NCBI GenBank assembly: GCA_044868145.1
Contig: JBIOWE010000006.1
Coordinates: 151,707-215,706, forward strand
Source of the DNA: Patescibacteria group bacterium
GTDB taxonomy: Bacteria > Patescibacteriota > Patescibacteriia > UBA10025 > JBIOWE01
Direction of reading: 5' to 3'
DNA: 64,000 nt
Shown here: piece after piece, positions 1-64,000 of the stretch
Numbering within the stretch: the stretch's first letter is position 1
How the letters are laid out: each line of letters begins with the position of its first letter
Position numbers and translations under genes: made by a program
The notes under the pieces: model-generated
Told to the model about the DNA's origin: nothing
The model's input: the letters and a program-made list of their open reading frames with translations, nothing else
Database searches by the model: none

Positions 1-377
1 TCATATCGCTTCTGCATGACATTCTCGAAGACAGCTTGATGTTGCGAGCTGCTGACATCGCTCACATTTTCGGCCCAACGATTGCAGGGGGCGTCGTGTC
101 TCTCACAAAACAAAAAGGGGAAGACTATTTTGCAAAACTGCATAATGCCTCGTTCAAGTCAAAGTTAGTGAAACTGGCTGACCGGGTGCATAATTTACGT
201 GAAGTGCTCCATAGCCCCTGGAAGAAGCGGACAAAATACGTTCATGAAACCGAAGATTTTTACTTTGATTTCTCCGACCTCGTGAGCAAAGAGTCTCCGC
301 AAGAATTCTTGCAATCCGTTTCTTATCTTCGTCAGGAAATTCGGTTCGCCTGCGATCGCGCCAAAGCATCGCTCTAG
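1..377 (+). CDS. HD-domain small alarmone ((p)ppGpp) hydrolase-like protein, C-terminal part (N-terminus outside window)
   Basis: Frame is open to position 1. KLADRVHNLR matches the RelA/SpoT HD-domain signature KLADRLHNMR. No synthetase domain follows. Confidence 0.55.
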   Translation, partial: ISLLHDILEDSLMLRAADIAHIFGPTIAGGVVSLTKQKGEDYFAKLHNASFKSKLVKLADRVHNLREVLHSPWKKRTKYVHETEDFYFDFSDLVSKESPQEFLQSVSYLRQEIRFACDRAKASL

Positions 378-387
378 TAATCATTTG

Positions 388-425
388 GGCTCTCGTGAAG
401 ATCATCGCGAGAGCCTTTTGTTTTT
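388..425 (+). terminator. Rho-independent terminator
   Basis: GGCTCTCG-loop-CGAGAGCC stem followed by TTTTGTTTTT. Confidence 0.6.
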
Positions 426-438
426 CGGCTGTTTTTTA

Positions 439-447
439 TGGTATAAT
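439..447 (+). promoter_or_regulatory. Extended -10 promoter TGgTATAAT, 11 nt before the ATG at 459
   Basis: TGnTATAAT consensus. Short leader without SD. Confidence 0.4.
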
Positions 448-458
448 AGTCATGTTCT

Positions 459-830
459 ATGCAAAAAACCATAGCCGTCATAGGCGCCTCAGCTGATCGT
501 CGAAAGTATGGTAATAGGGCAGTGCGTGCATATGTGTCGCAAGGGTGGAGCGTGTTTCCCGTGAATCCGCATGAAAAGAAAATTGAGGGACTGAATGTGT
601 ATAAAAGTATTCAGGACATACCCGTTTCGCTCGATCGAATAAGTGTCTATTTACCGCCGACAATCGGCATGACCGTCATTGAGGCAATAGCAGCTAAAAA
701 GCCGAAGGAACTTTTCTTCAATCCAGGCTCAGAAAGCGCGCAACTGATTCAAAAATCGGAATCCCTTGGGCTACAGCCTATTCTCGAGTGCTCGATTACC
801 AACATTGGTTTAGACGCTGAACGACTATGA
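459..830 (+). CDS. CoA-binding domain protein (YccU-like)
   Basis: IAVIGAS...NP N-terminal Rossmann-like CoA-binding pattern, about 120 aa. Confidence 0.7.
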   Translation: MQKTIAVIGASADRRKYGNRAVRAYVSQGWSVFPVNPHEKKIEGLNVYKSIQDIPVSLDRISVYLPPTIGMTVIEAIAAKKPKELFFNPGSESAQLIQKSESLGLQPILECSITNIGLDAERL

Positions 831-1261
831 TTTATCTCGGCGCTGATTACGCTGGCTATGCACTCAAAGAAGCCATAAGGCGCTTTCTCACAAAGAAACG
901 CCTCGGTTTCAAAGACGTTGGAACATTTTCCAATAAGAAGAAAGACGATTTTCCCGATTACGCGAAGCCGGTAGCGCAAAAGGTGGCACGTTCGACAAAA
1001 GATCTGGGCATTCTCGTGTGCGGCACGGGTATCGGCATGTGTGTGGCGGCAAATCGCTTTCGGGGAGTCCGCGCGGCTCTTGTGCACGCAGTGAAGCAAG
1101 CCAAATGGGCAAAAACGCATGATAACGTGAACATTCTCTGCCTTGCCTCCTGGGCCGTCAGTAAGTCTCTTGCCTTGAAAATCATAGACGCATGGCTCAA
1201 GACTCGATTTGAACCACTACCACGACGCGTTCGGCGCTTTAAGAAAATCGATCAATGGTAG
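827..1261 (+). CDS. rpiB: Ribose-5-phosphate isomerase B
   Basis: RpiB/LacAB family length and motifs (ILVCGTGIGM). Start overlaps the upstream stop. Confidence 0.85.
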   Translation: MIYLGADYAGYALKEAIRRFLTKKRLGFKDVGTFSNKKKDDFPDYAKPVAQKVARSTKDLGILVCGTGIGMCVAANRFRGVRAALVHAVKQAKWAKTHDNVNILCLASWAVSKSLALKIIDAWLKTRFEPLPRRVRRFKKIDQW

Positions 1262-1890
1262 AAATAATTCCAGCAATTCTCGAAGATCGTATTGATCTCG
1301 TTGCCCAGCGTTTGAAGCAAGTGGAACCGTTCGTGAAGCAAGTGCAGGTTGATATTGCCGACGGAAAATTCGTTCCCAATCGCACCCATTTCAGCGCACA
1401 AGATTTACTCGGCATTTCGACGTCCCTCTCTATTGAACTGCACATGATGGTGAAAGAGCCGACTGCCACATTGCCGGTATGGTGCACGCATCCCCAATTG
1501 AACAGAATTATTGTTCACGTCGAATCGTCGCGCGACGTCAGACACGCCCTTGATTTAATCCGGTCATGCGGGAAGGAAGCGTGCCTCGCACTCAACCCGG
1601 AGACTCGGGCAAGCGTCATTGAATCGTTGGCCGGAGATTTCGACAGGCTACTGGTGATGGGTGTGCACCCCGGGCATTCTGGTCAAGCGTTTCTCGACGC
1701 CGTCTTGCCCAAAATTAAGTTCATCAGAATGAAGTATTCGCGCTTGCCCATAGAAGTCGATGGGGGAATCACGCATGATAACGCAAAGTCCATTGTCGAA
1801 GCAGGCGCCAGCGCGCTTGTCACGAACACACTTATTTTTCAAAACAACGACATTGACCAAAATATTCGTAAACTTCAACAAGCGATATGA
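1255..1890 (+). CDS. rpe: Ribulose-phosphate 3-epimerase
   Basis: VDIADGKFVPN and MGVHPGHSGQAF motifs typical of Rpe. Start overlaps the rpiB stop. Confidence 0.85.
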   Translation: MVEIIPAILEDRIDLVAQRLKQVEPFVKQVQVDIADGKFVPNRTHFSAQDLLGISTSLSIELHMMVKEPTATLPVWCTHPQLNRIIVHVESSRDVRHALDLIRSCGKEACLALNPETRASVIESLAGDFDRLLVMGVHPGHSGQAFLDAVLPKIKFIRMKYSRLPIEVDGGITHDNAKSIVEAGASALVTNTLIFQNNDIDQNIRKLQQAI

Positions 1891-2534
1891 AAATATTCCT
1901 TGACTCGGCAATTATCAAAGAAATAGAATGGTGCCTTGAACACGGCATCCTCGATGGAATTACGACGAATCCTTCGCTCTTACAGCGAACGGATCGTAAG
2001 CTTATGGATGTCATTAACGATATTCTCGACCTCGTGAAGGATAAACCGGTGAGCATTGAAACGGTTACGGAAACAGCCGACGAGCTGATCGAAGAAGGCA
2101 AGCGCGTAGCCAAACTCACAAAAAACGTCGTCGTCAAGATCGTCATGACGCCGGAAGGTATGAAAGCAACGCGCGTCCTCGCGTCAAAGGGGATTAAAGT
2201 CAATGTAACCTTGATATTTAGCCCTAGCCAGGCGCTTTTGGCGGCAAAAGCAGGTGCTTCCTATGTGAGCCCGTTTGTCGGACGCTTGGACGACATCAAG
2301 AAAGACGGTATGCAGGTTGTAAGAGAAATAGTGCAGATATTCAAGAACTACCAAGTTCCGACGCAAGTACTGGCCGCGTCTATGAGAAACGTGCGACACG
2401 TTGAAGAAGCAGCGCTCGCCGGCGCGGATATTGCCACCTGCCCGTTCAACGTCATTCAGGATTTATACAAGCATGAACTCACAGATAAAGGGATTGCAAA
2501 ATTTCTTGAAGATTGGAAGAAAGTACCGAAGTGA
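1887..2534 (+). CDS. tal: Transaldolase (short TalC/FSA-type)
   Basis: MKIFLDSA...GITTNPSL N-terminus and 215 aa length typical of short transaldolases. Start overlaps the rpe stop. Confidence 0.85.
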   Translation: MKIFLDSAIIKEIEWCLEHGILDGITTNPSLLQRTDRKLMDVINDILDLVKDKPVSIETVTETADELIEEGKRVAKLTKNVVVKIVMTPEGMKATRVLASKGIKVNVTLIFSPSQALLAAKAGASYVSPFVGRLDDIKKDGMQVVREIVQIFKNYQVPTQVLAASMRNVRHVEEAALAGADIATCPFNVIQDLYKHELTDKGIAKFLEDWKKVPK

Positions 2535-2584
2535 AATAAAAAATTAAATATTAAAAATAATGTCGAGACCAATTCTTAGGAACC

Positions 2585-3427
2585 ATGTTGGCACAATATA
2601 AACAACTCATCCGTAAAGCGTTCAAAGGCCAATACGCCATTGGCGCGTTTAATACGTCGGACCTGGAAATAACGCAGGCGATTGTTGAAGCTGGGGAAGG
2701 ATTGCGCGCGCCTGTGATTGTGAACACGAGCGAGAAGGCAATTGATTACGCAGGCCATAAAACATTAAGTCAAATAATTTTATTGATAGGGGAGCAAGCA
2801 GCCATTCCCGTTGTGTTGAATCTTGACCACGGACGGAGCATGTCGCTCGTGAAGTCGAGCCTGGCCCTCGGTTATACTGGTGTGATGTTCGACGGCTCGA
2901 GATGGCCTTTTTCTCGTAATGTGCTCATGACCAAAAAAGCTGTTCAATTGGCGCACCGCAAGGGCGTGCCGTGTGAAGGCGAACTGGGGAGTATCGCGGG
3001 TAAAGAGGATTATGTTCGAGGCAAAGGCGCATTGACGGATCCGAGCCTGGCGAAAGAGTTTGTGCGCAAAACCCGCGTTGATCTGCTTGCAGTCGCCGTG
3101 GGTACAGCCCATGGCTCGCTCCCGGGCGAGCATATTGATATTCCCCGGCTGCGGGAAATCCATCTCGCTATACCAACAACGCCCCTGGTGCTCCATGGCG
3201 CTTCCGGAACGCCAGCGAATCAAATACGGCAGGCGATTAAGTTCGGGGTTGTGAAAGTTAATATCGATACCGATCTTCGGCTCGCATTTTCGTCTGCGCT
3301 CTATAAAACTTTGCGCGATAAAACATTATATGACCCCCGTCAAATCTTGACCCCCAGCCGCATTGCAGTCAAAAAAGCGGTGACAAAAAAAATCCGTTTA
3401 TTTGGCAGTAGCCGAAAGGCTTCTTAG
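2585..3427 (+). CDS. fba: Class II fructose-bisphosphate aldolase
   Basis: AIGAFN, LDHG and HGASG motifs of class II FBA/tagatose-bisphosphate aldolase. Confidence 0.85.
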   Translation: MLAQYKQLIRKAFKGQYAIGAFNTSDLEITQAIVEAGEGLRAPVIVNTSEKAIDYAGHKTLSQIILLIGEQAAIPVVLNLDHGRSMSLVKSSLALGYTGVMFDGSRWPFSRNVLMTKKAVQLAHRKGVPCEGELGSIAGKEDYVRGKGALTDPSLAKEFVRKTRVDLLAVAVGTAHGSLPGEHIDIPRLREIHLAIPTTPLVLHGASGTPANQIRQAIKFGVVKVNIDTDLRLAFSSALYKTLRDKTLYDPRQILTPSRIAVKKAVTKKIRLFGSSRKAS

Positions 3428-3440
3428 CTTATGGCGTATT

Positions 3441-3487
3441 GCGTATAGCTTATAGTATGATGAGAGGTGTACCTATAAGCTATACGC
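3441..3487. promoter_or_regulatory. Perfect 15-bp inverted repeat (GCGTATAGCTTATAG / CTATAAGCTATACGC) with 17-nt spacer, 10 nt upstream of the kinase ATG; candidate operator
   Basis: Read directly. The arms are exact reverse complements. TATAGT lies inside the spacer. Confidence 0.45.
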
Positions 3488-3497
3488 TATTAACTAT

Positions 3498-4496
3498 ATG
3501 CCGACATTTGATGTGATTACCATCGGGAGTGCGACGCGAGACGTCTATCTGTTTAGCAAAAAATTTCACGTGATCAAGGACCGACGCATGCCGACCGGGC
3601 AGGCGGAGAGCTTCGCGTTTGGGACAAAAATCGAATTGGACCGCGTGTTGCTTGAGGTTGGCGGCGGCGCCACAAATACGGCGTTCACGCTGGCGCGTCA
3701 GGGTTTCCGCGTGGGCAGCGTCGTCAGGGTCGGTCGCGACCAGGCAGGGACGGAAATCGTCGATTTTTTAAAGCGACACCATATAACCCCGTTTGTGACG
3801 GTTGATCCGAAGCGTCCAACAGGATTTTCCGTTGTTTTTCTGACGAAATCCGGCGAACGCACAATTCTTGTGTATCGAGGAGCGAGCGACGCTATGCAGA
3901 GCGCCAACGTATCCTGGCAAGCTTTGGGCAAAACGAAATGGGTCTATATGACCTCGGTAAGCGGAAACGTTCCACTTATGAAACGGGTCGTCGGATTTTC
4001 GCGCAAGCGAGGTATCCGCGTTGCCGTCAATTTCGGGAAGCGCGAACTCGCCTTCGGCTTCAAGCGCTTATTGCCAGTTATTCAGAATGCGGACGTAACT
4101 TTTTTGAATCGTGAAGAAGCATCCAAGCTTTTTAGCGTACGCCCAAGCGACACGCGAGCACTCATTGCAAAGTTGAAAACCATGCGCTACGGCATGTTTG
4201 TTGTAACAGAAGGTAAGCGCGGTTCGATGGCGTTTGACCAATCGCGTCTTTTTACGGTTCGCGTAAAGCAAGTGAAGGTAAAAGATACCACGGGCGCTGG
4301 AGATGCGTTTGGCTCAGGATTTCTCGCAGGCTACATGCGAACCAAGAATATTCGACACGCGCTTACGTTTGGGTCCTTAAACGCTGCGGCAGACGTCCAG
4401 GCGATCGGCGCGAAGCATGGCGCGCTTGGCAGGGTGCGCGCTATTTCGAGCGATCCTTCTATCAAGATTACTATTGAAAAAATCCCAGGCACCTGA
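3498..4496 (+). CDS. PfkB-family carbohydrate/ribokinase-like kinase
   Basis: C-terminal DTTGAGDAF anion-hole motif and GG dipeptide N-terminal motif. Confidence 0.8.
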   Translation: MPTFDVITIGSATRDVYLFSKKFHVIKDRRMPTGQAESFAFGTKIELDRVLLEVGGGATNTAFTLARQGFRVGSVVRVGRDQAGTEIVDFLKRHHITPFVTVDPKRPTGFSVVFLTKSGERTILVYRGASDAMQSANVSWQALGKTKWVYMTSVSGNVPLMKRVVGFSRKRGIRVAVNFGKRELAFGFKRLLPVIQNADVTFLNREEASKLFSVRPSDTRALIAKLKTMRYGMFVVTEGKRGSMAFDQSRLFTVRVKQVKVKDTTGAGDAFGSGFLAGYMRTKNIRHALTFGSLNAAADVQAIGAKHGALGRVRAISSDPSIKITIEKIPGT

Positions 4497-4529
4497 TATA
4501 GTAGCCGTCATGATTCACGTAAACTGCTT

Positions 4530-6062
4530 ATGAACACGAAGAGCAGTTTTTTAGTCTCAAAATTGAATTTTTGGTCACGTCTCTCTGACCATACAAAGTA
4601 CCGGATACTCGAAATGATTCCGGGTTTGCTCGTTTGGACCACGTTTTTTTTCGCGCTTTTCTTTTCATTCATTAAGCCTCTTTGGGTAATCTATTTTATC
4701 CTCGTCTTCGATTTACTGTGGCTCATCCGCATACTCTACGTCACAATTTACATTATTGTTTCATACAAACGCTTCCGACAAGCATTGAAAGTCAATTGGC
4801 TAGAAAAGTTGCGGGCAACGCCCCGATGGGGGGAGTTTGTTCATACAATTTTTATCCCAACGTACAAAGAACCGATCGAGGTGCTCGACACAACCTTTCA
4901 GGCGCTGATACATTCGGACTACCCGCTTGAGAAATTTATCGTCATCCTCGCCGGAGAAGAGCGCGATCATGAGCAGTTCGTCAAGAATGCGCGGTTGATC
5001 CAAGAACGCTACGGATCGAAATTTGGGTATTTGATGGTTACGCTGCACCCTAAGGATATTGTCGGTCAGATTGCGGGTAAGGGGTCCAATCTGGCATTCG
5101 CAGGCAGGCAAGCGCAAGAATACATTGACAGCAAAGGAATTCCATACGAAAACGTGATCGTTTCTTCTTTTGATGCGGATACTTGCGTCCACCCGCAATA
5201 TTTCAGCTACTTGACCTATAAATATTTGACCTGTGAAAATCCAACGCGGACGAGTTTCCAGCCTCTAGCACTCTTTAACAATAATATTTGGCAAGCGCCG
5301 GCGTTCAGCCGCGTCGTTTCCTACAGCACGACGTTTTGGTTGCTTTCCGAACAGGTGCGGCCTGAGCGGATGTTCACATTCTCTTCCCATAGCATGAGTT
5401 TTAAGGCGCTTGTTGAAGTCGGCTTTTGGCAGGATGACATCGTGACCGAGGACTCTCGTATTGTTATCCAGTGTTTGATTCATTACGATGGCGCGTATAA
5501 GGTTGAACCTTTATATATCCCGTTATCTATGGATACGGTGCACGGCAAGAACCTTTGGGATACGATTAAAAATCAATATCGCCAGGTGCGGCGGTGGGCG
5601 TACGGCGTGGAGAATTTTCCTTATATGGCATGGAATTTTATCGGAAACAAACGCATGCCGTTTCTGGTGAAATGGCGCTATATGTGGAATCAATTGGAAG
5701 GCGTCTATTCCTGGGCGACTGCGCCGATTCTTATTACGATTCTTGGCCGCTTGCCCGTGTGGATCGCGAACCAGCGGGAGGAAGTTGCCGCAGCTGCTCA
5801 AAACGCGCCAGAGATACTTCAGGTGATTCTGACCATTTCCATGATCGGTATTTTTATTTCCGCCATGCTCGCAACATCGCTCTTACCCCCACGGCCGCAA
5901 TCATTCAAGCCCTGGAAACTCCTGTTTATGGTCGTGCAGTGGATTTTTTTGCCGGTCACGCTCATTTTTTTCGGTTCCATTCCGGCGATTGAAGCGCAAA
6001 CGCGGCTCATGCTCGGCAAATATCTGGGGTTCCATGTGACGGAAAAGGTAAGGAAAAGTTAA
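4530..6062 (+). CDS. Processive GT2 beta-glycosyltransferase (cellulose-synthase-like), polytopic membrane protein
   Basis: DAD, TED and QVRRW (QxxRW) motifs. N- and C-terminal transmembrane helices. Confidence 0.7.
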   Translation: MNTKSSFLVSKLNFWSRLSDHTKYRILEMIPGLLVWTTFFFALFFSFIKPLWVIYFILVFDLLWLIRILYVTIYIIVSYKRFRQALKVNWLEKLRATPRWGEFVHTIFIPTYKEPIEVLDTTFQALIHSDYPLEKFIVILAGEERDHEQFVKNARLIQERYGSKFGYLMVTLHPKDIVGQIAGKGSNLAFAGRQAQEYIDSKGIPYENVIVSSFDADTCVHPQYFSYLTYKYLTCENPTRTSFQPLALFNNNIWQAPAFSRVVSYSTTFWLLSEQVRPERMFTFSSHSMSFKALVEVGFWQDDIVTEDSRIVIQCLIHYDGAYKVEPLYIPLSMDTVHGKNLWDTIKNQYRQVRRWAYGVENFPYMAWNFIGNKRMPFLVKWRYMWNQLEGVYSWATAPILITILGRLPVWIANQREEVAAAAQNAPEILQVILTISMIGIFISAMLATSLLPPRPQSFKPWKLLFMVVQWIFLPVTLIFFGSIPAIEAQTRLMLGKYLGFHVTEKVRKS

Positions 6063-6114
6063 AAAGGAAAAAGTAAAAACGATGGAAGGATTGCTTTACA
6101 TTTTGATTTTTTAT

Positions 6115-7092
6115 TCATTCCAATTTTGCCTTCCCAATTTCCGGGCGTCCCTTTAAAAAATCTGCGCTGTCCATTTCCTTTTTTCCTTCGAGTTGCAGTC
6201 GCTCGAAAATTAAACTGCCTTTGCCACAGGTGACGGCAAGCTTGTTGTCCGTCGTGAGAAATGTTTTGCCGAGCAACGTGTTATCCGCGCAGGAGATGTG
6301 AGGGTTGAGAACGCTTGCCCTGGTTATTTTCAACATGGCGTTTGTGTCATGACGATGCCATAAAGTCCACGCGCCTGGCCAGGGGGTGAACGCTCGGATC
6401 TTTCTCTCTATCTCAATCGCGGAAGTTGACCAATCGATTTTGCCGTCTTCTTTTTTTATTATTTTAGTGTACGTCGCTTTGTCCTTGTCCTGCGGCGTTG
6501 GTTTGAGCTTTCCCTCGAGATAGGGGAGAAGCGCCCGTTCCAAAAGTCTGGCACTCTTTTTGGCAAGCAAATCGTGCAGCGTGTCAAATCTCTCATTGCG
6601 GGTGACGAGCGCGGTTTCTTGCGCGATAATCGGGCCGGTGTCCATGCTCTCGTCTATTTTCATCAAGGTGACGCCGCTTACCGAGTCGCCGCTCAGAATC
6701 GTGTGCTGTATCGGCGAAGCACCGCGCCAGCGCGGTAGCAGCGAAGCGTGCAAATTTAAAAATCCATGCTCGGGTATTGCAAGGATATTCGCCGGAATAA
6801 TTTTTCCGTATGCAATGACAATGGCCAGGTCGGGTCTTTCGGCTTTGACCCGTTCCTCGAATTCGTGCGTTTTGATTTTTTCCGGCAAAATAACGGGAAT
6901 GCGATGTTGTTCGGCTGCGAGTTTAACCGGCGACGCCGTTATTGTTTGTTTTCTGCCGACTGGCTTATCCGGTTGAGAGACGACCAAGCGAAGGTCCAGG
7001 TAGGGGAGTGTGAGAATTTTTTCCAGTGTCGGAAGACTGAAATCAGGCGTACCAAAGAAAATTGTCCTGTACTTTTTCTGTGACTGGTTCAT
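6115..7092 (-). CDS. fmt: Methionyl-tRNA formyltransferase
   Basis: Formyltransferase N-domain (IFFGTPDF, HASLLPRWRG) and C-terminal domain. Lies downstream of def. Confidence 0.9.
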   Translation of the reverse strand: MNQSQKKYRTIFFGTPDFSLPTLEKILTLPYLDLRLVVSQPDKPVGRKQTITASPVKLAAEQHRIPVILPEKIKTHEFEERVKAERPDLAIVIAYGKIIPANILAIPEHGFLNLHASLLPRWRGASPIQHTILSGDSVSGVTLMKIDESMDTGPIIAQETALVTRNERFDTLHDLLAKKSARLLERALLPYLEGKLKPTPQDKDKATYTKIIKKEDGKIDWSTSAIEIERKIRAFTPWPGAWTLWHRHDTNAMLKITRASVLNPHISCADNTLLGKTFLTTDNKLAVTCGKGSLIFERLQLEGKKEMDSADFLKGRPEIGKAKLE

Positions 7093-7565
7093 TGAGGAAT
7101 TGTCCCCCTGGTTATTTTGTCAGCGCCATCAATGAACAGCTTGCCGTTCAGATGGTCAATCTCATGCTGAATGACGCGGGCAAATAACCCCGAAGCTTTG
7201 AGACGTTTCTTTTCGCCAGACAGCGTCGTATTTTCCACTTCAATGGAATAGCTTCGTTTCATTGTGCCAAACACGCCGGGAATGGACAAACATCCTTCTT
7301 CCATCGTCTCTTTTTTCCAGGAGCGCTGGATGATTTTCGGGTTGACCAGGACGGTGGGCTCGGGTTCAGTTCGCACAAGCGCAAGGTTCAGATCAACGCC
7401 GATTTGATTCGCCGCGATCCCAATTCCATTTTGATTGAACATTGTTTCACGCATATCGCGAATGAGCTTCTTTGTTTCTGACGAATGTAAATCGTCGAGC
7501 GTCAGCTGCCGCGTCTTTTTGCGCAATATCTCGTTAGGATGTTTAACGACTTTTTGTACGGCCAT
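7089..7565 (-). CDS. def: Peptide deformylase
   Basis: GIGIAANQIG, EGCLSIPG and HEIDHLNG motifs. Confidence 0.9.
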   Translation of the reverse strand: MAVQKVVKHPNEILRKKTRQLTLDDLHSSETKKLIRDMRETMFNQNGIGIAANQIGVDLNLALVRTEPEPTVLVNPKIIQRSWKKETMEEGCLSIPGVFGTMKRSYSIEVENTTLSGEKKRLKASGLFARVIQHEIDHLNGKLFIDGADKITRGTIPQ

Positions 7566-7570
7566 AGGGT

Positions 7571-9481
7571 TTAAAGCAGACGTTCAGGGTCTCTATCGAT
7601 GAGTATATCAGATGGTACGTTGTGCATGAACGTCTGAAGCGCCTGACTTGATGTTGAGAATGGCAGCTTGATCACAATATAGCTACGCCATTTTTTATGG
7701 ACGCGTGGAACATAGGGATCGAGCCGTTGTACACGAACGAGCGAGGAAAGATTCTGGGCAAGCGTTTTGAGGTTAGCCAGCAGGCGATCCGCACGATGTC
7801 GGCATTTCTCCGCGCTCTGATCCTGCACGATGAGCTTAATGATTTCCATGAATGGGGGATAATCAAATTGTTTTCTTTGCGTGAGCTCAGCTTCATAGAA
7901 AGATTCCGGATCATCGTGCGCGAGCGCTTGTATGGCGGTGTGTTGGCTTGCGTATGTTTGAATGACGAACGTGGCCAGGGGGGCGTAATACGGCAGGAAC
8001 GCGAGTAACTGGTACGTCCGCTCGGCGGATCGAAAGTCAGGCAAGTGGAGCGTCGTGTCGGCCGAAAGTACACCAATGAGACTCACGCTCGCAGTGCGCA
8101 AGATCGGGATTGCCCGTTCCGTACCTATGAGAATATCGAACGATGTCGTCAGTCGGTCCGTATCGCTGTCAAGCCGCGCCACCTTGTGTTTTGGAAACGC
8201 TCGCCGGAGCTCGCGTTCGATTTTTTGCGTGCCAGAGCCCGTGAAGGCAAATCGAACGCCGGAGCACGAAGGACAAAATGGCGGTAGCTCGCTCTGCTTA
8301 TTATCTTTTTGGCAGTAAAGAAAGGGTTTGCCCGCATCACCCTTGCCGTATTCATAGAAGGTAAGCGTGGAGTGGCAGATCTCACATTGGAGTACATGTC
8401 CGCAGTCGCGGCACCGAACCGCAGATGCGCTGCCCCGCCGATTCAGCAATAAAAATACTTTGCTTTTTTCTTTGAGCGTTTGTCTGATCTGGTCTGTCAA
8501 CGTTTCGGAGATGGGAGAGTAGCTTTGCTTCTTAATTTCCTCCGCCATATCAATGAGCAAGCGGGGCGTTTTCTTTTGGGGTTGCGCGACCTCGAGCAGT
8601 TTCGATTTGCCTTCCTTGCACGCATAGTATTGTTCAATGGTTGGGCTATGCGACATAAAAATAAGCTTGGCGCCATGGAGCTCCGCGAGCTTCAGCCCGA
8701 CATCTCGGGAATCAAAACGCGGGTTTTGATCAGATTGCTTATGGTTCGGTTTTTCCGATTGATAGACGACAATAGTGTCGATCGTTTGTAATGGCGCGAA
8801 CAGGGCCAGTTTTGTGCCGAGAACAACATTTGCTTTACCCGTTTGTACGGCTCGCCAATTTGCATAAAAATCATTTTTCTTCATGTCGCTATGCAACCAA
8901 GCGATGATGTTTCCATGCAGAGGTAAAACGCGCTGGATCCAATCAATATCCTGAATCGTCGGCACAAGAATAAGTATTGGTTTGCCAACGTTTTTTACAA
9001 TTTCGTGCAAAAAAGATTGCTCTTCCGCGACTGTTTTTGCCCAAAAAAAGTATCGTTTCGCCTTATCCTTGCCCAAGGCTTGTACCAAGCTCGTGATTTC
9101 TTGTTGTGACCGTATATTCGTCGTTGGACTTTTTTTCAATTCTTTTGCTGCCAGATTTTTTTTTGGGATTTCCGGAAGCATCATTTTTATTACCGTGCCA
9201 AGGGAAACAAAATAGTAGTCGGCGATCCAGCGGCCAAGCTCTATTTGTTGTTTTGTGATCACGGGTCGCACGTCAACAATGGCCGCGATGTCTTTGATGC
9301 GTTTGCCTTGAATTGCCTGGTCCTTCAACTGGACGACCACGCCTTCTTTTATGGATGACCTGAATGGAATGCGGACACGTTGGCCCAGCGCAATCGTCGT
9401 CTCGAGCGAAGCGGGAACTCGATAATCAAAGACCCCGAGGTGTTTCGGGAACCGTTTTGAGAGAATAACTTCTGCGAACAT
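7571..9481 (-). CDS. priA: Primosomal protein N' (PriA helicase)
   Basis: Helicase motifs plus a Cys4 zinc-binding region (CRDCGHVLQCEICHSTLTF). Confidence 0.9.
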   Translation of the reverse strand: MFAEVILSKRFPKHLGVFDYRVPASLETTIALGQRVRIPFRSSIKEGVVVQLKDQAIQGKRIKDIAAIVDVRPVITKQQIELGRWIADYYFVSLGTVIKMMLPEIPKKNLAAKELKKSPTTNIRSQQEITSLVQALGKDKAKRYFFWAKTVAEEQSFLHEIVKNVGKPILILVPTIQDIDWIQRVLPLHGNIIAWLHSDMKKNDFYANWRAVQTGKANVVLGTKLALFAPLQTIDTIVVYQSEKPNHKQSDQNPRFDSRDVGLKLAELHGAKLIFMSHSPTIEQYYACKEGKSKLLEVAQPQKKTPRLLIDMAEEIKKQSYSPISETLTDQIRQTLKEKSKVFLLLNRRGSASAVRCRDCGHVLQCEICHSTLTFYEYGKGDAGKPFLYCQKDNKQSELPPFCPSCSGVRFAFTGSGTQKIERELRRAFPKHKVARLDSDTDRLTTSFDILIGTERAIPILRTASVSLIGVLSADTTLHLPDFRSAERTYQLLAFLPYYAPLATFVIQTYASQHTAIQALAHDDPESFYEAELTQRKQFDYPPFMEIIKLIVQDQSAEKCRHRADRLLANLKTLAQNLSSLVRVQRLDPYVPRVHKKWRSYIVIKLPFSTSSQALQTFMHNVPSDILIDRDPERLL

Positions 9482-9554
9482 ATCTGTTTACTGCCTTGTA
9501 TCTTACCATCTGCGCCCAATACAAAAAAGACCCCTTCGGCTCTCTTGGGGCGTC

Positions 9555-10349
9555 TTATGGCAATTGGAATAGGGCGCTTACGTACCCGGTGCCAAACGGC
9601 GCTTCGTACGAAAGGATTTGTGGCTTTACGTTGATGCTATTCAGGATGCCGAAGAAAATCGCGAAACTGCGCAAACCGCACTCTTGCACCTCTTCGACGA
9701 ACTGTGGGTCCAATTTCAGAAGTCCTTGGAAATCCTTTGCTTGAATTTTTTTGATTACATCTTGATCAAATTTCTCTGCCCACGCGGAGTAGCCTGCTGG
9801 CGATTCTTTTTTTGATCGACTTGAGAGTTCACCGGACGCAATGATGGCGATCCGTTTCGTTTCATTGACGATATCTTCTTGAAGTTTCATGCCAAACTGA
9901 TAATGAGCTTCAAGAGGCAAGAGTGAGTAGGACAGCGGAATAATCTTCACGTCCTGCCCTTTGGCGTCGTGCAAGAGCATGTACAGCGGCACCGAACTGC
10001 CGTGATCGAGCGTGGGTTGATTTGTGAGGACAACCGGTATGGTGCCTTCGAATTTCTCTTTCATGTGATGCGCCAAGCCAACATCGCCGGTTAGCGTCAT
10101 GGTGCTGGCAAGGTCGCCGAATTCAGCGAAGCTGATCGTATACTGCGGCGACAAATTAATGGAAAACGCGTCCGCAACCACCGAGCCGTGCGGCGAAATC
10201 AACAGTATTGTGTCCGGTTTTGTCGCGTATAACTCCTTTGCGATGAGGTCAAGCGACGCGCGGGTTTTTTCAACGAAACGGCTGTGCTCTTTGCCGATTG
10301 TCGGAATCAGGATCGGCGAATGCGGGACAATGGCGCTAAAAACTATCAT
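9555..10349 (-). CDS. Class III extradiol dioxygenase-like (LigB/Memo superfamily) protein
   Basis: N-terminal VPHSPILIP...SPHG pattern and about 265 aa. Family-level call only. Confidence 0.5.
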   Translation of the reverse strand: MIVFSAIVPHSPILIPTIGKEHSRFVEKTRASLDLIAKELYATKPDTILLISPHGSVVADAFSINLSPQYTISFAEFGDLASTMTLTGDVGLAHHMKEKFEGTIPVVLTNQPTLDHGSSVPLYMLLHDAKGQDVKIIPLSYSLLPLEAHYQFGMKLQEDIVNETKRIAIIASGELSSRSKKESPAGYSAWAEKFDQDVIKKIQAKDFQGLLKLDPQFVEEVQECGLRSFAIFFGILNSINVKPQILSYEAPFGTGYVSALFQLP

Positions 10350-10474
10350 ATCGTGATGAATTTCTAATGCCTAATTGATCTCATGACTAATCAATACCCA
10401 GTGGCTAATGACAGAATGACCGAAATTTAGACATTAGACATTGATTAGGAATTAGATATTAGAAATTAGTCATT

Positions 10475-11833
10475 TTATTGTACTATATCGATTGGATCTC
10501 CTTCCGGATGCAGGAAGAGGGCAGCATCTGTTGTCCGAATCAGGTTGTCCCACTTATACCCAAGCGCGTTAAACGCTTGTATCGAGGCGATGCCGCGACG
10601 TTGGCCGTTGGAAATCACATAGACGCCACGCATGCTCGGGGAAGTTACTATTTCTCCATCCTTGAACTTTATGGGATCACCCAGCTTATATTGGTTGATA
10701 GTCGTTTGTTCGACGACAACAGGTTTTCTGTTCGGAAAGCGGGACCGTAGAATTTCTCTGGACCAAATTGACTGGCGCACCCCGTTTTCTACGTACGAAA
10801 TCCCTCCGGTTTCAAGTGATTGTAGCAGGACCCCAGTGGGGTAAATACTTTGCATGTTGATGTTCGGCCCATTACTATAGACCGCAAGCTCTCCGTCGCT
10901 TGCGACGATGATTTCTTCTGGGTTAAATCCAATTTGCCGAAATACTTCTGGCGATTCAATATATCGTTTTGTGTCCCCATCAATCAGGAACACCCGACCG
11001 GTTGTATTGGAACGGACAAGTGAATAATTCGCGAATTTGATTGGCTGCCCTTCGTCGTACGCATCGATATCGCTTCGTGATACTTGAATGATGCGCGATG
11101 TGTCATATCTCGTAACAAGCGCCGTGCGAGAAAGGAAGGGTCTGCGCTTTCCATTTTGAATGAGGTACACGCCTTGTTCTCCTTGAACTTGCAGGAGCGA
11201 ACCGTCAGGGTAGTTCTTCAAAAACCACGAATTCCACAGCGTCCAAAACACTTCGTTGCCGTGAATATGGGGCGTATACGTGTACAAGTTCACGGTCGCT
11301 TGGTTTTGGATCGTGACGGTGACGTCATCGATAACATACGTACCCCCGACTTTAAAGTACCACTGACCTGCTTGGTCAATGTATTGGCGATTGCGCTTCG
11401 CGGCCCAGTTCACTTGGTTGAAGAATCCTTTGTATTGTTGGATGGCCGGATCATCTTTCGAGCACGAATCGCATACGCCGTAACCCGCTGCCCAGTCGTA
11501 TTGACTTTGGGTTGGCGTGGAATCAGTCACCAGGCTTTGTTCTTTTTGCAATACGACAATGAGCACCTGGGGGTTGATACGATAGTAGTTGCCAGCGTCG
11601 TAAATAACTTGCGCTGCGGTTTTTACGTTGCCCCACGGGTCAGTAATTTTATACGTCGCCAGCGTTCCTGTTTTGCCTTCAAGAAATCGCTGGATATGCG
11701 AAACCGACATGGATGCGTTATTCACCATGTCGAAGTCAGAGATGATATTGCCTGGATTAAACGTTGCCGTAGCGAAAACGGGGAAGGGGAATAGAAGCGA
11801 TGCAACGAATAATGCAATGGCGATTTTCTTCAT
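10475..11833 (-). CDS. Secreted protein with four C-terminal ~50-aa repeats
   Basis: The track ORF runs to 11992. The likely start is the internal M at 11833 (MKKIAIALFVASLLFPFPVFA signal peptide). Repeats have the form GxYLI-NGKRR...G(F/Y)...I...PI. Confidence 0.6.
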   Translation of the reverse strand: MKKIAIALFVASLLFPFPVFATATFNPGNIISDFDMVNNASMSVSHIQRFLEGKTGTLATYKITDPWGNVKTAAQVIYDAGNYYRINPQVLIVVLQKEQSLVTDSTPTQSQYDWAAGYGVCDSCSKDDPAIQQYKGFFNQVNWAAKRNRQYIDQAGQWYFKVGGTYVIDDVTVTIQNQATVNLYTYTPHIHGNEVFWTLWNSWFLKNYPDGSLLQVQGEQGVYLIQNGKRRPFLSRTALVTRYDTSRIIQVSRSDIDAYDEGQPIKFANYSLVRSNTTGRVFLIDGDTKRYIESPEVFRQIGFNPEEIIVASDGELAVYSNGPNINMQSIYPTGVLLQSLETGGISYVENGVRQSIWSREILRSRFPNRKPVVVEQTTINQYKLGDPIKFKDGEIVTSPSMRGVYVISNGQRRGIASIQAFNALGYKWDNLIRTTDAALFLHPEGDPIDIVQ

Positions 11834-11916
11834 AACGTGCAGAATTGTATGATACCATATTTTGGGAGAAATTGGAAGGGCCTTCTTTTTGAACCGCCAA
11901 AAACCAAGCGCAGGCC

Positions 11917-11975
11917 GCTGTGCCTGCGATTGGTGAATCGCATGGTCCAGCGCACCCACAGCGGGGTGCGCTGGA
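11917..11975. repeat. Intergenic repeat element, copy 1 (conserved ends CT(G/C)TGCCTGCGAT(T/A)GGT ... CGCACCCAC(A/G)GCGGGG(T/C)GCGCTGG)
   Basis: Near-identical 17-nt and 24-nt ends are shared with 21090-21148. Contains a GCGCACCC/GGGTGCGC hairpin. Confidence 0.6.
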
Positions 11976-11983
11976 TGGAAATA

Positions 11984-12009
11984 AAAAAGCACCGTTTTGA
12001 GGCGGTGCT
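11984..12009. terminator. Bidirectional terminator (A-run, GCACCG stem, T-run) downstream of the minus-strand small gene
   Basis: AAAAAAGCACCGttttgaggCGGTGCT. Confidence 0.5.
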
Positions 12010-12048
12010 CCTAGATACTTTAGCCTTGAATTACTTTGTTGGTACCTC

Positions 12049-12237
12049 CTAGTCAGGATAAGTAATGTCTAAGATGCTTCCCGGCACGACTTTGTAAACA
12101 GATTTGAATTCAGGGTCCGCTGATATTTTTTCCGCTAGGAGTTTGTTTCGTAGTCTTTTTTCCGCTTGAGCTATGTTCAGCGAGTCTTCAAAGACAATGT
12201 AAGGTAGAGCCATTACGAAGAAACAATGAGCATGCAT
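12049..12237 (-). CDS. Small hypothetical protein (62 aa)
   Basis: Strong SD (AAGGAGGA, 5 nt before the ATG), its own TTGACA-17-TAAAAT promoter and a downstream terminator. Confidence 0.5.
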   Translation of the reverse strand: MHAHCFFVMALPYIVFEDSLNIAQAEKRLRNKLLAEKISADPEFKSVYKVVPGSILDITYPD

Positions 12238-12258
12238 TTTTCCTCCTTATTTTAGGGT

Positions 12259-12287
12259 ATTTTAGAATAGTGCATTCCTTTTGTCAA
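12259..12287 (-). promoter_or_regulatory. Sigma70-like promoter TTGACA-17-TAAAAT for the 62-aa gene
   Basis: Read on the minus strand. Confidence 0.5.
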
Positions 12288-12294
12288 GACAGCG

Positions 12295-12354
12295 ATGCGG
12301 ATCTCAAGGATCCGCATATACCCTCGGTAGGTCAGGGCCAGGCCCTGACCTACC
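12295..12354. repeat. Two adjacent perfect palindromes (ATGCGGATC-tcaag-GATCCGCAT and GGTAGGTCAGGGCC-a-GGCCCTGACCTACC) in the divergent promoter region
   Basis: Exact reverse-complement arms. Related copy at 32931-32986. Confidence 0.6.
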
Positions 12355-12373
12355 GGCAAGGTTTGAGTTTCTT

Positions 12374-12402
12374 TTGTCAAGACGGCTTTTCCACGATATA
12401 CT
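12374..12402 (+). promoter_or_regulatory. Promoter TTGTCA-17-TATACT, 10 nt upstream of the tagA-like ATG (leaderless)
   Basis: Spacing and hexamers read directly. Confidence 0.5.
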
Positions 12403-12412
12403 GTACGTTGTT

Positions 12413-13159
12413 ATGGCTACAACGATATTGGGTACACGTATTGATACGCTGTCTAAGCAGAATGTTCTCGGGCGCGTTCGCTCTTTTTTAAATAGCAAAG
12501 AGCCGCATTTTATTGTTACCGCAAATCCAGAAATCGTCATGGCCGCGAAGCACAACGATGAATATCGCGCGATTTTAAACAAGGCGGATCTAGTGGTCGC
12601 CGACGGTATCGGTTTGAAATTCGCATCGCAGTACCTCGGCTCACCAATTCCGCAACGGCTTACTGGTGTTGAGCTAGTGTATGAGATTGCCGATATTGCA
12701 GAGGAAGAGAACGCGTCCATCTATTTGCTTGGCGCTGGCCACGGGATTGCGGAGAAAGCCGCTCGCAATTTAACCGAGCGATTTCCCGGTTTGACTATCG
12801 CGGGTTTTGAAAGCGGCCATCGGTTCGGGTGGTGGCGCGTGCCTGATGAGCGCATTGTGCGTCATATCAGAAGAAGCAAGGCCAAAGTTTTGTTTGTCGC
12901 CTTTGGTCATCCCAAGCAAGAAAAGTGGATTTATTACAATCTCCCAAAATTGCCCAACATCCGCATTGCCATGGGCGTGGGCGGCGCCTTTGATTACATC
13001 GCGGGCAAGGTGAAGCGCGCCCCAGTATGGATGCAAAAAATGGGACTTGAATGGCTGTATCGCTTGATGCGTGAGCCTTCACGGGGCCCACGTATCGTCA
13101 CGGCAGTTTTTCGATTCAGCTGGCACGTTTTAAAAAGTAAAAAAGCGCAAAACCAATGA
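12413..13159 (+). CDS. WecB/TagA/CpsF-family glycosyltransferase
   Basis: FIVTANPEIV...ADLVVADGIG motifs. The track start (12281) is an upstream TTG; the ATG at 12413 fits the family N-terminus. Confidence 0.8.
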   Translation: MATTILGTRIDTLSKQNVLGRVRSFLNSKEPHFIVTANPEIVMAAKHNDEYRAILNKADLVVADGIGLKFASQYLGSPIPQRLTGVELVYEIADIAEEENASIYLLGAGHGIAEKAARNLTERFPGLTIAGFESGHRFGWWRVPDERIVRHIRRSKAKVLFVAFGHPKQEKWIYYNLPKLPNIRIAMGVGGAFDYIAGKVKRAPVWMQKMGLEWLYRLMREPSRGPRIVTAVFRFSWHVLKSKKAQNQ

Positions 13160-13369
13160 GAATATACACAAAGCGGGGAGCGGGGAAGTCCCGCTACCGG
13201 TCTTCGTCGAGATTTCGCAACGCATCCTTCGCGAAACAGGTGAAAGTAAAGGCGGCCAATCAAAAGAAAAGGTGATGTTCCAATTGACGCCTTAAGAGGA
13301 TTTCTGTTAAAGTTGGTAAAGCTTATTGTTCGTTAACAAATAGTCAACCGAATAAAAGGAGGTGTTGCC

Positions 13370-14428
13370 ATGGCCGTACTGTATGAAATGGAAAAAAGGG
13401 GGCATGAACGTGTTTTTCATGTTTTCGACAAAGCATCAGGGTTACGTTGCATCATAGCCGTCCATGATACAACACTGGGACCTGCGCTTGGGGGGACTCG
13501 CATGTCTCTTTATAAGACTGAACAGGATGCATTAGTTGATGTCTTACGGCTCTCGCGAGGCATGACATACAAATCAGCGGTAGCAGACCTCTCGCTTGGT
13601 GGCGGGAAGGCCGTTATCATTGCTGACCCAGCGAAAGATAAAAGCGAGGAACTGTTCTTGGCCTACGGTAGAGCTATTGATCAGCTCGGCGGTTTGTATA
13701 TAACCGCTGAAGACGTTGGCACGACCGTTGCCGACATGGAAATAGTTCGTAAGGCTACTCGATGGGTAACCGGATTGCCGGAGAATTTAGGCGGTTCAGG
13801 CGATCCGTCGCCCGTGACTGCGTTCGGCGTCTATCGGGGCATGCAAGCTGCCATGGAAATCGTGTTTGGATCTGGCGATTTTCGAAGGCGTTCCATCGCG
13901 ATTCCTGGCTTAGGTAAAGTGGGTTATCCGCTTGCGGTGATGATGGCAAAAGACGGAGCGCAACTTTTTGTGGCTGACGTTAACCAAGTTGTTGCGCAGC
14001 AAGTGCAACGAGAGCTTGGTGCAACAATTGTGCATCCTGACGAAATTGCCACATTGAGTGTCGATATCTTGGCGCCTTGCGCACGCGGCGCAATTATCAA
14101 CAACAGGAATGTGTATACTATCAAAGCCAAGATAATCGCCGGAGCAGCGAACAATCAGCTGGAAGATGACAGCAAGCAAGGCCCGGTTCTTTTCTCAAAA
14201 GGGATTACCTATGTCGTCGACTTCGTGATCAACGCTGGCGGCGTCATAAACGTCTATAGCGAACTTGATCCCGCGGGTTTCAGCAGGGAAAAAGCTCTAG
14301 GACGCGCATCGTCAATTTACGATCGCGTAAAAGAATTGCTCACCATTTCCCGCTCGGAGAATATACCGACTACAGATGCAGCCATGATGATGGTTGAACG
14401 CCGGCTTGAGGCAGCTCGCAAAAAGTAA
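13370..14428 (+). CDS. ldh: Leucine (Leu/Val/Phe) dehydrogenase
   Basis: IIAVHDTTLGPALGGTRM and SDK...GGKAVI motifs nearly identical to characterised LeuDH. GGAGG SD. Confidence 0.85.
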   Translation: MAVLYEMEKRGHERVFHVFDKASGLRCIIAVHDTTLGPALGGTRMSLYKTEQDALVDVLRLSRGMTYKSAVADLSLGGGKAVIIADPAKDKSEELFLAYGRAIDQLGGLYITAEDVGTTVADMEIVRKATRWVTGLPENLGGSGDPSPVTAFGVYRGMQAAMEIVFGSGDFRRRSIAIPGLGKVGYPLAVMMAKDGAQLFVADVNQVVAQQVQRELGATIVHPDEIATLSVDILAPCARGAIINNRNVYTIKAKIIAGAANNQLEDDSKQGPVLFSKGITYVVDFVINAGGVINVYSELDPAGFSREKALGRASSIYDRVKELLTISRSENIPTTDAAMMMVERRLEAARKK

Positions 14429-14442
14429 AAATAATACATGAA

Positions 14443-14470
14443 GAGGTGCAAGCAAACGCACCTCTTTTTT
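14443..14470 (+). terminator. Rho-independent terminator
   Basis: GAGGTGC-loop-GCACCTC followed by TTTTTT. Confidence 0.65.
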
Positions 14471-14506
14471 ATTGATTTGTCGGTTCGTTTTTGATACACT
14501 AAAGCT

Positions 14507-16189
14507 ATGAAACGACTTTGGCTGACATGTATCCTTAGCCTCGTCGTCTTTTTTATCCCGTCGCATGCATACTCTCAATCAGAGAAGGTGCTTTCATTTG
14601 ATGCGACCATCACCCTAGTTTCCGACAGCACTTTCGTTGTCGAGGAGCATATCCTGTATGATTTTGGGAATCTCGAACGCCACGGTATCTATCGCGATAT
14701 TCCATATCAATACGAACGCAACGGCCTTACTTATAAGACACGTTTGGAGGTGCTTGACGTATCACCAGGACCCTACGAAACAAGCAAAAACGCCGGGATG
14801 CTGCACGTAAAAATTGGCGATCCGGATGTTCTTGTGACTGGTACGCAAGAATATGTCATTCGATATTCAGTCGAGCGTGCCATTAATTATTTCAGTGATC
14901 ATGATGAACTCTACTGGGATGTCACAGGCAACGGCTGGATAGTACCGATTGATGAAGCGTCTGCTACGGTAATGCTGCCGTCGGATCTGGATCCCAGCCA
15001 GGTTCAACTTGAATGTTTCACAGGTTCGGCTGGTTCGACTGATGCACAATGTACAAAACGATTGGAAGATCCTCGCAAGGTCGCTTTCGCGAGCAAGGCG
15101 CCGCTTGGGATAGGGGAGGGGCTGACGATTGTTGTTGGTCTGCCAAAAGGGGTTGTGCAACAGCCAAGCGCCTGGCAAAATATTCTTTGGATCATTCGCG
15201 ATAACTGGCCGTTTGCCCTGCCAATTGTTGCGTTACTGGTCATGTTGTATTTGTGGTGGACGCGCGGTCGAGATCCAAAGGACACGTTAGCAATCATTCC
15301 GGAATATGAACCGCCGACAAACCTTCGTCCAGCAGAGGTCGGAGTCGTCTTTGATCAGAGAGCCGACCTAAAAGATATCTCGTCAACGCTTATCGACCTT
15401 GCGATTCGCGGCTATCTGCGTATTATCCAGGGAGAAGAAAAGAAGTTGTTAAGCACGACAAAGGATTATACATTTACAAAATTGAAAGAACTGGGAGAAG
15501 ACGCAAAGCTGTTTGAAAAGGAAACTTTTGACGGATTATTCAACGGTGGTACGACGAAGCAACTCTCTGATTTGAAAAACAACTTCTATAAGCGTCTGGC
15601 TGATATCAAAACGGCTCTTTACAAAGGATTGGTTGAGCAAGGCATGTTCCCGACGAATCCGGAGCGGGTTCGCCACCTCTATTCGGGTATTGGCGTCGGT
15701 TTAGTTGTTGCAGGCTTTTTTCTGTTAAGTGGACTTTTAGGAGGCATCCTCATTGCATCAGGGGTGATTGTACTCCTGTTTTCATTGATTATGCCGCGCA
15801 GGACAAAAAAGGGCGTAGAAACCTATCGCGCGATTAAGGGATTCCGTTGGTTTCTGTCCGTTACGGAGAAAGACCGTTTAAAGTTTCACAACGCGCCAGA
15901 AAAGAAGCCGGAGCTTTTTGAAAAATTTCTGCCATATGCCATGGTGCTGAATGTGGAAAAAGAATGGGCAAAGCAGTTTGAAGGGATCTACCAACAGCAG
16001 CCGAACTGGTATCAAGGCGCGGCAAACGTGTATACTGCATTCATACTCTCTGATCTCATAAATAGTATGTCGCGCGACATGAACCATACCTTTGTTTCTC
16101 GTCCTGGCGGAGGGGGTGGCGCTTCTGGTTTTGGCGGAGGGGGTTTCTCGGGTGGTGGGTTTGGCGGGGGTGGCGGTGGAAGTTGGTGA
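14507..16189 (+). CDS. DUF2207-type membrane protein with Gly-rich C-terminal tail
   Basis: Signal peptide, large N-domain, transmembrane helices, and a GGGGGASGFGGGGFSGGGFGGGGGGSW tail. Confidence 0.65.
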   Translation: MKRLWLTCILSLVVFFIPSHAYSQSEKVLSFDATITLVSDSTFVVEEHILYDFGNLERHGIYRDIPYQYERNGLTYKTRLEVLDVSPGPYETSKNAGMLHVKIGDPDVLVTGTQEYVIRYSVERAINYFSDHDELYWDVTGNGWIVPIDEASATVMLPSDLDPSQVQLECFTGSAGSTDAQCTKRLEDPRKVAFASKAPLGIGEGLTIVVGLPKGVVQQPSAWQNILWIIRDNWPFALPIVALLVMLYLWWTRGRDPKDTLAIIPEYEPPTNLRPAEVGVVFDQRADLKDISSTLIDLAIRGYLRIIQGEEKKLLSTTKDYTFTKLKELGEDAKLFEKETFDGLFNGGTTKQLSDLKNNFYKRLADIKTALYKGLVEQGMFPTNPERVRHLYSGIGVGLVVAGFFLLSGLLGGILIASGVIVLLFSLIMPRRTKKGVETYRAIKGFRWFLSVTEKDRLKFHNAPEKKPELFEKFLPYAMVLNVEKEWAKQFEGIYQQQPNWYQGAANVYTAFILSDLINSMSRDMNHTFVSRPGGGGGASGFGGGGFSGGGFGGGGGGSW

Positions 16190-16231
16190 TTCTTTCGCTC
16201 CAAAGTAATAATAACTCTATATGCATAGTAT

Positions 16232-16627
16232 ATGAAAAAAATAATATTTTCCTCTTTGGTTATGGCTGTGCTCGCAACGATTTTTACAAGTTTTGTTATA
16301 AAGATTGATTCAAAAGAATATCCGACTACCCTTACGCAGCCTGCTTATGTCGACGATTTCTACGGATTCCCGCTCCCGTTTCGCGTACAAGAATGGCAGC
16401 CATCATGTAATGCATATCCCTCGGAATCGGGAGGAAGCGGGAAGTGTATTCTTGGTGAACAAAAATTTAGTTTTAAAGCCGGTGAACAGTTAAAGAATAT
16501 TTTATTGGACTTCGCAATTTATTTTCTCATTTCATATGTCGCGATTATGTTTATCAGGAAGATCATAAGTGTTAAAAAGAATATAAACACAAGTTCAAAG
16601 CCGCCTGGTGATTTTAAAAAGATATGA
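16232..16627 (+). CDS. Hypothetical small membrane protein (131 aa)
   Basis: N- and C-terminal hydrophobic helices. Translationally coupled to the next ORF. Confidence 0.4.
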   Translation: MKKIIFSSLVMAVLATIFTSFVIKIDSKEYPTTLTQPAYVDDFYGFPLPFRVQEWQPSCNAYPSESGGSGKCILGEQKFSFKAGEQLKNILLDFAIYFLISYVAIMFIRKIISVKKNINTSSKPPGDFKKI

Positions 16628-16848
16628 AAAGGATCGTCTGGATTATTATTTTTATTGTTCTCGCCGGTCTTTTGTATTACGGCTGGCGGAATCGTTCAGC
16701 TTTGCCAGTTATCGGCACAAACACGGACGTCAATGCGAAGAAAAGCCGAAACTTGGATTATTATTGCAATTTGCCGAATATTCCCAGTGATTATCAAAAG
16801 GATTGCGATAATTTCAAAAACGGATTTAACAGCGGACTTATACGATGA
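16624..16848 (+). CDS. Hypothetical membrane-anchored protein (74 aa)
   Basis: ATGA overlap with the upstream ORF. Its stop overlaps the xseA start. Confidence 0.4.
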   Translation: MKRIVWIIIFIVLAGLLYYGWRNRSALPVIGTNTDVNAKKSRNLDYYCNLPNIPSDYQKDCDNFKNGFNSGLIR

Positions 16849-18002
16849 AAGTTTATACCGTCTCTGAATTCAATAGCGCCTTGAAGTCCTACCTGGAAGA
16901 GGGGATGGCCAGCGTAGCAATTCAGGGCGAAGTCACTAGTTATCGAAAAGCCAAAGAAAAGCTTATCTATTTTGAGCTGAAGGATGACAAGGCGCGCGTG
17001 CTTTGTTTTATGCTCACGTGGGAGCTCAAAACGATTCTCGAGGATGGCATGGAAATCCGCGTGCACGGAAAGCCATCAATCTTCGTCGGCACAGGCGGTT
17101 TTCACGTCCGCGTGAAAGAAATCGAGCTGGTTGGCGCCGGCGCGCTACGAAAAGCGCTTGAACAACTTAAGCAAAAGCTTGAAAAAGAAGGGTTGTTCGC
17201 TCCAGAGCGCAAGCGTCCTTTGCCCCGTTTTCCATCGCATATTGGTTTGATCACCTCGCCGGACGCCGCCGCGTATACGGACGTCCTACGCATATTGAAA
17301 AATCGTTGGGCAGGCGTGACCGTGCACTTCTACCCGGTTTCTGTGCAAGGGTTCGGCGCCATCAAGGACATCATAGGCGCATTCAAATACTTCAATCGTA
17401 CGCACGAGGTAGAAGTGATTATTCTTACGCGCGGCGGCGGCAGTCTGGAAGATTTGCAAGCGTTCAACGCGGAAGACGTGGCCCGCGCTGTATTCGCGTC
17501 AACAATTCCCGTGGTATCCGGCGTTGGCCATGAACGCGACGTAACGATTGCCGACCTTGTTGCTGACCAGCGCGCTTCGACCCCTTCCAACGCTGCGGAA
17601 CGCGTTGTGCCGGATAAACATGAGGTACAAGCCGAACTCAGCTACATGGCTGAACGCCTGGAAGAACTTCTGCGACAGGAACTAGAAAGTAAGAACTTAT
17701 TTATTTCCACATTCGTTAGCAGATTTGAAGACTTGATACGACACAAACACACAGCTATAATAGAGAAAATTCTTCGCCTCAAGCAATCAGGCACGTATCT
17801 CATTCAGACGTGGCAAAATCGCATTCAAGAACATGAGCGTTTGCTCAAAACCCTTTCCCCGCAAGCAACGCTCGATCGGGGCTATAGCATTACGCGTAGG
17901 ATAGGGGATAAGAAGATTATCGCTAGCCCAACAGAGGTAAAGCCCGGCGAACGTATTCGAACGCGCTTGAAAAAAGGTGAGATTGAATCGAAGGTACAAT
18001 AA
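16845..18002 (+). CDS. xseA: Exodeoxyribonuclease VII large subunit
   Basis: OB-fold N-terminus plus catalytic core. Followed by xseB. Confidence 0.85.
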   Translation: MKVYTVSEFNSALKSYLEEGMASVAIQGEVTSYRKAKEKLIYFELKDDKARVLCFMLTWELKTILEDGMEIRVHGKPSIFVGTGGFHVRVKEIELVGAGALRKALEQLKQKLEKEGLFAPERKRPLPRFPSHIGLITSPDAAAYTDVLRILKNRWAGVTVHFYPVSVQGFGAIKDIIGAFKYFNRTHEVEVIILTRGGGSLEDLQAFNAEDVARAVFASTIPVVSGVGHERDVTIADLVADQRASTPSNAAERVVPDKHEVQAELSYMAERLEELLRQELESKNLFISTFVSRFEDLIRHKHTAIIEKILRLKQSGTYLIQTWQNRIQEHERLLKTLSPQATLDRGYSITRRIGDKKIIASPTEVKPGERIRTRLKKGEIESKVQ

Positions 18003-18004
18003 CT

Positions 18005-18238
18005 ATGGCCACAAAACAAAAGAAGAGCTTTGCAGAATCATTCGCAGAATTGGAAAAAATAACGGAGAAATTCGAGTCCGGCAATATTGACCTAGACCAA
18101 AGCTTGCAGGATTTTGAGCGCGGCTTGGCGTTAGCCAGTGAATTAAAGAAGCGTTTACAAGACGTGGAGAATAAAATCCGTACCATCAAAGATAAATTTG
18201 ATGATTTAGAGGACAAAGAGCCAGAAACCGAAGAATAG
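18005..18238 (+). CDS. xseB: Exodeoxyribonuclease VII small subunit
   Basis: 77-aa helical protein with an ELEKI..LE..DLDQSL pattern. Confidence 0.85.
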   Translation: MATKQKKSFAESFAELEKITEKFESGNIDLDQSLQDFERGLALASELKKRLQDVENKIRTIKDKFDDLEDKEPETEE

Positions 18239-18243
18239 CCGTA

Positions 18244-18339
18244 CCCCACACCATTTTTACAGTTTATGTTTCCTAACCCGTAACAGTTTACCACTTTTAC
18301 TATTTTGTTGTTTGAATGTCCTCTAAAAATGGTGTGGGG
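18244..18339. repeat. Long-range 16-bp perfect inverted repeat (CCCCACACCATTTTTA ... TAAAAATGGTGTGGGG) enclosing about 64 nt
   Basis: Read directly. Sits immediately before a promoter. Confidence 0.55.
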
Positions 18340-18368
18340 TTGACAGCAGTATTGTTATAGTATATACT
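18340..18368 (+). promoter_or_regulatory. Promoter TTGACA-17-TATACT followed by TATATACTA direct repeats
   Basis: Consensus hexamers. AGTATATACTA is repeated twice downstream. Confidence 0.55.
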
Positions 18369-18421
18369 AGGTATATATTAAGTATGAATGAAGTATATAC
18401 TAAGTATTAACGTTTTCTCCT

Positions 18422-18592
18422 ATGTACGACAATCGTTTGCGCAGAAAGGTGTTCCCGATCGGAAAGTACAGTTATGCGCTTACTGTGCCTAAGGATTTAT
18501 TGAAATTACTGGGTTGGCAGCCGGGGGAAGCGCTCGAAGTGGTGCCGGATTTGGGGAAAAAGCGAATTATTGTAAAGCGGTATAAGTTTTAG
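18422..18592 (+). CDS. AbrB/MazE/SpoVT-type (swapped-hairpin) DNA-binding protein, 56 aa; below the ORF-track cutoff
   Basis: MYDNRLRRKVFPIGKYSYALTVPKDLLKLLGWQPGEALEVVPDLGKKRIIVKRYKF matches the AbrB/MazE fold pattern. No SD. Confidence 0.55.
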   Translation: MYDNRLRRKVFPIGKYSYALTVPKDLLKLLGWQPGEALEVVPDLGKKRIIVKRYKF

Positions 18593-18747
18593 GAGACCCT
18601 GAATCAAGTTCAGGGTGACAATTAAAGACGGAATGCTCTTTTGCTGTCATGCTGAACCCTGTCCTGACGAATGTCAGGATTGTTTCAGCATCTCTATAGG
18701 TGAGGTCCCTCGCTCCGTCGCGTTTATATACGCGACTTCGCTCGGGA

Positions 18748-18793
18748 CGAAGGTCAAGTTTTCTTCATAAAGACTTGACCTTCGGTTTTTCTT
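18748..18793 (+). terminator. Rho-independent terminator (11-bp stem CGAAGGTCAAG / CTTGACCTTCG plus T-run) overlapping the next -35
   Basis: Read directly. Confidence 0.6.
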
Positions 18794-18803
18794 CGGCTAT
18801 ACT
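18775..18803 (+). promoter_or_regulatory. Promoter TTGACC-17-TATACT, 8 nt before the ATG at 18812
   Basis: Hexamers and spacing read directly. Confidence 0.5.
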
Positions 18804-18811
18804 AAAGAAGT

Positions 18812-19063
18812 ATGGAAGCCGAGGTTGTGGATATATTCGCTTCGTTTACGAAAGAAGGGCCAAGGCCTCAATTGATACGGCATAAGGGGCATAGTTATCG
18901 TATTAACCGCGTGAATTTGCATTATACGGCCAGGGAAGGGGGCAGGGTGGTCCATTATTTCGCGTGTTCCGACGATGCCAATTATTTCCAGTTGCGATTC
19001 GATCCGGTGGAATTACGCTGGCAATTGATGCAAATCGAGGATTACACGGAGCCAACTTCATGA
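18812..19063 (+). CDS. Hypothetical 83-aa protein, translationally coupled (ATGA) to dinB
   Basis: Its stop overlaps the dinB ATG at 19060. No recognisable motif. Confidence 0.45.
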   Translation: MEAEVVDIFASFTKEGPRPQLIRHKGHSYRINRVNLHYTAREGGRVVHYFACSDDANYFQLRFDPVELRWQLMQIEDYTEPTS

Positions 19064-20277
19064 ACCGTGTCGTTCTCCACCTGGACATGAACTCCTATTT
19101 TGCCTCAGTAGAACAGCAGGCAAATCCGTTTTTGCGGGGCAAGCCGGTTGGGGTCTGCGCGACTATGACAAAAAACGGCTGTATTATCGCGTCGTCGAAA
19201 GAGGCAAAAGCCGTTGGTATTAAGACGGGTTGTCGCGTGCAGGACGCGCTTTTTTTATATCCAAATGTCGCGCTTGTGCCGGTTGATCCGCCGAAATATC
19301 GTTCCACAACGCAAAAGATTTTTTCCATTATTGCGGAGTACACCGAAGACGTCGAGCATTATTCCATTGATGAAGCGTTTTTGAATCTCACGGGTTTCGT
19401 TGAGACGCTTGCGGAAGCAAAGGAGAAGGCTATGGAAATCCAACGGCGCGTCAAAGAGGAGGTGGGCGATTGGCTCACGTGTTCCATGGGTATAGCGCCG
19501 ACGCGCTGGCTTGCGAAGTTCGGGTCCGACACCGCGCCCAAAGGTGGAATTGTTGTGCTCAACCGTCAAAACCTTCTGGCGTATCTCAAGGGACGTGAAT
19601 TGACCGAGGCGTGGGGGATTGCGCATGGTTTGGAACGCCGGTTGCACGTGCTCGGGATTTGGACGCTTGACGAGCTGGCGCAATATCCGGTCGCGAATCT
19701 GATGCGCGTATTTGGTATTCGTGGATATGAGATGTGGGCCAACGTGAACGGTATTGAGTTCTCGCGGGTTGAGGAGCGACGCATCCCAAAGTCCATCGGC
19801 CATTCCCATGTGTTGCGTCGGCGCGTCCGTGACATTCAATTTCATCGCGCGGTGTTCATGCGCCTGTGCGAACGGACAGGTCGGCGCTTGCGCAACATGG
19901 GCCTGGAAGCCGGTGGCGTATTCGTACAGGTTGGCAGCGACATGGGCGGCGATGGCGGCGATAAGAAGTTAGCCGAGACTATTACCGGTAGCGATGAGAT
20001 TTTCCATCATACTTGGCAGATGATCGAGCGAACGGTTAGTATAGTTGTGCCGACGTTTTTTGCGGTGGGCGTGTTCCGTTTGCAGCCGATTTCCCAACAG
20101 CAGCGACTCTGGCGCAAGCCAAAGCGCCTTCATGTGTATAAAGCGCTGGATGAGATTAACGATAAGTTTGGCGAGGAAACAATTGTGTGGGGTTCGCTTC
20201 TTGGTCTAGAAAAGCATCATGCTCCGGATAGAATCGGGTTTCGGAAGACAGTAGGCTTGGATTGGCCATTGACATAA
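19060..20277 (+). CDS. dinB: DNA polymerase IV (Y-family)
   Basis: VLHLDMNSYFASVE N-terminus (catalytic Asp), Y-family palm and finger motifs. The track start is an upstream alternative codon. Confidence 0.85.
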   Translation: MNRVVLHLDMNSYFASVEQQANPFLRGKPVGVCATMTKNGCIIASSKEAKAVGIKTGCRVQDALFLYPNVALVPVDPPKYRSTTQKIFSIIAEYTEDVEHYSIDEAFLNLTGFVETLAEAKEKAMEIQRRVKEEVGDWLTCSMGIAPTRWLAKFGSDTAPKGGIVVLNRQNLLAYLKGRELTEAWGIAHGLERRLHVLGIWTLDELAQYPVANLMRVFGIRGYEMWANVNGIEFSRVEERRIPKSIGHSHVLRRRVRDIQFHRAVFMRLCERTGRRLRNMGLEAGGVFVQVGSDMGGDGGDKKLAETITGSDEIFHHTWQMIERTVSIVVPTFFAVGVFRLQPISQQQRLWRKPKRLHVYKALDEINDKFGEETIVWGSLLGLEKHHAPDRIGFRKTVGLDWPLT

Positions 20278-20434
20278 TGTGTATCACGTTTACCTTCAGT
20301 TGTCATTTCGAACCTCGACCCTGAGTTTATCGAAGGGGCGGGGTGAGAAATCTCCAAGCTATGAGGTACTGGCCAGGAGATTTCTCGTCCCTCGACAAGC
20401 TCGGGACTCGAAATGACAGCCAGGTTGACCTGCT

Positions 20435-20463
20435 ACCAGACGCTTGGTATACTGGGCGTAAGA
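20435..20463 (+). promoter_or_regulatory. Promoter TTGACC-17-TATACT upstream of dcd
   Basis: Hexamers read directly. Confidence 0.5.
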
Positions 20464-20470
20464 ATTTTTT

Positions 20471-21028
20471 ATGTCTATCAAATCTGATCGGTGGATTCGC
20501 GAGATGTCATTGAAGCACGGCATGATCAAGCCGTTTGCGAAGCGTCAAGTGCGCAAGGGGGTCGTCTCGTACGGTCTTTCTTCGTATGGATACGATATCC
20601 GCGTGGCGGACGAATTCATGATTTTTACCAACGTGAATTCCGCGATCGTTGATCCAAAGCAAATCAATCATGAAAAGTTGCTCGTGCGGGTGAAAGCGCC
20701 TTTCATCATGATTCCGCCAAATTCGTTTGCGCTTGCGCGTACTTTGGAATATTTCAAAATTCCGCGCAACGTCCTGGCTATTTGTCTCGGAAAGTCCACC
20801 TACGCGCGATGCGGAATCATCGTGAATGTGACGCCTTTTGAACCGGAATGGGAGGGATTCGTGACTGTTGAAATTTCCAATACCACGCCGCTGCCAGCGA
20901 AAATTTATGCGAATGAGGGAATCGCGCAGGTTCTGTTTCTCGAGTCAGACGAAGTGTGCGAAGTGTCGTATAAAGATCGCAAAGGGAAATACCAAAGCCA
21001 GAAGAAAATAACCTTGCCGAAAATTTAG
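20471..21028 (+). CDS. dcd: dCTP deaminase
   Basis: Dcd/dUTPase-fold motifs (SSYGYD, GxIxN). Confidence 0.85.
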
Positions 21029-21089
21029 GTCCTTCACGAACAAAAAAACCCAGAGCAGGCGGCTCTGCCCCGTATAAAATTTTACGGGG

Positions 21090-21148
21090 CTCTGCCTGCG
21101 ATAGGTTTTCCTGGTTCACGCCCATCGCACCCACGGCGGGGCGCGCTG
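21090..21148. repeat. Intergenic repeat element, copy 2 (see 11917-11975)
   Basis: Conserved 17-nt and 24-nt ends, preceded by two short hairpins. Confidence 0.6.
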
Positions 21149-21156
21149 GGTCTTCA

Positions 21157-21185
21157 TTGCAATCATGCAATTTTTTCGCTACAAT
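21157..21185 (+). promoter_or_regulatory. Promoter TTGCAA-17-TACAAT, 6 nt before the ATG at 21192
   Basis: Lies inside the 5' end of the track ORF 21165, arguing for the later start. Confidence 0.5.
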
Positions 21186-21191
21186 GAAGTC

Positions 21192-21812
21192 ATGAAAAAG
21201 CTTTTTTTGGATATTGAAACACTGCCCGCGGATCGGCTAGTCTGGGAGAAAGTTCGCGTTGGCATAAGCGATCGTTCTTCGTATGGAAAAAAATCTTACA
21301 GCGAAGACGAGCTGTACCGACGCACAGCCCTTGATGGAAATTTTGGTCGTTTGCTTTGCATTGGCTATGCGAAAGAACCGCCAGCCGGCAGCAAGTCCCA
21401 GATTATCATCGGCGACGAGGTGAAAATTTTGAAAAAGTTTTGGGACGTGGCCAAGGATGTTGACGTGTTTATCGGCCATAATATCATGGATTTTGATTTA
21501 CGCTTTATTTATAAACGTTCCGTCGTAAACAACGTGAAGCCGACGAAGTTTTTGAGCTTTGCACGGTATCGGAACAACCCTATCTTCGACACGTTGTACG
21601 AGTGGGATAAGTGGGTCGTGCGCAATACAGAGCACACGTCGCTTGATAAGCTGGCGAAAGCGCTTGATATTCCGTCATCGAAAGGAGAGCTCGACGGCTC
21701 AAAGGTATATGATTACTACCAGAACGGCAAATTGAAAGAGATTTACGATTATTGCAAAGCGGACGTTGAAGTGACCCGTCAGGTATACAAACGCATGACG
21801 TTTGAACCCTAA
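21192..21812 (+). CDS. RNase H-like 3'-5' exonuclease (DnaQ/PolB-exo-like)
   Basis: FLDIETLP Exo I motif, a later HN..FD motif and YxxxD Exo III-like motif. Confidence 0.6.
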   Translation: MKKLFLDIETLPADRLVWEKVRVGISDRSSYGKKSYSEDELYRRTALDGNFGRLLCIGYAKEPPAGSKSQIIIGDEVKILKKFWDVAKDVDVFIGHNIMDFDLRFIYKRSVVNNVKPTKFLSFARYRNNPIFDTLYEWDKWVVRNTEHTSLDKLAKALDIPSSKGELDGSKVYDYYQNGKLKEIYDYCKADVEVTRQVYKRMTFEP

Positions 21813-21813
21813 T

Positions 21814-23061
21814 ATGGCAACAACGTACGTCATTATTGGAGGGGGTGTGGCGGGCACCACCGCAGCAGAAACAATTCGCAGCCGCGACCCGAACGGTCGC
21901 ATTTTGATTATCTCCGAAGAACCGTTTCGGTTCTATTCGCGCGTGATGCTTTCGAAGCCAGAATATTTTTTGGAAAAAATACCGTTTGAAGATATTTTTT
22001 TACGAACAACAGCATGGTACGAAAAGCAGCGGATTGAATTTTTGCCGGGCCGGATTGTGACGCAAATCCACGTTGAGAAAAAAACCGTCGAAATTGATGA
22101 CGGCTCCGAGGTCGCATACGATAAATTGTTGATCGCCACAGGCACATGCGCCAACGAACTGCAAATACCTGGGGCTGACCTGCAGGGGATTTATTATTTG
22201 CGTACGCTCGATGACGCTCGTGCTATCATCGCCGCTATGAAAAAAGCGAAATCCGCCGTTGTGATCGGCGGCGGTTTTATTGGATTTGAGTTGTGTGATT
22301 TGTTCCGCCAGAAAAAGATGAATGTAACACTCGTGATCCGTGAAAAAACATATTGGGACCCTTTACTTGATCCCGTGTCCGGCCAGCTGATTGAGGCCGC
22401 TTTAACAAAGGGAGGGGTTCGCTTGGAAAAAGAGCAATACGTGACGGAATTTCGAGGAAGAGAAAGTGTGACGCATGTTGTGACGGATAGTGGAAAACAA
22501 TTGTCGTCCCATATGGTCGCGGTCGGCGTTGGCGCGTTTTGTGATATGACCTTTCTCCGCGGTAGCGGGATTGCGACGAAACGCGGTATTCTGACGAGTG
22601 AATATATGGAAACGAACGTCAAGGATATTTGGGCGGCCGGGGATGCCGCTGAATATAAAGATCTCACGTTGGATGAATATGTAATGATGGGCAACTGGGT
22701 GAATGCGCAGATGCAAGGCCGTAGCGCAGCGATGAACATGGTAGGCCAGCGTGCACCTTTTAAGTTTGTTTCGTTTTACACCACGCAGGGACTGGGGACC
22801 ACGCTGGCATTCGTGGGGGACGTTCGGCCAGATTCTCGAGAAACGATTGTGCGACATGAAGACCATACTTGGCGCACACGGATTCTCGTGGAGAAAGATG
22901 AAATCGTCGGCGCGACCATGATTAACCGCACGAGCGAGTTGCATTCTATCGGCAAGCTCATTCAGATGAATGTGAAAGTATCCACAATACGGGATCAATT
23001 GGCAGATCCTAAGGTCGTGCTGAAAGAATTGGTTGCTTCTTTGTTGAAGAAGCCAGCATGA
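21814..23061 (+). CDS. FAD-dependent pyridine nucleotide-disulfide oxidoreductase
   Basis: Two Rossmann GxGxxG/A motifs (VIIGGGVAG, VVIGGGFIG) and AAGDAA. The ATG at 21814 lies 1 nt after the upstream stop. Confidence 0.75.
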   Translation: MATTYVIIGGGVAGTTAAETIRSRDPNGRILIISEEPFRFYSRVMLSKPEYFLEKIPFEDIFLRTTAWYEKQRIEFLPGRIVTQIHVEKKTVEIDDGSEVAYDKLLIATGTCANELQIPGADLQGIYYLRTLDDARAIIAAMKKAKSAVVIGGGFIGFELCDLFRQKKMNVTLVIREKTYWDPLLDPVSGQLIEAALTKGGVRLEKEQYVTEFRGRESVTHVVTDSGKQLSSHMVAVGVGAFCDMTFLRGSGIATKRGILTSEYMETNVKDIWAAGDAAEYKDLTLDEYVMMGNWVNAQMQGRSAAMNMVGQRAPFKFVSFYTTQGLGTTLAFVGDVRPDSRETIVRHEDHTWRTRILVEKDEIVGATMINRTSELHSIGKLIQMNVKVSTIRDQLADPKVVLKELVASLLKKPA

Positions 23062-23108
23062 AAAAATCCTTTGTAAGATTTTATCCTGGCGCGCAACAAG
23101 CGCGCTTT

Positions 23109-23137
23109 TTTGACAATCTAAATCAGATTCAGTAAGA
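23109..23137 (+). promoter_or_regulatory. Promoter TTGACA-17-TAAGAT, then GGAGG SD and a GTG start
   Basis: Read directly. A weak GC hairpin plus T6 just upstream acts as terminator. Confidence 0.5.
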
Positions 23138-23160
23138 TAAAGGAAATCAAAGGAGGATCC

Positions 23161-23994
23161 GTGAACAGCTCTTTGAAATTCTGGTTGAAGGTTACACGGT
23201 TGTATCAATGCGTCATCGCTGGTTTGGCAAGTTGGATAACCGCTGTTCTTTGTGAAGGATCAACGTGGATTACTCAACAGAACGTTGTCGCCTTCGGGGT
23301 ATCAACTTTTGGTTGTCTTGGTGCATTTCTGATGCATTACGCTATTCGTCATGATACATATAAGAGCAAGTGGAAGGATGTTCACCATCAATATCGCCCG
23401 GCTTTGTTTTTGCATCTTGGTGCATATACATTTGCATTCTCAATGACCGTTGCTGCGCTATTCTTACCACTTGTCTGCCTATTCATCGTCACAATCAATT
23501 TCGCTGCTCTCTATATTTATGCCACTGTTATTCGTCATTGGTCATGGAAGAATCTCATTGCGTCTTTTCTTTGCATAACGCCGATTCTTATTGGTTGGTT
23601 TGCCGTTCAACATACAAATCCAGTGATACCATTTCTTCTCGTCAGTGCTTTTTGTATGTACATGGCTCGAGAAATCCTCAAAGATATGGAGGATCTCGAT
23701 GTTGATCGGGGTAAACGATTCACGATGGTTATGCGCTTTGGTCCTATTGCCACCATGCGGGTAGCTTCTTCTTTTCTCTTTGTCGCAGTCCTTTTCTACG
23801 GGCTAGCCGCCGTAACGATCCCACACCATTCAATGTCGGTTATTATTCCTTTCGTGATTGGGGCCATTCTTTTCTTCCAATTTGCCCTTCGCTTGTTGCT
23901 TGCCAGGGAATACACCTCTCAAGACTATAGAACCATTGATGCTGGTGTGGTAATGCTGATGCTAGCATTGTTGGCTGCCCGGGCAGGATTCTGA
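23161..23994 (+). CDS. UbiA-family prenyltransferase
   Basis: Polytopic. KDMEDLDVDRG Asp-rich motif. Confidence 0.7.
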   Translation: MNSSLKFWLKVTRLYQCVIAGLASWITAVLCEGSTWITQQNVVAFGVSTFGCLGAFLMHYAIRHDTYKSKWKDVHHQYRPALFLHLGAYTFAFSMTVAALFLPLVCLFIVTINFAALYIYATVIRHWSWKNLIASFLCITPILIGWFAVQHTNPVIPFLLVSAFCMYMAREILKDMEDLDVDRGKRFTMVMRFGPIATMRVASSFLFVAVLFYGLAAVTIPHHSMSVIIPFVIGAILFFQFALRLLLAREYTSQDYRTIDAGVVMLMLALLAARAGF

Positions 23995-23997
23995 ATA

Positions 23998-24027
23998 AGA
24001 GCATGTTAAAACGCATGCTCTTTTTAT
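23998..24027 (+). terminator. Rho-independent terminator
   Basis: AGAGCATG-loop-CATGCTCT followed by TTTTTATTT. Confidence 0.65.
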
Positions 24028-24056
24028 TTGATTTTTTGGAGCTTTTGGTTGATAAT
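24028..24056 (+). promoter_or_regulatory. Promoter TTGATT-17-GATAAT, 5 nt before the ATG
   Basis: Read directly. Confidence 0.45.
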
Positions 24057-24061
24057 GAGAA

Positions 24062-24856
24062 ATGGAAATGAAACATTCCTCGCCGAAACCAGTCAGAATT
24101 CTCAAACGGAACGTCTTACCGCACGAAATCGCAAACCAGTATCTCTATCATGAGTTTCTGAAAATTTTTTGGGACGTGAAAGATAAATCTTTCCGGCGGA
24201 AAATAAAGCAGTCACTCTTTCGGATGCGCAAACGTGATGGGAAACATACGTACTGGCTACTTGTGGCCGGAATAGGGGAGGGCTGGCGCGTGAAGTGGGT
24301 GTATCGCTTGTTGACGAACCCTGGTTACGTTTGGAACCTGGAGGAACGAAAGATTAGTGATTTAACAATGACCGGATTTAATCCCCAGATTGTTGACCGG
24401 ATCATTATGCGTAGTGGTCGAAATTTTTATCGATTCGCCGAGTACTATCATAAGCACCGGGTATTTTTCAAAAAATATATGCCCAATCTCAAATCACAGC
24501 CGGAGCGTGACAATCAGCCGGTGCTGATTTTTTACGACCATAAAGAGGGGACTATGCGATTATTTGATGGTATGCGCAGAACCGTACTTGCTGCCATAGC
24601 AAACAAAAAAACGATCAAGGCCTATGTCGGATACCCTCTTCGAAAAGGCAAAGCCATGGTGAATCTTGATAAAATTCAGTATCTTCGACTGCTTTTTCTT
24701 GACGCTCGAAAAGATAGGGAAACATATCGTTCGTTCGTGCATATCGGTAGGGAAATGGTTCGGCAATCTCAAAATGCTGCTCAAGCGTTTCGAAACAGTA
24801 TTAAGCCATGGACTCACAGCCGTGAAAGAAATTTTATTTTGGACATTTTGAAGTAG
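24062..24856 (+). CDS. Hypothetical basic protein (264 aa); C-terminal half may have a ParB/Srx-like fold
   Basis: The LIFYDHKEGTMRLFDGMRRTVLAAI pattern resembles the ParB/sulfiredoxin DG(H)HR core. Weak. Confidence 0.4.
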   Translation: MEMKHSSPKPVRILKRNVLPHEIANQYLYHEFLKIFWDVKDKSFRRKIKQSLFRMRKRDGKHTYWLLVAGIGEGWRVKWVYRLLTNPGYVWNLEERKISDLTMTGFNPQIVDRIIMRSGRNFYRFAEYYHKHRVFFKKYMPNLKSQPERDNQPVLIFYDHKEGTMRLFDGMRRTVLAAIANKKTIKAYVGYPLRKGKAMVNLDKIQYLRLLFLDARKDRETYRSFVHIGREMVRQSQNAAQAFRNSIKPWTHSRERNFILDILK

Positions 24857-24857
24857 T

Positions 24858-25181
24858 ATGAAAAAAATTCTTTGGGTCCTCATCAATTGTAATACCGTTA
24901 AAGAAGCCGACAAAATCGGTACAGCACTTTTAAAGAGGCGGCTTAGTGCATGCTATGATATTGTGCCTCGCTTGAAAACTGCGTATTTCTGGCCGCCAAA
25001 GTCTGGGAAGATCGCAAGCGCAAAAGGGGCTATCCTTATTGCAGAAACGCTACCTGGCTATTTTCAGAAAATATATAAAGTGGCAAAAGGGTTGCACAGC
25101 GATAAGATGCCATTTGTTGGGTCACTTGTTATTGAAGTGCGGAATGAGTATTACCAGTGGGTGAGGGGAGAAGTTCACTAG
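24858..25181 (+). CDS. cutA: CutA divalent-cation tolerance protein
   Basis: 107 aa. RRLSACYDIVP...LIAET...HSDKMPF...EYYQWV matches the CutA1 pattern. Confidence 0.65.
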   Translation: MKKILWVLINCNTVKEADKIGTALLKRRLSACYDIVPRLKTAYFWPPKSGKIASAKGAILIAETLPGYFQKIYKVAKGLHSDKMPFVGSLVIEVRNEYYQWVRGEVH

Positions 25182-25320
25182 TAGCCTATTCGCATAGGTG
25201 ACAAATTGATTTATCACCGGGTTGGTACCTACCAAGAAACGACTTTGACTTGTTTTTTTGCAGTGCTCAATGTTCTCTAGTATACTGTATCAGCGAGTTT
25301 ATCAGTGACATATATTACAT

Positions 25321-26106
25321 ATGAAGAAATCAATCATATTCATTATTGTTGGTCTTGTGGTAGTGGTTATTGTAGTGCTCGTGGTCATCAATAAGCCTGG
25401 TTATCAAAGCAGCAACACCGTAAATACCATTAACACAAATACCGCATCGGGCACCAGTACACAAGCGACCAATCCCGCGCAAACATTCAGATTCAGTGAT
25501 CCAAAGAAAAGCGCGCACTACGAAAGCAACACGCCGGCACACGGCTCGATTCTTCCAGCGCCGCCGGTGAACGTCGTGCTTGATTTCAACTTTGACCTAG
25601 CGACAGTCTCAACGATTTCGATCACGAAGGATGGAAAAGAGTATAGCACTGGCTCGACGACTATTGATGCGAACAAGCTCGCCATGCGCCGCACGATGGA
25701 TATGAACGCACCGGACGGACTCTATACCGTCAGCTACAACGCGTGTTGGCCGGACGGCAGTTGCCACGACGGCAATTTCCAATTCGCCATCGATCAAACA
25801 CGGGCAGCAAGCTTCGAAGACATGCGCGGGCAAACCGCAGTCACGATACACATGAAGGCCATTGCGTTTGAGCCGCGGAATATTCGCATCAGCAAAGGTA
25901 CCACTGTTACCTGGGTGAACGATGAATCGGACATCCATTACGTCAACACCGACGCCCACCCGAGTCACACGTATTACACGGCACAGAATTCTAACGCGCT
26001 AAGCAAGGGTGACACGTTCGCATTGACTTTTGATAAGCCCGGCGCGTATCCCTCTCATTGCAGCGCACACGCGGACCGAATGACAGCGATGATTTTAGTA
26101 GAATAA
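25321..26106 (+). CDS. Secreted fusion of a CopC-like copper-binding domain and a cupredoxin (blue-copper) domain
   Basis: Signal peptide, low-complexity linker, CopC signature (H..SNTPAHGS ... YTVSYNA..DG.CHDGNFQFAI), then a type-1 Cu site (H...C..H....M: HCSAHADRM). Confidence 0.65.
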   Translation: MKKSIIFIIVGLVVVVIVVLVVINKPGYQSSNTVNTINTNTASGTSTQATNPAQTFRFSDPKKSAHYESNTPAHGSILPAPPVNVVLDFNFDLATVSTISITKDGKEYSTGSTTIDANKLAMRRTMDMNAPDGLYTVSYNACWPDGSCHDGNFQFAIDQTRAASFEDMRGQTAVTIHMKAIAFEPRNIRISKGTTVTWVNDESDIHYVNTDAHPSHTYYTAQNSNALSKGDTFALTFDKPGAYPSHCSAHADRMTAMILVE

Positions 26107-26116
26107 TCAAGAAATC

Positions 26117-26148
26117 AAAAAGGCCCTTCAACAAAGAGGAGCCTTTTT
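26117..26148. terminator. Bidirectional terminator between convergent genes
   Basis: AAAAAGGC...GCCTTTTT with an imperfect inner stem. Confidence 0.45.
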
Positions 26149-26160
26149 GGTAAACGCGAT

Positions 26161-26448
26161 TTAGAGAATCGAGTCTTTTGCCTGCTTGGCAACGCGGAAC
26201 TTGACGACCGTCTTCGCGGGAATCTGGATCGTCGCGCCTGTTGCCGGGTTGCGACCTTGTCGCGCCTCTCGGTGCTTCTTTACAAGCTTCCCGACGCCCG
26301 GAAGGGTGAATTCACCCCTGCTCTTAACTTCGCTGTACGCTGTTTGCGCCAGCATCTCCATAAAATTGCCGACATCCTTCTTGGACATGCCGGTTTTTTC
26401 GGCCATGTGACCAAGGAGTTCGGACTTGCTCATGCCTTTGCCTGCCAT
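26161..26448 (-). CDS. hup: HU/IHF-family DNA-binding protein
   Basis: 95 aa. ELLGHMAEKTGMSKKD ... GRNPATG arm motif. Confidence 0.9.
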   Translation of the reverse strand: MAGKGMSKSELLGHMAEKTGMSKKDVGNFMEMLAQTAYSEVKSRGEFTLPGVGKLVKKHREARQGRNPATGATIQIPAKTVVKFRVAKQAKDSIL

Positions 26449-26648
26449 ACGCGTTTAGACCTTTCGCTTAATTGTTAATAAATCCACAAGGTAGTATAGC
26501 AGGAACGCAGGGAAACGCCAATGTTTACAAGGGTTTTTTCTAATACGAGGCTTCGGACAGTTTCCCCGCGGTTCCTTTTTTGGCTAACGAAAGGTCTTTT
26601 TACGCAAGGTAAAACCATAGTTCTTGTGGTATACTAGAAGCAATCTCC

Positions 26649-27794
26649 ATGCGAGTATTAACACACCGTTTGCGTTATCTCTACGCGCTGTCTATCCTTA
26701 TCGGCACCATAGTTGGCGTCGGTTTTTTTGGCTTGCCCTACGCCGCTCTGCAAGCCGGCTACGGCACACTGCTTTTGTATTTTGTTTTATTGGGCGCCGT
26801 TGTTCTTTTGACGCATTTGTTCTACGCGGAATTTTCTTTGCATACAAAGGGTCACCACCGGCTGGTCGGATACGCGAGTTTGTACTTAGGTCGGTTCGGA
26901 AAATGGCTGACGTTTCACGTTAAGATGTTTGGCATCTTCGGTGCGCTGCTTGCCTATTTGTTGATCGGCGGCAGATTCCTTGCTAGTTTGTTTGGCGGTT
27001 CAGTTATTTTATATACGTTTCTCTTTTTTCTGGCCGGCGCCTGGCTTGTGTGGCGTGGCTCACGATCTATTGGACCGGTTGAATTGGTCCTCTTGGGTAT
27101 CTTCGTTCTCCTGGTCGTCATAGTCTTCATTGCCGGCATTCCTTCGCTCCGTTTAGAGAACATCACAGGATTCAGCTCCGCGGCATTCTTCTTGCCCTAT
27201 GGGATCGTGTTGTTTTCCCTGTGGGGTATTGACGCGATTCCCGAATTACGCGATCTTTTATGGCACGACGCGAAGCACATGCGCCGTGCGATTACCTACG
27301 GCGTTTTGATCTCGATATGTATTTACATTGTGTTTACTTTTTTTGTTCTCGGCATCTCGGGCACGACAACAACAAAGGACGCTTTGTCCGGTTTAGCGCC
27401 GCATTTCGGGCAGACCATTATGTTCTTCGGATATCTCCTTGGAGTGATTACCTCGTTTACTTCCTTTATTACATTCGGTCTTGCGTTAAGGAAGACTTTT
27501 ACGTATGATTTGCGTTTTCCAAAATTTATCGCATGGACCATAACATGTTTTGTGCCGCTCTTCCTTTTCGTCATCGGCATTCAAAATTTCTTAACAGTCA
27601 TAAGTGTAACCGGCGCCCTGTTCATCGGTATTGAAGCGATTATCGTGTTTCTTATTTATATTCGGTTTAAAACGGTGCAAAAGCGTACGACCCTGCCACG
27701 ACTTCGCTTTTTGAAAGTTGTTTCATTTGCCATGGTCGTTGTCCTGCTCACCGGCGTATGGTTTGAAATTCTCGCATTATTGGGAGCGGTATGA
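26649..27794 (+). CDS. Amino-acid permease (Trp/Tyr-permease-like, about 11 TM)
   Basis: Polytopic. N-terminal G.G.FGLPYA motif. Extended -10 TGgTATACT upstream. Confidence 0.55.
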   Translation: MRVLTHRLRYLYALSILIGTIVGVGFFGLPYAALQAGYGTLLLYFVLLGAVVLLTHLFYAEFSLHTKGHHRLVGYASLYLGRFGKWLTFHVKMFGIFGALLAYLLIGGRFLASLFGGSVILYTFLFFLAGAWLVWRGSRSIGPVELVLLGIFVLLVVIVFIAGIPSLRLENITGFSSAAFFLPYGIVLFSLWGIDAIPELRDLLWHDAKHMRRAITYGVLISICIYIVFTFFVLGISGTTTTKDALSGLAPHFGQTIMFFGYLLGVITSFTSFITFGLALRKTFTYDLRFPKFIAWTITCFVPLFLFVIGIQNFLTVISVTGALFIGIEAIIVFLIYIRFKTVQKRTTLPRLRFLKVVSFAMVVVLLTGVWFEILALLGAV

Positions 27795-29218
27795 AAACAT
27801 CTCCTACAATACGTGTACGCTTTGCGCCTTCGCCAACGGGGTTTCTCCATATTGGCGGGCTTCGGACAGCTTTGTATAACTGGCTTTTTGCCAGGAAACA
27901 CAAGGGGGAATTTATCCTGCGTATTGAAGATACGGATCGTGAACGCATTGTCCCTGGAGCGCTTGAGAATATTCAAGAAGCGCTTAGGTGGTACGGTTTG
28001 AAGTGGAATGAAGGACCGGTGATGCAATCCGAACGGTTGGAAAAATACAAAGCCCATGCCGCGACGCTCGTAAAACAGGAAGGTGCATATGATTGTTTTT
28101 GTACGAAAGAACGGCTGGAGCGGGTGCGCAAAGCGCAGGAATTGGCAAAGCAGCCGCCGCGTTATGATGGCCATTGTCGTAACCTTTCAAAGGACGAAGT
28201 CACGAAAAGATTGCAAGCTGGCGAGCCGCACGTCATTCGCTTGAAAATCCCGGACGAGGGATCCACCGTTTTCCAAGATATTATTCACGGCAGCGTGTCG
28301 TTCGAAAATAAAAATCTCGACGACCAGGTGTTGCTGAAGTCTGACGGCTTTCCGACGTACCACCTCGCCAACGTGGTAGACGATCACGATATGGGAATCT
28401 CGCACGTGATTCGCGGGGACGAGTGGCTGCCTTCCACACCCAAGCACGTGTTGCTGTATGAAGCGTTCGGTTGGCGACTGCCGGAATTCGCGCACCTGCC
28501 CATTATTCTCGGCAAGGACCGGTCCAAGCTTTCGAAGCGCCATGGCGCAAAGCCGGCCTTGGAGTACCGCGACGCGGGCTATCTGCCCCAGGCGGTATTG
28601 AATTTTATTTCGCTGCTTGGCTGGAATCCGGGTACGGAGCAGGAAATCTTCCATGCAGGCGAACTCATTGAAGCGTTCGATCTTGCCAAGGTGAACAAAG
28701 CTGGCGCGGTGTTCGATTCCGATAAACTCGATTGGATGAACGGCATGTACATTCGAACAATGAAACCGAAAGAGCTTGCCAAAGCGCTTATGCCATTCGT
28801 TAAAGATCTCCACGCCACAGAGAAAGATCTGGAACGCATCGCACCGCTCTTTCAGGAAAGATTAAAAACGCTTGCGGAATTTAAGAACTACGCGATATTC
28901 TTTTTTCTAGACTCGCTCGATTATGATCCAAAGCTACTCATTCCCAAGAAAGGCACGCAACAGGAAACAGTGCGCGTTCTTTCCGACGTCAAAGAATTTT
29001 TGCCCACGCTGCCGAAGTCCGTATTCCGTCACAATCAACTTAAACAAAAGTTTGAACATTTTGTTCAGGAAAAGCAGTATACGAACATGGCCGTGCTCTG
29101 GCCGCTGCGGGTGGCGCTTACGGGTTTGGCCGCGTCGCCCGGCGTGTTTGAAGTTATGGAAGCGCTCGGCCCGGAGCGATCCATGAAAAGGGTAGGGGAG
29201 GCGATCCAAAAGCTGTAG
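27791..29218 (+). CDS. gltX: Glutamyl-tRNA synthetase
   Basis: RFAPSPTGFLHIGG (HIGH) and KLSKR (KMSKS) motifs. Confidence 0.9.
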   Translation: MKTSPTIRVRFAPSPTGFLHIGGLRTALYNWLFARKHKGEFILRIEDTDRERIVPGALENIQEALRWYGLKWNEGPVMQSERLEKYKAHAATLVKQEGAYDCFCTKERLERVRKAQELAKQPPRYDGHCRNLSKDEVTKRLQAGEPHVIRLKIPDEGSTVFQDIIHGSVSFENKNLDDQVLLKSDGFPTYHLANVVDDHDMGISHVIRGDEWLPSTPKHVLLYEAFGWRLPEFAHLPIILGKDRSKLSKRHGAKPALEYRDAGYLPQAVLNFISLLGWNPGTEQEIFHAGELIEAFDLAKVNKAGAVFDSDKLDWMNGMYIRTMKPKELAKALMPFVKDLHATEKDLERIAPLFQERLKTLAEFKNYAIFFFLDSLDYDPKLLIPKKGTQQETVRVLSDVKEFLPTLPKSVFRHNQLKQKFEHFVQEKQYTNMAVLWPLRVALTGLAASPGVFEVMEALGPERSMKRVGEAIQKL

Positions 29219-29221
29219 AAC

Positions 29222-29250
29222 TTGTCGTAGGCCCTGAATTGTGTTATAAT
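29222..29250 (+). promoter_or_regulatory. Promoter TTGTCG-17-TATAAT, 9 nt before the ATG at 29260
   Basis: Read directly. Confidence 0.5.
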
Positions 29251-29259
29251 GGCCAAACG

Positions 29260-30537
29260 ATGCTAAGAAAAGCGCAAAACAAAAGCACTGGCATTGTAAA
29301 CAAAAACAAAACCCGAACTATCGCATTCGCAGCTGGGGCATGCTTGCTTGTTGCCTCATTTTTTGTTTTGCCCAGGTTAATTTCGTTCGCGCAAGAGAGC
29401 ACGCCGGACAGCCAATCCATCATTTCTCTTGACCAGCAAATTCAGGATAAACAGCAACAGCTGGAGGACATTCAGAAACGCATTACGACCTATCAAGAAA
29501 GTGTCAAGATAAAGCAGCAAGAAGCGTTATCGCTGCAAAACCAGCTTTCAATGCTCGACGACCAAATTGCGACGACGCAGGCGGACATCGAACGCATCAA
29601 CATTGAGCTTCAGCAAATAGAATTGGAAATTAACAAGCTCGTGTTGCAAATCGCGGAGAAGGAGAATGAACTCGAAGCCAAACGGGAATCGCTCTCTCGG
29701 TACATCCAAGTATTATACCAATACGATCAAAAGACAGTTATTGAACTGTTCGTTGCGCATGATTCGTTCTCGGATTTTTATAATCAAATCCAGTACTCGG
29801 AGCAGTTGCAACAGAACGTGAAAGACGGTTTGGACGAGGTAAAATCGCTGAAAGATGAGTTGGAAACCAAGCGCCAGGACCAGGACGCGAAAAAGAACGA
29901 ACTCGACGACTTGCATAGTTCGCTGGAAACGACTGCCGTAACGCTTGGTCAACAGAAAACATACAAGGAAGATTTGCTTGGACAAACAAAAACGAACGAG
30001 ACAAAATTCGCGAGCTTGCTTGATCAGGCGAATCTTGAGCAGCAGCAAGCGTCGGCAGATATCTCGAATTTGGAGCGCCAGGCCCGCAATGAGCTTGAAG
30101 GGGAGGGGATAGACCTCAATCAGGAAATTGCCACGCTCATGTGGCCCGTGTCGCCCACCAAGGGTATTTCCGCGTACTTCCACGATCCGACCTATATTTT
30201 TCGCAGATACTTCGAGCACCCAGCCATCGACATCCCCGCGTCGCAAGGCACGCCTATTCGCGCTGCGGCGAGCGGCTACGTCGCCCGCGCCAAAGACGCG
30301 GGGTTCGGCTACAGCTACATTATGCTTGTGCACAACGAAGAACTTTCCACCGTGTATGGCCACGTGAGTCGCATTGACGTGCGCGAGGATTCCTATGTTG
30401 TCCGCGGACAGCAAATCGGCCTCGTTGGCGGCACTCCCGGCACCCCAGGCGCCGGTAACCTCACCACCGGCCCGCACTTGCACTTCGAAGTGCGTTCCAA
30501 TGGCATTCCAGTGAATCCGCTGGACTACCTGCCATAA
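29260..30537 (+). CDS. M23 peptidase with N-terminal coiled coil (EnvC-like)
   Basis: Long Q/E-rich coiled coil, then HxxxD and HLHFE M23 motifs. The track start is an upstream TTG. Confidence 0.8.
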   Translation: MLRKAQNKSTGIVNKNKTRTIAFAAGACLLVASFFVLPRLISFAQESTPDSQSIISLDQQIQDKQQQLEDIQKRITTYQESVKIKQQEALSLQNQLSMLDDQIATTQADIERINIELQQIELEINKLVLQIAEKENELEAKRESLSRYIQVLYQYDQKTVIELFVAHDSFSDFYNQIQYSEQLQQNVKDGLDEVKSLKDELETKRQDQDAKKNELDDLHSSLETTAVTLGQQKTYKEDLLGQTKTNETKFASLLDQANLEQQQASADISNLERQARNELEGEGIDLNQEIATLMWPVSPTKGISAYFHDPTYIFRRYFEHPAIDIPASQGTPIRAAASGYVARAKDAGFGYSYIMLVHNEELSTVYGHVSRIDVREDSYVVRGQQIGLVGGTPGTPGAGNLTTGPHLHFEVRSNGIPVNPLDYLP

Positions 30538-30560
30538 GACTTTCAATCTTGTCTCAATTC

Positions 30561-30590
30561 AAGAAGCGGCCAAAAAGCCGCTTCTTTGGT
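30561..30590 (+). terminator. Rho-independent terminator (10-bp stem AAGAAGCGGC / GCCGCTTCTT)
   Basis: Read directly. Confidence 0.6.
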
Positions 30591-30702
30591 TACACTTTTC
30601 GATCAGCCGTGCCCTTTTTTCCTTATACCCCACAGGGTAAAATCAATTTTCACAATCATTCTTTATCGAGTGACGCACGAGGCAGGGGACAGCTTGGGCT
30701 AG

Positions 30703-30885
30703 TTAGCGTAACACTTTTATCGCGAGTTGATTTTTCAAAGCCTCTACTTTATTCTCAAGACTCGATAAACCAATCGCTAAGTTTTGGAGGCCAGCGTATA
30801 AATTGTACTTCTCGGGTTCAGTTTCCGGGTTTCCAAAAAGACGCAGGTTCTCATTAAATTGCTTAGCTGCATTTATCAAATGCAT
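30703..30885 (-). CDS. Small helical hypothetical protein (60 aa)
   Basis: Strong SD (AAAGGAGGTG, 6 nt before the ATG). Starts 20 nt after the upstream gene. Confidence 0.5.
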   Translation of the reverse strand: MHLINAAKQFNENLRLFGNPETEPEKYNLYAGLQNLAIGLSSLENKVEALKNQLAIKVLR

Positions 30886-30905
30886 ATGTGCACCTCCTTT
30901 CTATT

Positions 30906-31733
30906 CTACTGAAGTTTTTCTTTAACCGTTAAATAGTGAAAAATTACCTTTGGTTTGTTAAGCGCGCTCGGATCGATTAAGCCGGCGCCAAAACGTGCTT
31001 TATCGTTGAAGCTCCCGTTGACCGAAAAATTCCAAACAATTTCTTGACCACCGTTCAAGTCAAATAATTTTCCGTTTTGGTCGTAAAATTTTATGTTTAA
31101 TGTCACCGATCGTGTACTGCCATTTTCGATTTTAGCGTTTACATCAATAGTTGCCTTCACTGGCTGATCGACTGGGAAGCTTTCTGTTAAATAGCATCTC
31201 AGTTCGCTAGTCACTTTACAATTCTCGGGAAATTCAGGATTCCAATTTGGGTTGTCGACATCAAACGATTTAAGGCTGATTGCACGTCTATCACCATCGC
31301 CGATGATGATTTGGAAAGCATTTTCTACGATGATGTAAAAATCCGATGCTTCTGTTAGCGGCGTGAATTTGACTTCAATTACTGCGTGTTCAAAAATCGC
31401 TTTTGTTGAGAGATAATACGCGAACCCTTTTTTTGTATATCCTAGTGACAAAACACCTTCTTTGTTGAACCTAATGTCTCCAATTTTATCAAAACCTTCG
31501 AAATTTGTTGTTTCAATGCTATCAAGGGCACTTTCGCTCAATACTTTCTGTCTCCCTACCTCTTGTTCCGCAATCTGTTTTTTTTCTGCGGGAGTTGAAA
31601 AAAAGAAGTTGTAAATTTGTGTAACTTCAGCGCTAAATTCAACGCTAATAAGAGCAAACGCAAAAACTACCGACCCTAATTTTACAACTTTTTTTCGCCA
31701 CCATTTACTTGATTTTTTTGCAGCATCCTTCAT
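30906..31733 (-). CDS. Hypothetical membrane-anchored/secreted protein (275 aa)
   Basis: N-terminal transmembrane helix. Preceded by a promoter and a roughly 100-nt structured leader. Confidence 0.5.
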   Translation of the reverse strand: MKDAAKKSSKWWRKKVVKLGSVVFAFALISVEFSAEVTQIYNFFFSTPAEKKQIAEQEVGRQKVLSESALDSIETTNFEGFDKIGDIRFNKEGVLSLGYTKKGFAYYLSTKAIFEHAVIEVKFTPLTEASDFYIIVENAFQIIIGDGDRRAISLKSFDVDNPNWNPEFPENCKVTSELRCYLTESFPVDQPVKATIDVNAKIENGSTRSVTLNIKFYDQNGKLFDLNGGQEIVWNFSVNGSFNDKARFGAGLIDPSALNKPKVIFHYLTVKEKLQ

Positions 31734-31840
31734 TTTGGACTATTTTTTTCATAAAAATATAGGCGAATTCGGCTTTCAAAGAAGTGTAAAGCCGGGGCTC
31801 ACCATTCCCCCTGACACAATATGTTGTACTCCCACAAGGT

Positions 31841-31868
31841 ATTATACTACTAAATGTGGGAAAGTCAA
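31841..31868 (-). promoter_or_regulatory. Promoter TTGACT-16-TATAAT (minus strand) with a roughly 100-nt hairpin-containing 5' UTR
   Basis: Read on the minus strand. UTR hairpins are GGGGaatggtgaGCCCC and GGCTTTacacttctttgAAAGCC. Confidence 0.5.
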
Positions 31869-31882
31869 TGAATTTTTTGCTT

Positions 31883-32815
31883 TTATTTCAATGGATGATA
31901 CTTCTTATGCGTCTTTTCTGCGTATTTGTCAGAGGCGTGGACGTAGCGCGTGGTTGTGTCTAGCGATTCGTGGCCGAGGAGTATCTGTATAGCCGCAGGA
32001 TTGGCGCCTTGTTCGGCCATGTAGGTCGCAAAGCCGTGGCGGAGGGAGTGGGCGCTCGTTGGGACATTGATACGCAAGCGATCCCTGTATTTTTTTATTT
32101 TCATTTGAATATAGTTTGTTGAGATGCGCGAAGTCGTTTTTTTGATATTGCTGCCACGGTAGGGGATAAAGAGGGCGAGGGCACTGTCTTTGCGAGCTCG
32201 CAAGTATTGTTCAACATGATGGTGTGCGCGATCCGTGAGATACACGAATCGCTGTTTTTTGCCTTTGCCTAAAATGAATATTTTGCCGGTCTGGTCTATT
32301 TGGTTTCTATTCAAGCTCACAAGCTCGGAAATGCGCATCCCGGTTGAAAACAGAACCTCGAGTATAGCGCGATTACGAAGCGCTACCACTTTTACTTTTT
32401 TTTCGAATTCAGTAGGGGATTCAATCAAGCGTACTAAGTCAGGGAATTCTGCCACTTGCGGGTGCTTCTTGATCGTTTTGGTCAATTTCACCATCTCTGG
32501 CGAGACAGATGTCGGGTAGTCATTATCAATCAGGTACTTGAGAAAGGACCGAAGGCTCGAAAGCATCCGGTTCACGGAAAATCCGCCTAGACGCTTCTTG
32601 CCTGCCTCGTCCTCGGCCGTTTTACGGTCCCGGGAGGCAAGGTATGCCTTGTACTGTTCTATATCGCGTTTCTTGAGCTTTGGGAAGGGGAGATTCGCCT
32701 CTTTAACCAAATACGTCTCAAACACTTTTAAATCGCGCTCGTAGTTGTATATGGTCTCCTCAGAGTAGTTATTTGTTTGGAGATTGAGGAGAAAGTCATC
32801 TAAATGGGGTAACAT
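31883..32815 (-). CDS. Tyrosine site-specific recombinase (XerC/XerD-like)
   Basis: C-terminal R...HSLRHGFAT...LLGH...TTRYVH catalytic signature. The track start (32980) runs through the upstream palindromes; the internal M at 32815 (MLPHLDDFL) is likelier. Confidence 0.75.
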   Translation of the reverse strand: MLPHLDDFLLNLQTNNYSEETIYNYERDLKVFETYLVKEANLPFPKLKKRDIEQYKAYLASRDRKTAEDEAGKKRLGGFSVNRMLSSLRSFLKYLIDNDYPTSVSPEMVKLTKTIKKHPQVAEFPDLVRLIESPTEFEKKVKVVALRNRAILEVLFSTGMRISELVSLNRNQIDQTGKIFILGKGKKQRFVYLTDRAHHHVEQYLRARKDSALALFIPYRGSNIKKTTSRISTNYIQMKIKKYRDRLRINVPTSAHSLRHGFATYMAEQGANPAAIQILLGHESLDTTTRYVHASDKYAEKTHKKYHPLK

Positions 32816-32930
32816 AGGAGTATAGCTCTTTATGTCTTTATTGGTGAGTGTAAGGGATATTATACACAGTAACAACTTTATTATATATAGGGCTTTATTT
32901 GTTGTAAAGCCCTGTTCCCTAGCTCTTTGA

Positions 32931-32986
32931 GGGTAGCCTCGATCCTCAGATCGAGGCGGTGCGGATCTGAGGATCCGCACCTACCC
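32931..32986. repeat. Composite palindromic element (CCTCGATC-ctca-GATCGAGG, GGTGCGGATC-tgag-GATCCGCACC, flanked by GGGTAG/CTACCC), related to 12295-12354
   Basis: Exact reverse-complement arms. Shares the GCGGATCT..GATCCGC core and GGTAG/CTACC ends. Confidence 0.55.
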
Positions 32987-33002
32987 GAATGGTGGTGATT
33001 GC

Positions 33003-33437
33003 CTAAAGCGCTTTCAGGACGAATAAGAGGATCGCAATATACATTATTTGTGTCGTTAGGCCCAGCGTCCACCCAACGCGCACCTGAATCGCGGCGTGGA
33101 AGGCTAGGAAGCGCCCGAGTCCCCTTCTGACAGCGGGAAAGATGCCGAAGATGGATATAACGTCCGGTAGGATGGCGAACGTAACGCCGATGAGCAGGTT
33201 TACCCAGTGCTCGGGGTACGAATAAAGCAATGCAAAGAATACGGCAATGCTTGAAAGCAGGTCCGGCCACATGTTCAGGAATTCCTTTGGCTCGGCTTTT
33301 TTCGGCGCGTCAAAGTCCTTATGCGGTACCAGGTCAAGCAAAAAGTGCGACGCTAGAGAAACGACGGCGACCAACGCAGGGTTTCCGATTTTGACACCGG
33401 CTACGGCGCCGGTCAACATGTGGGCAAGTAAAATCAT
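33003..33437 (-). CDS. Small polytopic membrane protein, possibly DUF457/YdjM-like metal-dependent hydrolase; paralog 1
   Basis: Four predicted helices and an HF(L/I)LD(L/F)(V/I)PH motif. 40-45% identical to the next gene. Confidence 0.45.
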   Translation of the reverse strand: MILLAHMLTGAVAGVKIGNPALVAVVSLASHFLLDLVPHKDFDAPKKAEPKEFLNMWPDLLSSIAVFFALLYSYPEHWVNLLIGVTFAILPDVISIFGIFPAVRRGLGRFLAFHAAIQVRVGWTLGLTTQIMYIAILLFVLKAL

Positions 33438-33524
33438 TCCAAAATTAAAGATTAAAAATTAAATATAAAAAATAAAGTAAAGGAATTTTCCGCATTTTTT
33501 ATTTTTGATCTTTTATTTTTACTT

Positions 33525-33956
33525 TTATATTATGAGCCACCAAAGGATTATAAGAATAAAAAACACTTGCACCGCAATACCCGGCACGATATGGATTTCA
33601 TGCTGTACGCGTTCGTGCAAATTGTAAAACCATTTGAACGTGGTTTTTGCCAGTTTGGTATTATCGAGCAGCGATAATAAGTCCGGCAGGATCGCAGAGA
33701 ATACGCCGAGCGTGATGAGTTTCCATTGATTCGCAAAGACGAGGAGAAAAACTGCATAGATCAATGTTGATGCTATGAGATCTGGCCAGATTCGAAAGAA
33801 TTCATTAAAATGGATTTTACGCGGCCTGGCAAAATTCCAATGCGGGATAAAGTCCAATATAAAATGAGACAAAAAGCCCGTCAAGGCAATGGCTATGGGG
33901 CTTTCGACTTTTACACCGATCACGGCGCCAGCCAGTACATGCGAGAGTAACATCAT
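33525..33956 (-). CDS. Paralog 2 of the small membrane protein
   Basis: Same architecture. Shares an identical 30-nt AT-rich leader with paralog 1. Confidence 0.45.
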   Translation of the reverse strand: MMLLSHVLAGAVIGVKVESPIAIALTGFLSHFILDFIPHWNFARPRKIHFNEFFRIWPDLIASTLIYAVFLLVFANQWKLITLGVFSAILPDLLSLLDNTKLAKTTFKWFYNLHERVQHEIHIVPGIAVQVFFILIILWWLII

Positions 33957-34039
33957 GTCAGTAAATTAAAGATTAAAAATTAAATATAAAAATTTGGAAG
34001 AATCACTTCAATATTTTTTATTTTTACCTTTTTATATAG

Positions 34040-34888
34040 TCACTTATAAAATACTTTACCGGGGATTCTTACGTCTATGTATTGTAACTTTGACCGCTGA
34101 TCGGCCAGGGTCGTATTAAGCGCCTGTATAAGCGTTTCCATTTGCGCCTGCAGACTTTCGCGTCGATCAAAGTAGATAGTGAATCCTTCGTCAGACTTGA
34201 TGTGCAGTTCAGAGCTGCCGCCTGCCAGAAGCGTGTTCATGAGGGCGTGCACCGTTGTTTTGTTCTTGAGATCGTCTCGGAGCGTAAGGATAAAGGATAT
34301 TGTATCTTCTGATAAAATGCGTTTGCCAACCGCGACCTCACCGCTCCCCTCTTGCTGGACGATGGTAGCGTCGCTGGCGACGTTCTCCGTTTGTTCTTGA
34401 CGCACAACAATGCCGTTCACGTCAACAGAGTAATACAATTCCCCGGTTTTCCACAGCAGCGCGGGCGGTTGCTCTTTGATAGTAATGATAATCGCGTTTG
34501 GTAATTTCTTCTTGATGGAAAGATCCTCGATACGATATTTCTTTTCGATGTTTTCTTTCAGCCATGATTTACTGAACAGGAATATGTTGCTTTGCGGATA
34601 GATTGCGGCGCGGCGTTGGTGCAATTGCCAATCCACAAGATTCATTTTTACGAATTCTGTATTGATGATTCCGTTTGTTTGTACTGCAACTGTCGTAATG
34701 GCGAATACCGGCGAATAAAATAATAGGTAGACCAGTCCGAACATGAGCAGCAAAGCAAGAAGGACAAAAAAGGAAAAGCGTTCAACGACAAACTGCTGCC
34801 ATGTTCTTTTCTGAAACAGCGGGTTGCGATAGAGAGGCTCTTTTGCGTCTACGATATTGAGTTGTTTACGTTTAAAATTCCAACGCAT
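34040..34888 (-). CDS. FtsQ/DivIB-like cell division protein
   Basis: Short cytoplasmic tail, single transmembrane helix, then a POTRA-like periplasmic domain. Confidence 0.55.
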   Translation of the reverse strand: MRWNFKRKQLNIVDAKEPLYRNPLFQKRTWQQFVVERFSFFVLLALLLMFGLVYLLFYSPVFAITTVAVQTNGIINTEFVKMNLVDWQLHQRRAAIYPQSNIFLFSKSWLKENIEKKYRIEDLSIKKKLPNAIIITIKEQPPALLWKTGELYYSVDVNGIVVRQEQTENVASDATIVQQEGSGEVAVGKRILSEDTISFILTLRDDLKNKTTVHALMNTLLAGGSSELHIKSDEGFTIYFDRRESLQAQMETLIQALNTTLADQRSKLQYIDVRIPGKVFYK

Positions 34889-34925
34889 GTAAGCTACAGT
34901 AAAAATGTGAGGTATAGCCCTTTAC

Positions 34926-35057
34926 TTGACATGTTTTATAGCGTATGTTATGTTTGTTTTGAAAGAAATCCTCTGCACTTTCTTGCTTGTGCTCCGATTC
35001 CAGGATGAGGTTTCTTTTCACAGTCCCCGCGACCATTATATGGGAGCGGGGTTTTTA
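34926..35057 (+). ncRNA. Candidate sRNA unit A (promoter TTGACA-17-TATGTT to CCCCGC hairpin terminator)
   Basis: Promoter hexamers at 34926-34954. Terminator CCCCGCGACC..GCGGGG plus T5 at 35025-35057. Confidence 0.4.
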
Positions 35058-35077
35058 TTGGTAGTTATGGAAAATGG

Positions 35078-35234
35078 TTGACGTCTTTTTCGCAGTCTGG
35101 TACATTGAGTTTGTCCGGAGCTTACCACTCCGCGTCATGCTCTTTCTCAATTCAGGTACTCTCATTTATTCTTTTTATCAAGTCCCTTTGATAGACCCCG
35201 CGACCATTTTACCATTATGGAAGCGGGGTTTTTA
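35078..35234 (+). ncRNA. Candidate sRNA unit B (TTGACG-17-TACATT to terminator)
   Basis: Promoter at 35078-35106. Terminator at 35196-35234. Homologous to unit C in its 5' block and terminator. Confidence 0.4.
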
Positions 35235-35273
35235 TTGCTAGTTTGGAAGTCATGAAATTCTGCATGAAAATGT

Positions 35274-35460
35274 TTGACACCTTTTTTGCAGTTTGTTACC
35301 TTTAGTTTGCCCGGAGCTTAGGCTCTAGACGGCATGTTCTTTCTAAGAGGATCCATTAGAGGATTCTTTATCTGCGAGATCCATGATTATCTGGGTCTTC
35401 GCCTAGTTTGCCAATATCCCCGCAACCATATCTACCATCGTGGAGGCGGGGATTTTTTAG
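35274..35460 (+). ncRNA. Candidate sRNA unit C (TTGACA-18-TACCTT to terminator)
   Basis: Promoter at 35274-35303. Terminator at 35419-35460. Confidence 0.4.
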
Positions 35461-35479
35461 TTATCCACAATGAGCACTT

Positions 35480-35620
35480 TGACAAATTTTTCGTTTGATT
35501 TATAGTATATTCAGCTAGAAGTTAGAGAAGCTCTAAGTCTTTTCTACAGCGTTAGCCGTAAACAACCAAAACGGTTGCCGCGAACACCCTCATTCTTTAA
35601 AGAGTGAGGGTATTTTTTAT
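35480..35620 (+). ncRNA. Candidate sRNA unit D (TTGACA-16-TATAGT to ACCCTCA hairpin terminator)
   Basis: Promoter at 35480-35507. Terminator at 35586-35620. No ATG in the transcript. Confidence 0.4.
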
Positions 35621-35750
35621 CCCCACACCAACTTTAGGAGACTTCTACCCACCTTCAGGTGAGGGTTTCTGACCTTTAGGTCAGGAAGACCGGGCTAAAG
35701 CCCTGAACACCCTCGGCTCAAGCCGGGTAGAAAAGAAGAAAAGTCGGGAT

Positions 35751-36875
35751 TTATTTTGTAATGATCCTAGGAAGGGAAGGATTGATACGGGAAACGATTT
35801 CGTAGTGAATTGTTTTTGCTTGATGAGCGAGTTCATTCGCGGTCATTTCTTCCGGGCCATCGTGACCAAGCAATACTACTTTGTCCCCTACTCTGACTTT
35901 GGGGATGTGTGTAACGTCAACCATCGTGAGGTTCATGCAGATGCGCCCGCGTACCGGGGCGCGCTTGCCCTGGACCAGCACGTCGGCATTGTTCGACAGA
36001 CTCCTATCGTACCCTTCATAGTAGCCGACTGGTAATACGGCGATCCTGGCAGGTCGTTTTGCCCGATATATGCGACCATAGCCAACGGTTGTGCCTCGTG
36101 ACACGGTTTTGACTTGAATAATGCGGGTATACCACGAAAGCCCTGGTTTCAGTGATATGCGGTTTTTGAAGCCGTTCTGAACTGACGATAATCCGTATAA
36201 AGAAATGCCGAGCCGCACCATGCTCAAGCGTGTATGTGGGTTCATAATTGTGGATGCGCTGCATGCGGCATGGCGCATCGGTATGTGCATTCCTTGCTGT
36301 TCAAGGTGCTTTATGGTTTGTTGGAATGCGGTAAGTTGCTTATTGGTAAATGCTTGGTTGATATTTTCGGAGTCAGCAAAATGGGTAAAAATCCCTTCCA
36401 GCGTTAAGCCCGGGAGTTTTTGTATCGCTTGGACGAATCGAACTGTGCCATTCGGTAGTACACCAAGCCGTGTTGTGCCGGTATCTATTTTGACATGGAT
36501 CATCGCGCGTTTGTTCAGACGGCGGCTCATGGCCGAAAGGTAGTGCGCCTGCTCAAGCGTGTACATGGGGAATCGGACTTTTGCCGTAATACCTTGGCGA
36601 ACCTGGTCGTTGTCCTGGTTGAAGTAGCTTAATACCATGATAGGCGCCTTGAGCCGCGCATGAATAAGGTTCAACGCCTCGTCAAGGTTCGCGACGCCGA
36701 GCCAGTCTGCACCGGCGCTTTTGAAAACCTTGGCGCATTCAACCATGCCATGCCCGTAAGCATTGGATTTGACGACGGCCATGATGCTTGTTCTATGTCC
36801 AACCAGTTTTCGAAACTGTTTGACATTATGAACGAAGCTTGAACGTGAAATTTCAAGCCACGTCAGTCCTTCCAT
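35751..36875 (-). CDS. alr: Alanine racemase
   Basis: AVVKSNAYGHG PLP-binding motif. About 370 aa. Confidence 0.9.
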   Translation of the reverse strand: MEGLTWLEISRSSFVHNVKQFRKLVGHRTSIMAVVKSNAYGHGMVECAKVFKSAGADWLGVANLDEALNLIHARLKAPIMVLSYFNQDNDQVRQGITAKVRFPMYTLEQAHYLSAMSRRLNKRAMIHVKIDTGTTRLGVLPNGTVRFVQAIQKLPGLTLEGIFTHFADSENINQAFTNKQLTAFQQTIKHLEQQGMHIPMRHAACSASTIMNPHTRLSMVRLGISLYGLSSVQNGFKNRISLKPGLSWYTRIIQVKTVSRGTTVGYGRIYRAKRPARIAVLPVGYYEGYDRSLSNNADVLVQGKRAPVRGRICMNLTMVDVTHIPKVRVGDKVVLLGHDGPEEMTANELAHQAKTIHYEIVSRINPSLPRIITK

Positions 36876-37165
36876 AATGTAAAATGTAAAAATAAAAAAT
36901 CAAAATGACAGATTAAAATTTATAAATATTCTTCTTTTTGAACCGCCCTTACGAAGCAATCGTCAAGAACTGCGGAGCGAAGAGGAGCGATCCCCCACCT
37001 CGAGCTTTGTCGATAGGTGGGGGATTTGATCCCGCTGTGTGAGGCCGAACTTGTCGAGGCCGAGTTCGGGTCAAAAGCGACGATGAGCCTGCAGTTCTCG
37101 ATTGCGGAGTCGGGCGGCGACTTTTTTCCGTCGCTTTTTTGGTCGTTCAAAAAAGCGACGAAACA

Positions 37166-38431
37166 TCAGATTTTGTTTTTGGGACTAATCTTCTTGATTC
37201 CTACGAATTTTTTTAGCGCCTTTGGAATGACTACGGAACCATCCATTTGTTGGTGGTTCTCGAGTATGGCAATAAGCGTGCGTCCGATCGCGTAGGCCGT
37301 TCCATTAAGCGTGTGTACAAAGGCCAACCCTTTTGGCGTTTTGAAGCGAATATGGAGCCGACGGCTTTGGAAATCCGTGCACGTGGAAATGGATTGGAGT
37401 TCGCGATAGCGGTTCTCTGACGGTATCCATGCCTCGATGTCGTACGTGCGGGCTGACGGAAACGACAGGTCGCCTGTGCATAAGCTCACAATGCGATACG
37501 GAATTTCGACTTTTTTCATAAGTTCTTCTGCTGCACCAAGCAGGAGTTGGAATTCACTTTCGGCTTGCTCCGGAGGTGAAAACGACACCATTTCAACTTT
37601 ATCGAATTGATGCACACGGAAAATGCCACGCGTATCTTTGCCGTAGGAGCCGGCCTCGCGGCGAAAACAGGTGGAGAATCCCGCGTATCGGATCGGTAAA
37701 TCTTTTGCCTCCAGCGTCTGTTCCGCATGCATGGGAATCAACGCGTGTTCTGCAGTGCCGATGAAATAGAGTTTGTCTTTGTCCAAATGGTAGCGTTCGT
37801 CCCTCCCCTGCCCTTCGAGGTAGCCTAGTCCTTCCATGTTTTCATCTTTCACAAGTTGTGGCGGAATGACGGGTGTAAACCCTTTTTTGAGGAGGGTGTC
37901 AAAGGCGAGTTGGACAAGGCCGAATTCGAGAAGCGCAGCTTCGTTTTTCAGATATCCAAAGCGCGTACCTGATACGTGAGCAGCTGTTTTCGTGTCAATC
38001 AGGTCGAGCGCTTTGCCCAATTCGTCGTGTGACTTTGGTTTGAACGAAAAGCGCGTGGTTGCACCGACTTCTCGCAGCACCTTATTCTCCGACGCGTCTT
38101 TACCAATGGGTACGTCCGACAGCGCCAGATTCGGCAGCTGTCGCAGCATGGCATTGCGTTCCGCTTCCAGCTTACGCACTTCTTGTTTGAGGTCGTCGGC
38201 CTTCTTATCGATTTGCTTCATGCTCGCGATGATGTCTTTTCTGTCGCCGCCTTTGTTCATTTCGCGATTCGCTTTGTTTTTCTCTGCTTGGTAGGCTTCA
38301 AGTTTGGCCATGGCGCTCCGTAACGCCTCGTCAACCTTCAGCAGGCGGTCAATATCAATTCGCGAACCTTTTTGCAGGAGTTTTTCCTTCAGTTCGTTGG
38401 GGTGTGTTCGAATGTATGCGAGGTCGAGCAT
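37166..38431 (-). CDS. serS: Seryl-tRNA synthetase
   Basis: N-terminal coiled-coil arm plus class II core motifs. Confidence 0.9.
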   Translation of the reverse strand: MLDLAYIRTHPNELKEKLLQKGSRIDIDRLLKVDEALRSAMAKLEAYQAEKNKANREMNKGGDRKDIIASMKQIDKKADDLKQEVRKLEAERNAMLRQLPNLALSDVPIGKDASENKVLREVGATTRFSFKPKSHDELGKALDLIDTKTAAHVSGTRFGYLKNEAALLEFGLVQLAFDTLLKKGFTPVIPPQLVKDENMEGLGYLEGQGRDERYHLDKDKLYFIGTAEHALIPMHAEQTLEAKDLPIRYAGFSTCFRREAGSYGKDTRGIFRVHQFDKVEMVSFSPPEQAESEFQLLLGAAEELMKKVEIPYRIVSLCTGDLSFPSARTYDIEAWIPSENRYRELQSISTCTDFQSRRLHIRFKTPKGLAFVHTLNGTAYAIGRTLIAILENHQQMDGSVVIPKALKKFVGIKKISPKNKI

Positions 38432-38440
38432 AGGTAGTTT

Positions 38441-38995
38441 TTAGAGACCGAGCGTTGGTGCGATGGTTTGCAACGCCGTGAGCACGTGCTGAATGTGTTC
38501 ATCCAAGGAAAGTTTCAGCTCCGCGGCACCTTCTCGTATTTCTTCTCGGTTCACTTGTTTGGCGAAACTTTTTTCCTTCATTTTTTTCTTTACGGCTTCT
38601 ACGTCCACTTCGGCAAGCTTTTTGTTCGGCCGGACTAATGCTACAGCGATAATAAATCCGGAAAGTTCATCGACCGAGAAAATCGCCTTATCCATGGTGT
38701 TTTCTCGCGGTGTACCAGTGTGCGGCGCGTGCGCCAGAACCGCGTGCAATAGCGCCTCTGGCCATCCATGCGTTCGCAGAATTTCTACACCTTTGAATGG
38801 ATGGTCTTTGAGATCCGGATATTGTTCGTAGTCAAAATCGTGAATAAGACCCACAATACCCCAGGTTTCTTCATCCTTCCCAAAGTGCTTCGCGTAATGC
38901 CGCATGGCTGCTTCAACGGCAAGCGCATGCTTCACGAGATTTGGATTTTTTGTGTGCTCCGTCAGCAAGGCGTATGCCGTTTCGCGCGTGATCAT
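38441..38995 (-). CDS. HD-domain (HDIG) phosphohydrolase
   Basis: H...HD...D metal-binding pattern (HALAVE...IHDFD). Confidence 0.7.
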   Translation of the reverse strand: MITRETAYALLTEHTKNPNLVKHALAVEAAMRHYAKHFGKDEETWGIVGLIHDFDYEQYPDLKDHPFKGVEILRTHGWPEALLHAVLAHAPHTGTPRENTMDKAIFSVDELSGFIIAVALVRPNKKLAEVDVEAVKKKMKEKSFAKQVNREEIREGAAELKLSLDEHIQHVLTALQTIAPTLGL

Positions 38996-40509
38996 TCCTG
39001 ATGCTTCGGTTTTAAGGTGGGGAAAAGAATCACTTCTTTGATATTGTGGGAGTTGGTCAGCAATGCGGTCAGTCGATCAATGCCCATGCCGAATCCGGCA
39101 GCAGGCGGCATCCCATACGAAAGCGCCTCGAGAAAATCCTCGTCCATACGCTCGGTCTCTTCGTCACCAGCCTTGTGAAGTTTTTCCTGCTCGAGAAAAC
39201 GTTCGCGTTGGTCTATCGGGTCGTTTAGTTCGGAGAACGCGTTCACGAGTTCGGTTTTGCCGACCAGCAATTGGAATCGCGCCGCGAGTTTTGGATCGTC
39301 CATCTTTCGCTTTGCGAGCGGCGAGAGTTCGATTGGATAATCAACGATAAAGGTAGGCTGGATAATAAAGGGCCGGATAAGCTCTTTGTAGATTTCGTCC
39401 AGAATTTTGGCATACCCGAACTTTTTTTCAATCGTCAATCCGCGTTTCCTCGCCTCGCTTGCCAGCGATTCCGTGGTCGAGTGATGGTCTATATCTATTT
39501 TTGCGAATTCTTTGAATGCGTCGTGGAAGGTCATTCGCTTATATGGAGCAGAGAAATCGATTGATATACCTTCGTATTCGACTTTCAGCGAGCCGGTACT
39601 TTTGTGCACCACGTCCTCGAGCAGTCGTTCGGTAAGCGACATGAGTTTTTCGTAGTCCATATACGCCGCGTAAAACTCTATTTGCGTGAATTCTGGATTG
39701 TGACTATGGTCAATTCCCTCGTTGCGGAAACATCGGCCAATTTCGTACACGCGTTCGTAACCCCCGACAAGCAGGCGTTTCAGGTACAGTTCCGGTGCGA
39801 CCCGCAGGAACAGCGGAATATTTAACGCTTCGTGATGCGTTTTGAATGGCCGGGCAAGGGCGCCGCCGGGGATCGGCTGGAGAATGGGCGTTTCGACCTC
39901 CAGAAAGGATTCCCCATCCAAGAACTCGCGAATCGCTTTTATGACCATGCCCCGTTTTCGGAATATCGCCCGTACCTCGGGATTTGCAATGAGATCAAGG
40001 TATCGCTGGCGATATCGGATCTCCACATCAGATAAGCCGTGCCATTTTTCCGGGAGTGGAGCCAGTGCTTTCGCGATCAAGCGATATTGCTCAACAAGCA
40101 GTGTTTGTTCGCCTTTTTTTGTGCGAAATAGTTTTCCGGTCGCTTCGAGGAAATCGCCGATATCGAGCTGGTCCATCGAGGCTGCGTACGCAGTCTCTCC
40201 AACCGTATCTTTTTTGAGGTAGATTTGTATCCTGTCCGTCCCATCTTCTATATGCATGAACGTCGAGCCCCCATGGAGGCGAATCGTTCGGATGCGTCCT
40301 ACGATGGTGAGCAACCCCTTGCCTTCGAGATCGTTAAATTTCAATTTCGCTTCATGGATTGTGTGCGTTCGGTTGGTTCGCGCTGGATACGGCTCTCTCC
40401 CCTTTTCGCGGATGGCGCGGAGTTTTTTTAAACGAATCTCATGTTGATCAGACGTTTTCATGTACTGTATCATACCAAAATTCGCTCTTGAGGGCAAACA
40501 AAAAACCAC
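38992..40509 (-). CDS. lysS: Lysyl-tRNA synthetase (class II)
   Basis: OB anticodon-binding domain plus class II motifs (FRNEG, GGAGFGIDRL). Confidence 0.9.
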   Translation of the reverse strand: MVFCLPSRANFGMIQYMKTSDQHEIRLKKLRAIREKGREPYPARTNRTHTIHEAKLKFNDLEGKGLLTIVGRIRTIRLHGGSTFMHIEDGTDRIQIYLKKDTVGETAYAASMDQLDIGDFLEATGKLFRTKKGEQTLLVEQYRLIAKALAPLPEKWHGLSDVEIRYRQRYLDLIANPEVRAIFRKRGMVIKAIREFLDGESFLEVETPILQPIPGGALARPFKTHHEALNIPLFLRVAPELYLKRLLVGGYERVYEIGRCFRNEGIDHSHNPEFTQIEFYAAYMDYEKLMSLTERLLEDVVHKSTGSLKVEYEGISIDFSAPYKRMTFHDAFKEFAKIDIDHHSTTESLASEARKRGLTIEKKFGYAKILDEIYKELIRPFIIQPTFIVDYPIELSPLAKRKMDDPKLAARFQLLVGKTELVNAFSELNDPIDQRERFLEQEKLHKAGDEETERMDEDFLEALSYGMPPAAGFGMGIDRLTALLTNSHNIKEVILFPTLKPKHQE

Positions 40510-40542
40510 GTTGAAATGCGTGGTTTTCTCTTGTACTTATGG

Positions 40543-41010
40543 TTAATGAATTGTAACGATTTCGAATTTTTTGGTGCCGCTTGGTACAGTGATCAGAACG
40601 GTATCGCCTGGCTTTTTTCCAAGAAAGGCATGGCCAATCGGCGATTCGTTAGATATTTTTCCGATGCTGGGGTCGGCTTCGTTCGAACCGACGATCAGGT
40701 ATTCATGTGTCTTTTTTTCGTCGCGTACTGTAATTTTTGATCCAATTCTGACGGTCCCCGATTTTCGTTTCGTATCCTTGATCACTGTCGCGTGCTTGAG
40801 CAGCGTTTCAATTTCAAGAATTCTGCCTTCAATAAAGGCTTGTTCATTTTTCGCCTCGACATATTCAGCGTTTTCAGAAAGGTCGCCCAGTTCTTTCGCC
40901 TCTTGGATGCGTTCGGCGATTTGGCGACGTTTTACGGTCTTGAGTTCTTCAAGCTCCGCTTGTAATTTTTCCAATCCATGTTGGGTAAGGAATGTGTTTT
41001 GTTCGCTCAT
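40543..41010 (-). CDS. greA: Transcription elongation factor GreA
   Basis: N-terminal coiled coil with acidic tip, C-terminal FKBP-like domain, 155 aa. Confidence 0.9.
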   Translation of the reverse strand: MSEQNTFLTQHGLEKLQAELEELKTVKRRQIAERIQEAKELGDLSENAEYVEAKNEQAFIEGRILEIETLLKHATVIKDTKRKSGTVRIGSKITVRDEKKTHEYLIVGSNEADPSIGKISNESPIGHAFLGKKPGDTVLITVPSGTKKFEIVTIH

Positions 41011-41156
41011 AGAGTTTAATCTTGAAAAAAATTCAACCCCCGGTCGTGGTCAGAGAGGCCCCCGGAGTTTTTTGCGCATTTCATTTTCCCTTGCTCTATA
41101 GGCAGGATACGCTGCTTTTTCTTTCTCGTCAAGTCCTTCAGTGATCCTGTCTGACC

Positions 41157-43082
41157 TCATCGCGAGAACCATTCCTGGAGTGCTTTAAGGGCCACAGGAA
41201 GCGCGGTTTGGTGTCCCTCACCGCCGGATTCGACCATTACCGTAATGGCGATCTCGGGGTGTTCGTACGGTGCGAATGCCGTGAACCAAGCATGCGTCGG
41301 CTTATCGCTGGCCCATTGCGCGGTTCCGGTTTTTCCGGCTGAAGAGACGGAGAGGCTTTGCATTGCCTTGCTCGAACCGCTTATTACCCCTTGGCGCATG
41401 GCAGATTGGATGATCCCGATATTCTTTGCGCTTGCAACGTTTGCAGCAATGGCTTCCCGCGCAATGTCTTTGATTGGTTTACCGGCTTCGTCCGTGATGC
41501 GTTTCACAATATGCGGTTGATAAATGGTGCCGCCGTTTGCGATCATCGCCGTGTAGTTTGCAACTTGAAGAGGAGTAACGAGCAAATCACCTTGGCCTAT
41601 GGCAAGGTGGTACGTGTCGCCGATGTACCATTGCTCCTTTTTGGTTTGTTCTTTCCATTCCATCGAAGGCAAAAAGCCAGTTGCTTCGCCCGCGAGGTCA
41701 ATGCCAAGCAAGCGGTTCAATCCATAACGTTGAAGGTACGTGCGAATTTTTTCAACACCGAGCCCTGTGAATGTCTCATCTCCGCCACCAATTTCATAAA
41801 AAAACGTATTCACCGATTCTGCGATTGCTTTGCGAACGTCAGTCACGCCGTGTCCGCCCGCTTTCCAGTCCGGGAAAAACCACTTATCAATCTGAATACC
41901 GCCCGTGCTCAAGAATGTTGTTCGTTCGGTAATAACACCATCTTCCAAGGCCGCGAGCGCGATAAGAGGTTTGATGGTAGAGCCAGATGGGTATTCGCCC
42001 GATACGGCTCGATAGAAAAGCGGATTCCTGGGGTCTTGTGTAAGCTTCTCGTAGTCCGTCGGGGACAGCCCTTGCACAAAAGCGTTATTGTCGAAAGAGG
42101 GAGCAGACACGATGGCGAGCACTTCGCCATTGCGCGGATCAATGGCTACTGCGGATGCGCCGGTGATTGTTCGGGAATTAGCGACGATCCGCATAATCTC
42201 ATGCGCAAGTGTTGTCTGGAGCTTTTCATCAATAGTTGTCTCAAGGTTTTCTCCGGGCCTGCTGTCCGCTTCCGCTGTTACTTTTTTTTCCTTGCCAAGC
42301 GAGTCCACTTCAACTTGTTTTTTTCCGTGTACACCCTTAACTTCTTGTTCATAATAGGATTCCAACCCGGTTTTGCCTACGAGGTCATTTGTTTCGTATG
42401 TGGTATCTCCTTTGGCGCGGATTGCATTCAGTTCTTCTTTTGAAATTTTCCCAACATAGCCCAAAAGGTGAGCAAACGCTTCCGGATCTTTATAGAGCCG
42501 ACTGCTGGTCAGTTCAACGTCAACGCCTGGCAGACTCGCGCTCGCAATTTCAAGCTTCAATGCTTGTTCATAGGGCAGCTTCTCTTTCACAATAGCAGGT
42601 TCAAAGGAATGCTGTGGTAGCGCTGCGATAAAGGTTTGCAATTCTTCTTCACTCATCATAATAAGGGGTGCAAGCGTTTTGACGAGCGATGCACGGCCAT
42701 CGCCTTTCGGGATGTCGGCAGGCGTGATGGTCACGACAAAGTTTGGCACATTGCTGACGAGCGGCGTTCCGTTCCGATCGAAGATAATGCCGCGCGGAGC
42801 AGGCAGAATTTTGTTGCGGATACGATTTTCTTCGGCCGCAACTTTGTATTCTTCGCCTTTCGCAACTTGGAGGGTGATAACGCGAGCAAACAGTGCGCCA
42901 AGGAGCACGAGAAAAAGCCCAAAAATGATTCTGGTTGTTGCCAAGTTTACGTGCAGGGAGACTGCCTGGCCCGAGGAGACTGCATCATCTCGAAATGAAT
43001 CGCCTTGCCACTTACGCTTGGCGTAATTTTTTATTCGGCTGTTTTGGGTATCAGGTTGTAGAGAAAAAGGATTTTTTTTCAT
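41157..43082 (-). CDS. mrdA: Penicillin-binding protein 2 (elongasome transpeptidase)
   Basis: SGSTIKP (SxxK), SSN-like and KTG motifs. N-terminal transmembrane helix. Upstream of mreD/C/B. Confidence 0.85.
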   Translation of the reverse strand: MKKNPFSLQPDTQNSRIKNYAKRKWQGDSFRDDAVSSGQAVSLHVNLATTRIIFGLFLVLLGALFARVITLQVAKGEEYKVAAEENRIRNKILPAPRGIIFDRNGTPLVSNVPNFVVTITPADIPKGDGRASLVKTLAPLIMMSEEELQTFIAALPQHSFEPAIVKEKLPYEQALKLEIASASLPGVDVELTSSRLYKDPEAFAHLLGYVGKISKEELNAIRAKGDTTYETNDLVGKTGLESYYEQEVKGVHGKKQVEVDSLGKEKKVTAEADSRPGENLETTIDEKLQTTLAHEIMRIVANSRTITGASAVAIDPRNGEVLAIVSAPSFDNNAFVQGLSPTDYEKLTQDPRNPLFYRAVSGEYPSGSTIKPLIALAALEDGVITERTTFLSTGGIQIDKWFFPDWKAGGHGVTDVRKAIAESVNTFFYEIGGGDETFTGLGVEKIRTYLQRYGLNRLLGIDLAGEATGFLPSMEWKEQTKKEQWYIGDTYHLAIGQGDLLVTPLQVANYTAMIANGGTIYQPHIVKRITDEAGKPIKDIAREAIAANVASAKNIGIIQSAMRQGVISGSSKAMQSLSVSSAGKTGTAQWASDKPTHAWFTAFAPYEHPEIAITVMVESGGEGHQTALPVALKALQEWFSR

Positions 43083-43086
43083 CTCT

Positions 43087-43620
43087 TTACGTACGACGAT
43101 TGAGCAGGAAACGAGTACTTAACCGTGTTTTCACGATCCTCGTTCCATGGATGAGCAACAGAACAATTCCAGTATTCAAAACCAATTGAAGCCCCATATC
43201 CCCTACTATTGTTCTGGAAAAAGGAAATGGATAGCGCGAGAGACCAAGGAGGTACGCGCCGTGACTTACGAGAATGAGTGCGATTAAAAAGTTGAGAGTC
43301 GCAAGCGCGGAGAGCGCGATAAAAGAAAGAGTGGATCGGTTTGTAAAAACGTTTTTCGCAAGGAGAAATGTTACGAGGACTGGTAGCGTCCACGCAATCA
43401 GATACGTGCCGTTGATCGAAACGGAATAGATGTCATATAAAATCCCCAGGATGATCCCAGCGGCAATGCCTTGTCGAAACCCCCGATACATGGTGAGGAG
43501 AAACAGGGCGACGAGCGGCAGATTGATCGCAAGCCCAAATGCGTCGCCGGAAGTGAATACGGCGAGATGAAAGATTCCAAGGAAAAGAATCAAGAGTAAA
43601 AGTGCAATTGTTTTGATCAT
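43087..43620 (-). CDS. mreD: Rod shape-determining protein MreD
   Basis: Small polytopic protein directly after mreC. Confidence 0.55.
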   Translation of the reverse strand: MIKTIALLLLILFLGIFHLAVFTSGDAFGLAINLPLVALFLLTMYRGFRQGIAAGIILGILYDIYSVSINGTYLIAWTLPVLVTFLLAKNVFTNRSTLSFIALSALATLNFLIALILVSHGAYLLGLSRYPFPFSRTIVGDMGLQLVLNTGIVLLLIHGTRIVKTRLSTRFLLNRRT

Positions 43621-44423
43621 ATGGTAATAACGACGCTTACAATTTGGGGGAGTTGAGCGTTCACCGTTTGGGAAATCGAAGCTTTCTTGAACAGTTCGCC
43701 GGGATTTGACGAAATGGTTTCAACTTGACCGATGACGAGGCCGCGTGGGATATACGTTTCTTGGCCAGAGGTGATTACCCAATCTCCTGCTTCTAGTTTT
43801 TTTTCTTGGGGGATCAACTCCATCGTTAGGGAAAGCCCAAAGGAACCAGTTACCACGCCCTCCGGATTGTCCTCATTTTGCACGACGGCTGCCACACGAC
43901 TTTGGTTATGTTGAAGCAAAAGCGCCAGAGAAGTATTGGCCTGCGTTTGTATGATTGTGCCTATAAACGTTCCTGGTCCAGCGATAAGAGGCATGCCAAC
44001 CCGTATCCCCTGTCCCTCACCTTTATTGATAATGAGCACGTTTGGGTTGTCCGGCGAGTGGCCGATGATTTTTCCCGTAACGAGCCGTAAATTAAATTCC
44101 CGTGCGAAGGCCAGTTCCTGTGTGAGAATTACGTTATCGTTCATCAACTCTCGCAAATTCGTTACTTCGTATTCAAGTTGGCGTGCGCGTTCGGCGAGCT
44201 GGTCGCGTTCGTCCGTCAGTTTCTGTTTGTCGGTGAAATACGTTTGAATATTCTGCAAACCGTTTTCGACACTTCCAAAGAACTCTTGCACTGGATTGAA
44301 AGCCGTCGCAAGGCCTCCTTGCAGGCCGCTATAGACACGTGTTGAGGTAAAGAAAAGAGTAGTACCAATAAGGAGAATAATTAATGGAATAAGAAGAAAG
44401 CTGCGTTGTGGTAAGCGTGCCAT
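43617..44423 (-). CDS. mreC: Rod shape-determining protein MreC
   Basis: Transmembrane anchor, coiled coil, beta-rich C-domain. Between mreB and mreD. Confidence 0.75.
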   Translation of the reverse strand: MARLPQRSFLLIPLIILLIGTTLFFTSTRVYSGLQGGLATAFNPVQEFFGSVENGLQNIQTYFTDKQKLTDERDQLAERARQLEYEVTNLRELMNDNVILTQELAFAREFNLRLVTGKIIGHSPDNPNVLIINKGEGQGIRVGMPLIAGPGTFIGTIIQTQANTSLALLLQHNQSRVAAVVQNEDNPEGVVTGSFGLSLTMELIPQEKKLEAGDWVITSGQETYIPRGLVIGQVETISSNPGELFKKASISQTVNAQLPQIVSVVITI

Positions 44424-44433
44424 GAAAAACGAT

Positions 44434-45486
44434 TTATTTAAGAATACTTTCGCCGCTGGAGAGTACGAGAACTCGCTTTAAGTTTTCCAAGTCTTCTAAA
44501 ACGATGCCCGTACCGCGAACAACAGCCGTCAACGGGTCATCCGTGATGTGGACAGGAATTTGGGTTTCATGGTGGATGAGCTGGTCGAGCCCGCGCAGAA
44601 GTGCGCCGCCTCCCGCAAGAACAATGCCGCGTTCATAGATATCCGCGACGAGTTCAGGGGGCGTTCGTTCAAGAGTTGACTTGATGTTTTCAACCATTGT
44701 ATTAAGCGATCGCGCGATTGCTTCCCGTACATGGCTGCTCGTGACCGCGACTTCTTTCGGAAGACCAGTGATAAGATCCCGACCTCGCATTTTTGTCTCG
44801 TGTGGGTGTTCTTCTTCAATTGCAGACCCAATTTTGATTTTTATTTCTTCTGCCGTTCGTTCGCCAAGCAGCAGGTTGAATCGCTCACGGGCATACTGAA
44901 TGATATTGCGATCAAGCTCGTCGCCCGCTACGGTCAGTGATTTCCAGGTGACAACCCCGCCGAGGGAGATAACGGCAATTTCGGTTGTTCCCCCACCGAT
45001 ATCAACAACCATATTGCCGGACGCGTCCTGGATAGGCAGTCGGGAGCCGATCGCTGCGGCAACTGGCTCTTCGATCAGGTATGCTTCTCGAGCGCCGGCG
45101 TGCACGGTCGCGTCTTCCACGGCTTTCCGTTCCACTTCGGTAACGCCGAGCGGGATGCCAATGACAATGCGCGGCCTCGGCAGAATGGTAAACCCCTCGC
45201 GATGGACTTTATTGATGAAATACTTCAACATTTTTTCCGTGACTTCGAAGTCAGAAATAACGCCGTTCACGAGTGGCCGGACCGCGACAATATGGGATGG
45301 AGTTTTCCCGACCATACGGCGCGCTTCCTCTCCGACTGCGAGAATTTGGTCTGTGCGCGTGTTGATCGCCACAACCGACGGCTCATTAATGACGATGCCG
45401 CGGTCTTTTACATACACAAGCGTGTTGGCCGTTCCCAGGTCAATGCCCATGTCGCGCGAAAATTTTCCGAGTAACGATTTGAACAT
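44434..45486 (-). CDS. mreB: Rod shape-determining protein MreB
   Basis: GIDLGTANTLVYV actin-fold phosphate-1 motif. 350 aa. Confidence 0.9.
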   Translation of the reverse strand: MFKSLLGKFSRDMGIDLGTANTLVYVKDRGIVINEPSVVAINTRTDQILAVGEEARRMVGKTPSHIVAVRPLVNGVISDFEVTEKMLKYFINKVHREGFTILPRPRIVIGIPLGVTEVERKAVEDATVHAGAREAYLIEEPVAAAIGSRLPIQDASGNMVVDIGGGTTEIAVISLGGVVTWKSLTVAGDELDRNIIQYARERFNLLLGERTAEEIKIKIGSAIEEEHPHETKMRGRDLITGLPKEVAVTSSHVREAIARSLNTMVENIKSTLERTPPELVADIYERGIVLAGGGALLRGLDQLIHHETQIPVHITDDPLTAVVRGTGIVLEDLENLKRVLVLSSGESILK

Positions 45487-45489
45487 TGG

Positions 45490-46737
45490 CTAGATTGCGT
45501 AGAATGCCTGAAGTTTTTTTATGACCGGTTCAAGCGTTTCGACTTTTGATTTCTGCTCGTTCCGGAAACGCATCTCTATATTTTCTCCGGTTTTTTCGCT
45601 TGTAATAAGGCGCACGGGCATGCCAAGAAGATCCGCGTCCTTAAGCTTTGCGCCGGCAGCGATCGGGCGATCGTCATAGAGTACAGTATATTCTTTACGA
45701 AGCGCGTCATAGATTTTGAGAGTCTTTTGCTTGCCCGATTCCTGGGGATGCAAATCGATCAAGTGTACCTGGAATGGCGTGACAGTCTTTGGCCAGAGAA
45801 TCCCCTGCTCGTCGTGATGGGTCTCCACGATCGTTCCCATGAGTCTGCCTAGGCCGATTCCGTAGGACGCCATGACGATGGGTTTCATTTCGCCGGACGC
45901 ATCAACATAGTTCGCGTCGAGCGCATCAGCGTATTTTGTGCCTAGTTTGAAAATATTGCCCACCTCGATACTGCTCGCTTCTTTCAGAGTTTGTCCGCAT
46001 TGAGGGCACGATGCTCCCGCTTTGTGTTCGGCAATTTCTTTGTTTTGGGCATAATCCTTAGTCGGACAGAAGACGATCGTATCTTCGCCGTTTGGGGCCA
46101 GTACTTGAAACTCGTGGGAACGCTCTTTCGAAAAAGAGCCTCCGGACGCTTCCGTAAGAATTGTTTCAAGGTCGCAGAGAGCAAAGATGGCGTGATAGGC
46201 TTTGATGACTCGCTGATAATACGTATCGAGATCCTGTTCGTTTGCGTGAAAGCTATACAGGTCTTTCATGGGAAATTCCCTGCCCCGCAGAAGTCCGGAC
46301 TTTGCTCGGGCTTCATCCCGGAATTTCGTTTGGATTTGGAACAGCGCAAGCGGCAGGTCTTTATACGATTGAATGTGCCTACGGATAATGTCAGTCAGCA
46401 CTTCTTCATGCGTTGCCGCCAGGCCGACTGGCCGTTTTGAGCGATCTGTGAACTGGTACATAATGCCAGCGAGTGACTGCCATCGACCGGTTTTATCCCA
46501 AAGCTCTTTTGGTTGCAGGGACGGCATAAAGAGCTGTTGTCCACCGATCGACGTCATTTCTTTGACCACAATTCTCTCGATGTTTTTGAGCACCGCGTAG
46601 CCGAGCGGCAAATACGAATATACGCCGGCCATCAATTTTTCGACGAAGCCGCCGCGCGTCAGGAGCACGGCGTTAGGGCTCTCTTCGTCTTTTGGTGTCG
46701 TTTTTTGGGTTCGCGGGAACAGTTGTGATTGCAACAT
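45490..46737 (-). CDS. proS: Prolyl-tRNA synthetase (short form without editing insertion)
   Basis: Class II motifs plus C-terminal anticodon-binding domain. Confidence 0.85.
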   Translation of the reverse strand: MLQSQLFPRTQKTTPKDEESPNAVLLTRGGFVEKLMAGVYSYLPLGYAVLKNIERIVVKEMTSIGGQQLFMPSLQPKELWDKTGRWQSLAGIMYQFTDRSKRPVGLAATHEEVLTDIIRRHIQSYKDLPLALFQIQTKFRDEARAKSGLLRGREFPMKDLYSFHANEQDLDTYYQRVIKAYHAIFALCDLETILTEASGGSFSKERSHEFQVLAPNGEDTIVFCPTKDYAQNKEIAEHKAGASCPQCGQTLKEASSIEVGNIFKLGTKYADALDANYVDASGEMKPIVMASYGIGLGRLMGTIVETHHDEQGILWPKTVTPFQVHLIDLHPQESGKQKTLKIYDALRKEYTVLYDDRPIAAGAKLKDADLLGMPVRLITSEKTGENIEMRFRNEQKSKVETLEPVIKKLQAFYAI

Positions 46738-46743
46738 AGCTGT

Positions 46744-47853
46744 TTAGAAGATCGTATGAAAAAAGTTTTTAATTTGTTCGCTAAAACGAGAAACATCGCG
46801 GAACGTCACAAGAATCACGAGGCCGATAAGTACAAAAAATCCGACGTTATGAACCGTTGCTTCGATTTTTCGGTTAATTGCTTTTCCGCGAATTTTTTCA
46901 ATGATAAGAAAAAGTACGCGGCCGCCGTCCAGCGCTGGGATTGGTAAAAAGTTAATAACGGCAAGATTCAATGATAAAAGGGCGGTAAACTGCAGAATGT
47001 AAATGAATCCGAGTTTCGCGACTTGTCCAGTAAGTACCGCGATGCCGATGGGCCCGGCAATGTCCGCGCCAACCGGCACACCAATAATCAAGTTTCGCAG
47101 CACCGTGTAGAATGCCTCAATAATCCGCCAAAGCAACATGCCGGTGGTTTTGAGACCTTCCCAAATTGCGAGGTGCGGCGCATAGCTGATCAGTCCCGAT
47201 TCAACGAGTCCAATGCCGACCACAGCATGATCCGACCCCTCAAGTATTGTGGGCGTGACAGTGACTATGCGTTCCTCGCCGCCCCGCTTCACGAGTAGCG
47301 TCATGGGTTGAGCGTTTTTCTCTTTGGTATAATTTTGGAAAACGGTAATCGTGGTAACGGGCTGGTCATCTACTCTCAGAATCGTGTCGCCAACCGCAAG
47401 GCCTGCTTGCGCTGCGGGCGACTGATCCTGCACTTCCACTATTTGGATTTTTAGATCACGCACGTTTGCTCCGGCAACGCCGTCCTGGTCAACCACCGAC
47501 GGCAAACCAATCATAAACCCAATAGAAATCAGCACAAATGCGAGGACAATATTCATACCCACGCCAGCAGAAAGAATAAGAAAGCGCTGCCACACCTTTT
47601 TTGAGGTAAAGCTGTCCTGGTCCGTTGGGTGGTCCCCTTGCTCGCCTTTAATTTTGACGAACCCGCCAAGCGGTATCCAGTTTATTGAGTAGGTTGTGTC
47701 GCCTCGCCGAACGCCGAACATGCGAGGTGGAAAACCAAAGCCAAATTCTTCTACCTTCACACCCATGCGCCGCGCCATAAGAAAATGGCCCAGCTCATGG
47801 ACAAAGATGAGGAGGCCGAGTACGACAACAAAGATGATGACGGTTAACCCCAT
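46744..47853 (-). CDS. rseP: RseP-type site-2 metalloprotease
   Basis: HELGHF zinc motif, PDZ domain, multiple transmembrane helices. Confidence 0.8.
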   Translation of the reverse strand: MGLTVIIFVVVLGLLIFVHELGHFLMARRMGVKVEEFGFGFPPRMFGVRRGDTTYSINWIPLGGFVKIKGEQGDHPTDQDSFTSKKVWQRFLILSAGVGMNIVLAFVLISIGFMIGLPSVVDQDGVAGANVRDLKIQIVEVQDQSPAAQAGLAVGDTILRVDDQPVTTITVFQNYTKEKNAQPMTLLVKRGGEERIVTVTPTILEGSDHAVVGIGLVESGLISYAPHLAIWEGLKTTGMLLWRIIEAFYTVLRNLIIGVPVGADIAGPIGIAVLTGQVAKLGFIYILQFTALLSLNLAVINFLPIPALDGGRVLFLIIEKIRGKAINRKIEATVHNVGFFVLIGLVILVTFRDVSRFSEQIKNFFHTIF

Positions 47854-47858
47854 GGTCT

Positions 47859-48410
47859 TTAGAACGCTATGATGTCTTTCTCTTTTTTCTCGACAATTTC
47901 ACGGATCTTTTCGTTATATTCGTCAACAATTCTTTGCATATCTTTCTGCGATCGGAACTGCTCATCCTCTGAAATCTTTCCTGTTTGCTCGTCGAGTTTG
48001 AGTTGTTTCCAAGCTTCCTCTCTGGCCGTGCGGATACTGACTCGGGCACTCTCCCCTTTTTCGTGCAGAACTTTTATTAGCTCCTTGCGACGTTCTTCCG
48101 TGAGCGGCGGAATGACAAGCCGCAGTAGATTTCCTTCGTTAATGGGGTGCAAACCGAGGCTCGATGCCGCGATTGATTTCTCGATTTCTTTACTTGCCTG
48201 TTTATCCCACGGCTGAATGACGATTGTTTTAGCGTCTTGCACTACAATACTCGCAAGTTGCCCCAGCGGAGTTTTGACACCGTAATAATCTATCAAAATG
48301 TTTTCTACAAGGCTGGCATGCGCGACACCTGTGCGGAGTCCGCCAAGTTCGTTTTTGAGGTGCTGTATTGTTTCGTCAAATTTCTTTTGTAGTTGTGGGA
48401 ATCGTTCCAT
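47859..48410 (-). CDS. frr: Ribosome recycling factor
   Basis: Internal M (MERFPQLQKKFDE) gives a 183-aa Frr. The track start extends 38 codons further upstream. Confidence 0.85.
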   Translation of the reverse strand: MERFPQLQKKFDETIQHLKNELGGLRTGVAHASLVENILIDYYGVKTPLGQLASIVVQDAKTIVIQPWDKQASKEIEKSIAASSLGLHPINEGNLLRLVIPPLTEERRKELIKVLHEKGESARVSIRTAREEAWKQLKLDEQTGKISEDEQFRSQKDMQRIVDEYNEKIREIVEKKEKDIIAF

Positions 48411-48415
48411 AGTGA

Positions 48416-49468
48416 TTATTTTTTCACGAACTGCGTGCCCGCATAGAGAATGGACGGATCGTCCGGATTCATGAGCAGAAAATTTATTTTTCGGTTCGTT
48501 TGCATGCTCCTGAGGGTTTTCCACGTTGTCCCACCATCGACAGATTTATAGAGTACATTATTAATCGTGAAAAAGATTTGTTTTGGGTTCTGTGGGTTTA
48601 CGATTGCCGCTTGGATGGGTAGAGTATGAAATGGCACGATCGTTTGAATCGGCTGCCAACTTTGCCCGCCGTCCGTGGTCCCGACAATACCGTAGTCTGT
48701 AGCCAGATAGATGTGTTCCGTTGCCGGGTGAAAATCGATGAAGTGTATCGACAGTGCTCCAGCGAATTGTCCAAGAGCCGCGGTGGTTGTTGCCCATGTT
48801 TCTCCTCCATTGGTTGATTTGTCAATACCTTTCTGCTGCGTGAGTAAATAGATTGTGCGGTTATTTTTTTCGGAAATGAGCAGTTTTTGCGCGCCGGATC
48901 CTTTCCACGGGAGCGCCTTCCACGTATTCCCGAAATCATGGCTCATAATAACGCTGGACGGCGTGGACGCGTACACGATGCTCGAGTCAAAAGTATCAAT
49001 GGCGAGCGAGGTTATTGGTTCATTTGGCCTTGCTTCGACGTACACAACATGCCAGGTCTGCATATTGTCTGAAGTTTTGAGAATCGTATTTCCCTTAGCC
49101 GCATACGCGAGTATCTTATTTTTTTGGTCAATTTCCAGGCTTGTATACGACCCGCTGTTGAGAGTGGTTTTTTCCCATACTTCAGTCTCATTTTCGGTTT
49201 TGTATACCCCATTTTGTTTGGAAACGAAATACAGCGTTGTCGGCGTTGACGGATCAAACAGTATCAGTGCCGTATCTTCGCGCGCGATCGTCACGGTCGT
49301 GTTCTTATTTTGGCCGATGAATACCCGTTGTTCCCATGTTTCACCACTGTCGGCGGAACGGAACACGCCACCATCCGGTGTGCCGCTCGTCGTGGTATTG
49401 ATGATGCATCCGGAGAGAATGAAGGCCATCGCTGGCATGGCGAGAAAAAAGAGAATAGGACGTTTCAT
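48416..49468 (-). CDS. Lipoprotein with BNR/Asp-box repeats (beta-propeller)
   Basis: Lipobox LSGC. Five SxDxGxTW-type motifs (SADSGETW, SHDFGNTW, STNGGETW, TTDGGQSW, SVDGGTTW). Confidence 0.6.
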   Translation of the reverse strand: MKRPILFFLAMPAMAFILSGCIINTTTSGTPDGGVFRSADSGETWEQRVFIGQNKNTTVTIAREDTALILFDPSTPTTLYFVSKQNGVYKTENETEVWEKTTLNSGSYTSLEIDQKNKILAYAAKGNTILKTSDNMQTWHVVYVEARPNEPITSLAIDTFDSSIVYASTPSSVIMSHDFGNTWKALPWKGSGAQKLLISEKNNRTIYLLTQQKGIDKSTNGGETWATTTAALGQFAGALSIHFIDFHPATEHIYLATDYGIVGTTDGGQSWQPIQTIVPFHTLPIQAAIVNPQNPKQIFFTINNVLYKSVDGGTTWKTLRSMQTNRKINFLLMNPDDPSILYAGTQFVKK

Positions 49469-50496
49469 ACTGCGAGAAGAAAATTTTCAAAAGCTAAGCG
49501 TGGGTTGATGAATTGTTCAAGCAATCGTTTTGTTCTTTCTGTATGTTCGATCAGCTCTCGGAGTTTTGTGACAGGGAATCGTTTTGCAGCATCTTCGAGG
49601 GGTTTTCTGAGAAACTGCGATACAACAAAGTGGCCGTTGCCTGATTTGATCAATATGAGATCTCGACAAATGGTACGAAAATGATCAAGGTACAATGCGT
49701 ATTGTTCTTTTTCGCTCATTTCCGTTTCGGAATCGTCGAACGGCGAGAAGCGATCGATCAGCGTTTTCTCGTTTATAGCGTTGAGTACTGTGCGTGCATC
49801 TCGCTCGTAGAGGTCTATTGCTGCTGGTGTTTCCATATATGTTTTTGCCAGCCCCGGCCGGCCTGCGGCGAGTCTCACTGCAGCTTTTCGGCGGCCTTCG
49901 TCCCCCTTATGGGTCGCGGCAAGCCACGTATCGATCTCACGCTCGGGTACTAAGTGAAATTGAAGAATTTGACATCGAGAAAGCACGGTCAAGGGGAAAC
50001 GCTCTATGGAGTCCGTGATGAATAAAAGCACCGATTGAGGCGGTGGATCCTCCAGCGTTTTTAAGAAAGCGTTGTGAGCTTCTTGCGTCATACGTTCTGC
50101 GCCATTGACGATGACAATTTTGTCTCTACGCAAGAACGAGCGCATCCCGAGGCTGTGTTGGACGCTCCGCGCCTGGTCGATGCCGACTTGTTTGTTGTCT
50201 TCGGGTTCAATGAGCTGTACGTCAGGATGGATGTTTCGTTCAAATTCTTTGCAGGCATTGCACGTGTCGCATGGAACGTGGCCACCGGTATTGGTTCTTT
50301 CGCAGAGCAATGTTTTTGCAAATAATCGAGCTATCGTCCGCTTCCCGGTTGATGGCGGGCCGACAAATATGGAGGTCCTAAGGATGCGATGACTGGCGAT
50401 TGTTTTTTGCAGGTATTTCACGATTGTGGCATGGCCGCACACCTGCCAACGAAACATCGTCCTCGCGTTTGCTTTGGCGGGAACCTTACTTTTCAT
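49465..50496 (-). CDS. holB: DNA polymerase III delta' subunit-like AAA+ clamp-loader protein
   Basis: GPPSTGKRT Walker A, zinc module (CDTCNACK), SRC motif. Start may be the internal M at 50457. Confidence 0.7.
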   Translation of the reverse strand: MKSKVPAKANARTMFRWQVCGHATIVKYLQKTIASHRILRTSIFVGPPSTGKRTIARLFAKTLLCERTNTGGHVPCDTCNACKEFERNIHPDVQLIEPEDNKQVGIDQARSVQHSLGMRSFLRRDKIVIVNGAERMTQEAHNAFLKTLEDPPPQSVLLFITDSIERFPLTVLSRCQILQFHLVPEREIDTWLAATHKGDEGRRKAAVRLAAGRPGLAKTYMETPAAIDLYERDARTVLNAINEKTLIDRFSPFDDSETEMSEKEQYALYLDHFRTICRDLILIKSGNGHFVVSQFLRKPLEDAAKRFPVTKLRELIEHTERTKRLLEQFINPRLAFENFLLAV

Positions 50497-50554
50497 AGCT
50501 TCATTATTCTAACAGGAATGCCCCTTTTTGGCAAGTGCATTCCACGACGAATTT

Positions 50555-51751
50555 TTACGCAAAAAGCTGGAGTGTTTGTTCGGCACACTTCCGCCAGCTG
50601 AACAACTGAATTCTTTGGAAGCCTTTTTCACGATATGCCGCGCGGAGCGCACTGTCTTCTGCCAATGTTTGCATTGCGTGGGCGATTGCGTCTGGCCGCT
50701 TGGGGTCTACGAGGATTGCGGCGTTCCCTGCCACCTCTGGCATGGATGCGACGTTTGACGTAATCACTGGCGTGCCGCAGGCCATGGCTTCGATAATAGG
50801 TATGCCAAACCCTTCATAGAGCGATGGCAGCAGAAAGCATGTCGCCGCGTTGAGAAGGTATGGGAGTTCTTCTTGCGCTACCCAACCGATCTCGTGTACG
50901 TCATGCGCAATGTCGTTTCGTCTCATTGTTTCCTCTACCTCCGAATAGTTGTACCCGGGATTGCCGACAAGAACGAGCTGGTGTTTGTCATGATCCTTGG
51001 CGATCCGTTTGAACGTTGCAAATGCCTCGATTATACCTTTTGTATTTTTCTTTTCCTCAAGTCTGCCAATCGTAAGAAAAAAGGGCCTATTTAAGCCATA
51101 TTTTTGCAGTACTGAAGTTATTTTTGCCGTATCGTCTATGACATGGTATACGTTTTTGTCGTATCCATTATGGATAACCGTCAAATCCGCATGAATGTCG
51201 GAATATGTTTTTTCAATCTCGTGTTTCGTAAATTCCGAAACTGCAATAACGGTCTGAGCATGTTTCAATGCAAAGCGAGCGGAGAATCGATGATAATCAA
51301 GTTCACTCGCACCATATTTACCCAACGAAGAAATTCGAATCAAAGCATCCAGAATGTATTTGAGAAAACCACGCGTTCCAATTTTTTTCTTTGAGTATAG
51401 TATGGGAAATTTTTCGAATCCGATATCGTGGAGCGTTGTTATTGTTCGTCGGGGACGGATGAATGGTATTGTATGAGCAGGCACGAATAAAACGTCCGGA
51501 GGGTGGATGAGCATTTCCCAGGACAGACGAAGCTGGGTCCAAAGCAACTTTGGCGGCCAGCGTAGTACCCTTGAGCGGAAGCCTTTCGGCAGTTGGGCGA
51601 GGTCGGAACGCAGTGGCGTTTTTGAATATAAAACAAACTCCACGTCGTTTGGAGCCATTGTTTTCAACTCATTGATCATGTGGAACGCATACCACTCGGT
51701 TCCGCTTCTCTCCCGTTCGTTGGCGCGTGATGCATCAATGCCAACAATCAT
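50555..51751 (-). CDS. GT4 glycosyltransferase
   Basis: EGFGIPIIEAMACGTPVI and E..G.. GT4 C-terminal signature. Confidence 0.8.
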   Translation of the reverse strand: MIVGIDASRANERERSGTEWYAFHMINELKTMAPNDVEFVLYSKTPLRSDLAQLPKGFRSRVLRWPPKLLWTQLRLSWEMLIHPPDVLFVPAHTIPFIRPRRTITTLHDIGFEKFPILYSKKKIGTRGFLKYILDALIRISSLGKYGASELDYHRFSARFALKHAQTVIAVSEFTKHEIEKTYSDIHADLTVIHNGYDKNVYHVIDDTAKITSVLQKYGLNRPFFLTIGRLEEKKNTKGIIEAFATFKRIAKDHDKHQLVLVGNPGYNYSEVEETMRRNDIAHDVHEIGWVAQEELPYLLNAATCFLLPSLYEGFGIPIIEAMACGTPVITSNVASMPEVAGNAAILVDPKRPDAIAHAMQTLAEDSALRAAYREKGFQRIQLFSWRKCAEQTLQLFA

Positions 51752-52759
51752 TTATTTTGCCGCTAAGATACTTTTTTTGTATGATTCAAGGTTATCGAGC
51801 GCCACGCCAGTCCCCTTGACGACACACAGCTGCGATTCATCCGCGACATAGGCAGGCACCCCCGTTGATTGGGTAAGGAGTAAGTCCATGTTGCGCAGTT
51901 GGGCAGTTCCACCGGAGAGCACCATCCCTTTGTCCATGACGTCGGCGGAAAGTTCCGGCGGCGTTTCTTGCAACACAGATTTTACCGCTTGAATAATTTG
52001 CGCGAGTTCGTCTTGAATCGCTTCCGTCACGTCGTCGCTTTCAACAGTGACGACCTTCGGCAATCCCTGAATGGAATCACGTCCTCGCACTTCCATCGTG
52101 AGCTTTTCTTCCATAGGCAGCGCAGAGCCGATTTGAATTTTGATCTCCTCTGCCGTTTGATCACCAATCACCAGCGTGTGTTTTTTTCGGACGTACTCTT
52201 GTATGGCAGCGTCCAGCTTATTGCCGCCGACGCGTACTGACGTGTTTGCGACAATGCCGCCAAGGGAAATAACGGCGACTTCCGTAGTTCCACCGCCGAT
52301 GTCCACGATCATATGGCCGGAAGCCGAACCAATGGGAATATTAGCGCCGATGGCGGCTGCGATAGGTTCTTTGATAATGTATGCGGCTTTGGCGCCAGCT
52401 TGCAGCGTTGCGTCAATCACTGCACGACGCTCGGTGGATGTGATGCCCGCCGGCACAGCAATCATTACTTCCGGTCGGAACAAGCGGACACCCCCGACTG
52501 CTTTGTTGATAAAATATCTGATCATGGCTTCCGTTGTTTTGTAGTCCGCAATCACGCCGTCTTTCAACGGGCGCGACGCGACAATGGTGTCGGGTGTTCG
52601 GCCTAACATCTCTTTTGCTTCATTGCCAACGGCCATGACCTTTTTATCGATCAGGGAAATTGCCACAACGGAAGGTTCATTGAGCACAATGCCCCTTCCG
52701 GGAATGTAGACAAGCGAGTAGGTTGTGCCGAGGTCAATGCCGATTTTTTTAGAAAACAT
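51752..52759 (-). CDS. Second MreB/Mbl-like actin homolog
   Basis: IGIDLGTTYSLVYI. 335 aa. Embedded in the glycosyltransferase operon. Confidence 0.8.
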   Translation of the reverse strand: MFSKKIGIDLGTTYSLVYIPGRGIVLNEPSVVAISLIDKKVMAVGNEAKEMLGRTPDTIVASRPLKDGVIADYKTTEAMIRYFINKAVGGVRLFRPEVMIAVPAGITSTERRAVIDATLQAGAKAAYIIKEPIAAAIGANIPIGSASGHMIVDIGGGTTEVAVISLGGIVANTSVRVGGNKLDAAIQEYVRKKHTLVIGDQTAEEIKIQIGSALPMEEKLTMEVRGRDSIQGLPKVVTVESDDVTEAIQDELAQIIQAVKSVLQETPPELSADVMDKGMVLSGGTAQLRNMDLLLTQSTGVPAYVADESQLCVVKGTGVALDNLESYKKSILAAK

Positions 52760-52762
52760 GGG

Positions 52763-54748
52763 TTAAAATTCAATAGTGAACTGTCGGTCGGTTTGCAAAT
52801 CAGTTTGGAAAACCACCTTATTTTGTCCCTTTTCCACCACTTTGTCAAATGGGGTGATCCACGACCAGGGCGTGTCGAATTCCAGCGTAATGTTCAGGCC
52901 GTGTCCAGGTGTGCCTGCCTGCTTTTGCACGAATAGTTTATATGGTTGTTCTGATGCCACGATTGATTCCGGAAGCGAGTAGCGCAGCACGAGATCTCGC
53001 TGCTCGTCGGGTTCTATGCAGACAAACGTTCCGAAGACGGTCCTGCCCTCCTCTTCCGATGTCTCCACCATACCTTCGTCACTTTTTTTGCAATCAACCA
53101 TGGCGCCTTCATGACTGATTAGCTTCGCGCCTTGAGGCACATACACCCGTGTATATGTCCTATATCGAGTTGTTTTCCAGGTAATCGTACCAGTATGATG
53201 GTAGGTGATCCGTACTTCCGCTTCACCCTTCCCTTGCCTCGTTATGAGTGTATAGCGAATGGATCGTTCTACCGCAGGGTCACTTTTCAAACTTGCGAGA
53301 TTTGCGTCAATGACCATAAGGTAATCCCCTGCTGTTTGTTTGATTTCTCCACCCCAGCCCGCCTGGACAACAAGATCTTCGAGGTCCGCATCGTTTGTGT
53401 AGAGTAAGATGTGCCGTTCGGATAAGTCGTTTTCAATGGCGCCGAAGAAGGCCGGCCAGTCTTTCTTGGGAAGATTGAGAATCCTTTCGATCAAGATCCC
53501 CGCAAGGTCACCAATAATTTCTTTCCGTTCCTTTTGCTCGATCCCCTGCCGTAAGAAACCCTGCTCTACTTGGTACTGTAACGTGTCAACAAAGTTATCC
53601 TTGGTAAAGAGAATGCCGTTGACCCGGATATCGCCGGTGATGGCTATGAGCGATTGAATGAGTGAAGGTGTTATGGCAATAACCCCGTCGATTTTTTTCT
53701 CCGGCCCGCGTTCAAGGCGGTAAAACTCAAGCGCCTTTTTTGCAGAGGTAGGGAAATCGGGCGACCAGTTTGCGTCGCGCAGAAACCATCTGTGTACATT
53801 GTTGTAACGCGTGAGCTGCGATGGGGGGTCGACAAATAAATAGTCTTCCGCTTGGCTATCGAGGTTATAGACATTATCCGTATTGAACGAAACAATCTCA
53901 CCATCTTTGAGTTTCACGATTCCGTATGTGCCAATGAATCCGCCGGTGGGCCTCATTTCCGTGTTGTTTTGGAGCAAAAATAAATAGGTTTTTTGATTCG
54001 GATAGCCAACCACGAGCGGGACGATTTGCGAGGCGGTTACGGCCTGATCAAAGGTTGTTTGCAAAGAAGGTATTTTTTCTTTGATTGGCCCAGTCGTCTC
54101 TTTGATTTTTCCCAACAGGCCTTTATCGGGAATGTCATTAATGTATTCGGCAGCTTTATCAACTCGCGCTTTTACTGCTAGTAAATCGGGTTTTGATTTG
54201 TAAATTTTTTCCAAAATAACGCGCTTGTCGCCTTGACTTAAACTTGAGAACGTAAACGTATCGTCGTGCTTAAACGGTTCAATAATGGATTCTGCGAGCG
54301 TGACCACGTCTTGCATGCCCTTGCCCGCCTCAACACCAGCCAGCAAGAGCTTTTCTACCGCGCTTATCTGGGTATTAACCAAAGGCACAAAGCGCAGGAT
54401 TGTCATTTTTCGCAATGCATCACGCGAGTGCTCAAAGGCGTTGGTCGCGTTCGTGAGCGAGGTCGATGCGCGCTCAAATTCCTGCTGCGTAATTTCGTCT
54501 TGCGCTTCGAGGAATGCGTCCCTGCCTTTCAGCGCTTGCCTGTAAGCTTCCAGGCCGTAAGGTTTGTAAATGAAAAAAATCGTTGTGCATGCCGCAAGCA
54601 GAATGACAAGAATGAGCACGACAACAATCCACACGGTGCGGCGTTTTTTGCGGGATTGTTGGGAATCGATTTCTGAAAGCAGGTTTCGTTTTTTTTGTTT
54701 AGGCATGCTCGGTTTTTTGCGGACTGCGTGCACCGAAGTATTTGGCAA
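52763..54748 (-). CDS. DUF4012-like membrane-anchored protein
   Basis: N-terminal transmembrane helix, about 660 aa, MRPTGGFIGTYG motif. Overlaps the upstream GT2 3' end, so the start may be the internal M at 54706. Confidence 0.5.
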   Translation of the reverse strand: MPNTSVHAVRKKPSMPKQKKRNLLSEIDSQQSRKKRRTVWIVVVLILVILLAACTTIFFIYKPYGLEAYRQALKGRDAFLEAQDEITQQEFERASTSLTNATNAFEHSRDALRKMTILRFVPLVNTQISAVEKLLLAGVEAGKGMQDVVTLAESIIEPFKHDDTFTFSSLSQGDKRVILEKIYKSKPDLLAVKARVDKAAEYINDIPDKGLLGKIKETTGPIKEKIPSLQTTFDQAVTASQIVPLVVGYPNQKTYLFLLQNNTEMRPTGGFIGTYGIVKLKDGEIVSFNTDNVYNLDSQAEDYLFVDPPSQLTRYNNVHRWFLRDANWSPDFPTSAKKALEFYRLERGPEKKIDGVIAITPSLIQSLIAITGDIRVNGILFTKDNFVDTLQYQVEQGFLRQGIEQKERKEIIGDLAGILIERILNLPKKDWPAFFGAIENDLSERHILLYTNDADLEDLVVQAGWGGEIKQTAGDYLMVIDANLASLKSDPAVERSIRYTLITRQGKGEAEVRITYHHTGTITWKTTRYRTYTRVYVPQGAKLISHEGAMVDCKKSDEGMVETSEEEGRTVFGTFVCIEPDEQRDLVLRYSLPESIVASEQPYKLFVQKQAGTPGHGLNITLEFDTPWSWITPFDKVVEKGQNKVVFQTDLQTDRQFTIEF

Positions 54749-55514
54749 AATATTTAAGCCACGATGCCGTATGAATTCTCGTCGGGTAGCTGAATAATCC
54801 TTTCAGCCCAGGATTCGCGGCAGACTCACGTTTATGATAATGAACCAATTCAATATGCGCAATGTAATAGACATCAAAGCCGGCTTCCCAGAATCTTCTG
54901 CACCAATCAACGTCTTCAAAGTACAGGAAGAATCGTTCATCCATTGGACCGACTTTTTCAAACGCGCTGCGCCGAACAATCATACAGGCGCCAACGAACC
55001 AATCAACTGGTCGGTCTATCGCGTGGTCAAAGTCGAGCATCAGGTATTGTTGGAGCCGTCGCTTCGCAAAGGGCAGCTTTCCGATGGGCGTCCGTCGCAA
55101 CAATGGGATGAAAAATGTGGGGAAACGGTAACAGGACAGCTGCACGCTACCGTCCGGATTCAGGAGTTTTGGCCCAGCAATCCCGACTGACTGATGCTGT
55201 TCCATAAACGTGTGGAGTCTCGCAATAGCATTGTCAAGAATGGCAATATCCGTGTTCAAGAGCAAGAAATAATTGCCTTGGGCTTTACGTATGCCAAGGT
55301 TCATCCCACCGGCGAATCCCCTGTTTGTTTCCGATTTAATGAACGTCACATCGGGGAATTCCTGTTGCATCATGGTTTCTGTGCCATCGTTTGAATGGTT
55401 GTCTACGACAATAATTTCGAATTTGAATGGTAGATGAAACAACCCAATGCCCTTTAAACATTGTTTCAGGAGCCCGCGGGTTTTGTAGTTAAGAATGATA
55501 ATGGAAAGATCCAT
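54699..55514 (-). CDS. GT2 glycosyltransferase
   Basis: LSIIILNYKT...DNHSNDGT and DxD-region motifs. Confidence 0.8.
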   Translation of the reverse strand: MDLSIIILNYKTRGLLKQCLKGIGLFHLPFKFEIIVVDNHSNDGTETMMQQEFPDVTFIKSETNRGFAGGMNLGIRKAQGNYFLLLNTDIAILDNAIARLHTFMEQHQSVGIAGPKLLNPDGSVQLSCYRFPTFFIPLLRRTPIGKLPFAKRRLQQYLMLDFDHAIDRPVDWFVGACMIVRRSAFEKVGPMDERFFLYFEDVDWCRRFWEAGFDVYYIAHIELVHYHKRESAANPGLKGLFSYPTRIHTASWLKYFAKYFGARSPQKTEHA

Positions 55515-55627
55515 GCTCTATGCATTGACAAATGACGAATGTCGAATGATCCGCCCGACTCGCTGCAGACGCAGCTGCGTCGAAGCGGGCGGGCTAATGC
55601 CTAAACAATAGTTGAGCGCTTCAATGA

Positions 55628-56602
55628 TTAATCAATGAATGATCGTAGGTCGCCTTCTGATGTTTTTCGCATTTTCATAATCTGCGCACGTTTTTTCATC
55701 ATTTTTGGTAGCAAAAAGAGAAATTGTAGGAAACCGAGGAATGTCGTTTGTTCCAAGAGAAAGACGTACAGAAATTTTCTGAGCTCGTACCAAATGATGA
55801 ACGGTAGATCTCGAAGAAAGTTGCTTGGTAACTCATTTTTTGCGATCATGAGCAACTGATTGCGATAGGACAAACGATTGATGAGCTTCCGGTCCTTGCG
55901 GGGTTGTAACGAGCGGATACGCCTGCTATGAAACGCGATTGCCGAAGGAACATACAGCGCTTTCCAGCCGGCGAGCTGTAATCGCCATGCCAGATCAACG
56001 TCTTCTTTGTAAGCAAAGAAATCTTCGTCGAAATATTCTTGTCCGAACTTGATTTGCTCAAGCGCTGCGCGACGCAAGAGAACCGCCGAACCGGAAAAGC
56101 CGAAGACGAATTCTTCCGCGTCATATTGCTTTTTGTCTGCTTCCCCTTCCCCCCGGTTGATTACCTTGCGTGATCGAAAGATTTGCAGGCTAGCAACGTC
56201 TATTCTAACAGAATATTGGCCATTTTTCAATGACGTGTTCGGCCGAAGTAGTTTGCCGGATGCGCTTCCGAGTGTTGTATCCCCTTCTATTTTGCTTATG
56301 AGAATTTCCAGGAATCTGGGTGAAAGCGTCACGTCCGGATTCAAGCAAAGAACGTAGGGCGTAATTGACGCGTTTATTGCCTGATTATGTGCCTTACAGT
56401 AGCCAGTGTTTCTGTCGTTACGTATGACTCGGATGTGAGGGGCTTTCTGGATATGTTCGAGCGTTCCGTCTTGCGATGCGTTATCGACGATAACGATTTC
56501 AAATGCGCGAAATGTCTGCGCTTGAATCGATGCAAGGCAGAGAGGCAAATCGTTTTTACTATTCCATGTAACGAGTGAAATTGTTAGTTTTGGATTTGAC
56601 AT
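55628..56602 (-). CDS. GT2 glycosyltransferase
   Basis: ISLVTWN...VDNASQDGT motifs. Confidence 0.8.
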   Translation of the reverse strand: MSNPKLTISLVTWNSKNDLPLCLASIQAQTFRAFEIVIVDNASQDGTLEHIQKAPHIRVIRNDRNTGYCKAHNQAINASITPYVLCLNPDVTLSPRFLEILISKIEGDTTLGSASGKLLRPNTSLKNGQYSVRIDVASLQIFRSRKVINRGEGEADKKQYDAEEFVFGFSGSAVLLRRAALEQIKFGQEYFDEDFFAYKEDVDLAWRLQLAGWKALYVPSAIAFHSRRIRSLQPRKDRKLINRLSYRNQLLMIAKNELPSNFLRDLPFIIWYELRKFLYVFLLEQTTFLGFLQFLFLLPKMMKKRAQIMKMRKTSEGDLRSFID

Positions 56603-56651
56603 TGTGCGTGTTTCACGCTATTTTAGAATTAAAGAAGAGGAGGGAGGAGCC

Positions 56652-56774
56652 ATGAAGGCACTAATAAAAATTATCGAATTCCTTCTGACCGTTATTGGAT
56701 TCTTGGTTGCACTTGGGATGCTTCTCTACATTCTGGCCTTTCACAAGGACCGATCGGAGACAGTACAGAGCTAG
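56652..56774 (+). CDS. 40-aa single-TM peptide (MKALIKIIEFLLTVIGFLVALGMLLYILAFHKDRSETVQS), not in the ORF track
   Basis: Very strong SD (AAGAGGAGGGAGGAG) ending 3 nt before the ATG. TTGACA-17-TATTTT upstream. Stop overlaps the stop of the convergent gene. Confidence 0.4.
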   Translation: MKALIKIIEFLLTVIGFLVALGMLLYILAFHKDRSETVQS

Positions 56775-58288
56775 CTTTCGATCTTTTGCTCACCCCCATT
56801 GGGTGAGCTTTTGATTTGCATTATGATACTCGCGAATACGACAATGAACATAATGCCGAGCGGGTGGTTAAGGTATGGAGTCGTAAAATGGGTAATGATT
56901 AATGCAAGGAATGCAAACAGGAGTCCCAAGGTGAGCGCACGGCCTTCATCCGGCCTGGTCTGTATCAACATTAGTCCTTGGCGGGCGATGACCCAAAGGA
57001 AGTACACATATGCCGCCAGTCCCAGAAAACCCATTTTAAGCGCGATATCTAGATACCCCCATTCAAAGGCGTATGAGGTATAGTTTCCGCCATTCAGTTC
57101 TTTCGTTCGCGGATCGAGCGTTTGATACGTTACTGTGGTTCCAAATCCCGATCCAAAGATCGGGTGTTCAAGCGCTTTGCTCACAAGAGGCTTGAATAAT
57201 TGGAATCGGCTGCCGAGTGCGGGCTCCTCCGTTGTGGTAATGCGCTGGCGAATCAAACTCGCGGCCGAGGATCCGCTCCTCCCCCCAGGCAGTTGAACAT
57301 TAATAAGGAACGTGATAAACGCCACTTCGAGAACCGCTAGCCCGACCATTATCCCGATGACCCTGCCAAAACGTTGCCAGCCGATTTTCTCTTTGGCTAG
57401 CCAGTAGATAAAAAGCACCACGAGCGAGATTGCCAGGGCGAGCCAGAAGCTTCTTGAGAAACTGATAGTGAGCGTAAGGCTTGAAAGAATCGCCACAAGC
57501 CACACAACACGCCAATCTTCCTTGCGCCATGCATGCCTTTTTCTGCCAACCAGAAAAACAATTGCGATGAGAAACGCGAACAAAGCCCAGATATGGCTCT
57601 GGAAAAAGATGCGAAAGAAGTTTTCCGTGATTTGGGCAATTTCGCCGACCCCGGTATTGCGCACCCACCTATACATTAGTCGAATGAGCGTTTCATCGGT
57701 TTGATGGGAGAAGTAATACAGCAAAAAAAGCGTTTTTATCCCAATGACCGACACGCTTGCGAACATCGTTTGTAGGGTTTGTGAAATGCGCTTCCAATTA
57801 TTGATGACCGTGAAACCTACAAACAGTAATCCAAAATACAGATATCCATTGACGTCAAAAAAGATATTTTTTGGATCATTATGATATAAGACCCCCATGA
57901 CCACGCCAAGGATAAGGAATGCTAGTAAGATTAAAAAAGGTAAAAAAAACGGTGAACGTTTCAATGTAATTTTTCGCGCTCGGATGACATGAAAAAGCCA
58001 GCCGAGGAATACGGCGAGAAAAATGCCGAGCCGTATGGATACAGTGAATTCGCCCATGTCAAAAGAAAAGAGATACCCCTTTGATCCAACGATCAGCTCC
58101 GCGAGCGCGATCCAGAAACCATATTCAATTTTCCAAAATGACAAAACAAGCGCTGCGCCTAGCGTAAGAAAAAAAACTACATGGTTGATCGGTCCAACAA
58201 AGTATCCAAGAAACGATGCTATCTCAAAAATAATAAGCAGCCAAAATGTTATTTTAAAATGCTGGCCGTAGAGTTTTATCTGGTTCAT
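56771..58288 (-). CDS. O-antigen ligase/polymerase-like polytopic membrane protein (Wzy/WaaL family)
   Basis: At least 10 transmembrane helices with a large periplasmic loop. Sits in the glycan cluster. Confidence 0.55.
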   Translation of the reverse strand: MNQIKLYGQHFKITFWLLIIFEIASFLGYFVGPINHVVFFLTLGAALVLSFWKIEYGFWIALAELIVGSKGYLFSFDMGEFTVSIRLGIFLAVFLGWLFHVIRARKITLKRSPFFLPFLILLAFLILGVVMGVLYHNDPKNIFFDVNGYLYFGLLFVGFTVINNWKRISQTLQTMFASVSVIGIKTLFLLYYFSHQTDETLIRLMYRWVRNTGVGEIAQITENFFRIFFQSHIWALFAFLIAIVFLVGRKRHAWRKEDWRVVWLVAILSSLTLTISFSRSFWLALAISLVVLFIYWLAKEKIGWQRFGRVIGIMVGLAVLEVAFITFLINVQLPGGRSGSSAASLIRQRITTTEEPALGSRFQLFKPLVSKALEHPIFGSGFGTTVTYQTLDPRTKELNGGNYTSYAFEWGYLDIALKMGFLGLAAYVYFLWVIARQGLMLIQTRPDEGRALTLGLLFAFLALIITHFTTPYLNHPLGIMFIVVFASIIMQIKSSPNGGEQKIES

Positions 58289-59235
58289 TTATGTACTGTA
58301 CCGATTATGTTCCAATGCCAAGCCAATTGATTCACAAAAGGAATACGCTCAATCAATGAGTCCATATTTTGGTACAATCGCTGCATCTGTTTGGACGGAT
58401 GTGCGTTTCCCTTGCTCATGCGTTCTTTGAGCCGAACGTACGAATCATAGAGTTCGAGCGTGTATTTCACGGGACGCATTTCGTTCAGTTCAATGCCGGT
58501 ATCGGCAAACAACCGTTCGATCTGCTGTTTGCTAAATCCTTCGGATGAGTCGTCGGCTACGGAGTCTACGCTGCGGTCACGGCGCTTTCGTATGAGCCGT
58601 TTTACCGGCGCCAAGAGCGGATAAATGAGTTTATAGGGCCAGCGATTTGGTTCAACCCCGAAGACGACTACCCCGCCGTTTTTGGTCACGCGCTTTATTT
58701 CCAAAAGTCCTTTCCCGGGGTTTTCGAGGTGGTGGAACGCGGCAGCCATCAACACACCATCAAAGCTGTTGTCGGCGAATGGTATATGTTCCGCGTCCGC
58801 GAGGATGAACGCGACGCGATCTTGGACGCCAATGTCGTTCGCGAGCTGTCGGGCGAGTTCCAGCGCCTTCAATGACACATCTGTCTCGATCACGTTTTGC
58901 CCTGCTTGCGCGATTTCAAAACCGTCGGCTCGGTTACCGCAACCCAGCTCCAAGATAAGCGAGTTGCGCGGCAGATCAACCAACGGTTTTCGAAAATGTT
59001 CGTGGAATGGTGCTGACCGGTTGTCGAGCTTGCGTTTGCCTTCTTGTTCGTAAGTCAAATCCCAAAATCGCTCCTCGGTTGTGCGAAAGAGGTTGTGGTC
59101 AGGTGGTAGAAGGTTGAGTATCCCGTTTTTTTCTTGAAACACTGTATGGCAGCCTTTATGGGAGTATCCATTATCTTTTTTTTCGAGCGGTGCGCCGTGA
59201 ATGGGACAATGGACGATCTGCGCGTAGTCAATCAT
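58285..59235 (-). CDS. Class I SAM-dependent methyltransferase with N-terminal Trm112-like zinc ribbon
   Basis: LELGCGNRADG motif I. N-terminal C..H...C.H ribbon. Confidence 0.75.
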   Translation of the reverse strand: MIDYAQIVHCPIHGAPLEKKDNGYSHKGCHTVFQEKNGILNLLPPDHNLFRTTEERFWDLTYEQEGKRKLDNRSAPFHEHFRKPLVDLPRNSLILELGCGNRADGFEIAQAGQNVIETDVSLKALELARQLANDIGVQDRVAFILADAEHIPFADNSFDGVLMAAAFHHLENPGKGLLEIKRVTKNGGVVVFGVEPNRWPYKLIYPLLAPVKRLIRKRRDRSVDSVADDSSEGFSKQQIERLFADTGIELNEMRPVKYTLELYDSYVRLKERMSKGNAHPSKQMQRLYQNMDSLIERIPFVNQLAWHWNIIGTVHK

Positions 59236-60082
59236 GGCTTTTTGTTAGGTCAACAATGAGCGCTAATACAATGCTGATTGGATAGAGCGCGAGAAGCGCG
59301 AGTGCGGAGGCCGGGGTGTCGTGCTTGATGAAATATCGAATCGCGCTGTCATTAAACCAAATTTGTTTTCTTACTGCTGATTGTTGGACGAAGCTTTTGG
59401 CTTTGTGATGGACGATTGTTGCCCTCGGGGTGTAGTATACTTGCCAGTTTTTGTTTTTTGCTCGTTTGCAAAAATCCACCTCCTCGAACCAAATGTAATA
59501 ATCTTTATCGAGTAATCCGATTGCATCGAACACCTTTTTTCTGACCATAAAAAAAGCGCCCATCACTTGGTCGACGGTCTGTTCTTGTTCATAATCAAAA
59601 TCCTTGGCGAAATATTTTTTGAGGGCGGGATGGTTCGGCGCAACATGATGCATTTTTAGGAAAATGAATGCCATCGCGGCGAGCGTTGGAAATCTCCTGA
59701 CTGAAGGTTGTAGCGTTTTATCTGTGTTCAAGAGTTTGCATCCGGCAATGCCGCATTGAGGTTTTTCTTTCATGAATCGTATTGTGGTGGTCAGCGCACC
59801 CTCCATGATCTCCGTATCTGGGTTGAGCAAGAGCACAAACTCCCCTTGGGCCTTTTGTATTGCTTGATCATTCGCTTCGGCAAACCCAATAGTGCGATCA
59901 AGAGCAATAAGGTTCACGGACGGGAACTGTTTCCGCACCATGTCCGCGCTTCCGTCGCTTGAACCATTATCAATAACAAAAACCTCGTGAGAGAGGTTTT
60001 TGGTCGTTCGTTCGATTGATGCAAGACACTTCTTTAATAATTCCTGGACGTTCCAATTGACGATTATCACGGATAAATCCAT
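59228..60082 (-). CDS. GT2 glycosyltransferase
   Basis: MDLSVIIVNWN...IDNGSSDGS. The track start at 60169 is a TTG; the ATG at 60082 lies 7 nt after a TACAAT -10. Confidence 0.8.
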   Translation of the reverse strand: MDLSVIIVNWNVQELLKKCLASIERTTKNLSHEVFVIDNGSSDGSADMVRKQFPSVNLIALDRTIGFAEANDQAIQKAQGEFVLLLNPDTEIMEGALTTTIRFMKEKPQCGIAGCKLLNTDKTLQPSVRRFPTLAAMAFIFLKMHHVAPNHPALKKYFAKDFDYEQEQTVDQVMGAFFMVRKKVFDAIGLLDKDYYIWFEEVDFCKRAKNKNWQVYYTPRATIVHHKAKSFVQQSAVRKQIWFNDSAIRYFIKHDTPASALALLALYPISIVLALIVDLTKSHD

Positions 60083-60089
60083 ACGACAT

Positions 60090-60118
60090 ATTGTACAATT
60101 TTTTGGGGATTTTTGCAA
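60090..60118 (-). promoter_or_regulatory. Promoter TTGCAA-17-TACAAT, 7 nt before the GT2 ATG (leaderless)
   Basis: Read on the minus strand. Confidence 0.5.
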
Positions 60119-60333
60119 TGAGTTGAATATTCCTGATTGTTGTTGTACAATTAAATAAACTCTCCCCAATTCAAGGGGATTTTTTTATAGCTATTACCGC
60201 CCCTCTGGAACCGTTAGTACATATACAAAGCACGTATGATATCCCCTCCTTACCAAGGAGGGGATGAACGGACGACGTAGACTCGCCCCGCATGGTTTCT
60301 CGAGGGGAGGTCCGAGGGGCATTCAAAAACCAA

Positions 60334-60690
60334 ATGACAATTCTTTTTAATAGAAAATCTTTAACGTCGAGGCGTAAAATTTTGAGACTCACGATGCCGA
60401 AAGCAGAGGTGATTCTTTGGCAATACTTAAAGGATAGGCAAATAGTCGGATATAAGTTCCGTAGGCAATATAGCATTAGTAAATATGTTGTTGATTTTTA
60501 TTGTCCGAGGAAGAAGTTGGCAATCGAAGTGGATGGACCAACACATTTTTCCCTGCAAGCGATGGAATATGATATCAAGCGCCAAGCATTGATTGAATCT
60601 TTTGGGATTAGGGTGATACGCGTAACGAATACAGATGTATATGAAAATATTCGAGGTGTAATAAATGAAATACAGAAGCATTTGGTATGA
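60334..60690 (+). CDS. DUF559/Vsr-like endonuclease-domain protein
   Basis: LW..L...GYKFRRQ..I..Y.VDFYC...KLAIEVDG..H pattern of DUF559. A perfect hairpin lies 70 nt upstream. Confidence 0.55.
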   Translation: MTILFNRKSLTSRRKILRLTMPKAEVILWQYLKDRQIVGYKFRRQYSISKYVVDFYCPRKKLAIEVDGPTHFSLQAMEYDIKRQALIESFGIRVIRVTNTDVYENIRGVINEIQKHLV

Positions 60691-60795
60691 AAGCACTTAA
60701 TAATCGACTAATTTCTCGATGCGGGATTGATTCCGTTTGCCAAAAACGATAAAATGTGGTACAATTGACGTAATAAAATATATAAATCCTTTGAG

Positions 60796-60812
60796 AAGGA
60801 ATATTATTCCTT
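60796..60812. promoter_or_regulatory. 17-bp perfect palindrome AAGGAATA-T-TATTCCTT, 16 nt upstream of the giant ORF ATG
   Basis: Read directly. Candidate operator. Confidence 0.4.
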
Positions 60813-60827
60813 ATTTTGTGTTTGCTC

Positions 60828-63800
60828 ATGGCTGTACGTCGTCGAAACAGAATAAATAAGAAAAGAAAAAAGACCAACGCAATGAAGGGGCGATTTCGCC
60901 TTCTTTTTGTTTTATCTATTGTTTGCATTGGTTTATTTTCCATGGGTATGGTCTTGGCTGCTGGGAATACTACCAACGTTACGGCTCAACCGACGTCGTG
61001 CACCGGCTGGCAAAACGCTAGCAAAGCGGAAGCAATTGATTTGCTTGGCTCGTCAGATCTTGGTAGTTTTTCCGGCCAAAACTCTTCGTTTTTCTATAAC
61101 TCCCCCACTCCTGCTGATGCGCTAAGCGCGCCCTCGAATATTCTTGATTGCGCATCTTTTACAGTAACCGATTCTTTGCCAGCACGGTCAACGATCACGC
61201 GGGCAGCCGTTTCTTTTTCCTTTGCAGCGAAGTCGTACCCGGAGAATGAGGATGTGGTGAGCTTTGCGTATTCATTGGATGGAACAAATTGGACGACGCT
61301 CGACTCATTTGCACTCACTGGTGATACAAGTAATGCCATCCACGAAGGTTATCGGGAATATCCCGTGACCGGCATCAGACCTGAAACGCTAGCGCAGCTT
61401 CGCGTGCGTGTGACCTATTTCGCGACGGAACCGACGCATGAGTCCGTAAGCTTTCTTGATAGCGTTCAATTACAGGTATCCTATGAAACGGCAAAAGGTC
61501 AGAAGCCTTTGGCATTACCCAATGACGTAGCTGTATTTACAAAAAAAGATTTCAAGCAGTCCGAGCAGCCATCTTTGGACGTTGAAGTTGAGCACCGTTC
61601 TCTGTTTGGATTTCTTGGCGTTGACCCGACTGTTCGCGCCGTGCACTCGATCCGTGTGGTCGATCCACATGGTGTTGAACGGGAAGGTATCGTGACCGAG
61701 CAACGGCATGATGAAGGCAGGAAAACTTTTGAGCAATATTCCCTCGATCCCGCAAACTTCACTTCACCAGGAAAGTACGAAGTGATTATTTCCATTGAGC
61801 AAGATGGACAAACCGAGCAGGTGCAAAAGGAATTCTCTTGGGGCGTGCTTGTCATGAACACGATGAAGTCGGTGTACCGTCCGGGCGAGACGGCGCATTT
61901 CGGCATGGGCGTGCTCGATCCGTCAGGCCACACCATCTGCGATGCGCAGTTAGAATTGCGTATTACTGATCCAAAGGGTCGTACAGCTCATCTCACAACG
62001 GCGAAAAGCCAAATTCGCTACTCGCAAGAATGCGGTCCCGATAACGTTACGAATTTGCCTGATTATTCAGCCGAATACGGGGTGGAGGGCGCTGGGGATT
62101 ATGCGCTTGTGCTAACCGCGACCACAGGCAGCGGCACGTATACGATTACTGACACGCTCTTTGTACGAGAGAGCATCCCTTTCGATATTATAAGAATTGG
62201 GCCGACGCGTATTTTTCCAAAAGCGAACTACGAAATGTTCCTTGAGATTGTACCGACGTATGATTACAAGGGAACAGTCGAAGAATTCGTACCTTCATCG
62301 CTCAGTCTGATTCGCATCGACCAAGCAGGGACGAGTTTTGAAGTTGATAAAAACACGACAGGCATTCGCTGGAATGTGGATTGGAAAGCCGGACTAGCAT
62401 ACACGTTGTCATACCAATTTGACCCTCCTGACGTGAGTCCGGATTTGCACGTCCTTGGTCCGGCAAAGGTCGGATCATTTCAAGAATATCGCCAGTGGCA
62501 AATCGCCTCGGACTCAACTGGTTCTGGGGCGCCGACCCGGCAATGGATGACGGGTTTTGAAAACAATACGACGACAGCTGATATCGAGTACACCGCCAAC
62601 GTCGGTTCGCCGACTGTACAAACCACGACCGTTCGTTCTGGAACGTACGCCATGCAAACGAACGTTTCGGCCACGACCGCCGGATTCAGCAACGACTTTG
62701 AGTCAGCTGACGCCGCGACTGGGCACTATTTCCGGGAGTACGTTCGGTTCACCACCTTGCCAAACGCCAACACCTTGATCATGGCTATCCGCGATTCCGG
62801 CGCCACCAACCAAGCCAGCATCCGGTATGACAACACGAATGCTAAGTTTGAGCTGTGGAACGAGGAGGACTCGGCGCAAATCGGTTCGGATTCGACCGGA
62901 ACCATTACCACCGGTACCTGGTACAGGCTGGAAATGTATGTTGACTTCGGAACGGCGGCAACCGGCGATACAATTGTGAAGGCACGTCTTAATGGCACAG
63001 AGTTTGCTGCGGCTACGAACGTCAACTGGGCCAACGGCGTTATGACCATGCAAGGCGGTATTATTACCACCAACGCCACCGCCAATGCGTTTATCGACGA
63101 CGTGGCGATTAACCTCGACTCAACAACCTCGGTCGCCGGCGAAGGCTACCCCGGCGAGGGGAAAATCATTTACCTGCGGCCGAACGGCAACGGGACGAAC
63201 ACGGCCTGGACCGGAGATTCCACCGCGGTTGACGAAGTGACGCCGAACGACGGTACCGATGTCATTAGTTGTTCCGCGAGCGCCCAAGCTGAGGATTATA
63301 CCTTAACCGATGCTACTGCCAACGGGGTCAATGCTCTTGATACCATCAAAGTTCTTCAGACGTATGTACGCGTAGGCAACTCATCATCCGGTTCGTCCCA
63401 CAACTATAGTATTGTCCTGAACCTGAGTGGGACGGCCGATACGGTATCGAACGTAACAATTGCTACTGCTACGACGTGGTTTACTATTGACGATACAAAA
63501 CCGCGAAATCCGACGACCACGATTGCGGCCACGGGCAACGTTTCTCAAGGGCAAGTATCGTATGATAAGCCTGGTACGACGACTGATCCCTGGACGCCGG
63601 CGGACGTTGATAGCGCCCAGGTCAACATCAACACGGGCGACTGTGCGCCGGTGACCAACATCAGCACCGTTTGGGTTGAAGTCGAGTACGTGGCCGCCGA
63701 GGGTGGCCGACTATACTCTTCGGGTTTCGAATTGCAAAGCACGACCGCTGACATGGAATACACCGCTAATGTCGGTTCGCCAACTATCAGCACCAGCACG

Positions 63801-64000
63801 GTCCGTTCTGGCGCGGCCTCGCTACGAGCCAACCCCTCCGCAACGACGGCCGGCATGAGCTACGATTTTCGCTCGGCCGACGATGCTACTGCAACGTTTT
63901 TCCGGGCTTATGTCCGGTTTACCACCTTCCCGAACGCCAACACGTTGATCATGGCCATTCGTGATAATGCGGCCACGAATCAAGCAAGTATTCGTTTTGA
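60828..64000 (+). CDS. Giant secreted/surface protein with repeated concanavalin A-like (LamG-like) modules; runs off the window end (absent from the ORF track)
   Basis: Manual translation shows no in-frame stop from 60828 to 64000. Basic N-terminus then signal/TM (second ATG at 60882: MKGRFRLLFVLSIVCIGLF). A roughly 390-aa module is repeated (TADIEYTANVGSPT...FREYVRFTTLPNANTLIMAIRD near 62570; a second copy near 63750). WYRLEMYVDF...AFIDDVAI resembles the LamG/ConA-like core. Confidence 0.7.
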   Translation, partial: MAVRRRNRINKKRKKTNAMKGRFRLLFVLSIVCIGLFSMGMVLAAGNTTNVTAQPTSCTGWQNASKAEAIDLLGSSDLGSFSGQNSSFFYNSPTPADALSAPSNILDCASFTVTDSLPARSTITRAAVSFSFAAKSYPENEDVVSFAYSLDGTNWTTLDSFALTGDTSNAIHEGYREYPVTGIRPETLAQLRVRVTYFATEPTHESVSFLDSVQLQVSYETAKGQKPLALPNDVAVFTKKDFKQSEQPSLDVEVEHRSLFGFLGVDPTVRAVHSIRVVDPHGVEREGIVTEQRHDEGRKTFEQYSLDPANFTSPGKYEVIISIEQDGQTEQVQKEFSWGVLVMNTMKSVYRPGETAHFGMGVLDPSGHTICDAQLELRITDPKGRTAHLTTAKSQIRYSQECGPDNVTNLPDYSAEYGVEGAGDYALVLTATTGSGTYTITDTLFVRESIPFDIIRIGPTRIFPKANYEMFLEIVPTYDYKGTVEEFVPSSLSLIRIDQAGTSFEVDKNTTGIRWNVDWKAGLAYTLSYQFDPPDVSPDLHVLGPAKVGSFQEYRQWQIASDSTGSGAPTRQWMTGFENNTTTADIEYTANVGSPTVQTTTVRSGTYAMQTNVSATTAGFSNDFESADAATGHYFREYVRFTTLPNANTLIMAIRDSGATNQASIRYDNTNAKFELWNEEDSAQIGSDSTGTITTGTWYRLEMYVDFGTAATGDTIVKARLNGTEFAAATNVNWANGVMTMQGGIITTNATANAFIDDVAINLDSTTSVAGEGYPGEGKIIYLRPNGNGTNTAWTGDSTAVDEVTPNDGTDVISCSASAQAEDYTLTDATANGVNALDTIKVLQTYVRVGNSSSGSSHNYSIVLNLSGTADTVSNVTIATATTWFTIDDTKPRNPTTTIAATGNVSQGQVSYDKPGTTTDPWTPADVDSAQVNINTGDCAPVTNISTVWVEVEYVAAEGGRLYSSGFELQSTTADMEYTANVGSPTISTSTVRSGAASLRANPSATTAGMSYDFRSADDATATFFRAYVRFTTFPNANTLIMAIRDNAATNQASIRF

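Follow-up and report, generated by a model that had tools for sequence, protein, structure and literature searches.

GTAG-tagged, REP-like hairpins in intergenic DNA of a Patescibacteria lineage

The window analysed here, meaning the whole stretch of 64,000 nucleotides (64 kb), represents ordinary chromosomal DNA from a Patescibacteria (CPR) bacterium, with genes of the pentose-phosphate pathway and of glycolysis together with Def/Fmt, XseA, DinB, Dcd, HU, FtsQ, Alr, MreBCD and glycosyltransferases. Two intergenic places within it hold related palindromes. Site 1 occupies the spacer between the start codons of a 62-aa ORF and a WecG/TagA-family gene, which face away from each other at 12237 and 12413 (Table 1). 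Site 2 lies upstream of a xer-like gene. The WecG/TagA-family protein has its closest relative among 5.8 billion proteins at 61% identity and its best match in the GTDB representative set at 52%. The 62-aa ORF is an ORFan: a homologue search found none, neither Pfam nor NCBIfam gave a match, and its single-sequence AlphaFold model is poor (pLDDT 57). A role as a regulator was considered for this ORF and rejected, given the absence of homologues and of Pfam or NCBIfam matches and the lack of a DNA-binding signature.

The first-pass annotation had described site 1 as a pair of divergent promoters bracketed by a direct repeat, and this layout holds. A promoter scan gives exactly the two promoters that had been named, TTGACA-17-TAAAAT on the minus strand and TTGTCA-17-TATACT on the plus strand. 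The tagA-like gene, which had been called leaderless, is nearly so, with its ATG 10 nt past the -10 box and without a Shine-Dalgarno sequence. The bracketing repeat was likewise found to provide both -35 boxes. It is 13 nt long when matched exactly and 19 nt when 2 mismatches are allowed, and TTTTGTCAA is present in the 64-kb window in these two copies only. Between the copies lies an insert of 80 nt whose ends are not inverted repeats (AGCGATGCGG... versus ...GGTTTGAGTTT). When 12291-12383 is deleted in silico, the spacer returns to 83 bp, with a single TTGTCAA acting as -35 box on either strand. Thus, the hairpin block together with the duplicated repeat looks like an insertion that has split a shared promoter.

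Table 1. Features of the two hairpin sites and their surroundings, in window coordinates.
Feature	Position	Strand	Remarks
Terminator of the 62-aa ORF	12012..11985	-	
62-aa ORF (ORFan)	12049-12237	-	AAGGAGG Shine-Dalgarno 5 nt ahead of ATG
Spacer of site 1	12238-12412		Between the two start codons
Promoter-like site TTGACA-17-TAAAAT	12259..12287	-	62-aa ORF; 11/12 matches
Direct repeat, left copy CTTTTGTCAAGAC	12278..12290	+	Complement is the -35 TTGACA of the 62-aa ORF promoter
U3	12295..12323	-	Degenerate tag GGGTAT (12323..12318) + ATGCGGATC-CTTGA-GATCCGCAT
U4, 'double-foot' palindrome	12325..12355	.	C-GGTAG-GTCAGGGCC-a-GGCCCTGAC-CTACC-G; 15-bp perfect arms
Direct repeat, right copy CTTTTGTCAAGAC	12371..12383	+	Is the -35 TTGTCA of the tagA-like promoter
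Promoter-like site TTGTCA-17-TATACT	12374..12402	+	WecG/TagA-family gene; 10/12 matches
WecG/TagA-family gene	ATG 12413	+	Pfam PF03808, 4.5e-60
U1, left half of the site 2 dimer	32931..32957	+	GGGTAG + CCTCGATC-CTCA-GATCGAGG
U2, right half of the site 2 dimer	32958..32986	-	GGGTAG + GTGCGGATC-CTCA-GATCCGCAC

Both palindromes that had been reported for site 1 are exact. The first reads ATGCGGATC-tcaag-GATCCGCAT on the plus strand (12295-12317); together with a degenerate tag it makes up unit U3, with a perfect stem of 9 bp and a loop of 5 nt. The second had been given too short: it is really one base longer per arm, CGGTAGGTCAGGGCC-a-GGCCCTGACCTACCG, so that its perfect arms reach 15 bp. This is unit U4, in which the GTAG tag is readable on both strands and which folds as a single-strand DNA hairpin at -17.8 kcal/mol (z -7.2). 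The tag of U3 faces one tag of U4, an arrangement with the tags inside, and one partner of this inverted pair has collapsed into the 'double-foot' palindrome U4. The folding z-score of site 1 as a whole is -7.1. The pair is extragenic and lies outside the DNA transcribed by either predicted promoter.

A second, composite palindrome at 32931-32986 had been put forward as a relative of site 1, and it is there, with the sequence GGGTAG[CCTCGATC ctca GATCGAGG]cg[GTGCGGATC tgag GATCCGCAC]CTACCC. It is an inverted pair of two units, U1 and U2, with the tags outside and a 2-bp spacer, CG, and so resembles a REPIN doublet. The stem of U2 is identical to that of U3 at site 1. GGGTAG pairs with CTACCC, so that the site folds, as single-stranded DNA, into a closed three-way Y at -26 kcal/mol; the folding z-score is -6.0. 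Site 2 lies 16 nt past the stop codon of a minus-strand gene (33003-33437), 22 nt upstream of the -35 box of the good xer promoter TTTACA-17-TATAAT and 112 nt upstream of the xer-like gene itself (start 32818). The latter is a conserved Patescibacteria Xer, 70-80% identical in many genomes. A hammerhead-like reading of the three-way junction was rejected, as it has just 2 unpaired bases and no Rfam match; Rfam gave nothing at site 2. More generally, an Rfam RNA family, a tRNA or a tmRNA was considered for the palindromes and dismissed: across the whole window Rfam returned no match at gathering score, the best sub-threshold one scoring 26 bits against a cut-off of 50, and ARAGORN found neither tRNA nor tmRNA.

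All units follow one plan, in which a foot tag GGGTA(G/A/T) is followed by a variable stem of 7-9 bp, the apex ATC-CTCA-GAT and the return stem. The five units of the window are 24-31 nt long, with stems of 8-9 bp (15 bp with paired feet) and loops of 1, 4 or 5 nt; GTAG stands at offset 0 in 4 of the 5, and GTAT in the remaining one. The likeness between the two sites is not confined to the palindromes, as both contain a co-oriented stretch of 32 nt that reaches past the palindrome (GCGrTGCGGATCT(c)rAGGATCCGCAnnTACCC). The GCGGATC..GATCCGC motif occurs within the 64 kb at these two loci only, or about 1 locus per 30 kb, and its arms are 5 nt apart in one case and 4 nt in the other.

The pattern counts, the shuffles and the folding z-scores, which lie between -6 and -8 across the hairpins, place the palindromes far beyond chance, and the reported palindromes, repeat and promoters are confirmed. 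GCGGATC-N3-6-GATCCGC is found 2 times in the window where 0.00 are expected. Perfect arms of at least 12 bp occur at 3 loci, and at none in 40 shuffles; perfect arms of at least 9 bp occur at 13 loci, mostly terminator hairpins. GTAG immediately 5' of a perfect hairpin of at least 8 bp is found 4 times, against 0.3 expected from dinucleotide shuffles. The same scan of 614 kb of unrelated loci gave 6 finds, of which 3 belong to a REP family of a Planctomycetales MAG, GTAG-AGACGCCAT-tt-ATGGCGTCT, and serve as a positive control. As a 4-mer 5' of hairpins, GTAG is enriched about 9-fold in this Patescibacteria lineage.

The hairpin family is also present in three related Patescibacteria genomes (L094, L096 and L098), whose TagA proteins are 56-58% identical to that of the window and 77-84% identical among themselves. 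Their gene order comprises a LigB-like gene, a 452-aa secreted protein and an AmmeMemo radical-SAM gene on the minus strand, and LigT, HD, TagA ... DUF2207 ... XseAB ... DinB on the plus strand. At site 1 of the window the ORFan takes the place of the radical-SAM, LigT and HD genes; no fragments of these genes are left between 11.8 and 12.45 kb. In the three relatives a hairpin pair sits at the AmmeMemoRadiSam/tagA boundary, in the radical-SAM 5' leader, where it falls between the -10 box and the ATG of the radical-SAM gene. The pair of L096 reads [TTTGATC tgag GATCAAA]aCTACCC-aagaaa-GGGTAA[ACGAAATC ctca GATTTCGT], and that of L094 reads [CTCTGATC tgag GATCAGAG]CTACCC ... GGGTAA[ACGAAATC ctca GATTTCGT], with partial extra arms; the copy of L098 at the tagA boundary is degenerate and decaying. 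In all three the tags face each other, as at site 1, and the Y units carry the tag GTAA. L092, a genome of the same clade, has the same promoter, and a hairpin block of about 60 nt is missing there between flanks conserved with L096 and L094. All family copies, in the window and in the relatives, are extragenic. The position of site 2 is not fixed, since hairpins of this kind are absent upstream of xer from the genomes whose Xer is 77-79% identical.

Nine units from the family were aligned and examined for covariation. In this alignment 96% of cells are paired, and in 6 of the 9 pairs both sides have changed. Doubly changed cells number 28, against 9.0 +/- 2.6 in shuffles, and 0 of 500 shuffles reach 28. 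The tag, the apex and the three apical pairs are invariant; a MAFFT alignment displaced the tag of the units with 9-bp stems by one column. The 12-mer GATCCTCAGATC, with 1 mismatch allowed, was found in 742 kb only in family units, always 4-5 nt after GGGTAG. Further GTAG-tagged inverted dimers with different stems and loops occur in L093 and L098. L098 has two more dimers with the tags outside, and 3 loci were seen in its 9 kb. One of its dimers, 15 nt before tagA, shows the design of a clamp plus two hairpins seen at site 2.

These features can be set beside those of the catalogued GTAG REPs, which carry GTAG at one end of a G+C-rich stem-loop of 20-40 nt with a short loop (Di Nocera et al. 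2013, PMC3733652). Their stems measure 6-13 bp, and subfamilies differ by alternative complementary stem residues; inverted dimers have the tags outside or inside, some of them 1-5 bp apart, and are often heterodimers with different stems (PMC3733652). REPs are extragenic, mostly downstream of ORFs, with several families per genome, and REP clusters have been reported to reiterate the DNA flanking them (PMC3733652). The window family is like GTAG REPs, REPINs and BIMEs in tag, stem and loop size, dimer arrangement and extragenic location, and site 2 occupies the classic REP position. It differs from the catalogued families in its host, a Patescibacteria lineage, and in its apex, as ATC-CTCA-GAT is invariant across genomes that are just 56% identical in TagA. 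Its abundance also appears low, at the density noted above for the window, and some units are tagged GTAA or GTAT instead of GT[AG]G.

Closer likenesses exist to two particular groups. In group 3 REPs, known from Stenotrophomonas maltophilia and Marinomonas (REPtron Sm, Mb), palindromes of 10-16 nt are interrupted by 3-4 nt, GTAG stands directly or nearly directly before the palindrome, and loop bases help recognition by TnpA_REP (PMC8266576). The window units resemble them in being perfect palindromes directly preceded by GTAG. Group 3 REPs, however, come with a known TnpA_REP gene and demonstrated cleavage at CT/CA, whereas the units described here are known from their sequence and no transposase gene was seen with them. 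'Double-foot' REPs, which belong to TnpA_REP subclass 2.4, are single long palindromes that start with GT[AG]G and end with its complement C[TC]AC, a form that its describers explained by a central deletion in an inverted REP dimer (PMC6006769). U4 has this form. Subclass 2.4 is found mainly in cyanobacteria and Bacteroidetes, and its REPs are often inserted in the tnpA gene (PMC6006769); no tnpA gene was found in the window, unlike in subclass 2.4.

The subterminal hairpins of IS200/IS605 elements and their miniature derivatives are similar as well, as hairpins with a 5' tetranucleotide and without terminal inverted repeats. In IS200/IS605 a Y1 HUH enzyme recognises the hairpin with this guide tetranucleotide in single-stranded form. 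In contrast to these elements, the hairpins here enclose neither a transposase nor an accessory gene, and while IS200/IS605 insert without target duplication, site 1 is bracketed by a direct repeat of 13-19 nt. Site 1 also has something in common with MITEs, being a short non-coding insert flanked by a direct repeat that resembles a target-site duplication. A MITE was nevertheless rejected: the direct repeat is present, but the 80-nt insert lacks terminal inverted repeats. A duplication of 13-19 nt is also long for known MITE families.

Since the unit features match those of published GTAG-tagged REPs, we consider the palindromes to be probably, though by no means certainly, members of a REP/REPIN-like family that folds on single-stranded DNA and is read by a hairpin-specific enzyme, a Y1 HUH transposase being the likely candidate. 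A REP/BIME-like repeat family was one of the suggestions of the first-pass annotation, and it is supported by the foot tag, the dimensions of stem and loop, the occurrence of inverted dimers and of a 'double-foot' form and the extragenic sites, as well as from the recurrence in related genomes with covarying stems and the presence/absence polymorphism. The units have a common anatomy and a family relationship, their stems covary, and they are gained or lost between genomes; the nature of the enzyme and the mode of spread are suggested by analogy with characterised REPs. GTAG-tagged hairpins are an ordinary kind of repeat, and what is unusual is the host, a Patescibacteria lineage with tiny genomes.

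Several observations count against a REP-like family. The 64 kb contain 2 loci and 5 units, and no Y1_Tnp or RAYT domain was seen in the loci scanned, that is, in the 46 ORFs of the window and in the Pfam lists of the related loci, each a small part of its genome. Because the 64 kb are part of a contig of at least 398 kb, the lack of a RAYT in the window says little. REPs typically number dozens to hundreds of dispersed copies in a genome, and the RAYT gene that belongs to them usually has REPs at its flanks. RAYT-bearing genomes are large on average (PMC6006769). Some tags read GTAA or GTAT, and the direct repeat of 13-19 nt is unexplained by a REP-like origin, because HUH-type movement gives no target duplication. 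The order, orientation and boundary of site 1 are as in the relatives, which could reflect selective retention instead of mobility. Finally, the hpA core, when sought in JGI metagenomes, matched unrelated hairpins only.

The agreement in order, orientation and boundary is also the main argument for a conserved cis-acting structural element with a host function, which selection would retain and in which a hairpin-binding protein or RNA folding would tune the two divergent units. We regard such an element as unlikely. The arrangement hairpin-(C/A)TACCC ... GGGTA(G/A)-hairpin is alike in the window, L094, L096 and L098 despite different stems, the stems covary around an invariant tag and apex, the palindromes of the window are perfect, and the pair of the relatives lies in the radical-SAM 5' leader, between the -10 box and the ATG. 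However, L092 does without the pair and the L098 copy is decaying, neither predicted window promoter transcribes the pair of site 1, and the second copy has unrelated surroundings, namely a 3' UTR upstream of xer, a position that relatives do not conserve. Moreover, stems are common to units within a genome and not between genomes, which is the behaviour of a repeat family, and in L093 and L098 the same gaps are full of unrelated GTAG hairpins. A stronger version holds that the hairpin pair is an ancient, positionally fixed and non-selfish element at the AmmeMemoRadiSam/tagA boundary, kept by selection through complete compensatory turnover of its stems. In that case a non-RAYT hairpin- or cruciform-binding protein would read the GGGTAG foot and the ATC-CTCA-GAT apex and thereby control divergent transcription or the local supercoiling, in a genome that has few classical regulators. 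We think this quite unlikely.

The first-pass annotation had alternatively proposed a shared operator for a dimeric regulator of envelope genes, with a dimeric transcription factor binding the duplex palindromes and controlling the flanking genes together. The palindromes do lie 7-22 nt upstream of three -35 boxes, and GCGGATC...GATCCGC is present at two loci, but the half-sites are unequally spaced (5 nt versus 4 nt) and the conserved parts are asymmetric, consisting of a one-sided tag and an oriented CTCA loop. Compensatory replacements in the lower stems suggest that pairing, rather than base readout, is what counts. Arms of 15 bp around a 1-nt spacer are unlike operators, the hairpin centres fall inconsistently at about -54, -69, -73 and -96 from the presumed transcription starts, and the adjacent 62-aa ORF is an ORFan that offers no DNA-binding signature. 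Nothing alike is found upstream of xer in the relatives with 77-79% identical Xer, and not every neighbour of the sites is an envelope gene (xer, a radical-SAM gene). A shared operator is therefore very unlikely. We hold it to be highly improbable that the palindromes serve the neighbouring Xer-type tyrosine recombinase as dif-like, inversion or att sites, or that they are left over from an integrated element with the two loci as its ends. Such an origin would fit the closeness of site 2 to the xer-like gene, the resemblance of the direct repeat at site 1 to an att core, and the co-oriented homology that the loci have in common at a distance of 20.6 kb. A tyrosine-recombinase core site consists of two inverted arms of about 11 bp around a central region of 6-8 bp, but the central spacers here measure 1, 4 and 5 nt. 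The interval from 12.3 to 32.9 kb holds housekeeping genes syntenic with the relatives (XseA, DinB, Dcd, HU), the recombinase is the conserved Patescibacteria Xer, whose relatives have no such palindromes beside xer, and the GC skew does not switch at site 1 or site 2. Ordinary intrinsic terminators, or chance palindromes without family relationship, deserve next to no credence. Most of the 13 window loci with perfect arms of at least 9 bp are indeed terminator hairpins and site 2 comes after a stop codon, but the terminator scan gave no T-run after site 1 or site 2, site 1 stands between divergent promoters, and the sites are alike beyond the palindromes and have homologues in other genomes.

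We then propose a model for the hairpins as a REP-like family. The units would fold as hairpins on single-stranded DNA, and a hairpin-specific protein, most likely an HUH/Y1 REP-associated transposase, would recognise the tag and the apex. The same enzyme would copy or remove units, which would make them unstable residents of intergenic DNA. The upstream minus-strand gene would carry site 2 at the 3' end of its transcript, where the hairpins could stabilise the mRNA or damp read-through into xer, acting as a 3' stabiliser or a partial barrier ahead of the xer promoter. The block of site 1 may have arrived in, or grown within, a former 83-bp back-to-back promoter sharing one TTGTCAA -35 box, and the duplication of 13-19 nt would have left each promoter with a -35 box of its own. 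More speculatively, negative supercoiling between the divergent promoters could drive the perfect 9-bp and 15-bp arms of site 1 into cruciforms.

Patescibacteria genomes are typically small, and most of what is known of REPs and RAYT transposases comes from larger genomes, those of Proteobacteria in particular. No paper in the literature library that was searched connects REP or RAYT with Patescibacteria. A family of GTAG-tagged hairpins in Patescibacteria would extend the host range of REPs to genome-reduced, host-dependent bacteria and would raise the question of what maintains REPs in such a genome. An invariant foot tag and apex combined with a freely covarying stem make a compact recognition problem that can be tested with oligonucleotides. 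Site 1 may illustrate how a hairpin insert of 80 nt can split a shared back-to-back promoter and still leave a -35 box to both genes. For annotation, palindromes of this kind are not to be taken for operators.

Further scans concerned the motif and the sequence composition of the window. The idea of a DNA-uptake sequence was rejected, as no 8-14-mer is over-represented, and so was avoidance or enrichment of GATC, whose observed/expected ratio is 0.97. Scans of viral sequences for the motif gave nothing or chance matches. In the JGI metagenomes, the hpA core was sought as TGCGGATCT-N1-2-AGGATCCGCA, and all 32 matches are unrelated hairpins without the flanks; for metagenome searches the pattern GGGTAG-N4-5-GATCCTCAGATC would be better suited.

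The 62-aa ORF forms a complete mini transcription unit, with an 11/12 promoter, an AAGGAGG and a terminator carrying a T-run. Its place in the window corresponds to the site of the radical-SAM, LigT and HD genes in relatives, and no homologue was found among 5.8 billion proteins. The TagA-family gene and the gene for a 452-aa secreted protein both start 10-15 nt past their -10 boxes, lack a Shine-Dalgarno sequence and have similar leaders (gtacgttgttATG and gcacgttATG), which together suggests that the translation of both is nearly leaderless.

In relatives, arrays of repeated mini-units adjoin the AmmeMemo radical-SAM gene (L092, L094 and L098). Each unit has TTGACA/TATAAT and a Shine-Dalgarno sequence, followed in the list of its parts by an ORF of very short length and a terminator hairpin rich in G+C. 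The units may code for small peptides.

The -10 box and leader start of xer, TATAATATCCCTTACACTCA, are kept upstream of xer in the relatives L101 and L103 (TATAATATCTCTTACGCTCAG and TATAATAACTCTTACACTCAG), whose Xer proteins are 77-79% identical. Such conservation is unusual for a leader, and the sequence may serve as an autoregulatory or Xer-binding site.

Two long intervals of the window have no called gene. The one between ftsQ and alr holds a tandem-repeat module (93% identity over 28 nt, 84% over 55 nt) that includes promoter-like sequence; the interval has no match to Rfam and no tRNA, and may code for small RNAs or mini-genes. The other contains hairpins and strong promoter-like sites such as TTGACA-17-TATACT. 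One of its hairpins, ACCCTGAA-tcaag-TTCAGGGT, has a near-identical copy 5' of xer in another genome (L101, about 5330-5370).

A second family of hairpin pairs, without the GTAG tag, also occurs in the window. Its elements ACCAaGCGCAGGC-CGCTGT-GCCTGCGaTTGGT and TCCAGCGCACCC-acagcg-GGGTGCGCTGGA are one unit in two inverted copies, which share an identical loop and are set apart by two compensatory swaps of G-C for C-G. The composite is found again, with its orientation unchanged, in the interval that separates dcd from an exonuclease gene, where a further hairpin is nested inside the loop of the first hairpin and the second is degenerate (25/30 identical).

Other repeats lie around or within genes. 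Two tandem paralogous membrane-protein genes (143/144 aa), whose products have no Pfam match, each have a copy of an exact 30-nt A+T-rich repeat, AAATTAAAGATTAAAAATTAAATATAAAAA, upstream. A 225-nt internal repeat (72% identical) sits within a large ORF that continues past the window end, and indicates a repeated protein domain.

Coordinates of the features, in the window unless a relative's locus is named
Feature	Position	Context
62-aa ORF	12049-12237	minus strand
Its terminator	11985-12012	
Start region with -10 box	11833-11875	452-aa secreted-protein gene
-10 box to start	12397-12415	TagA-family gene
Mini-unit arrays	L094 1460-2840; L092 900-1300; L098 5200-6600	minus strand
xer -10 box and leader start	32850-32885	minus strand
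862-nt gap	34889-35750	between ftsQ and alr
Tandem module	35039-35124; 35216-35320	ftsQ-alr gap
725-nt gap	18239-18963	
TTGACA-17-TATACT	18340-18368	725-nt gap
Hairpin with tcaag loop	18596-18616	725-nt gap
Untagged hairpin pairs	11903-11975; 21047-21151	
30-nt repeat	33442-33471; 33963-33992	
225-nt repeat	62571-62795; 63741-63965	ORF 60816-64000
Imperfect inverted repeat with arms of 29 nt (79% complementary) and a 17-nt spacer	3427-3501	between class II aldolase and PfkB-kinase genes

Follow-up and report, generated by a model that had tools for sequence, protein, structure and literature searches.

A 56-residue AbrB-fold protein and its phased promoter repeats beside the dinB genes of a Patescibacteria genome: a putative autorepressor

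Homodimer formation is common to all members of the AbrB/SpoVT fold. AbrB represses its own promoter and recognises degenerate sites that have no clear consensus, and the type II antitoxins built on the AbrB fold control their own promoters by means of repeats or palindromes located there. MraZ, another member of the superfamily, which acts at the dcw promoter, is a fusion of two domains, assembles into large oligomers and is universally associated with the mraW and fts genes. It is said, in work by Eraso and colleagues from 2014, to repress its own operon by binding to short direct repeats that follow one another at intervals of roughly one helical turn.

Here we describe AbrB56, a 56-aa protein of this fold whose gene lies between xseAB and the ORF83-dinB genes (Table 1) in a 64-kb window, by which we mean the whole stretch of Patescibacteria DNA that was analysed. 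The organism, an uncultured member of the Patescibacteria (CPR), is placed close to Kerfeldbacteria. Our preferred reading, to which we give a probability of about 0.7, is that AbrB56 is a stand-alone, single-domain factor of the AbrB/SpoVT type which would repress its own transcription by way of a tandem array at its promoter, and that ORF83-dinB is a separate unit, likely controlled by LexA.

Table 1 Features of the AbrB56 locus (window positions) and repeats upstream of more distant family members.
Feature	Position	Strand	Details
xseA (exonuclease VII large subunit)	16845-18002	+	PF02601, E = 1e-84
xseB (exonuclease VII small subunit)	18005-18238	+	PF02609, E = 8e-16
Inverted repeat	arms 18243-18262 / 18321-18340	.	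58-nt spacer; 20 nt at 95%; adjoins -35 box
Promoter of AbrB-type gene	18340-18368	+	TTGACA-17-TATACT; 11/12 positions match; kept in L081, L093 and L094
11-bp tandem array, consensus AGTATATACTA	18359-18407	+	4.5 copies (TRF); putative autorepression operator
AbrB56, 56-aa AbrB/MazE/SpoVT-fold protein	18422-18592	+	single DNA-binding domain; Pfam, AF2, Foldseek, pN/pS
Stem-loop stack	18596-18748	+	~18596-18616; weak ~18617-18648; 18649-18691; 18705-18748
Intrinsic terminator of AbrB unit	18748-18784	+	15-bp stem, then GTTTTTCTTC
ORF83-dinB promoter	18775-18803	+	TTGACC-17-TATACT
Direct repeat CTTCGG-TTTTT-CTTCGG, candidate LexA box	18780-18797	+	between -35 and -10; PWM 27.8 bits
ORF83, putative DUF6504-family small protein	18812-19063	+	translationally coupled to dinB
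dinB (Y-family DNA polymerase IV)	19060-20277	+	PF00817, E = 1e-42; PF11799
L083 upstream repeat			ATAGTAAGGAC x3
L085 and L086 upstream repeat			CGTAATTACG x3
L087 and L091 upstream repeat			ATTACGTAAT x2
L088 and L092 upstream repeat			AGTATATACT/ATATATA
L089 upstream repeat			RYATATRY x5
L090 upstream repeat			AAAATCTATATT x2

The AbrB56 gene, its fold and its family

A preliminary description of this DNA, made from the letters and a list of open reading frames, had assigned the product to the swapped-hairpin AbrB/MazE/SpoVT fold, an assignment borne out by Pfam, a profile search of the PDB, an AlphaFold (AF2) model and Foldseek. Residues 17-55 match PF04014 (MazE_antitoxin) at 28.6 bits, above the cutoff of 24.7, and TIGR01439 scores 22.2, under its cutoff of 28.3. 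The profile search of the PDB with AbrB56 matched SpoVT, C56 and AbrB. The AF2 monomer model was built on 75 of the 91 family members described below; it has a pLDDT of 88 and displays a β-β-α-β-β arrangement (strands 10-13, 17-20, 38-43 and 48-53; helix 24-30). Its best Foldseek matches in the PDB, which are MazE, AbrB and SpoVT structures (2mrn, 1ub4, 1yfb and 2w1t), have TM scores of 0.66-0.73, and the top 29 are all of the AbrB/MazE/SpoVT/VapB/Sso7c4 fold, C56 and C68 included. AbrB56 has no S24 peptidase domain and no N-terminal winged-helix domain.

The gene had been called unannotated, which proved incorrect: the identical 56-aa protein is already called in NCBI and Logan, with its PF04014 match precomputed, and it was taken for unannotated because the list of reading frames then at hand used a 60-aa cutoff. 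Word-indexed homologue searches with single queries, whether the 56-aa AbrB56 or the 83-aa ORF83, each returned only the query itself. Exhaustive phmmer searching with AbrB56 recovered a thin set of relatives of 50-60 aa, and a profile made from these relatives collected 91 proteins; their lengths span 40-104 aa, with the majority at 47-62 aa, and they come mostly from Patescibacteria. Orthologues with 68-70% identity are encoded at three loci, L081, L093 and L094, the latter two retrieved with a three-sequence alignment query. Comparison with the 68%-identical L081 orthologue gave a pN of 0.21 and a pS of 0.80, at which synonymous sites are saturated; judged by these values, AbrB56 is a real gene under strong purifying selection.

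One alternative would make the reading frame spurious and the surrounding repeats and hairpins non-functional low-complexity or AT-rich sequence. The frame is indeed short and has no recognisable Shine-Dalgarno sequence (the neighbouring genes that were inspected likewise have none), and hairpin spacers abound in this genome. Against this stand the Pfam match and the predicted fold, and the alternative is refuted by the 91-member family, the pN and pS values and the conserved blocks of promoter and array described below, so that we give it practically no credence.

The label of the Pfam family raises the question of a toxin partner. AbrB56 could be an orphan antitoxin left over from a type II toxin-antitoxin module, the toxin gene having disappeared or lying concealed among the hairpins: its best family carries the name MazE_antitoxin, MazE and VapB structures are among its top fold matches, there are weak matches to a Doc-partner model and to a phage antitoxin PHROG, and a 51-aa ORF (18615-18770) lies downstream of the gene. 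However, AbrB56 ends three residues after the last strand in the AF2 model and is therefore without a toxin-binding tail, and no recognisable toxin family was found beside it in the window, at 12 independent homologue loci or at the three orthologue loci. The preliminary description had also seen no toxin partner here, and held that homologues always paired with a toxin would count against its reading; a recognisable toxin accompanies the homologue in 0 of the 12 independent contexts. Neither the 51-aa ORF nor a 61-aa ORF in the hairpin region has a family match, and the former is located inside hairpins that are missing from the orthologous loci. Purifying selection and the conservation of the putative operator likewise speak against decay. 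We regard the orphan-antitoxin reading as already largely refuted, and as very unlikely. A PADLOC search gave no match and so points to no known defence system.

Promoter, tandem array and flanking hairpins

The TTGACA-17-TATACT consensus promoter named in the preliminary description is present upstream of AbrB56 and belongs to a pattern that is enriched in this DNA: TTGAC-N18-TATACT has seven matches in the window against 0.49 expected (14-fold). Three of the copies are perfect (18340, 18775 and 20425), and the enrichment makes these credible promoters for the organism.

Unit 1 of the tandem array overlaps the -10 box, and the remaining units lie in the 5′ UTR. The exact consensus AGTATATACTA occurs in the window only at 18359-18369 and 18392-18402, a count reached by 0 of 100 shuffles. 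These are the two direct repeats that had been pointed out before; both are there, although they are better described as the best two units of the 4.5-copy array. The array core, AGTATATACT, is a 10-bp palindrome. Elsewhere in the 64-kb window it has only matches with at least one mismatch, which occur at chance frequency, and the best of these (45685) falls inside a coding region.

The layout is shared by the orthologues. Upstream of the genes at L081, L093 and L094 are TTGACA, 17 bp, TATACT and then five 11-bp units, with cores TATATACT or TATAGACT, that continue up to the start codon, and these non-coding blocks have been kept despite the saturation of silent sites in the coding sequence. 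Analogous phased arrays are found upstream of 11 of 12 family members: the distant relatives have different repeats, phased at 11-12 bp and placed directly before the start codon (Table 1). In a periodicity test of the first nine family loci, seven scored above the 95th percentile of the controls, which were 126 other upstream regions. The type of repeat motif tracks protein similarity across the family, as P0033 and P0034, which are 85% identical proteins, have CGTAATTACG in common, P0046 has ATTACGTAAT, and P0021 and P0011 have palindromes with a TATATA core. Such variation of repeat type with protein similarity is the pattern that would be expected of a repressor co-evolving with its own operator. 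The proposal in the preliminary description that the repeats are operator-like and may mediate autoregulation is thus backed by sequence comparison, both by the layout in three orthologues and by the phased repeats of distant relatives.

We propose that AbrB56 would form homodimers, and that these would occupy the five AGTATATACTA units as neighbours along a single face of the DNA. The array would extend from the -10 hexamer into the approximately 50-nt 5′ UTR of the AbrB56 gene, and its occupation would occlude the -10 box and block RNA polymerase or early elongation, resulting in negative autoregulation. The AbrB56 gene would constitute its own transcription unit, delimited by the large hairpin upstream and the terminator downstream, and ORF83 (DUF6504)-dinB would form a separate one with a LexA operator in its promoter. 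DNA binding, repression, the oligomeric state and any targets beyond its own promoter are predictions from sequence. Proteins of the AbrB fold can bind DNA with loose specificity, and the array could therefore serve another factor.

A further alternative sees in AbrB56 a small protein that binds DNA generally or in a chromatin-like manner, comparable to the archaeal Sso7c4 or to the "histone-like" proteins of the AbrB fold, with no dedicated operator. It shares the minimal single-domain size of such proteins, its N-terminus is basic, and its fold matches include Sso7c4 (2l66), C68 (3o27), C56 (7xi6) and 5itj/5itm. We nevertheless consider this unlikely: there is a tandem array on the protein's own promoter, it is kept in the orthologues and varies with the protein in paralogous lineages, and the combination of a strong consensus promoter with an overlapping putative operator suits a repressor.

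Both ends of the proposed AbrB56 unit are marked by hairpins. Upstream, the arms 18244-18259 and 18324-18339 are a perfect 16-nt inverted repeat, found directly upstream of the promoter just as the preliminary description had it, and beyond chance: at a 12-nt exact seed and a distance of up to 150 nt, the 64-kb window has just seven inverted repeats. The RNA of 18236-18345 folds at -31 kcal/mol (z = -4.4). Inverted repeats occupy the matching position in L094 (arms CCGCCCAATTT/AAATTGGGTGG, 68-nt spacer) and in L093 (arms TGTCAACCCC/GGGGTTGACA, 48-nt spacer), with arms unrelated in sequence, so that the structure is kept and the sequence is not. The repeat probably closes the xseAB unit as a 3′ hairpin or terminator, or insulates the AbrB promoter.

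Downstream, the region 18590-18811 folds at -92.5 kcal/mol (z = -7.7). Of the four consecutive stem-loops over about 200 nt reported earlier, the stem-loops and the terminator are present, but one stem (~18617-18648) is weak. The terminator's 3′ arm (18770-18784) does double as the -35 of the next promoter, as had been proposed, since it includes TTGACC at 18775-18780. The characterization of the region as hairpin-dense does not single it out: with the same cutoff applied, the window contains 18 stretches that equal or surpass it. At L093 and L094 the orthologous spacer is approximately 130 nt long and contains a single terminator, with the hairpin stack absent. Rfam gave no credible match to either the inverted repeat or the stack (the window at gathering thresholds; 18150-18900 at E ≤ 10). 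BLAST searches with both spacers, run against the window and against the loci, revealed no other copies of the inverted-repeat arms or the hairpins, which therefore do not belong to a MITE or REP family; the sole conserved segment was the dinB promoter and its box. The stack is specific to this genome and resembles many of its other spacers, and we treat it as ordinary for this genome.

The ORF83-dinB unit and its relation to AbrB56

ORF83 overlaps the dinB start in an ATGA at 19060-19063. The -10 box of its promoter ends 8 nt before the ATG (5-8 nt in several relatives), a spacing from which the ORF83-dinB mRNA is probably leaderless. In 54 of 80 Patescibacteria loci dinB is preceded by a homologue of ORF83. 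PF20114 (DUF6504) matches 22 of 33 aligned homologues, with a best E of 5e-6, and does not match the window copy at E ≤ 1; a literature search found no paper mentioning DUF6504.

The direct repeat between the -35 and -10 boxes of this promoter is the top PWM site in the window, with its TTCGG-N6-TTCGG core at 18781-18796. The same motif precedes ORF83 in 20 of the 54 ORF83-bearing loci of the dinB set, which lack the AbrB gene, as well as in L081, L093 and L094, and it is also found before lexA in L034, L055, L056 and L058. At a PWM score of at least 17 bits there are 27 sites in approximately 600 kb of loci, nearly all of them immediately before ORF83 or lexA and in promoter orientation. The lexA gene itself adjoins ORF83-dinB in 29 of the 80 Patescibacteria loci, either co-directional upstream or divergent; tblastn found no lexA homologue in the 64-kb window. 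TTCGG-N6-TTCGG at the dinB promoter most likely represents the operator that LexA recognises in this clade of Patescibacteria. We infer LexA as the regulator of dinB here because the box precedes lexA as well as the translesion polymerase, and because lexA adjoins ORF83-dinB in relatives. Near the AbrB56 promoter the only similar sequence is a weak reverse-strand site (18227-18244, 19.2 bits). This site and a second weak one (16734-16751) flank xseAB; we rejected both as LexA boxes, as they are not conserved in L093 and L094 and one of them lies in coding sequence.

We considered whether AbrB56 is a regulator of the DNA damage response or of DNA metabolism tied to ORF83-dinB, acting as a second layer over LexA or as a substitute for it. 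All four known close relatives have AbrB and ORF83 in this order, and dinB comes next in the three with contigs that extend far enough; L093 and L094 share the full order xseAB-AbrB-ORF83-dinB, and L081 retains AbrB-(phosphoribosyltransferase)-ORF83 despite a rearranged upstream flank. AbrB56 moreover occupies the slot upstream of ORF83-dinB that lexA holds in other Patescibacteria, and lexA is missing from the window. By a crude count made without a proper background, 6 of 12 independent family loci have an immediate neighbour involved in DNA repair or replication (xseB/dinB, Exo_endo_phos, RecG, RecO, DciA and RmuC).

Several observations weigh against such a tie. The dinB promoter has a perfect copy of the box that precedes lexA in relatives, the motif AGTATATACTA is absent from it, and a terminator separates the AbrB and ORF83 units both here and in the orthologous loci; the suggestion in the preliminary description of a DNA-damage module in place of lexA is not supported. 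Relatives of AbrB56 were found within ±4 kb of dinB in 0 of 80 other loci by tblastn, phmmer and the family profile, and AbrB56 is without a sensor or cleavage domain such as S24. Finally, the four syntenic genomes are related (L093 and L094 have xseA orthologues of 72% identity at the corresponding position), and the adjacency may therefore be inherited rather than selected. We judge a regulator tied to dinB to be decidedly improbable. The adjacency of AbrB and ORF83 in four relatives still hints at a lineage-specific link between AbrB56 and dinB, which the autorepressor model would leave unexplained. A broader version, in which minimal AbrB-domain proteins would be a dedicated autoregulated class at repair and replication genes and AbrB56 would, in this lineage, add a LexA-independent layer on DUF6504-dinB, seems to us unlikely.

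Significance and comparison with described systems

Read as a stand-alone autorepressor, AbrB56 would be one more small autoregulator of the AbrB fold, and its value would mainly lie in tidying annotation: automatic "MazE antitoxin" labels on Patescibacteria proteins of approximately 50-60 aa are probably wrong, and these proteins would rather be stand-alone regulators. The clearly phased arrays make regulators of this type easy to test by EMSA, and AbrB56 with its array could serve as a compact repressor-operator pair. Possibly weightier for the CPR are two observations on the neighbouring unit: TTCGG-N6-TTCGG is a sharply defined candidate SOS operator of Kerfeldbacteria-like lineages, and across Patescibacteria a small DUF6504 protein is found coupled to dinB and in many cases also to lexA. 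Patescibacteria cannot be cultured, and such assignments in cis and in trans are therefore among the few handles on their regulation.

AbrB56 shares its swapped-hairpin β-β-α-β-β domain with the N-terminal domains of Bacillus subtilis AbrB and of SpoVT. Those proteins, of 94 and 178 aa, carry C-terminal oligomerisation or GAF domains in addition, whereas AbrB56 is the bare domain, and the degenerate sites of AbrB contrast with the regular 11-bp tandem array that is its putative operator. With the MazE, VapB, PrlF and Doc-partner antitoxins AbrB56 has in common the fold of their N-terminal part and PF04014, and it differs from them in having no toxin-neutralising tail and no adjacent recognisable toxin, either here or in its homologues. 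MraZ, as a member of the AbrB superfamily, works in the way proposed for AbrB56, by autorepression through direct repeats; its repeats are TGGGN against AGTATATACTA, and no membership of AbrB56 in that family was found at the sequence level. Comparable in size are Sso7c4, C68 (pSSVx) and C56 (pSSVi), which are likewise stand-alone SpoVT/AbrB domains, of 56-68 aa, and which the sequence-profile search and the fold search both recovered; in the Foldseek alignments AbrB56 is 21-25% identical to C56 and C68 and 14% identical to Sso7c4. These three proteins are archaeal or plasmid-borne, whereas the AbrB56 family is chromosomal in Patescibacteria and accompanied by a phased array.

For the candidate LexA box, direct-repeat LexA motifs of the form GTTC-N7-GTTC have been documented (PMC8565304). 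The box at dinB resembles this alphaproteobacterial operator in being an 11-bp-spaced direct repeat that contains nTTC-N7-nTTC, and differs from it in its extended half-site, TTCGG.

A direct repeat at the promoters of DUF6504-dinB genes

ORF83, the small protein encoded at 18812-19063 of the window, immediately upstream of dinB, belongs to a conserved family of ~75-aa all-beta, DUF6504-like proteins that we found at 54 of 80 Patescibacteria dinB loci. The genes of this family lie directly 5' of dinB and are frequently translationally coupled to it. lexA is adjacent in 29 of the 80 loci, either in the order lexA-DUF6504-dinB or divergently. A search for structural analogues of the family returned none, and a literature search found no paper that mentions DUF6504.

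The ORF83-dinB promoter carries the direct repeat TTCGG-N6-TTCGG, which recurs at many of the comparison loci and is conserved at the DNA level although the proteins of these loci share merely 30-60% identity. The same repeat also precedes lexA (L034, L055, L056, L058). It is thus a candidate for the LexA box of this Patescibacteria clade. A Falkowbacteria-like group has a conserved element, TTGTCAAGTATGTTCAAGnnACTTGACA, which differs from this repeat and is located between ORF83 and a divergent gene for a more distant LexA-like (S24) protein, and probably serves a diverged LexA of that group as its operator.

In the window and several relatives, the ORF83-dinB promoter has the end of its -10 box just 5-8 nt ahead of the ATG, which implies that the mRNA of the DUF6504 gene would be leaderless there. 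The promoters of other relatives give leaders of ~13-50 nt.

Features of the dinB, xseAB and AbrB56 regions
Feature	Location	Remarks
TTCGG-N6-TTCGG	window 18780-18797; L002-L008, L011, L013, L014, L016-L022, L051, L056, L057, L072, L081, L093, L094	between -35 and -10 of ORF83-dinB promoter
TTGTCAAGTATGTTCAAGnnACTTGACA	L024-L026, L029, L031-L033, L035, L037	~100-150 nt upstream of ORF83
-10 box to ATG, ORF83-dinB	window 18803-18812; L011, L013, L014, L016, L057
LexA-box PWM match	window 16734-16751 (-)	18.0 bits
LexA-box PWM match	window 18227-18244 (-)	19.2 bits
Long-range inverted repeat	window 18243-18340; L093 2290-2357; L094 2818-2907	at AbrB promoter
TTGAC-N18-TATACT	window 18340	drives AbrB56
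TTGAC-N18-TATACT	window 18775	drives ORF83-dinB
TTGAC-N18-TATACT	window 20425	drives dcd (dCTP deaminase)
Repair/replication neighbours	L086, L087, L088, L089, L091, window	Exo_endo_phos, RecG, RecO, DciA, RmuC, xseAB/dinB

Weaker matches around xseAB

The second and third best matches in the window to a position weight matrix (PWM) of the repeat flank the exonuclease VII genes xseAB, on the opposite strand; scores >16 bits are rare in shuffled sequences. One is internal to a small coding ORF; the other one overlaps the stop codon of xseB. L093 and L094, the loci of two AbrB56 orthologues, conserve neither site, and both are thus probably chance matches or lineage-specific.

Surroundings of the AbrB56 gene

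The gene for AbrB56, a 56-aa protein of the AbrB/MazE/SpoVT fold, is preceded in three genomes by a long-range inverted repeat with arms of 10-17 bp and a spacer of 48-68 nt, which extends up to or into the -35 box. Since the three repeats have arms of unrelated sequence, it is structure that is conserved here, not sequence. Very stable hairpins commonly fill the intergenic spacers of this genome (20290-20415, 21040-21165 and 16 further stretches of the window), as exemplified by the palindromic element GTCATTTCGA...TCGAAATGAC after dinB. The hairpins following AbrB56 (18596-18748) have no sequence family in common with the window's other hairpin spacers.

Among 12 independent loci of the minimal AbrB family (47-62-aa relatives of AbrB56), a DNA repair or replication gene adjoins the family member in 6, a raw count from a small sample, without a background rate. 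Perfect TTGAC-N18-TATACT promoters occur only three times in the 64 kb, all within 2.1 kb.

Follow-up and report, generated by a model that had tools for sequence, protein, structure and literature searches.

The window, by which we mean the whole 64-kb stretch of DNA that was analysed, carries a short gene for an 83-aa protein that ends inside the start codon of a gene for a Y-family DNA polymerase, with a single promoter in front of the pair and a long hairpin behind it. The features of the locus, in window coordinates, are the following:

18748-18784, + strand: hairpin with 15-bp arms and a T-rich run behind it, resembling a terminator of the upstream AbrB-like gene
18775-18803, + strand: sigma-70-type promoter made up of TTGACC (18775-18780), a 17-nt spacer and TATACT (18798-18803), with 10 of 12 matches, conserved in the related loci L001-L004 and L007
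18780-18796, + strand: direct repeat CTTCGGTTTTTCTTCGG (NTTC-N7-NTTC), a probable LexA operator lying in the promoter spacer, conserved in relatives
18812-19063, + strand: standalone ImuB-C-family protein of 83 aa, divergent, DUF6504-like and predicted to be all-beta (from the ORF list and homology)
19048-19051, + strand: GGAG, a Shine-Dalgarno-like sequence for dinB within the 3' end of the small gene (read from the sequence)
19060-19063, + strand: ATGA start/stop overlap (read from the sequence), with comparable overlaps at L091, L020 and L094
19060-20277, + strand: Y-family DNA polymerase (DinB/PolY) of 405 aa with IMS and IMS_C domains (Pfam/NCBIfam)
20098-20112, + strand: QQRLW at the place of the clamp-binding-type QLSLF of the polymerase clade, after the little-finger domain (clade alignment)
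20143-20187, + strand: ALDEINDKFGEETIV, a RecA-NT-like motif corresponding to the N-terminal part of DUF4113 (Pfam E=0.033; PMC6511836)
20221-20250, + strand: APDRIGFRKT, a motif of the C-terminal tail that is shared within the Patescibacteria branch of the polymerase clade (clade alignment)
20301-20418, + strand: long branched hairpin after dinB (-66 kcal/mol, z=-6.2), a probable operon end or insulator
20425-20453: next promoter, downstream of the dinB hairpin

The small gene runs from an ATG at 18812 to an in-frame TGA at 19061-19063, and both the sequence and the ORF list agree with the first-pass annotation of this DNA that the TGA overlaps the dinB ATG as ATGA at 19060; all of the other elements it had described likewise lie where it had placed them. 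The dinB start at 19060-19062 is conserved, a profile of 33 close homologues aligning from this codon, and a longer dinB beginning at the GTG at 18964 was rejected since the same profile does not begin there. The GGAG inside the small gene stands 8 nt before the dinB ATG, and the ATGA overlap is consistent with translational coupling of the small gene and dinB. A search of 18200-20700 against Rfam gave no match. The -35 hexamer falls within the right arm of the hairpin that precedes the small gene, as does the first half of the operator-like repeat.

The polymerase itself is readily classified, with matches to IMS (1.3e-42), to IMS_C (1.4e-9) and to the NCBIfam 'DNA polymerase IV' models (about 1e-59), and its best matches are from Patescibacteria, many of them labelled Kerfeldbacteria. 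Its catalytic carboxylates are intact, D9 (in LDMNSYF) as read from the sequence and D104/E105 (in SIDEAF) as invariant positions of the clade alignment, and the polymerase is apparently active. Where the consensus of the clade has the beta-clamp-binding-type QLSLF, the window polymerase has the clamp-motif-like QQRLW. The RecA-NT motif has been described as the N-terminal ~30 positions of DUF4113, lying in a C-terminal extension of Y-family polymerases (PMC6511836), and positions 5-23 of DUF4113 match residues 361-379 of the window DinB weakly (E=0.033); 17 of the 33 clade members are matched by the same model, the best at 1.3e-4. The motif [AM]LDxINx[RK][YF]G is found in all DinB homologues that were fetched, with or without a preceding small gene. 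The idea that a polymerase tail motif is specific to genes linked to ImuB-C was rejected, as the tails vary by lineage and not with the presence of the small gene.

With the 83-aa ORF as query, phmmer run exhaustively over 1.84 billion representative proteins returned 115 matches at E<=1e-3, nearly all of them of 79-90 aa and the best at 55% identity (E=8e-22). One match, a protein of 1025 aa with six matched stretches (P0130), was dropped as a repeat-driven false positive, leaving a family set of 114 proteins of about 82 aa. A word-indexed protein search with the same query matched nothing besides the query itself, and comparison of the window protein with Pfam and NCBIfam gave no match even at E<=1. 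Protein identity ranges from 22% to 55% across many phyla, with near-invariant Pro, Gly and Phe positions but no stretch of 7-10 conserved columns in the alignments, and the C-terminal Trp (W70) is invariant in all 114 sequences and present in the window protein. R41 is also retained in the window protein (R/K in 76% of the family). At position 24, where 85% of the family has Trp, the window protein has His, and His is again found at position 27, which is Arg or Lys in 76% of the family. Both the frame and the position of the small gene are kept even where unrelated genes have been inserted before dinB. We conclude that the 83-aa ORF is a genuine, conserved gene.

The position of the gene next to dinB was followed from both directions. 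With a view to ascertaining how often the two genes occur together, 80 DinB loci, one genome per species, were scanned in six frames with the family HMM. In the first scan, which covered 83 sources, a family match was present in 25, and all 25 lay upstream of dinB on the same strand, so that the loss of synteny or disruption of the frame in homologues, which the first-pass annotation had named as evidence against its reading, was not what we found. The final scan with later loci added gave 30 loci, in every one of which a Y-family polymerase gene is found downstream of the relative and on its strand. These 30 syntenic loci span at least 8 phyla, the hosts including Patescibacteria, Brocadia (Planctomycetota), Nitrospirota/Thermodesulfovibrionales, Thermodesulfobacteriota, WOR-3, Bipolaricaulota, Thermotogae, Coatesbacteria and others. 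In 16 loci dinB begins between -7 and +150 nt from the stop of the small gene, and tight spacing recurs (-23 to +28 nt in about 14 loci); the wider gaps are filled by unrelated genes, among them a DinD-like gene, a restriction-modification pair, a glycosyltransferase and a RusA-like gene. Looking up the neighbourhood from the small protein gave the same picture, with three of three further members on long contigs immediately preceding an IMS polymerase gene, which one overlaps by 4 nt, one leaves 2 nt away and one overlaps by 23 nt, and two contigs with close DinB homologues carry an 84-87-aa relative upstream of dinB. Conservation of the dinB-adjacent position in relatives, which had been put forward as a check on the original proposal, thus extends across phyla.

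At 13 loci the small gene is immediately preceded by lexA, transcribed in the same direction, and this order of lexA, small gene and dinB reproduces the operon known from Geobacter. No lexA was found within the 64-kb window, and the module has neither dnaE2 nor imuA as a neighbour, here or in the related loci examined.

The family to which the small protein belongs has a name. Aravind, Anand and Iyer defined 'ImuB-C' in 2013 as a mainly beta-stranded domain in which a C-terminal Trp and basic residues are conserved (PMC3765255), most often encoded beside DinB and frequently with LexA (PMC3765255); an entry in the supplement of that paper gives the order SRAP->LexA->ImuBC->DinB for G. sulfurreducens. 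When the members of our family were scanned singly, DUF6504 (PF20114) matched 59 of the 114 at E<=0.1, the best at 5.8e-8. Among proteins encoded upstream of dinB a few pass the gathering cut-off of 24.2 bits, that of L024 for example with 28.2 bits, whereas that of L052 scores 23 bits, and the nearest relatives of the window protein reach 14-21 bits, below the cut-off. The window protein itself fails PF20114 as curated, with no match at E<=1. The literature that was searched yielded no mention of DUF6504 or PF20114.

The relation of the family to ImuB was approached through five ImuBs taken from plasmid imuA-imuB-dnaE2 cassettes, for which E. coli DnaE served as bait. On the last ~75 residues of three of the five, DUF6504 is the best non-polymerase Pfam match (E 2.4e-4 to 4e-3). 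An HMM built from the five ImuB C-termini was then compared with 17,022 ORFs from all loci, and its top seven non-ImuB matches are all members of the small-protein family, the best of them (P0233, E=3e-4) aligned over nearly the whole domain. A tblastn search of 7.3 Gb of plasmids with one syntenic small protein gave five matches in all, namely a Geobacter protein, three ImuB C-termini and one ImuB that NCBI names 'DUF6504 family protein'. The Geobacter match is a hypothetical 84-aa protein encoded between lexA and polY on G. anodireducens pSD, and the family HMM matches it over its full length with 69.3 bits (E=5e-21). Compared directly, the family HMM scores a weak 0.6 bits against ImuB, and hhalign of the family against the five-sequence ImuB-C alignment is likewise weak (P=0.005, probability 7%). 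Because these direct comparisons are weak the link to ImuB runs through intermediates, and it appears indirectly by three independent routes (DUF6504, the ImuB C-terminus HMM and tblastn).

Judged by these sequence comparisons, the family is the standalone 'ImuB-C' of Aravind et al. 2013 and of Timinskas & Venclovas 2019/2026, and the window protein very probably sits within the ImuB-C superfamily and outside the Pfam model as curated. It is a divergent ImuB-C member, with no Pfam match and with His at positions 24 and 27. The first-pass annotation had seen no motif that it recognised in this protein, and it missed that the family already had a name. It had also seen no UmuD or YolD motif, and Pfam, NCBIfam and a fold search bear this out, the protein being homologous to neither: there was no Pfam, NCBIfam or fold match to Peptidase_S24 and no evident autocleavage site in the window protein, and YolD (PF08863) matched neither the window protein nor any of the 114 family members.

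An AF2 model of the window protein has a pLDDT of 94.4 and shows seven strands and no helices. A fold search with this model returned no PDB relative and no enzyme-like, nucleic-acid-binding, SH3-like or LexA-like match. An all-beta model with no PDB relative agrees with the published description of ImuB-C, which has been modelled as a beta-barrel whose fold is novel and has no counterpart in the PDB (PMC12926913). [quoted passage not shown] ImuB-C has already been regarded as a putative polymerase-binding small subunit (PMC3765255, PMC6511836, PMC12926913), and a 2026 survey lists it among putative PolY-binding regulatory subunits (PMC12926913). The synteny and the ImuB-C family membership support the proposal, made when the locus was first annotated, that the small gene encodes an accessory factor of a Y-family polymerase.

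The end of the -10 hexamer lies 8 nt from the ATG of the small gene and no Shine-Dalgarno sequence precedes it; given this spacing and the missing Shine-Dalgarno sequence, it is a reasonable inference that the mRNA of the small gene is leaderless or near-leaderless. In relatives the promoter is found 20-140 nt upstream, so that the 8-nt spacing is particular to the window genome and no trait of the family. The promoter that had been annotated 8 nt before the ATG is thus present (TTGACC-17-TATACT), but the leaderless arrangement that was read from it is not conserved.

The direct repeat in the promoter spacer reads CTTCGG-N6-TTCGG; no other exact TTCGG-N6-TTCGG exists in the 64-kb window, where one-mismatch copies of the operator elsewhere occur at chance level. 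The identical box recurs in promoters of four relatives, that of lexA at L001 and those of imuB-C at L002, L003 and L004, and in these four loci, where DinB is only 56-69% identical to that of the window, the arrangement of -35 hexamer, box and -10 hexamer is nearly base for base like that of the window. GTTC-N7-GTTC is found in the lexA promoters of L007, L010 and L011, and also 34 nt before dinB at L045, a Saccharibacteria locus without the small gene. Where lexA heads the operon the box precedes lexA, and otherwise it precedes the small gene; the lexA promoters of relatives that carry the repeat look autoregulated. A 2017 study of the SOS network of Patescibacteria reportedly describes a direct-repeat LexA motif. 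In Alphaproteobacteria GTTC-N7-GTTC is the established direct-repeat motif for LexA (PMC8565304), and a further paper cites a study of SOS in Patescibacteria as one of the cases in which LexA motifs are direct repeats (PMC7739468). Since the box is identical in the lexA and imuB-C promoters of related Patescibacteria, the direct repeat is probably a LexA operator, and LexA bound there, between the two hexamers of the promoter, would repress it. The first-pass annotation did not mention this probable operator.

[quoted passage not shown] Both have an ~80-aa all-beta protein with an invariant C-terminal Trp directly upstream of an active RecA-NT Y-family polymerase, and regulation appears LexA-linked in both, lexA preceding the pair in relatives of the window. 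Unlike the Geobacter operon the window has no adjacent lexA, its two genes overlap (ATGA) and its host belongs to the Patescibacteria (CPR); the window protein is divergent, with no Pfam match and with His at two positions that are mostly Trp and Arg/Lys; and its probable operator is a direct repeat, whereas that of Geobacter is the palindrome GGTT-N10-AACC (PMC8565304).

[quoted passage not shown] In ImuB however the domain shares one chain with a catalytically dead polymerase, and models have it bind DnaE2 and ImuA, whereas the window protein is free-standing beside an apparently active polymerase with no dnaE2 or imuA nearby. The Deinococcus cassette, which we compared by description, shares with the window a standalone ImuB-C of ~80 aa in a LexA-controlled operon with a Y-family protein (PMC8072749), but there ImuY is inactive, DnaE2 is present and ImuB-C lies downstream of the Y-family gene. 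A review of Deinococcus calls the role of the small protein unclear (PMC8072749). An imuY-imuB-C-dnaE2 cassette was not found in three 32-50-kb stretches of Deinococcus deserti plasmid 1. UmuD'2C (Pol V) and the YolD/YqjX-YqjW/UvrX systems also place a small accessory gene just upstream of a RecA-NT Y-family polymerase under SOS control, which is the functional analogy that the first-pass annotation drew, but UmuD and YolD are not homologous to the window protein, which lacks a Peptidase_S24 or YolD match and an SH3-like or LexA-like fold.

Taken together we consider it likely that 18775-20277 is a LexA-controlled two-gene translesion-synthesis module made up of a small non-catalytic subunit and a Y-family polymerase. 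On this reading DNA damage would lead to derepression of the LexA-bound promoter, and the transcript would start at about 18810, no more than a few bases from the first ATG. The 83-aa ImuB-C protein would be translated first, ribosomes would stop at its TGA and, as the anatomy of the overlap suggests, re-initiate at the dinB ATG with the help of the GGAG, so that both proteins would be made together. The small protein may then bind the polymerase, and possibly RecA or the replicase, to gate or target lesion bypass, and synteny and the published models point to the assembly of a PolY-[ImuB-C](-RecA) complex. The small protein is most likely a non-catalytic subunit, as the ImuB-C of ImuB and the AlphaFold models published for PolY-[ImuB-C]-RecA modules suggest by analogy.

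A different role has been proposed for standalone ImuB-C, that of a DNA-damage sensor or DNA-binding adaptor which recognises lesions or stalled forks and recruits the polymerase without being its stable subunit. The proposal was drawn from the conserved basic residues of the domain and from its standalone occurrence beside repair genes other than polymerases, namely Ku/ligase, SplB and SRAP (PMC3765255), and R41 together with several Lys/Arg-rich positions is indeed retained in the family. We think this role unlikely for the window protein: its AF2 model has no match to a nucleic-acid-binding fold, one of the basic positions is His, in later models the contacts of ImuB-C are with proteins, the DnaE2 PHP domain and ImuA (PMC12926913), and the overlap of the two genes suits co-ordinated synthesis of both proteins.

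It could also be imagined that the small protein acts as a bridge from the Y-family polymerase to the PHP domain of Pol III alpha, a polymerase-switch adaptor for genomes without DnaE2. [quoted passage not shown] That the ORF has no protein function at all, being an upstream ORF whose translation merely regulates dinB or else a chance frame, might be suggested by its shortness, by its missing database annotation and Pfam match and by its not being found among the called genes on record, but the comparative data exclude this for practical purposes, as protein-level conservation of 22% to 55% across many phyla with an invariant Trp, a confident fold prediction and a frame and position kept despite insertions between the small gene and dinB all speak against it.

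A more speculative suggestion may be added, which we hold to be quite improbable as it stands. The nearest relative (P0122) and the window protein may form a sub-branch, translationally coupled to the polymerase, that has given up Trp24 and Arg/Lys27 and changed its partner or role. In a reduced CPR genome without DnaE2 and ImuA it might, for instance, hold the Y-family polymerase onto the replicative polymerase by way of the PHP domain of the latter. If true, such tethering would make the small protein a minimal polymerase-switch adaptor and not a UmuD-like gate.

Standalone ImuB-C proteins were first recognised as a kind by computation in 2013 and taken up again in 2019 and 2026, and the first-pass annotation came upon the kind anew from the bare sequence. 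What is new here is a divergent Patescibacteria member that current family models miss, the breadth of the family, which by profile matching is found widely in Patescibacteria and in several other phyla well beyond the reach of Pfam DUF6504, and a clear operator-like box. The current picture of translesion synthesis is unchanged by these findings, and the function of ImuB-C is no more tractable through the window locus than through others. Standalone ImuB-C proteins are widespread partners of error-prone polymerases whose role in the literature is only predicted, and the locus is a compact Patescibacteria example in which two overlapping genes are served by one promoter with an operator-like box. 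The comparative set, with more than 100 sequences, 30 syntenic loci and a model of pLDDT 94, is a usable base for co-expression, structure and bypass assays.

The stretch at 16845-21812 is rich in DNA-metabolism genes, comprising xseA, xseB, the standalone gene of the ImuB-C family, the Y-family polymerase gene polY, dcd and a PolB-type exonuclease gene lying two genes 3' of polY, after dcd. The polymerase is without proofreading, and the exonuclease gene nearby is a standalone one. The features discussed here are the following.

18422-18592, AbrB/MazE-type gene (SpoVT-AbrB fold), 56 aa
21165-21812, standalone exonuclease-domain protein, 215 aa, PolB-type 3'-5' exonuclease domain (DNA_pol_B_exo2, 2.6e-15)

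Both intergenic flanks of the imuB-C/polY module (18596-18800 and 20285-20425) are unusually structured. The 5' flank holds four hairpins in series (-41 and -43 kcal/mol, z -5.4 and -6.1) and the 3' flank a branched hairpin of 141 nt (-66 kcal/mol, z -6.2), with GTCCCTCG...GCTCGGGAC common to the two at 18705-18748 and 20386-20407. The hairpins had no match in Rfam and no further copies of their arms were found within the 64-kb window; they could be terminators, insulators or leftovers of a mobile cassette boundary. Further upstream, in the region 18340-18592, the AbrB/MazE-type gene has before it a strong site resembling a promoter (TTGACA-17-TATACT, 11/12 matches) and three AT-rich repeats of AGTATATACTA, direct and inverted, at 18348-18407, which have the look of an array of operators. 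The gene is not followed by one for a toxin.

Several relatives carry insertions of unrelated genes between the ImuB-C gene and polY: a DinD-like gene, a DNA methyltransferase together with an endonuclease of the HNH type, a RusA-like gene, and a glycosyltransferase on the opposite strand. The insert regions in these comparison loci are as follows.

L005, 3503-4757
L021, 1758-5000
L044, 4143-4652
L010, 4251-4946

The junction seems to tolerate or attract insertions, with both flanking genes retained. In two Microgenomates-like genomes a further conserved ORF, of 80 aa, lies 3' of polY (L094, 4955-5197; L095, 5670-5912) and was not matched by the ImuB-C HMM. On a Gluconobacter albidus plasmid (L088), a mutagenesis cassette that is otherwise standard carries a hypothetical 77-aa gene between imuB and dnaE2 (2264-2497), which by eye has no kinship with the ImuB-C family. 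The Geobacter anodireducens plasmid pSD (L099) carries, after lexA and the ImuB-C gene, a polY (3575-4971) that is missing from the plasmid's gene table and broken into two overlapping frames, probably because it is a pseudogene with a frameshift or because of an error in the sequencing.

3575-4609, first polY frame
4438-4971, second polY frame

A Saccharibacteria locus (L045) has dinB without an ImuB-C gene, GTTCGGTCTTTGTTC at 4967-4981, 34 nt 5' of dinB, and lexA just downstream (6376-6963). The presence of this site before such a dinB, together with the nearby lexA, suggests that in Patescibacteria lineages without the small subunit polY is controlled by the same direct-repeat operator.

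Follow-up and report, generated by a model that had tools for sequence, protein, structure and literature searches.

Between its ftsQ and alr genes, an uncultivated bacterium of the Patescibacteria (Candidate Phyla Radiation, CPR) carries an island that we lean toward reading as four small RNA genes arranged in tandem on the plus strand, each transcribed independently and ended by an intrinsic terminator. Such a four-unit reading is plausible, and its best form takes units A, B, and C as probable sibling RNAs and unit D as a separate small RNA (Table 1). The predicted layout of A to C is an extended -10 promoter of the sigma-70 type, a 5' stem-loop that is distinct in B and C, a CU-rich stretch left single-stranded, and a shared terminator hairpin. 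Units A to D would each be transcribed as a discrete RNA, and their products would be noncoding. Judged by sequence and predicted fold, the candidate RNAs are unlike any catalogued RNA family; they would represent a new family of a known kind.

Table 1. Features of the island and its flanks. Positions are those of the window, the whole 64-kb stretch of DNA that was analyzed.
Feature	Position	Strand	Details
ftsQ, flanking gene	34040..34888	-	POTRA_1 and FtsQ_DivIB_C domains
Candidate ftsQ promoter	34935..34963	-	TTCAAA 34963-58, 17-nt spacer, TATAAA 34940-35; sequence reading only
Unit A	34926..35056	+	Predicted RNA ~95 nt, start ~34961
Unit A promoter	34926-54	+	-35 TTGACA 34926-31; spacer 17 nt; TGn 34946-47; -10 TATGTT 34949-54
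Unit A CUUUCU	34978-83	+	Predicted unpaired, probability 0.83
Unit A terminator	35025-35056	+	Hairpin 35025-35051; T-run 35052-56; -18.0 kcal/mol
Unit B	35078..35233	+	Predicted RNA ~120 nt, start ~35113
Unit B promoter	35078-35106	+	-35 TTGACG 35078-83; spacer 17 nt; TGn 35098-99; -10 TACATT 35101-06
Unit B 5' hairpin	35115-35132	+	
Unit B CAUGCUCUUUCU	35136-47	+	Predicted unpaired, motif probability 0.86
Unit B terminator	35196-35233	+	Hairpin 35196-35228; T-run 35229-33; -16.9 kcal/mol
Unit C	35274..35458	+	Predicted RNA ~150 nt, start ~35309
Unit C promoter	35274-35302	+	-35 TTGACA 35274-79; spacer 17 nt; TGn 35294-95; -10 TACCTT 35297-302
Unit C 5' hairpin	35313-26	+	
Unit C CAUGUUCUUUCU	35333-44	+	Predicted unpaired, motif probability 0.92
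Unit C terminator	35417-35458	+	Hairpin 35417-35452; T-run 35453-58; -18.2 kcal/mol
Unit D	35479..35618	+	Predicted RNA ~105 nt, start ~35513
Unit D promoter	35479-35506	+	-35 TTGACA 35479-84; spacer 16 nt; -10 TATAGT 35501-06
Unit D terminator	35586-35618	+	ACCCTCATTCTTTAAAGAGTGAGGGT hairpin 35586-35611; T-run 35613-18; -16.0 kcal/mol
Element E	35619..35750	.	Multi-hairpin structure directly after the alr stop codon
alr (alanine racemase), flanking gene	35751..36875	-	

The island and its surroundings

In the ORF map of the 64-kb window, positions 34889-35750 form the only large stretch without a credible gene. Each remaining gap holds an xseB-like ORF, an AbrB-like ORF, or a long ORF cut off by the window edge, and the genome is tightly packed apart from the island. 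An earlier interpretation of this DNA, here called the sequence-only reading, had described a noncoding island of about 860 bp in a compact window, and the ORF map bears this out. Window positions 24040-37085 were identical in an independent Logan assembly, and the island is therefore not an assembly artifact. The genome is represented in SRR30692719. All four units are on the plus strand, antisense to the minus-strand ftsQ and alr genes, just as had been described, and promoter and terminator scans recovered the four promoter-to-terminator units that had been proposed, with spacers of 16 to 17 nt. The proposed tandem array stands in its number of units, but it is not a single fourfold repeat, being composed of three paralogs, an unrelated unit D, and a fifth element, E.

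Promoters, terminators, and predicted RNAs

At the level of sequence, each unit has its own promoter, and each has an intrinsic terminator bounding a discrete predicted RNA within the 50 to 300 nt looked for in sibling sRNAs. The best promoter of the region is that of unit D, which matches the consensus at 11 of 12 positions. The -10 hexamers are weak in B (4 of 6) and C (3 of 6), and the TGn of the extended -10 is kept in A, B, and C despite diverged spacers. With one set of criteria applied to both strands, the whole window yielded 40 promoter-like sites; three of its eight exact TTGACA-N16-18-TAnnnT sites are inside the island. Promoters of this type also serve real genes of the window, among them those at 18340, 20425, 23110, and 60737. 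The candidate ftsQ promoter lies back-to-back with the unit A promoter and overlaps it, and the scan tool left it uncalled because the last base of its -10 hexamer is an A. The unit A promoter may compete with this divergent promoter.

Terminator-like sites also numbered 40 in the whole window (both strands), and the unit D terminator was the only one of the region called by the tool. Of the window's seven hairpins that reach -16 kcal/mol, the strongest ones, the island has four, all on the plus strand only; the minus-strand copies of the island hairpins lack T-runs. The distance from predicted start to terminator is 91 to 144 nt across A to D. Promoter-to-terminator pairs 40 to 250 nt apart occur 10 times in the window (both strands), and five of these, representing the four units, are inside the island, which makes up 1.3% of the window; such a concentration is statistically unusual. 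The predicted RNAs A to D are more stably folded than shuffled sequences (z, -3.2 to -5.7), with whole-RNA values of -3.9 for unit A and -5.7 for unit D.

Relationships among the units

Sibling sRNAs are expected to be paralogous copies, and this was found for A, B, and C and not for D. Alignment z scores against shuffles were 9.2 for A-B, 14.6 for B-C, and 5.2 for A-C, in agreement with the diverged repeat and shared terminator that the sequence-only reading had seen in these three units. Preserved among the three are the promoter, the 5' end, CUUUCU, and the terminator, with divergence in the middles. Between unit D and A to C no relation was detectable (z, -0.2 to 2.2; no match to the covariance model at E up to 10), and the separate terminator that had been noted for D was confirmed. 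Units A, B, and C scored 101 to 138 bits against a covariance model built from A, B, and C, values that are circular because the model was made from the same three copies. No true compensatory changes were found among these three paralogs.

Identity between B and C is 78% in the promoter and 73% in the terminator. Between these it is 67% from +1 to +45 and then 39% in the middle of the unit, and a stretch from -43 to +12 reaches 84%. The figure of about 80% over the first 60 transcribed nucleotides given earlier was too high, identity being only 65 to 67% over the first 45 to 60 nt. Such a mosaic is more in keeping with constraint acting on the promoter, the 5' end, and the terminator than with decay at an even rate; alternatively, it could have arisen by gene conversion, or by recombination among the repeated modules of promoter and terminator. 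The motif CUUUCU is common to A, B, and C, and its extended form, CAUGYUCUUUCU, is present in B and C, a comparison of three paralogs only. Unit D keeps the CU-rich motif, without an ATG. By analogy with sibling sRNAs elsewhere, the exposed CU-rich stretch would pair in trans with purine-rich regions of target mRNAs. A CRISPR or TIGR-type array was rejected on the unit periods (152, 196, and 205 bp) and on the presence of a promoter and terminator in each unit, and Tandem Repeats Finder reported no array at any place in the window, the island included.

The closing stem of element E (TTCTACCC/GGGTAGAA) spans 35643-35732, and the element reuses the arms of the unit D terminator with their order swapped. 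It folds slightly better on the minus strand, as a 3' UTR of alr (-56.5 kcal/mol; z, -3.7), than on the plus strand (-50.3 kcal/mol; z, -3.1). Neither a promoter of its own nor a match in Rfam was found for it. In the relatives, alr is followed by no more than a simple hairpin.

The ddl slot in this genome and in relatives

In this genome the island fills the ddl slot between alr and ftsQ. The loci of six sampled relatives, whose Alr proteins are 49 to 58% identical, all contain ddl: four have the layout alr-ddl-ftsQ, one has alr-ddl and a cut ORF, and one has ddl-ftsQ only. Comparison of the slot was restricted to loci in which both flanks were readable. With the Ddl proteins of five relatives as tblastn queries (word size 2 for three of the five; E up to 20), no ddl remnant was found in 34800-35800 or in the rest of the window, and a 72-amino-acid ORF that some relatives have between alr and ddl was likewise not detected by tblastn. 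A ddl pseudogene was rejected, the minus strand having no residual protein-level similarity to Ddl. None of the best 120 Ddl matches elsewhere was on the source contig, and the one candidate that was checked came from an unrelated Gram-negative bacterium.

The lineage has been sampled once. The 90% cluster of its Alr has a single member, the nearest other Alr is 58% identical, and only five FtsQ homologs were found, with identities of 33% or less. No comparable cluster of units was present at the syntenic loci of the relatives. Other local changes in the lineage are a 290-bp gap between serS and alr, a locus that has lost mgtC and nifU, and duplication of a gene of 144 amino acids.

Searches for homologs, further copies, and targets

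A search of the whole window against Rfam 15, which the sequence-only reading had suggested as a check, returned no family at the gathering threshold, the models for LhrC, NsiR1, csRNA, PyrR, and VrrA included, and a search of the island at E up to 10 returned only noise. The best subthreshold scores on 34800-35850 were 14 to 20 bits against cutoffs of 45 to 54 (E, 1.3 to 7). No tRNA or tmRNA was found, and blastn against phages and plasmids gave no match. The shared-terminator pattern matched two viral contigs in the hairpin pattern only, and its six matches in GTDB genomes, a collection without the source genome, were unrelated. In metagenomes the pattern was too relaxed and gave at least 120 matches; the loci that were fetched were similar by blastn only in the hairpin. 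When the island was compared by blastn with the loci of the relatives and with the remainder of the window, no match was found. Across the window and 87 kb of related loci, the covariance model, run with filters off, picked up no copies beyond the three from which it had been built.

The complement of the B/C 12-mer occurs 17 times in the window against 10.5 expected, which is chance level. RNAduplex against 62 start regions gave long duplexes with uninformative energies and no convincing target in the window; a 10-nt match inside ftsQ (34802-34811) was not significant. Two other identities for the units were rejected: a CsrB-like decoy, in that GGA motifs are few and outside loops, and leaderless mRNAs, in that the predicted starts lack an ATG.

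Alternative explanations

Short ORFs begin in three of the units, with 19 amino acids in A (MRFLF...), 34 in B (MLFLN...), and 54 in C (MFFLR...). On their sequences these are unlikely to be genes, and it strikes us as very improbable that small proteins, perhaps peptides resembling type I toxins, are what the units encode. All three ORFs start with M-x-F-L (ATG-NNN-TTT-CTN), and those of A and B share one frame across the hairpin, with hairpin loops 6 nt apart in length. The missing Shine-Dalgarno sequence is no argument against translation, because such motifs are rare in this genome, and intergenic tandem duplication is common among type I toxin loci (PMC2887945). However, the stop codons of A (35062-64) and B (35239-41) are 3' of the terminator T-runs and would thus be missing from the terminated transcripts; beyond residue 4, the end of M-x-F-L, the peptides of B and C are completely unrelated, and the C frame differs at the hairpin; and unit D, although it has the CU-rich motif, lacks an ATG. 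No transmembrane-like stretch was seen in the peptides, which include prolines and charged residues and had no match in Pfam or NCBIfam. Neither a conserved hydrophobic toxin ORF nor an overlapping antisense RNA gene for each unit, both features of type I toxin-antitoxin systems, was found, the minus strand of the island offering for an antitoxin RNA one promoter-like site (35414, in unit C) and no terminator. The sequence-only reading had argued from a frame that is not conserved relative to the hairpin, which is right for C but wrong for A and B. Its preference for noncoding RNAs is still the best one, with the frame argument replaced by the position of the stops, the divergence of the peptides, and the lack of an ATG in D.

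The island could be a nonfunctional relic, the debris of the rearrangement that removed ddl, such as duplicated modules of a lost mobile or foreign segment, with no selected function even if it is transcribed. We think this unlikely, although it is consistent with the position of the island exactly at the site of ddl loss, with homologs being found nowhere and other copies being absent from the window, with unit middles that are already scrambled to 39% identity, and with the other changes in the lineage (the serS-alr gap, the loss of mgtC and nifU, and the duplicated 144-amino-acid gene). Decay of this kind sits poorly with four of four promoters and four of four terminators that are intact and near consensus around diverged intervening sequence, and with a TGn that is kept in A to C. 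Moreover, 860 bp of junk would be unusual in a genome that is otherwise tightly packed, and similarity to phages, plasmids, and viral contigs goes no further than a bare hairpin. It is also conceivable, and in our estimation decidedly improbable, that the locus acts in cis and the RNAs are incidental, the A to D promoters serving to throttle or uncouple ftsQ by polymerase collision, by antisense pairing with a read-through alr-ftsQ mRNA, or by occlusion of the ftsQ promoter by that of unit A. The co-directional, tightly spaced alr, ddl, and ftsQ genes of the relatives suggest a single operon, every unit is antisense to the alr-to-ftsQ direction, and read-through from alr would be possible past minus-strand hairpins that have no T-runs; the overlap of the candidate ftsQ promoter with that of unit A also fits. 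But an efficient-looking terminator in every unit would keep antisense transcription short and out of alr, an arrangement that looks designed to yield discrete RNAs. Interference would require neither a conserved motif left unpaired nor a conserved hairpin at the 5' end, and a single promoter would suffice for occlusion.

Comparison with known systems

Adjacent or multiple paralogous sRNAs, such as OmrA/B, PrrF1/2, Qrr1-5, and the streptococcal csRNAs, conserve the promoter, seed, and terminator and have variable middles. None of these families has an Rfam match to the island. The csRNAs pair with the ribosome-binding site and AUG, and in the same way the extended motif of B and C is the complement of a purine run plus the AUG after it.

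The LhrC1-5 RNAs of Listeria monocytogenes are multicopy sRNAs, about 110 nt long; every copy has a promoter and terminator to itself, and several sit side by side in a single intergenic region. They use CU-rich single-stranded pairing motifs (UCCC) against AG-rich Shine-Dalgarno targets and are tied to cell envelope stress (PMC6794450). The candidate sibling units described here resemble them in the approximate size of their predicted RNAs, in having their own promoters and terminators, in lying next to each other, in their predicted single-stranded CU-rich motif, and in the setting of the array within a cell wall and division gene cluster, which recalls the envelope stress link. They differ in that there is no sequence or structure match in Rfam, the motif is CUUUCU and not UCCC, and AG-rich Shine-Dalgarno targets are rare in this genome. 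The copies are also far more diverged and of unequal length. In Nostoc sp. PCC 7120, NsiR1 RNAs of about 60 nt are encoded upstream of hetF in 12 copies, seven of them identical, with a DIF1 promoter motif, and diverged copies can differ in their targets (PMC9045159). That array also consists of tandem direct repeats with a promoter and terminator for each copy, and it adjoins, and is partly antisense to, a neighboring gene connected to cell division. The island, in contrast, has three diverged copies of 95 to 150 nt with extended -10 promoters of the sigma-70 type, plus an unrelated fourth unit, and has no Rfam match. The Ibs/Sib and Ldr/Rdl type I toxin-antitoxin systems occur as tandem intergenic units of 150 to 400 bp with a promoter, a very short ORF, and a terminator (PMC2887945). 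The island shares this arrangement but lacks a hydrophobic transmembrane peptide, a conserved ORF, and an evident antisense partner, and its stop codons are outside the terminated transcript.

Implications for the Patescibacteria

To our knowledge, and as far as a literature search showed, the Patescibacteria have no characterized small RNAs, and RNA-based regulation in the CPR is essentially uncharted. CPR genomes are tiny, and 860 bp of noncoding DNA is costly there. A bolder proposal, which we rate as rather improbable, is that the island is the first regulatory sRNA system recognized in this group. The lineage-specific siblings and the fourth RNA would then have replaced ddl within the alr-ddl-ftsQ operon and would control envelope or division genes, in trans through the CU-rich stretch and in cis at ftsQ through the divergent promoters, with D-Ala-D-Ala ligase perhaps lost altogether.

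The locus marks the displacement of a core peptidoglycan gene, ddl, and so bears on the erosion or rewiring of cell wall synthesis; even if it is only a relic, it still records the breakage of a conserved operon. If the four candidate small RNA genes are expressed, their defined promoters and terminators and a candidate seed would make them an entry point to posttranscriptional control in an episymbiotic lineage.

Four promoter-to-terminator units in a noncoding island

The stretch at 34889-35750, between ftsQ and alr, holds only short and unconserved open reading frames (ORFs). It is the sole large noncoding stretch in a window whose ORF map is that of a compact genome, since the other apparent gaps are filled: 18002-18964 by an xseB-like and an AbrB-like ORF, and 60.7-64 kb by a single long ORF running past the window end. 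The island is not a misjoin: from 24040 to 37085, an independent Logan assembly has an identical sequence.

Features of the island and its flanks (window coordinates)
Feature	Strand	Location	-35 (position)	Spacer (nt)	-10	Predicted start	Hairpin (kcal/mol)	Remarks
ftsQ	minus	34040-34888						POTRA_1 and FtsQ_DivIB_C domains
Unit A	plus		TTGACA (34926)	17	TATGTT	~34961	35025-51 (-18.0)	
Unit B	plus		TTGACG (35078)	17	TACATT	~35113	35196-228 (-16.9)	
Unit C	plus		TTGACA (35274)	17	TACCTT	~35309	35417-52 (-18.2)	
Unit D	plus		TTGACA (35479)	16	TATAGT	~35513	35586-611 (-16.0)	
Element E		35619-35750						multihairpin; closing stem 35643-35732; adjoins alr stop codon
alr	minus	35751-36875						Ala_racemase_N and Ala_racemase_C domains

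The sequence-only reading had described four tandem plus-strand units between ftsQ and alr, and the promoters, terminators, and scan statistics bear this out. One criterion set, applied to both strands of the whole 64 kb, gave 40 promoter-like and 40 terminator-like sites. Ten promoter-to-terminator pairs lay 40 to 250 nt apart; five of these lie in the island and make up the four units, and the others are within or adjoining coding sequence, one across an intergenic gap, all with weaker hairpins. The island also contains three of the window's eight exact TTGACA-N16-18-TAnnnT sites and four of its seven hairpins at -16 kcal/mol or better. Genuine genes carry the same promoter type near their start codons (e.g., at 18340, 20425, 23110, and 60737), indicating that the consensus is meaningful in this organism. 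As read from the sequence, a TGn directly 5' of the -10 box gives A, B, and C an extended -10 that would offset their weak hexamers. Each hairpin is followed by 5 to 6 T on the plus strand, while on the minus strand there are A-runs before and no T-runs after, so the four hairpins are one-directional terminators. Hairpin C has a U-G pair that forms on the plus strand only. The predicted RNA of every unit folds more stably than its shuffled controls (z of -3.9, -3.6, -3.2, and -5.7 for A to D).

Three sibling units and one unrelated unit

Alignment z-scores of 9.2 (A-B), 14.6 (B-C), and 5.2 (A-C) mark units A, B, and C as paralogs. Unit D shows no detectable relation to them (z ≤ 2.2) and does not match a covariance model of A to C. 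Identity between B and C is a mosaic: 78% in the promoter, 67% from +1 to +45, 39% in the middle, and 73% in the terminator and tail. The identity of about 80% first given for the initial 60 transcribed nucleotides was too high; a stretch at 84% spans -43 to +12. B and C have in common a 5' stem-loop built on CCGGAGC and the motif CAUGYUCUUUCU. CUUUCU is present in all three siblings and predicted to be unpaired (probability of 0.83 to 0.92); D carries CUUUUCU, yet there it is predicted to be paired (unpaired probability of 0.09).

Element E and other repeats

The predicted fold of element E is slightly more stable on the minus strand, where it would be an alr 3' untranslated region (-56.5 kcal/mol, z = -3.7; plus strand, -50.3 kcal/mol, z = -3.1). 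Within the element, at 35657-35666 and 35705-35714, both D terminator arms (GAACACCCTC and GTGAGGGT) appear again with their order exchanged, an arrangement that would allow alternative D/E pairings on either strand. In relatives, alr is followed by a simple hairpin alone. Element E might serve as a barrier that separates alr from unit D, or it might be a structure of the alr 3' end.

At its opening lies one of three exact window copies of CCCCACACCA, extended as CCCCACACCAnnTTTAG (35621-35630, plus; 18244-18253, plus; 18330-18339, minus); with at most one mismatch there are six copies, against 1.9 expected. The other two form a 15-bp inverted repeat with a 66-nt spacer, which lies between the promoter at 18340 (TTGACA) and the xseB-like ORF, and CCCCACACCA could be a protein-binding site. 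The region from 18340 to 18590 opens with a consensus promoter (TTGACA-17-TATACT); next come 4.5 copies of AGTATATACTA (18359-18407) and then a 55-amino-acid AbrB/SpoVT-like ORF (18424-18590), a layout that looks like an autoregulated operator.

The ddl slot and searches for homologs

By the source names attached to its homologs, the organism belongs to the Patescibacteria group. Four relatives' loci (L003, L005, L006, and L008; Alr identity, 49 to 57%) read lysS-HD-(mgtC)-serS-alr-ddl-ftsQ, co-directional and tightly spaced. L139 (58%) has alr-ddl and then a cut ORF, and L004, a contig without alr, has ddl-ftsQ. The order here is lysS-HD-serS-alr-island-ftsQ, with nothing resembling Ddl either in the island or in the rest of the 64 kb; no comparable promoter-terminator cluster occurs at the relatives' loci.

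mgtC, which lies between the HD gene and serS in some relatives' loci, is absent from this one, as is nifU, which follows ftsQ there (38441-41156 compared with L005 and L008), and greA (40546-41010, minus) is masked by a longer spurious plus-strand ORF (40571-41101). The serS-alr gap is 290 bp (36876-37165), against 0 to 5 bp in most sampled relatives, and carries GC-rich hairpins, e.g., CCCCCACCT...AGGTGGGGG; the Logan contig stops at 37085, within this gap. A 143/144-amino-acid membrane-like ORF without a Pfam match, single-copy in relatives, is duplicated (33003-33437 and 33525-33956), with AAATTAAAGATTA-type repeats 5' of each copy (33441-33531 and 33963-33994).

The island gave no matches in phages or plasmids. 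Scanning GTDB genomes, viral contigs, and JGI metagenomes for the terminator pattern yielded only generic hairpins among the matches listed, and the loci fetched had no similarity outside the hairpin pattern. The A-C covariance model picked up no further copy, either across the window or across 87 kb of related loci. The 90% cluster of this Alr has a single member and the nearest other Alr is 58% identical, so the lineage has effectively been sampled once.

Interpretation

In the best-supported reading, which we hold with modest confidence, the island contains four small RNA genes that are independent of one another: three siblings and one unrelated. The small RNA interpretation first proposed remains plausible in this refined form. 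It is unlikely that the island, which occupies the place of ddl, is a nonfunctional relic of the event that removed that gene. A cis-acting module for transcriptional interference or insulation is quite unlikely.

Very improbable is the proposal that A to C are small-protein or type I toxin genes. Clear Shine-Dalgarno motifs occur at only two (13370 and 23161) of about 60 ORF start regions, so a missing motif is no argument and this proposal must be judged on other grounds. (A -10-like box 10 to 15 nt 5' of ATG in many window genes suggests very short leaders.) Contrary to the claim that the frame at the hairpin is not conserved, A and B have a common reading frame through it. However, their stop codons (35062-64 and 35239-41) lie 3' of the T-runs, leaving terminated RNAs without a stop codon; C is in a different frame at the hairpin, the B and C peptides are alike in M-x-F-L alone and wholly different afterwards, and D has no ATG. 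The A-C peptides are not transmembrane-like, and the small ORFs have no Pfam or NCBIfam matches. The island's minus strand has one promoter-like site (35414) and no terminators, hence no visible antitoxin-type partner.

If the units are small RNA genes, the exposed CU-rich stretch of the siblings is, by analogy with sibling small RNAs of other bacteria, likely to be the pairing site. Read as its complement, the B/C motif gives a run of purines and then AUG, resembling a start region. Target searches within the window stayed at chance level. Inside ftsQ, CATGTTCTTTTCT (34802-34815, plus) resembles the unit C motif CATGTTCTTTCT, so that a 10-nt duplex of RNA C with codons 26-30 of the ftsQ mRNA could form, a match not significant by chance statistics. 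A candidate ftsQ promoter read from the sequence (TTCAAA-17-TATAAA, 34963-34935, minus) overlaps the unit A promoter back to back, making a cis effect on ftsQ possible.

In multicopy architecture the island is like LhrC1-5 of Listeria, five copies of 111 to 114 nt with CU-rich motifs that are induced by envelope stress (PMC6794450), and the NsiR1 array of Nostoc, 12 tandem copies with a promoter each (PMC9045159). Lengths and motifs differ and no Rfam model matches, so the island belongs to neither. A literature search on Patescibacteria small RNAs returned no title or abstract concerned with such RNAs. The island may plausibly represent a candidate new RNA family within a kind of system that is already known.
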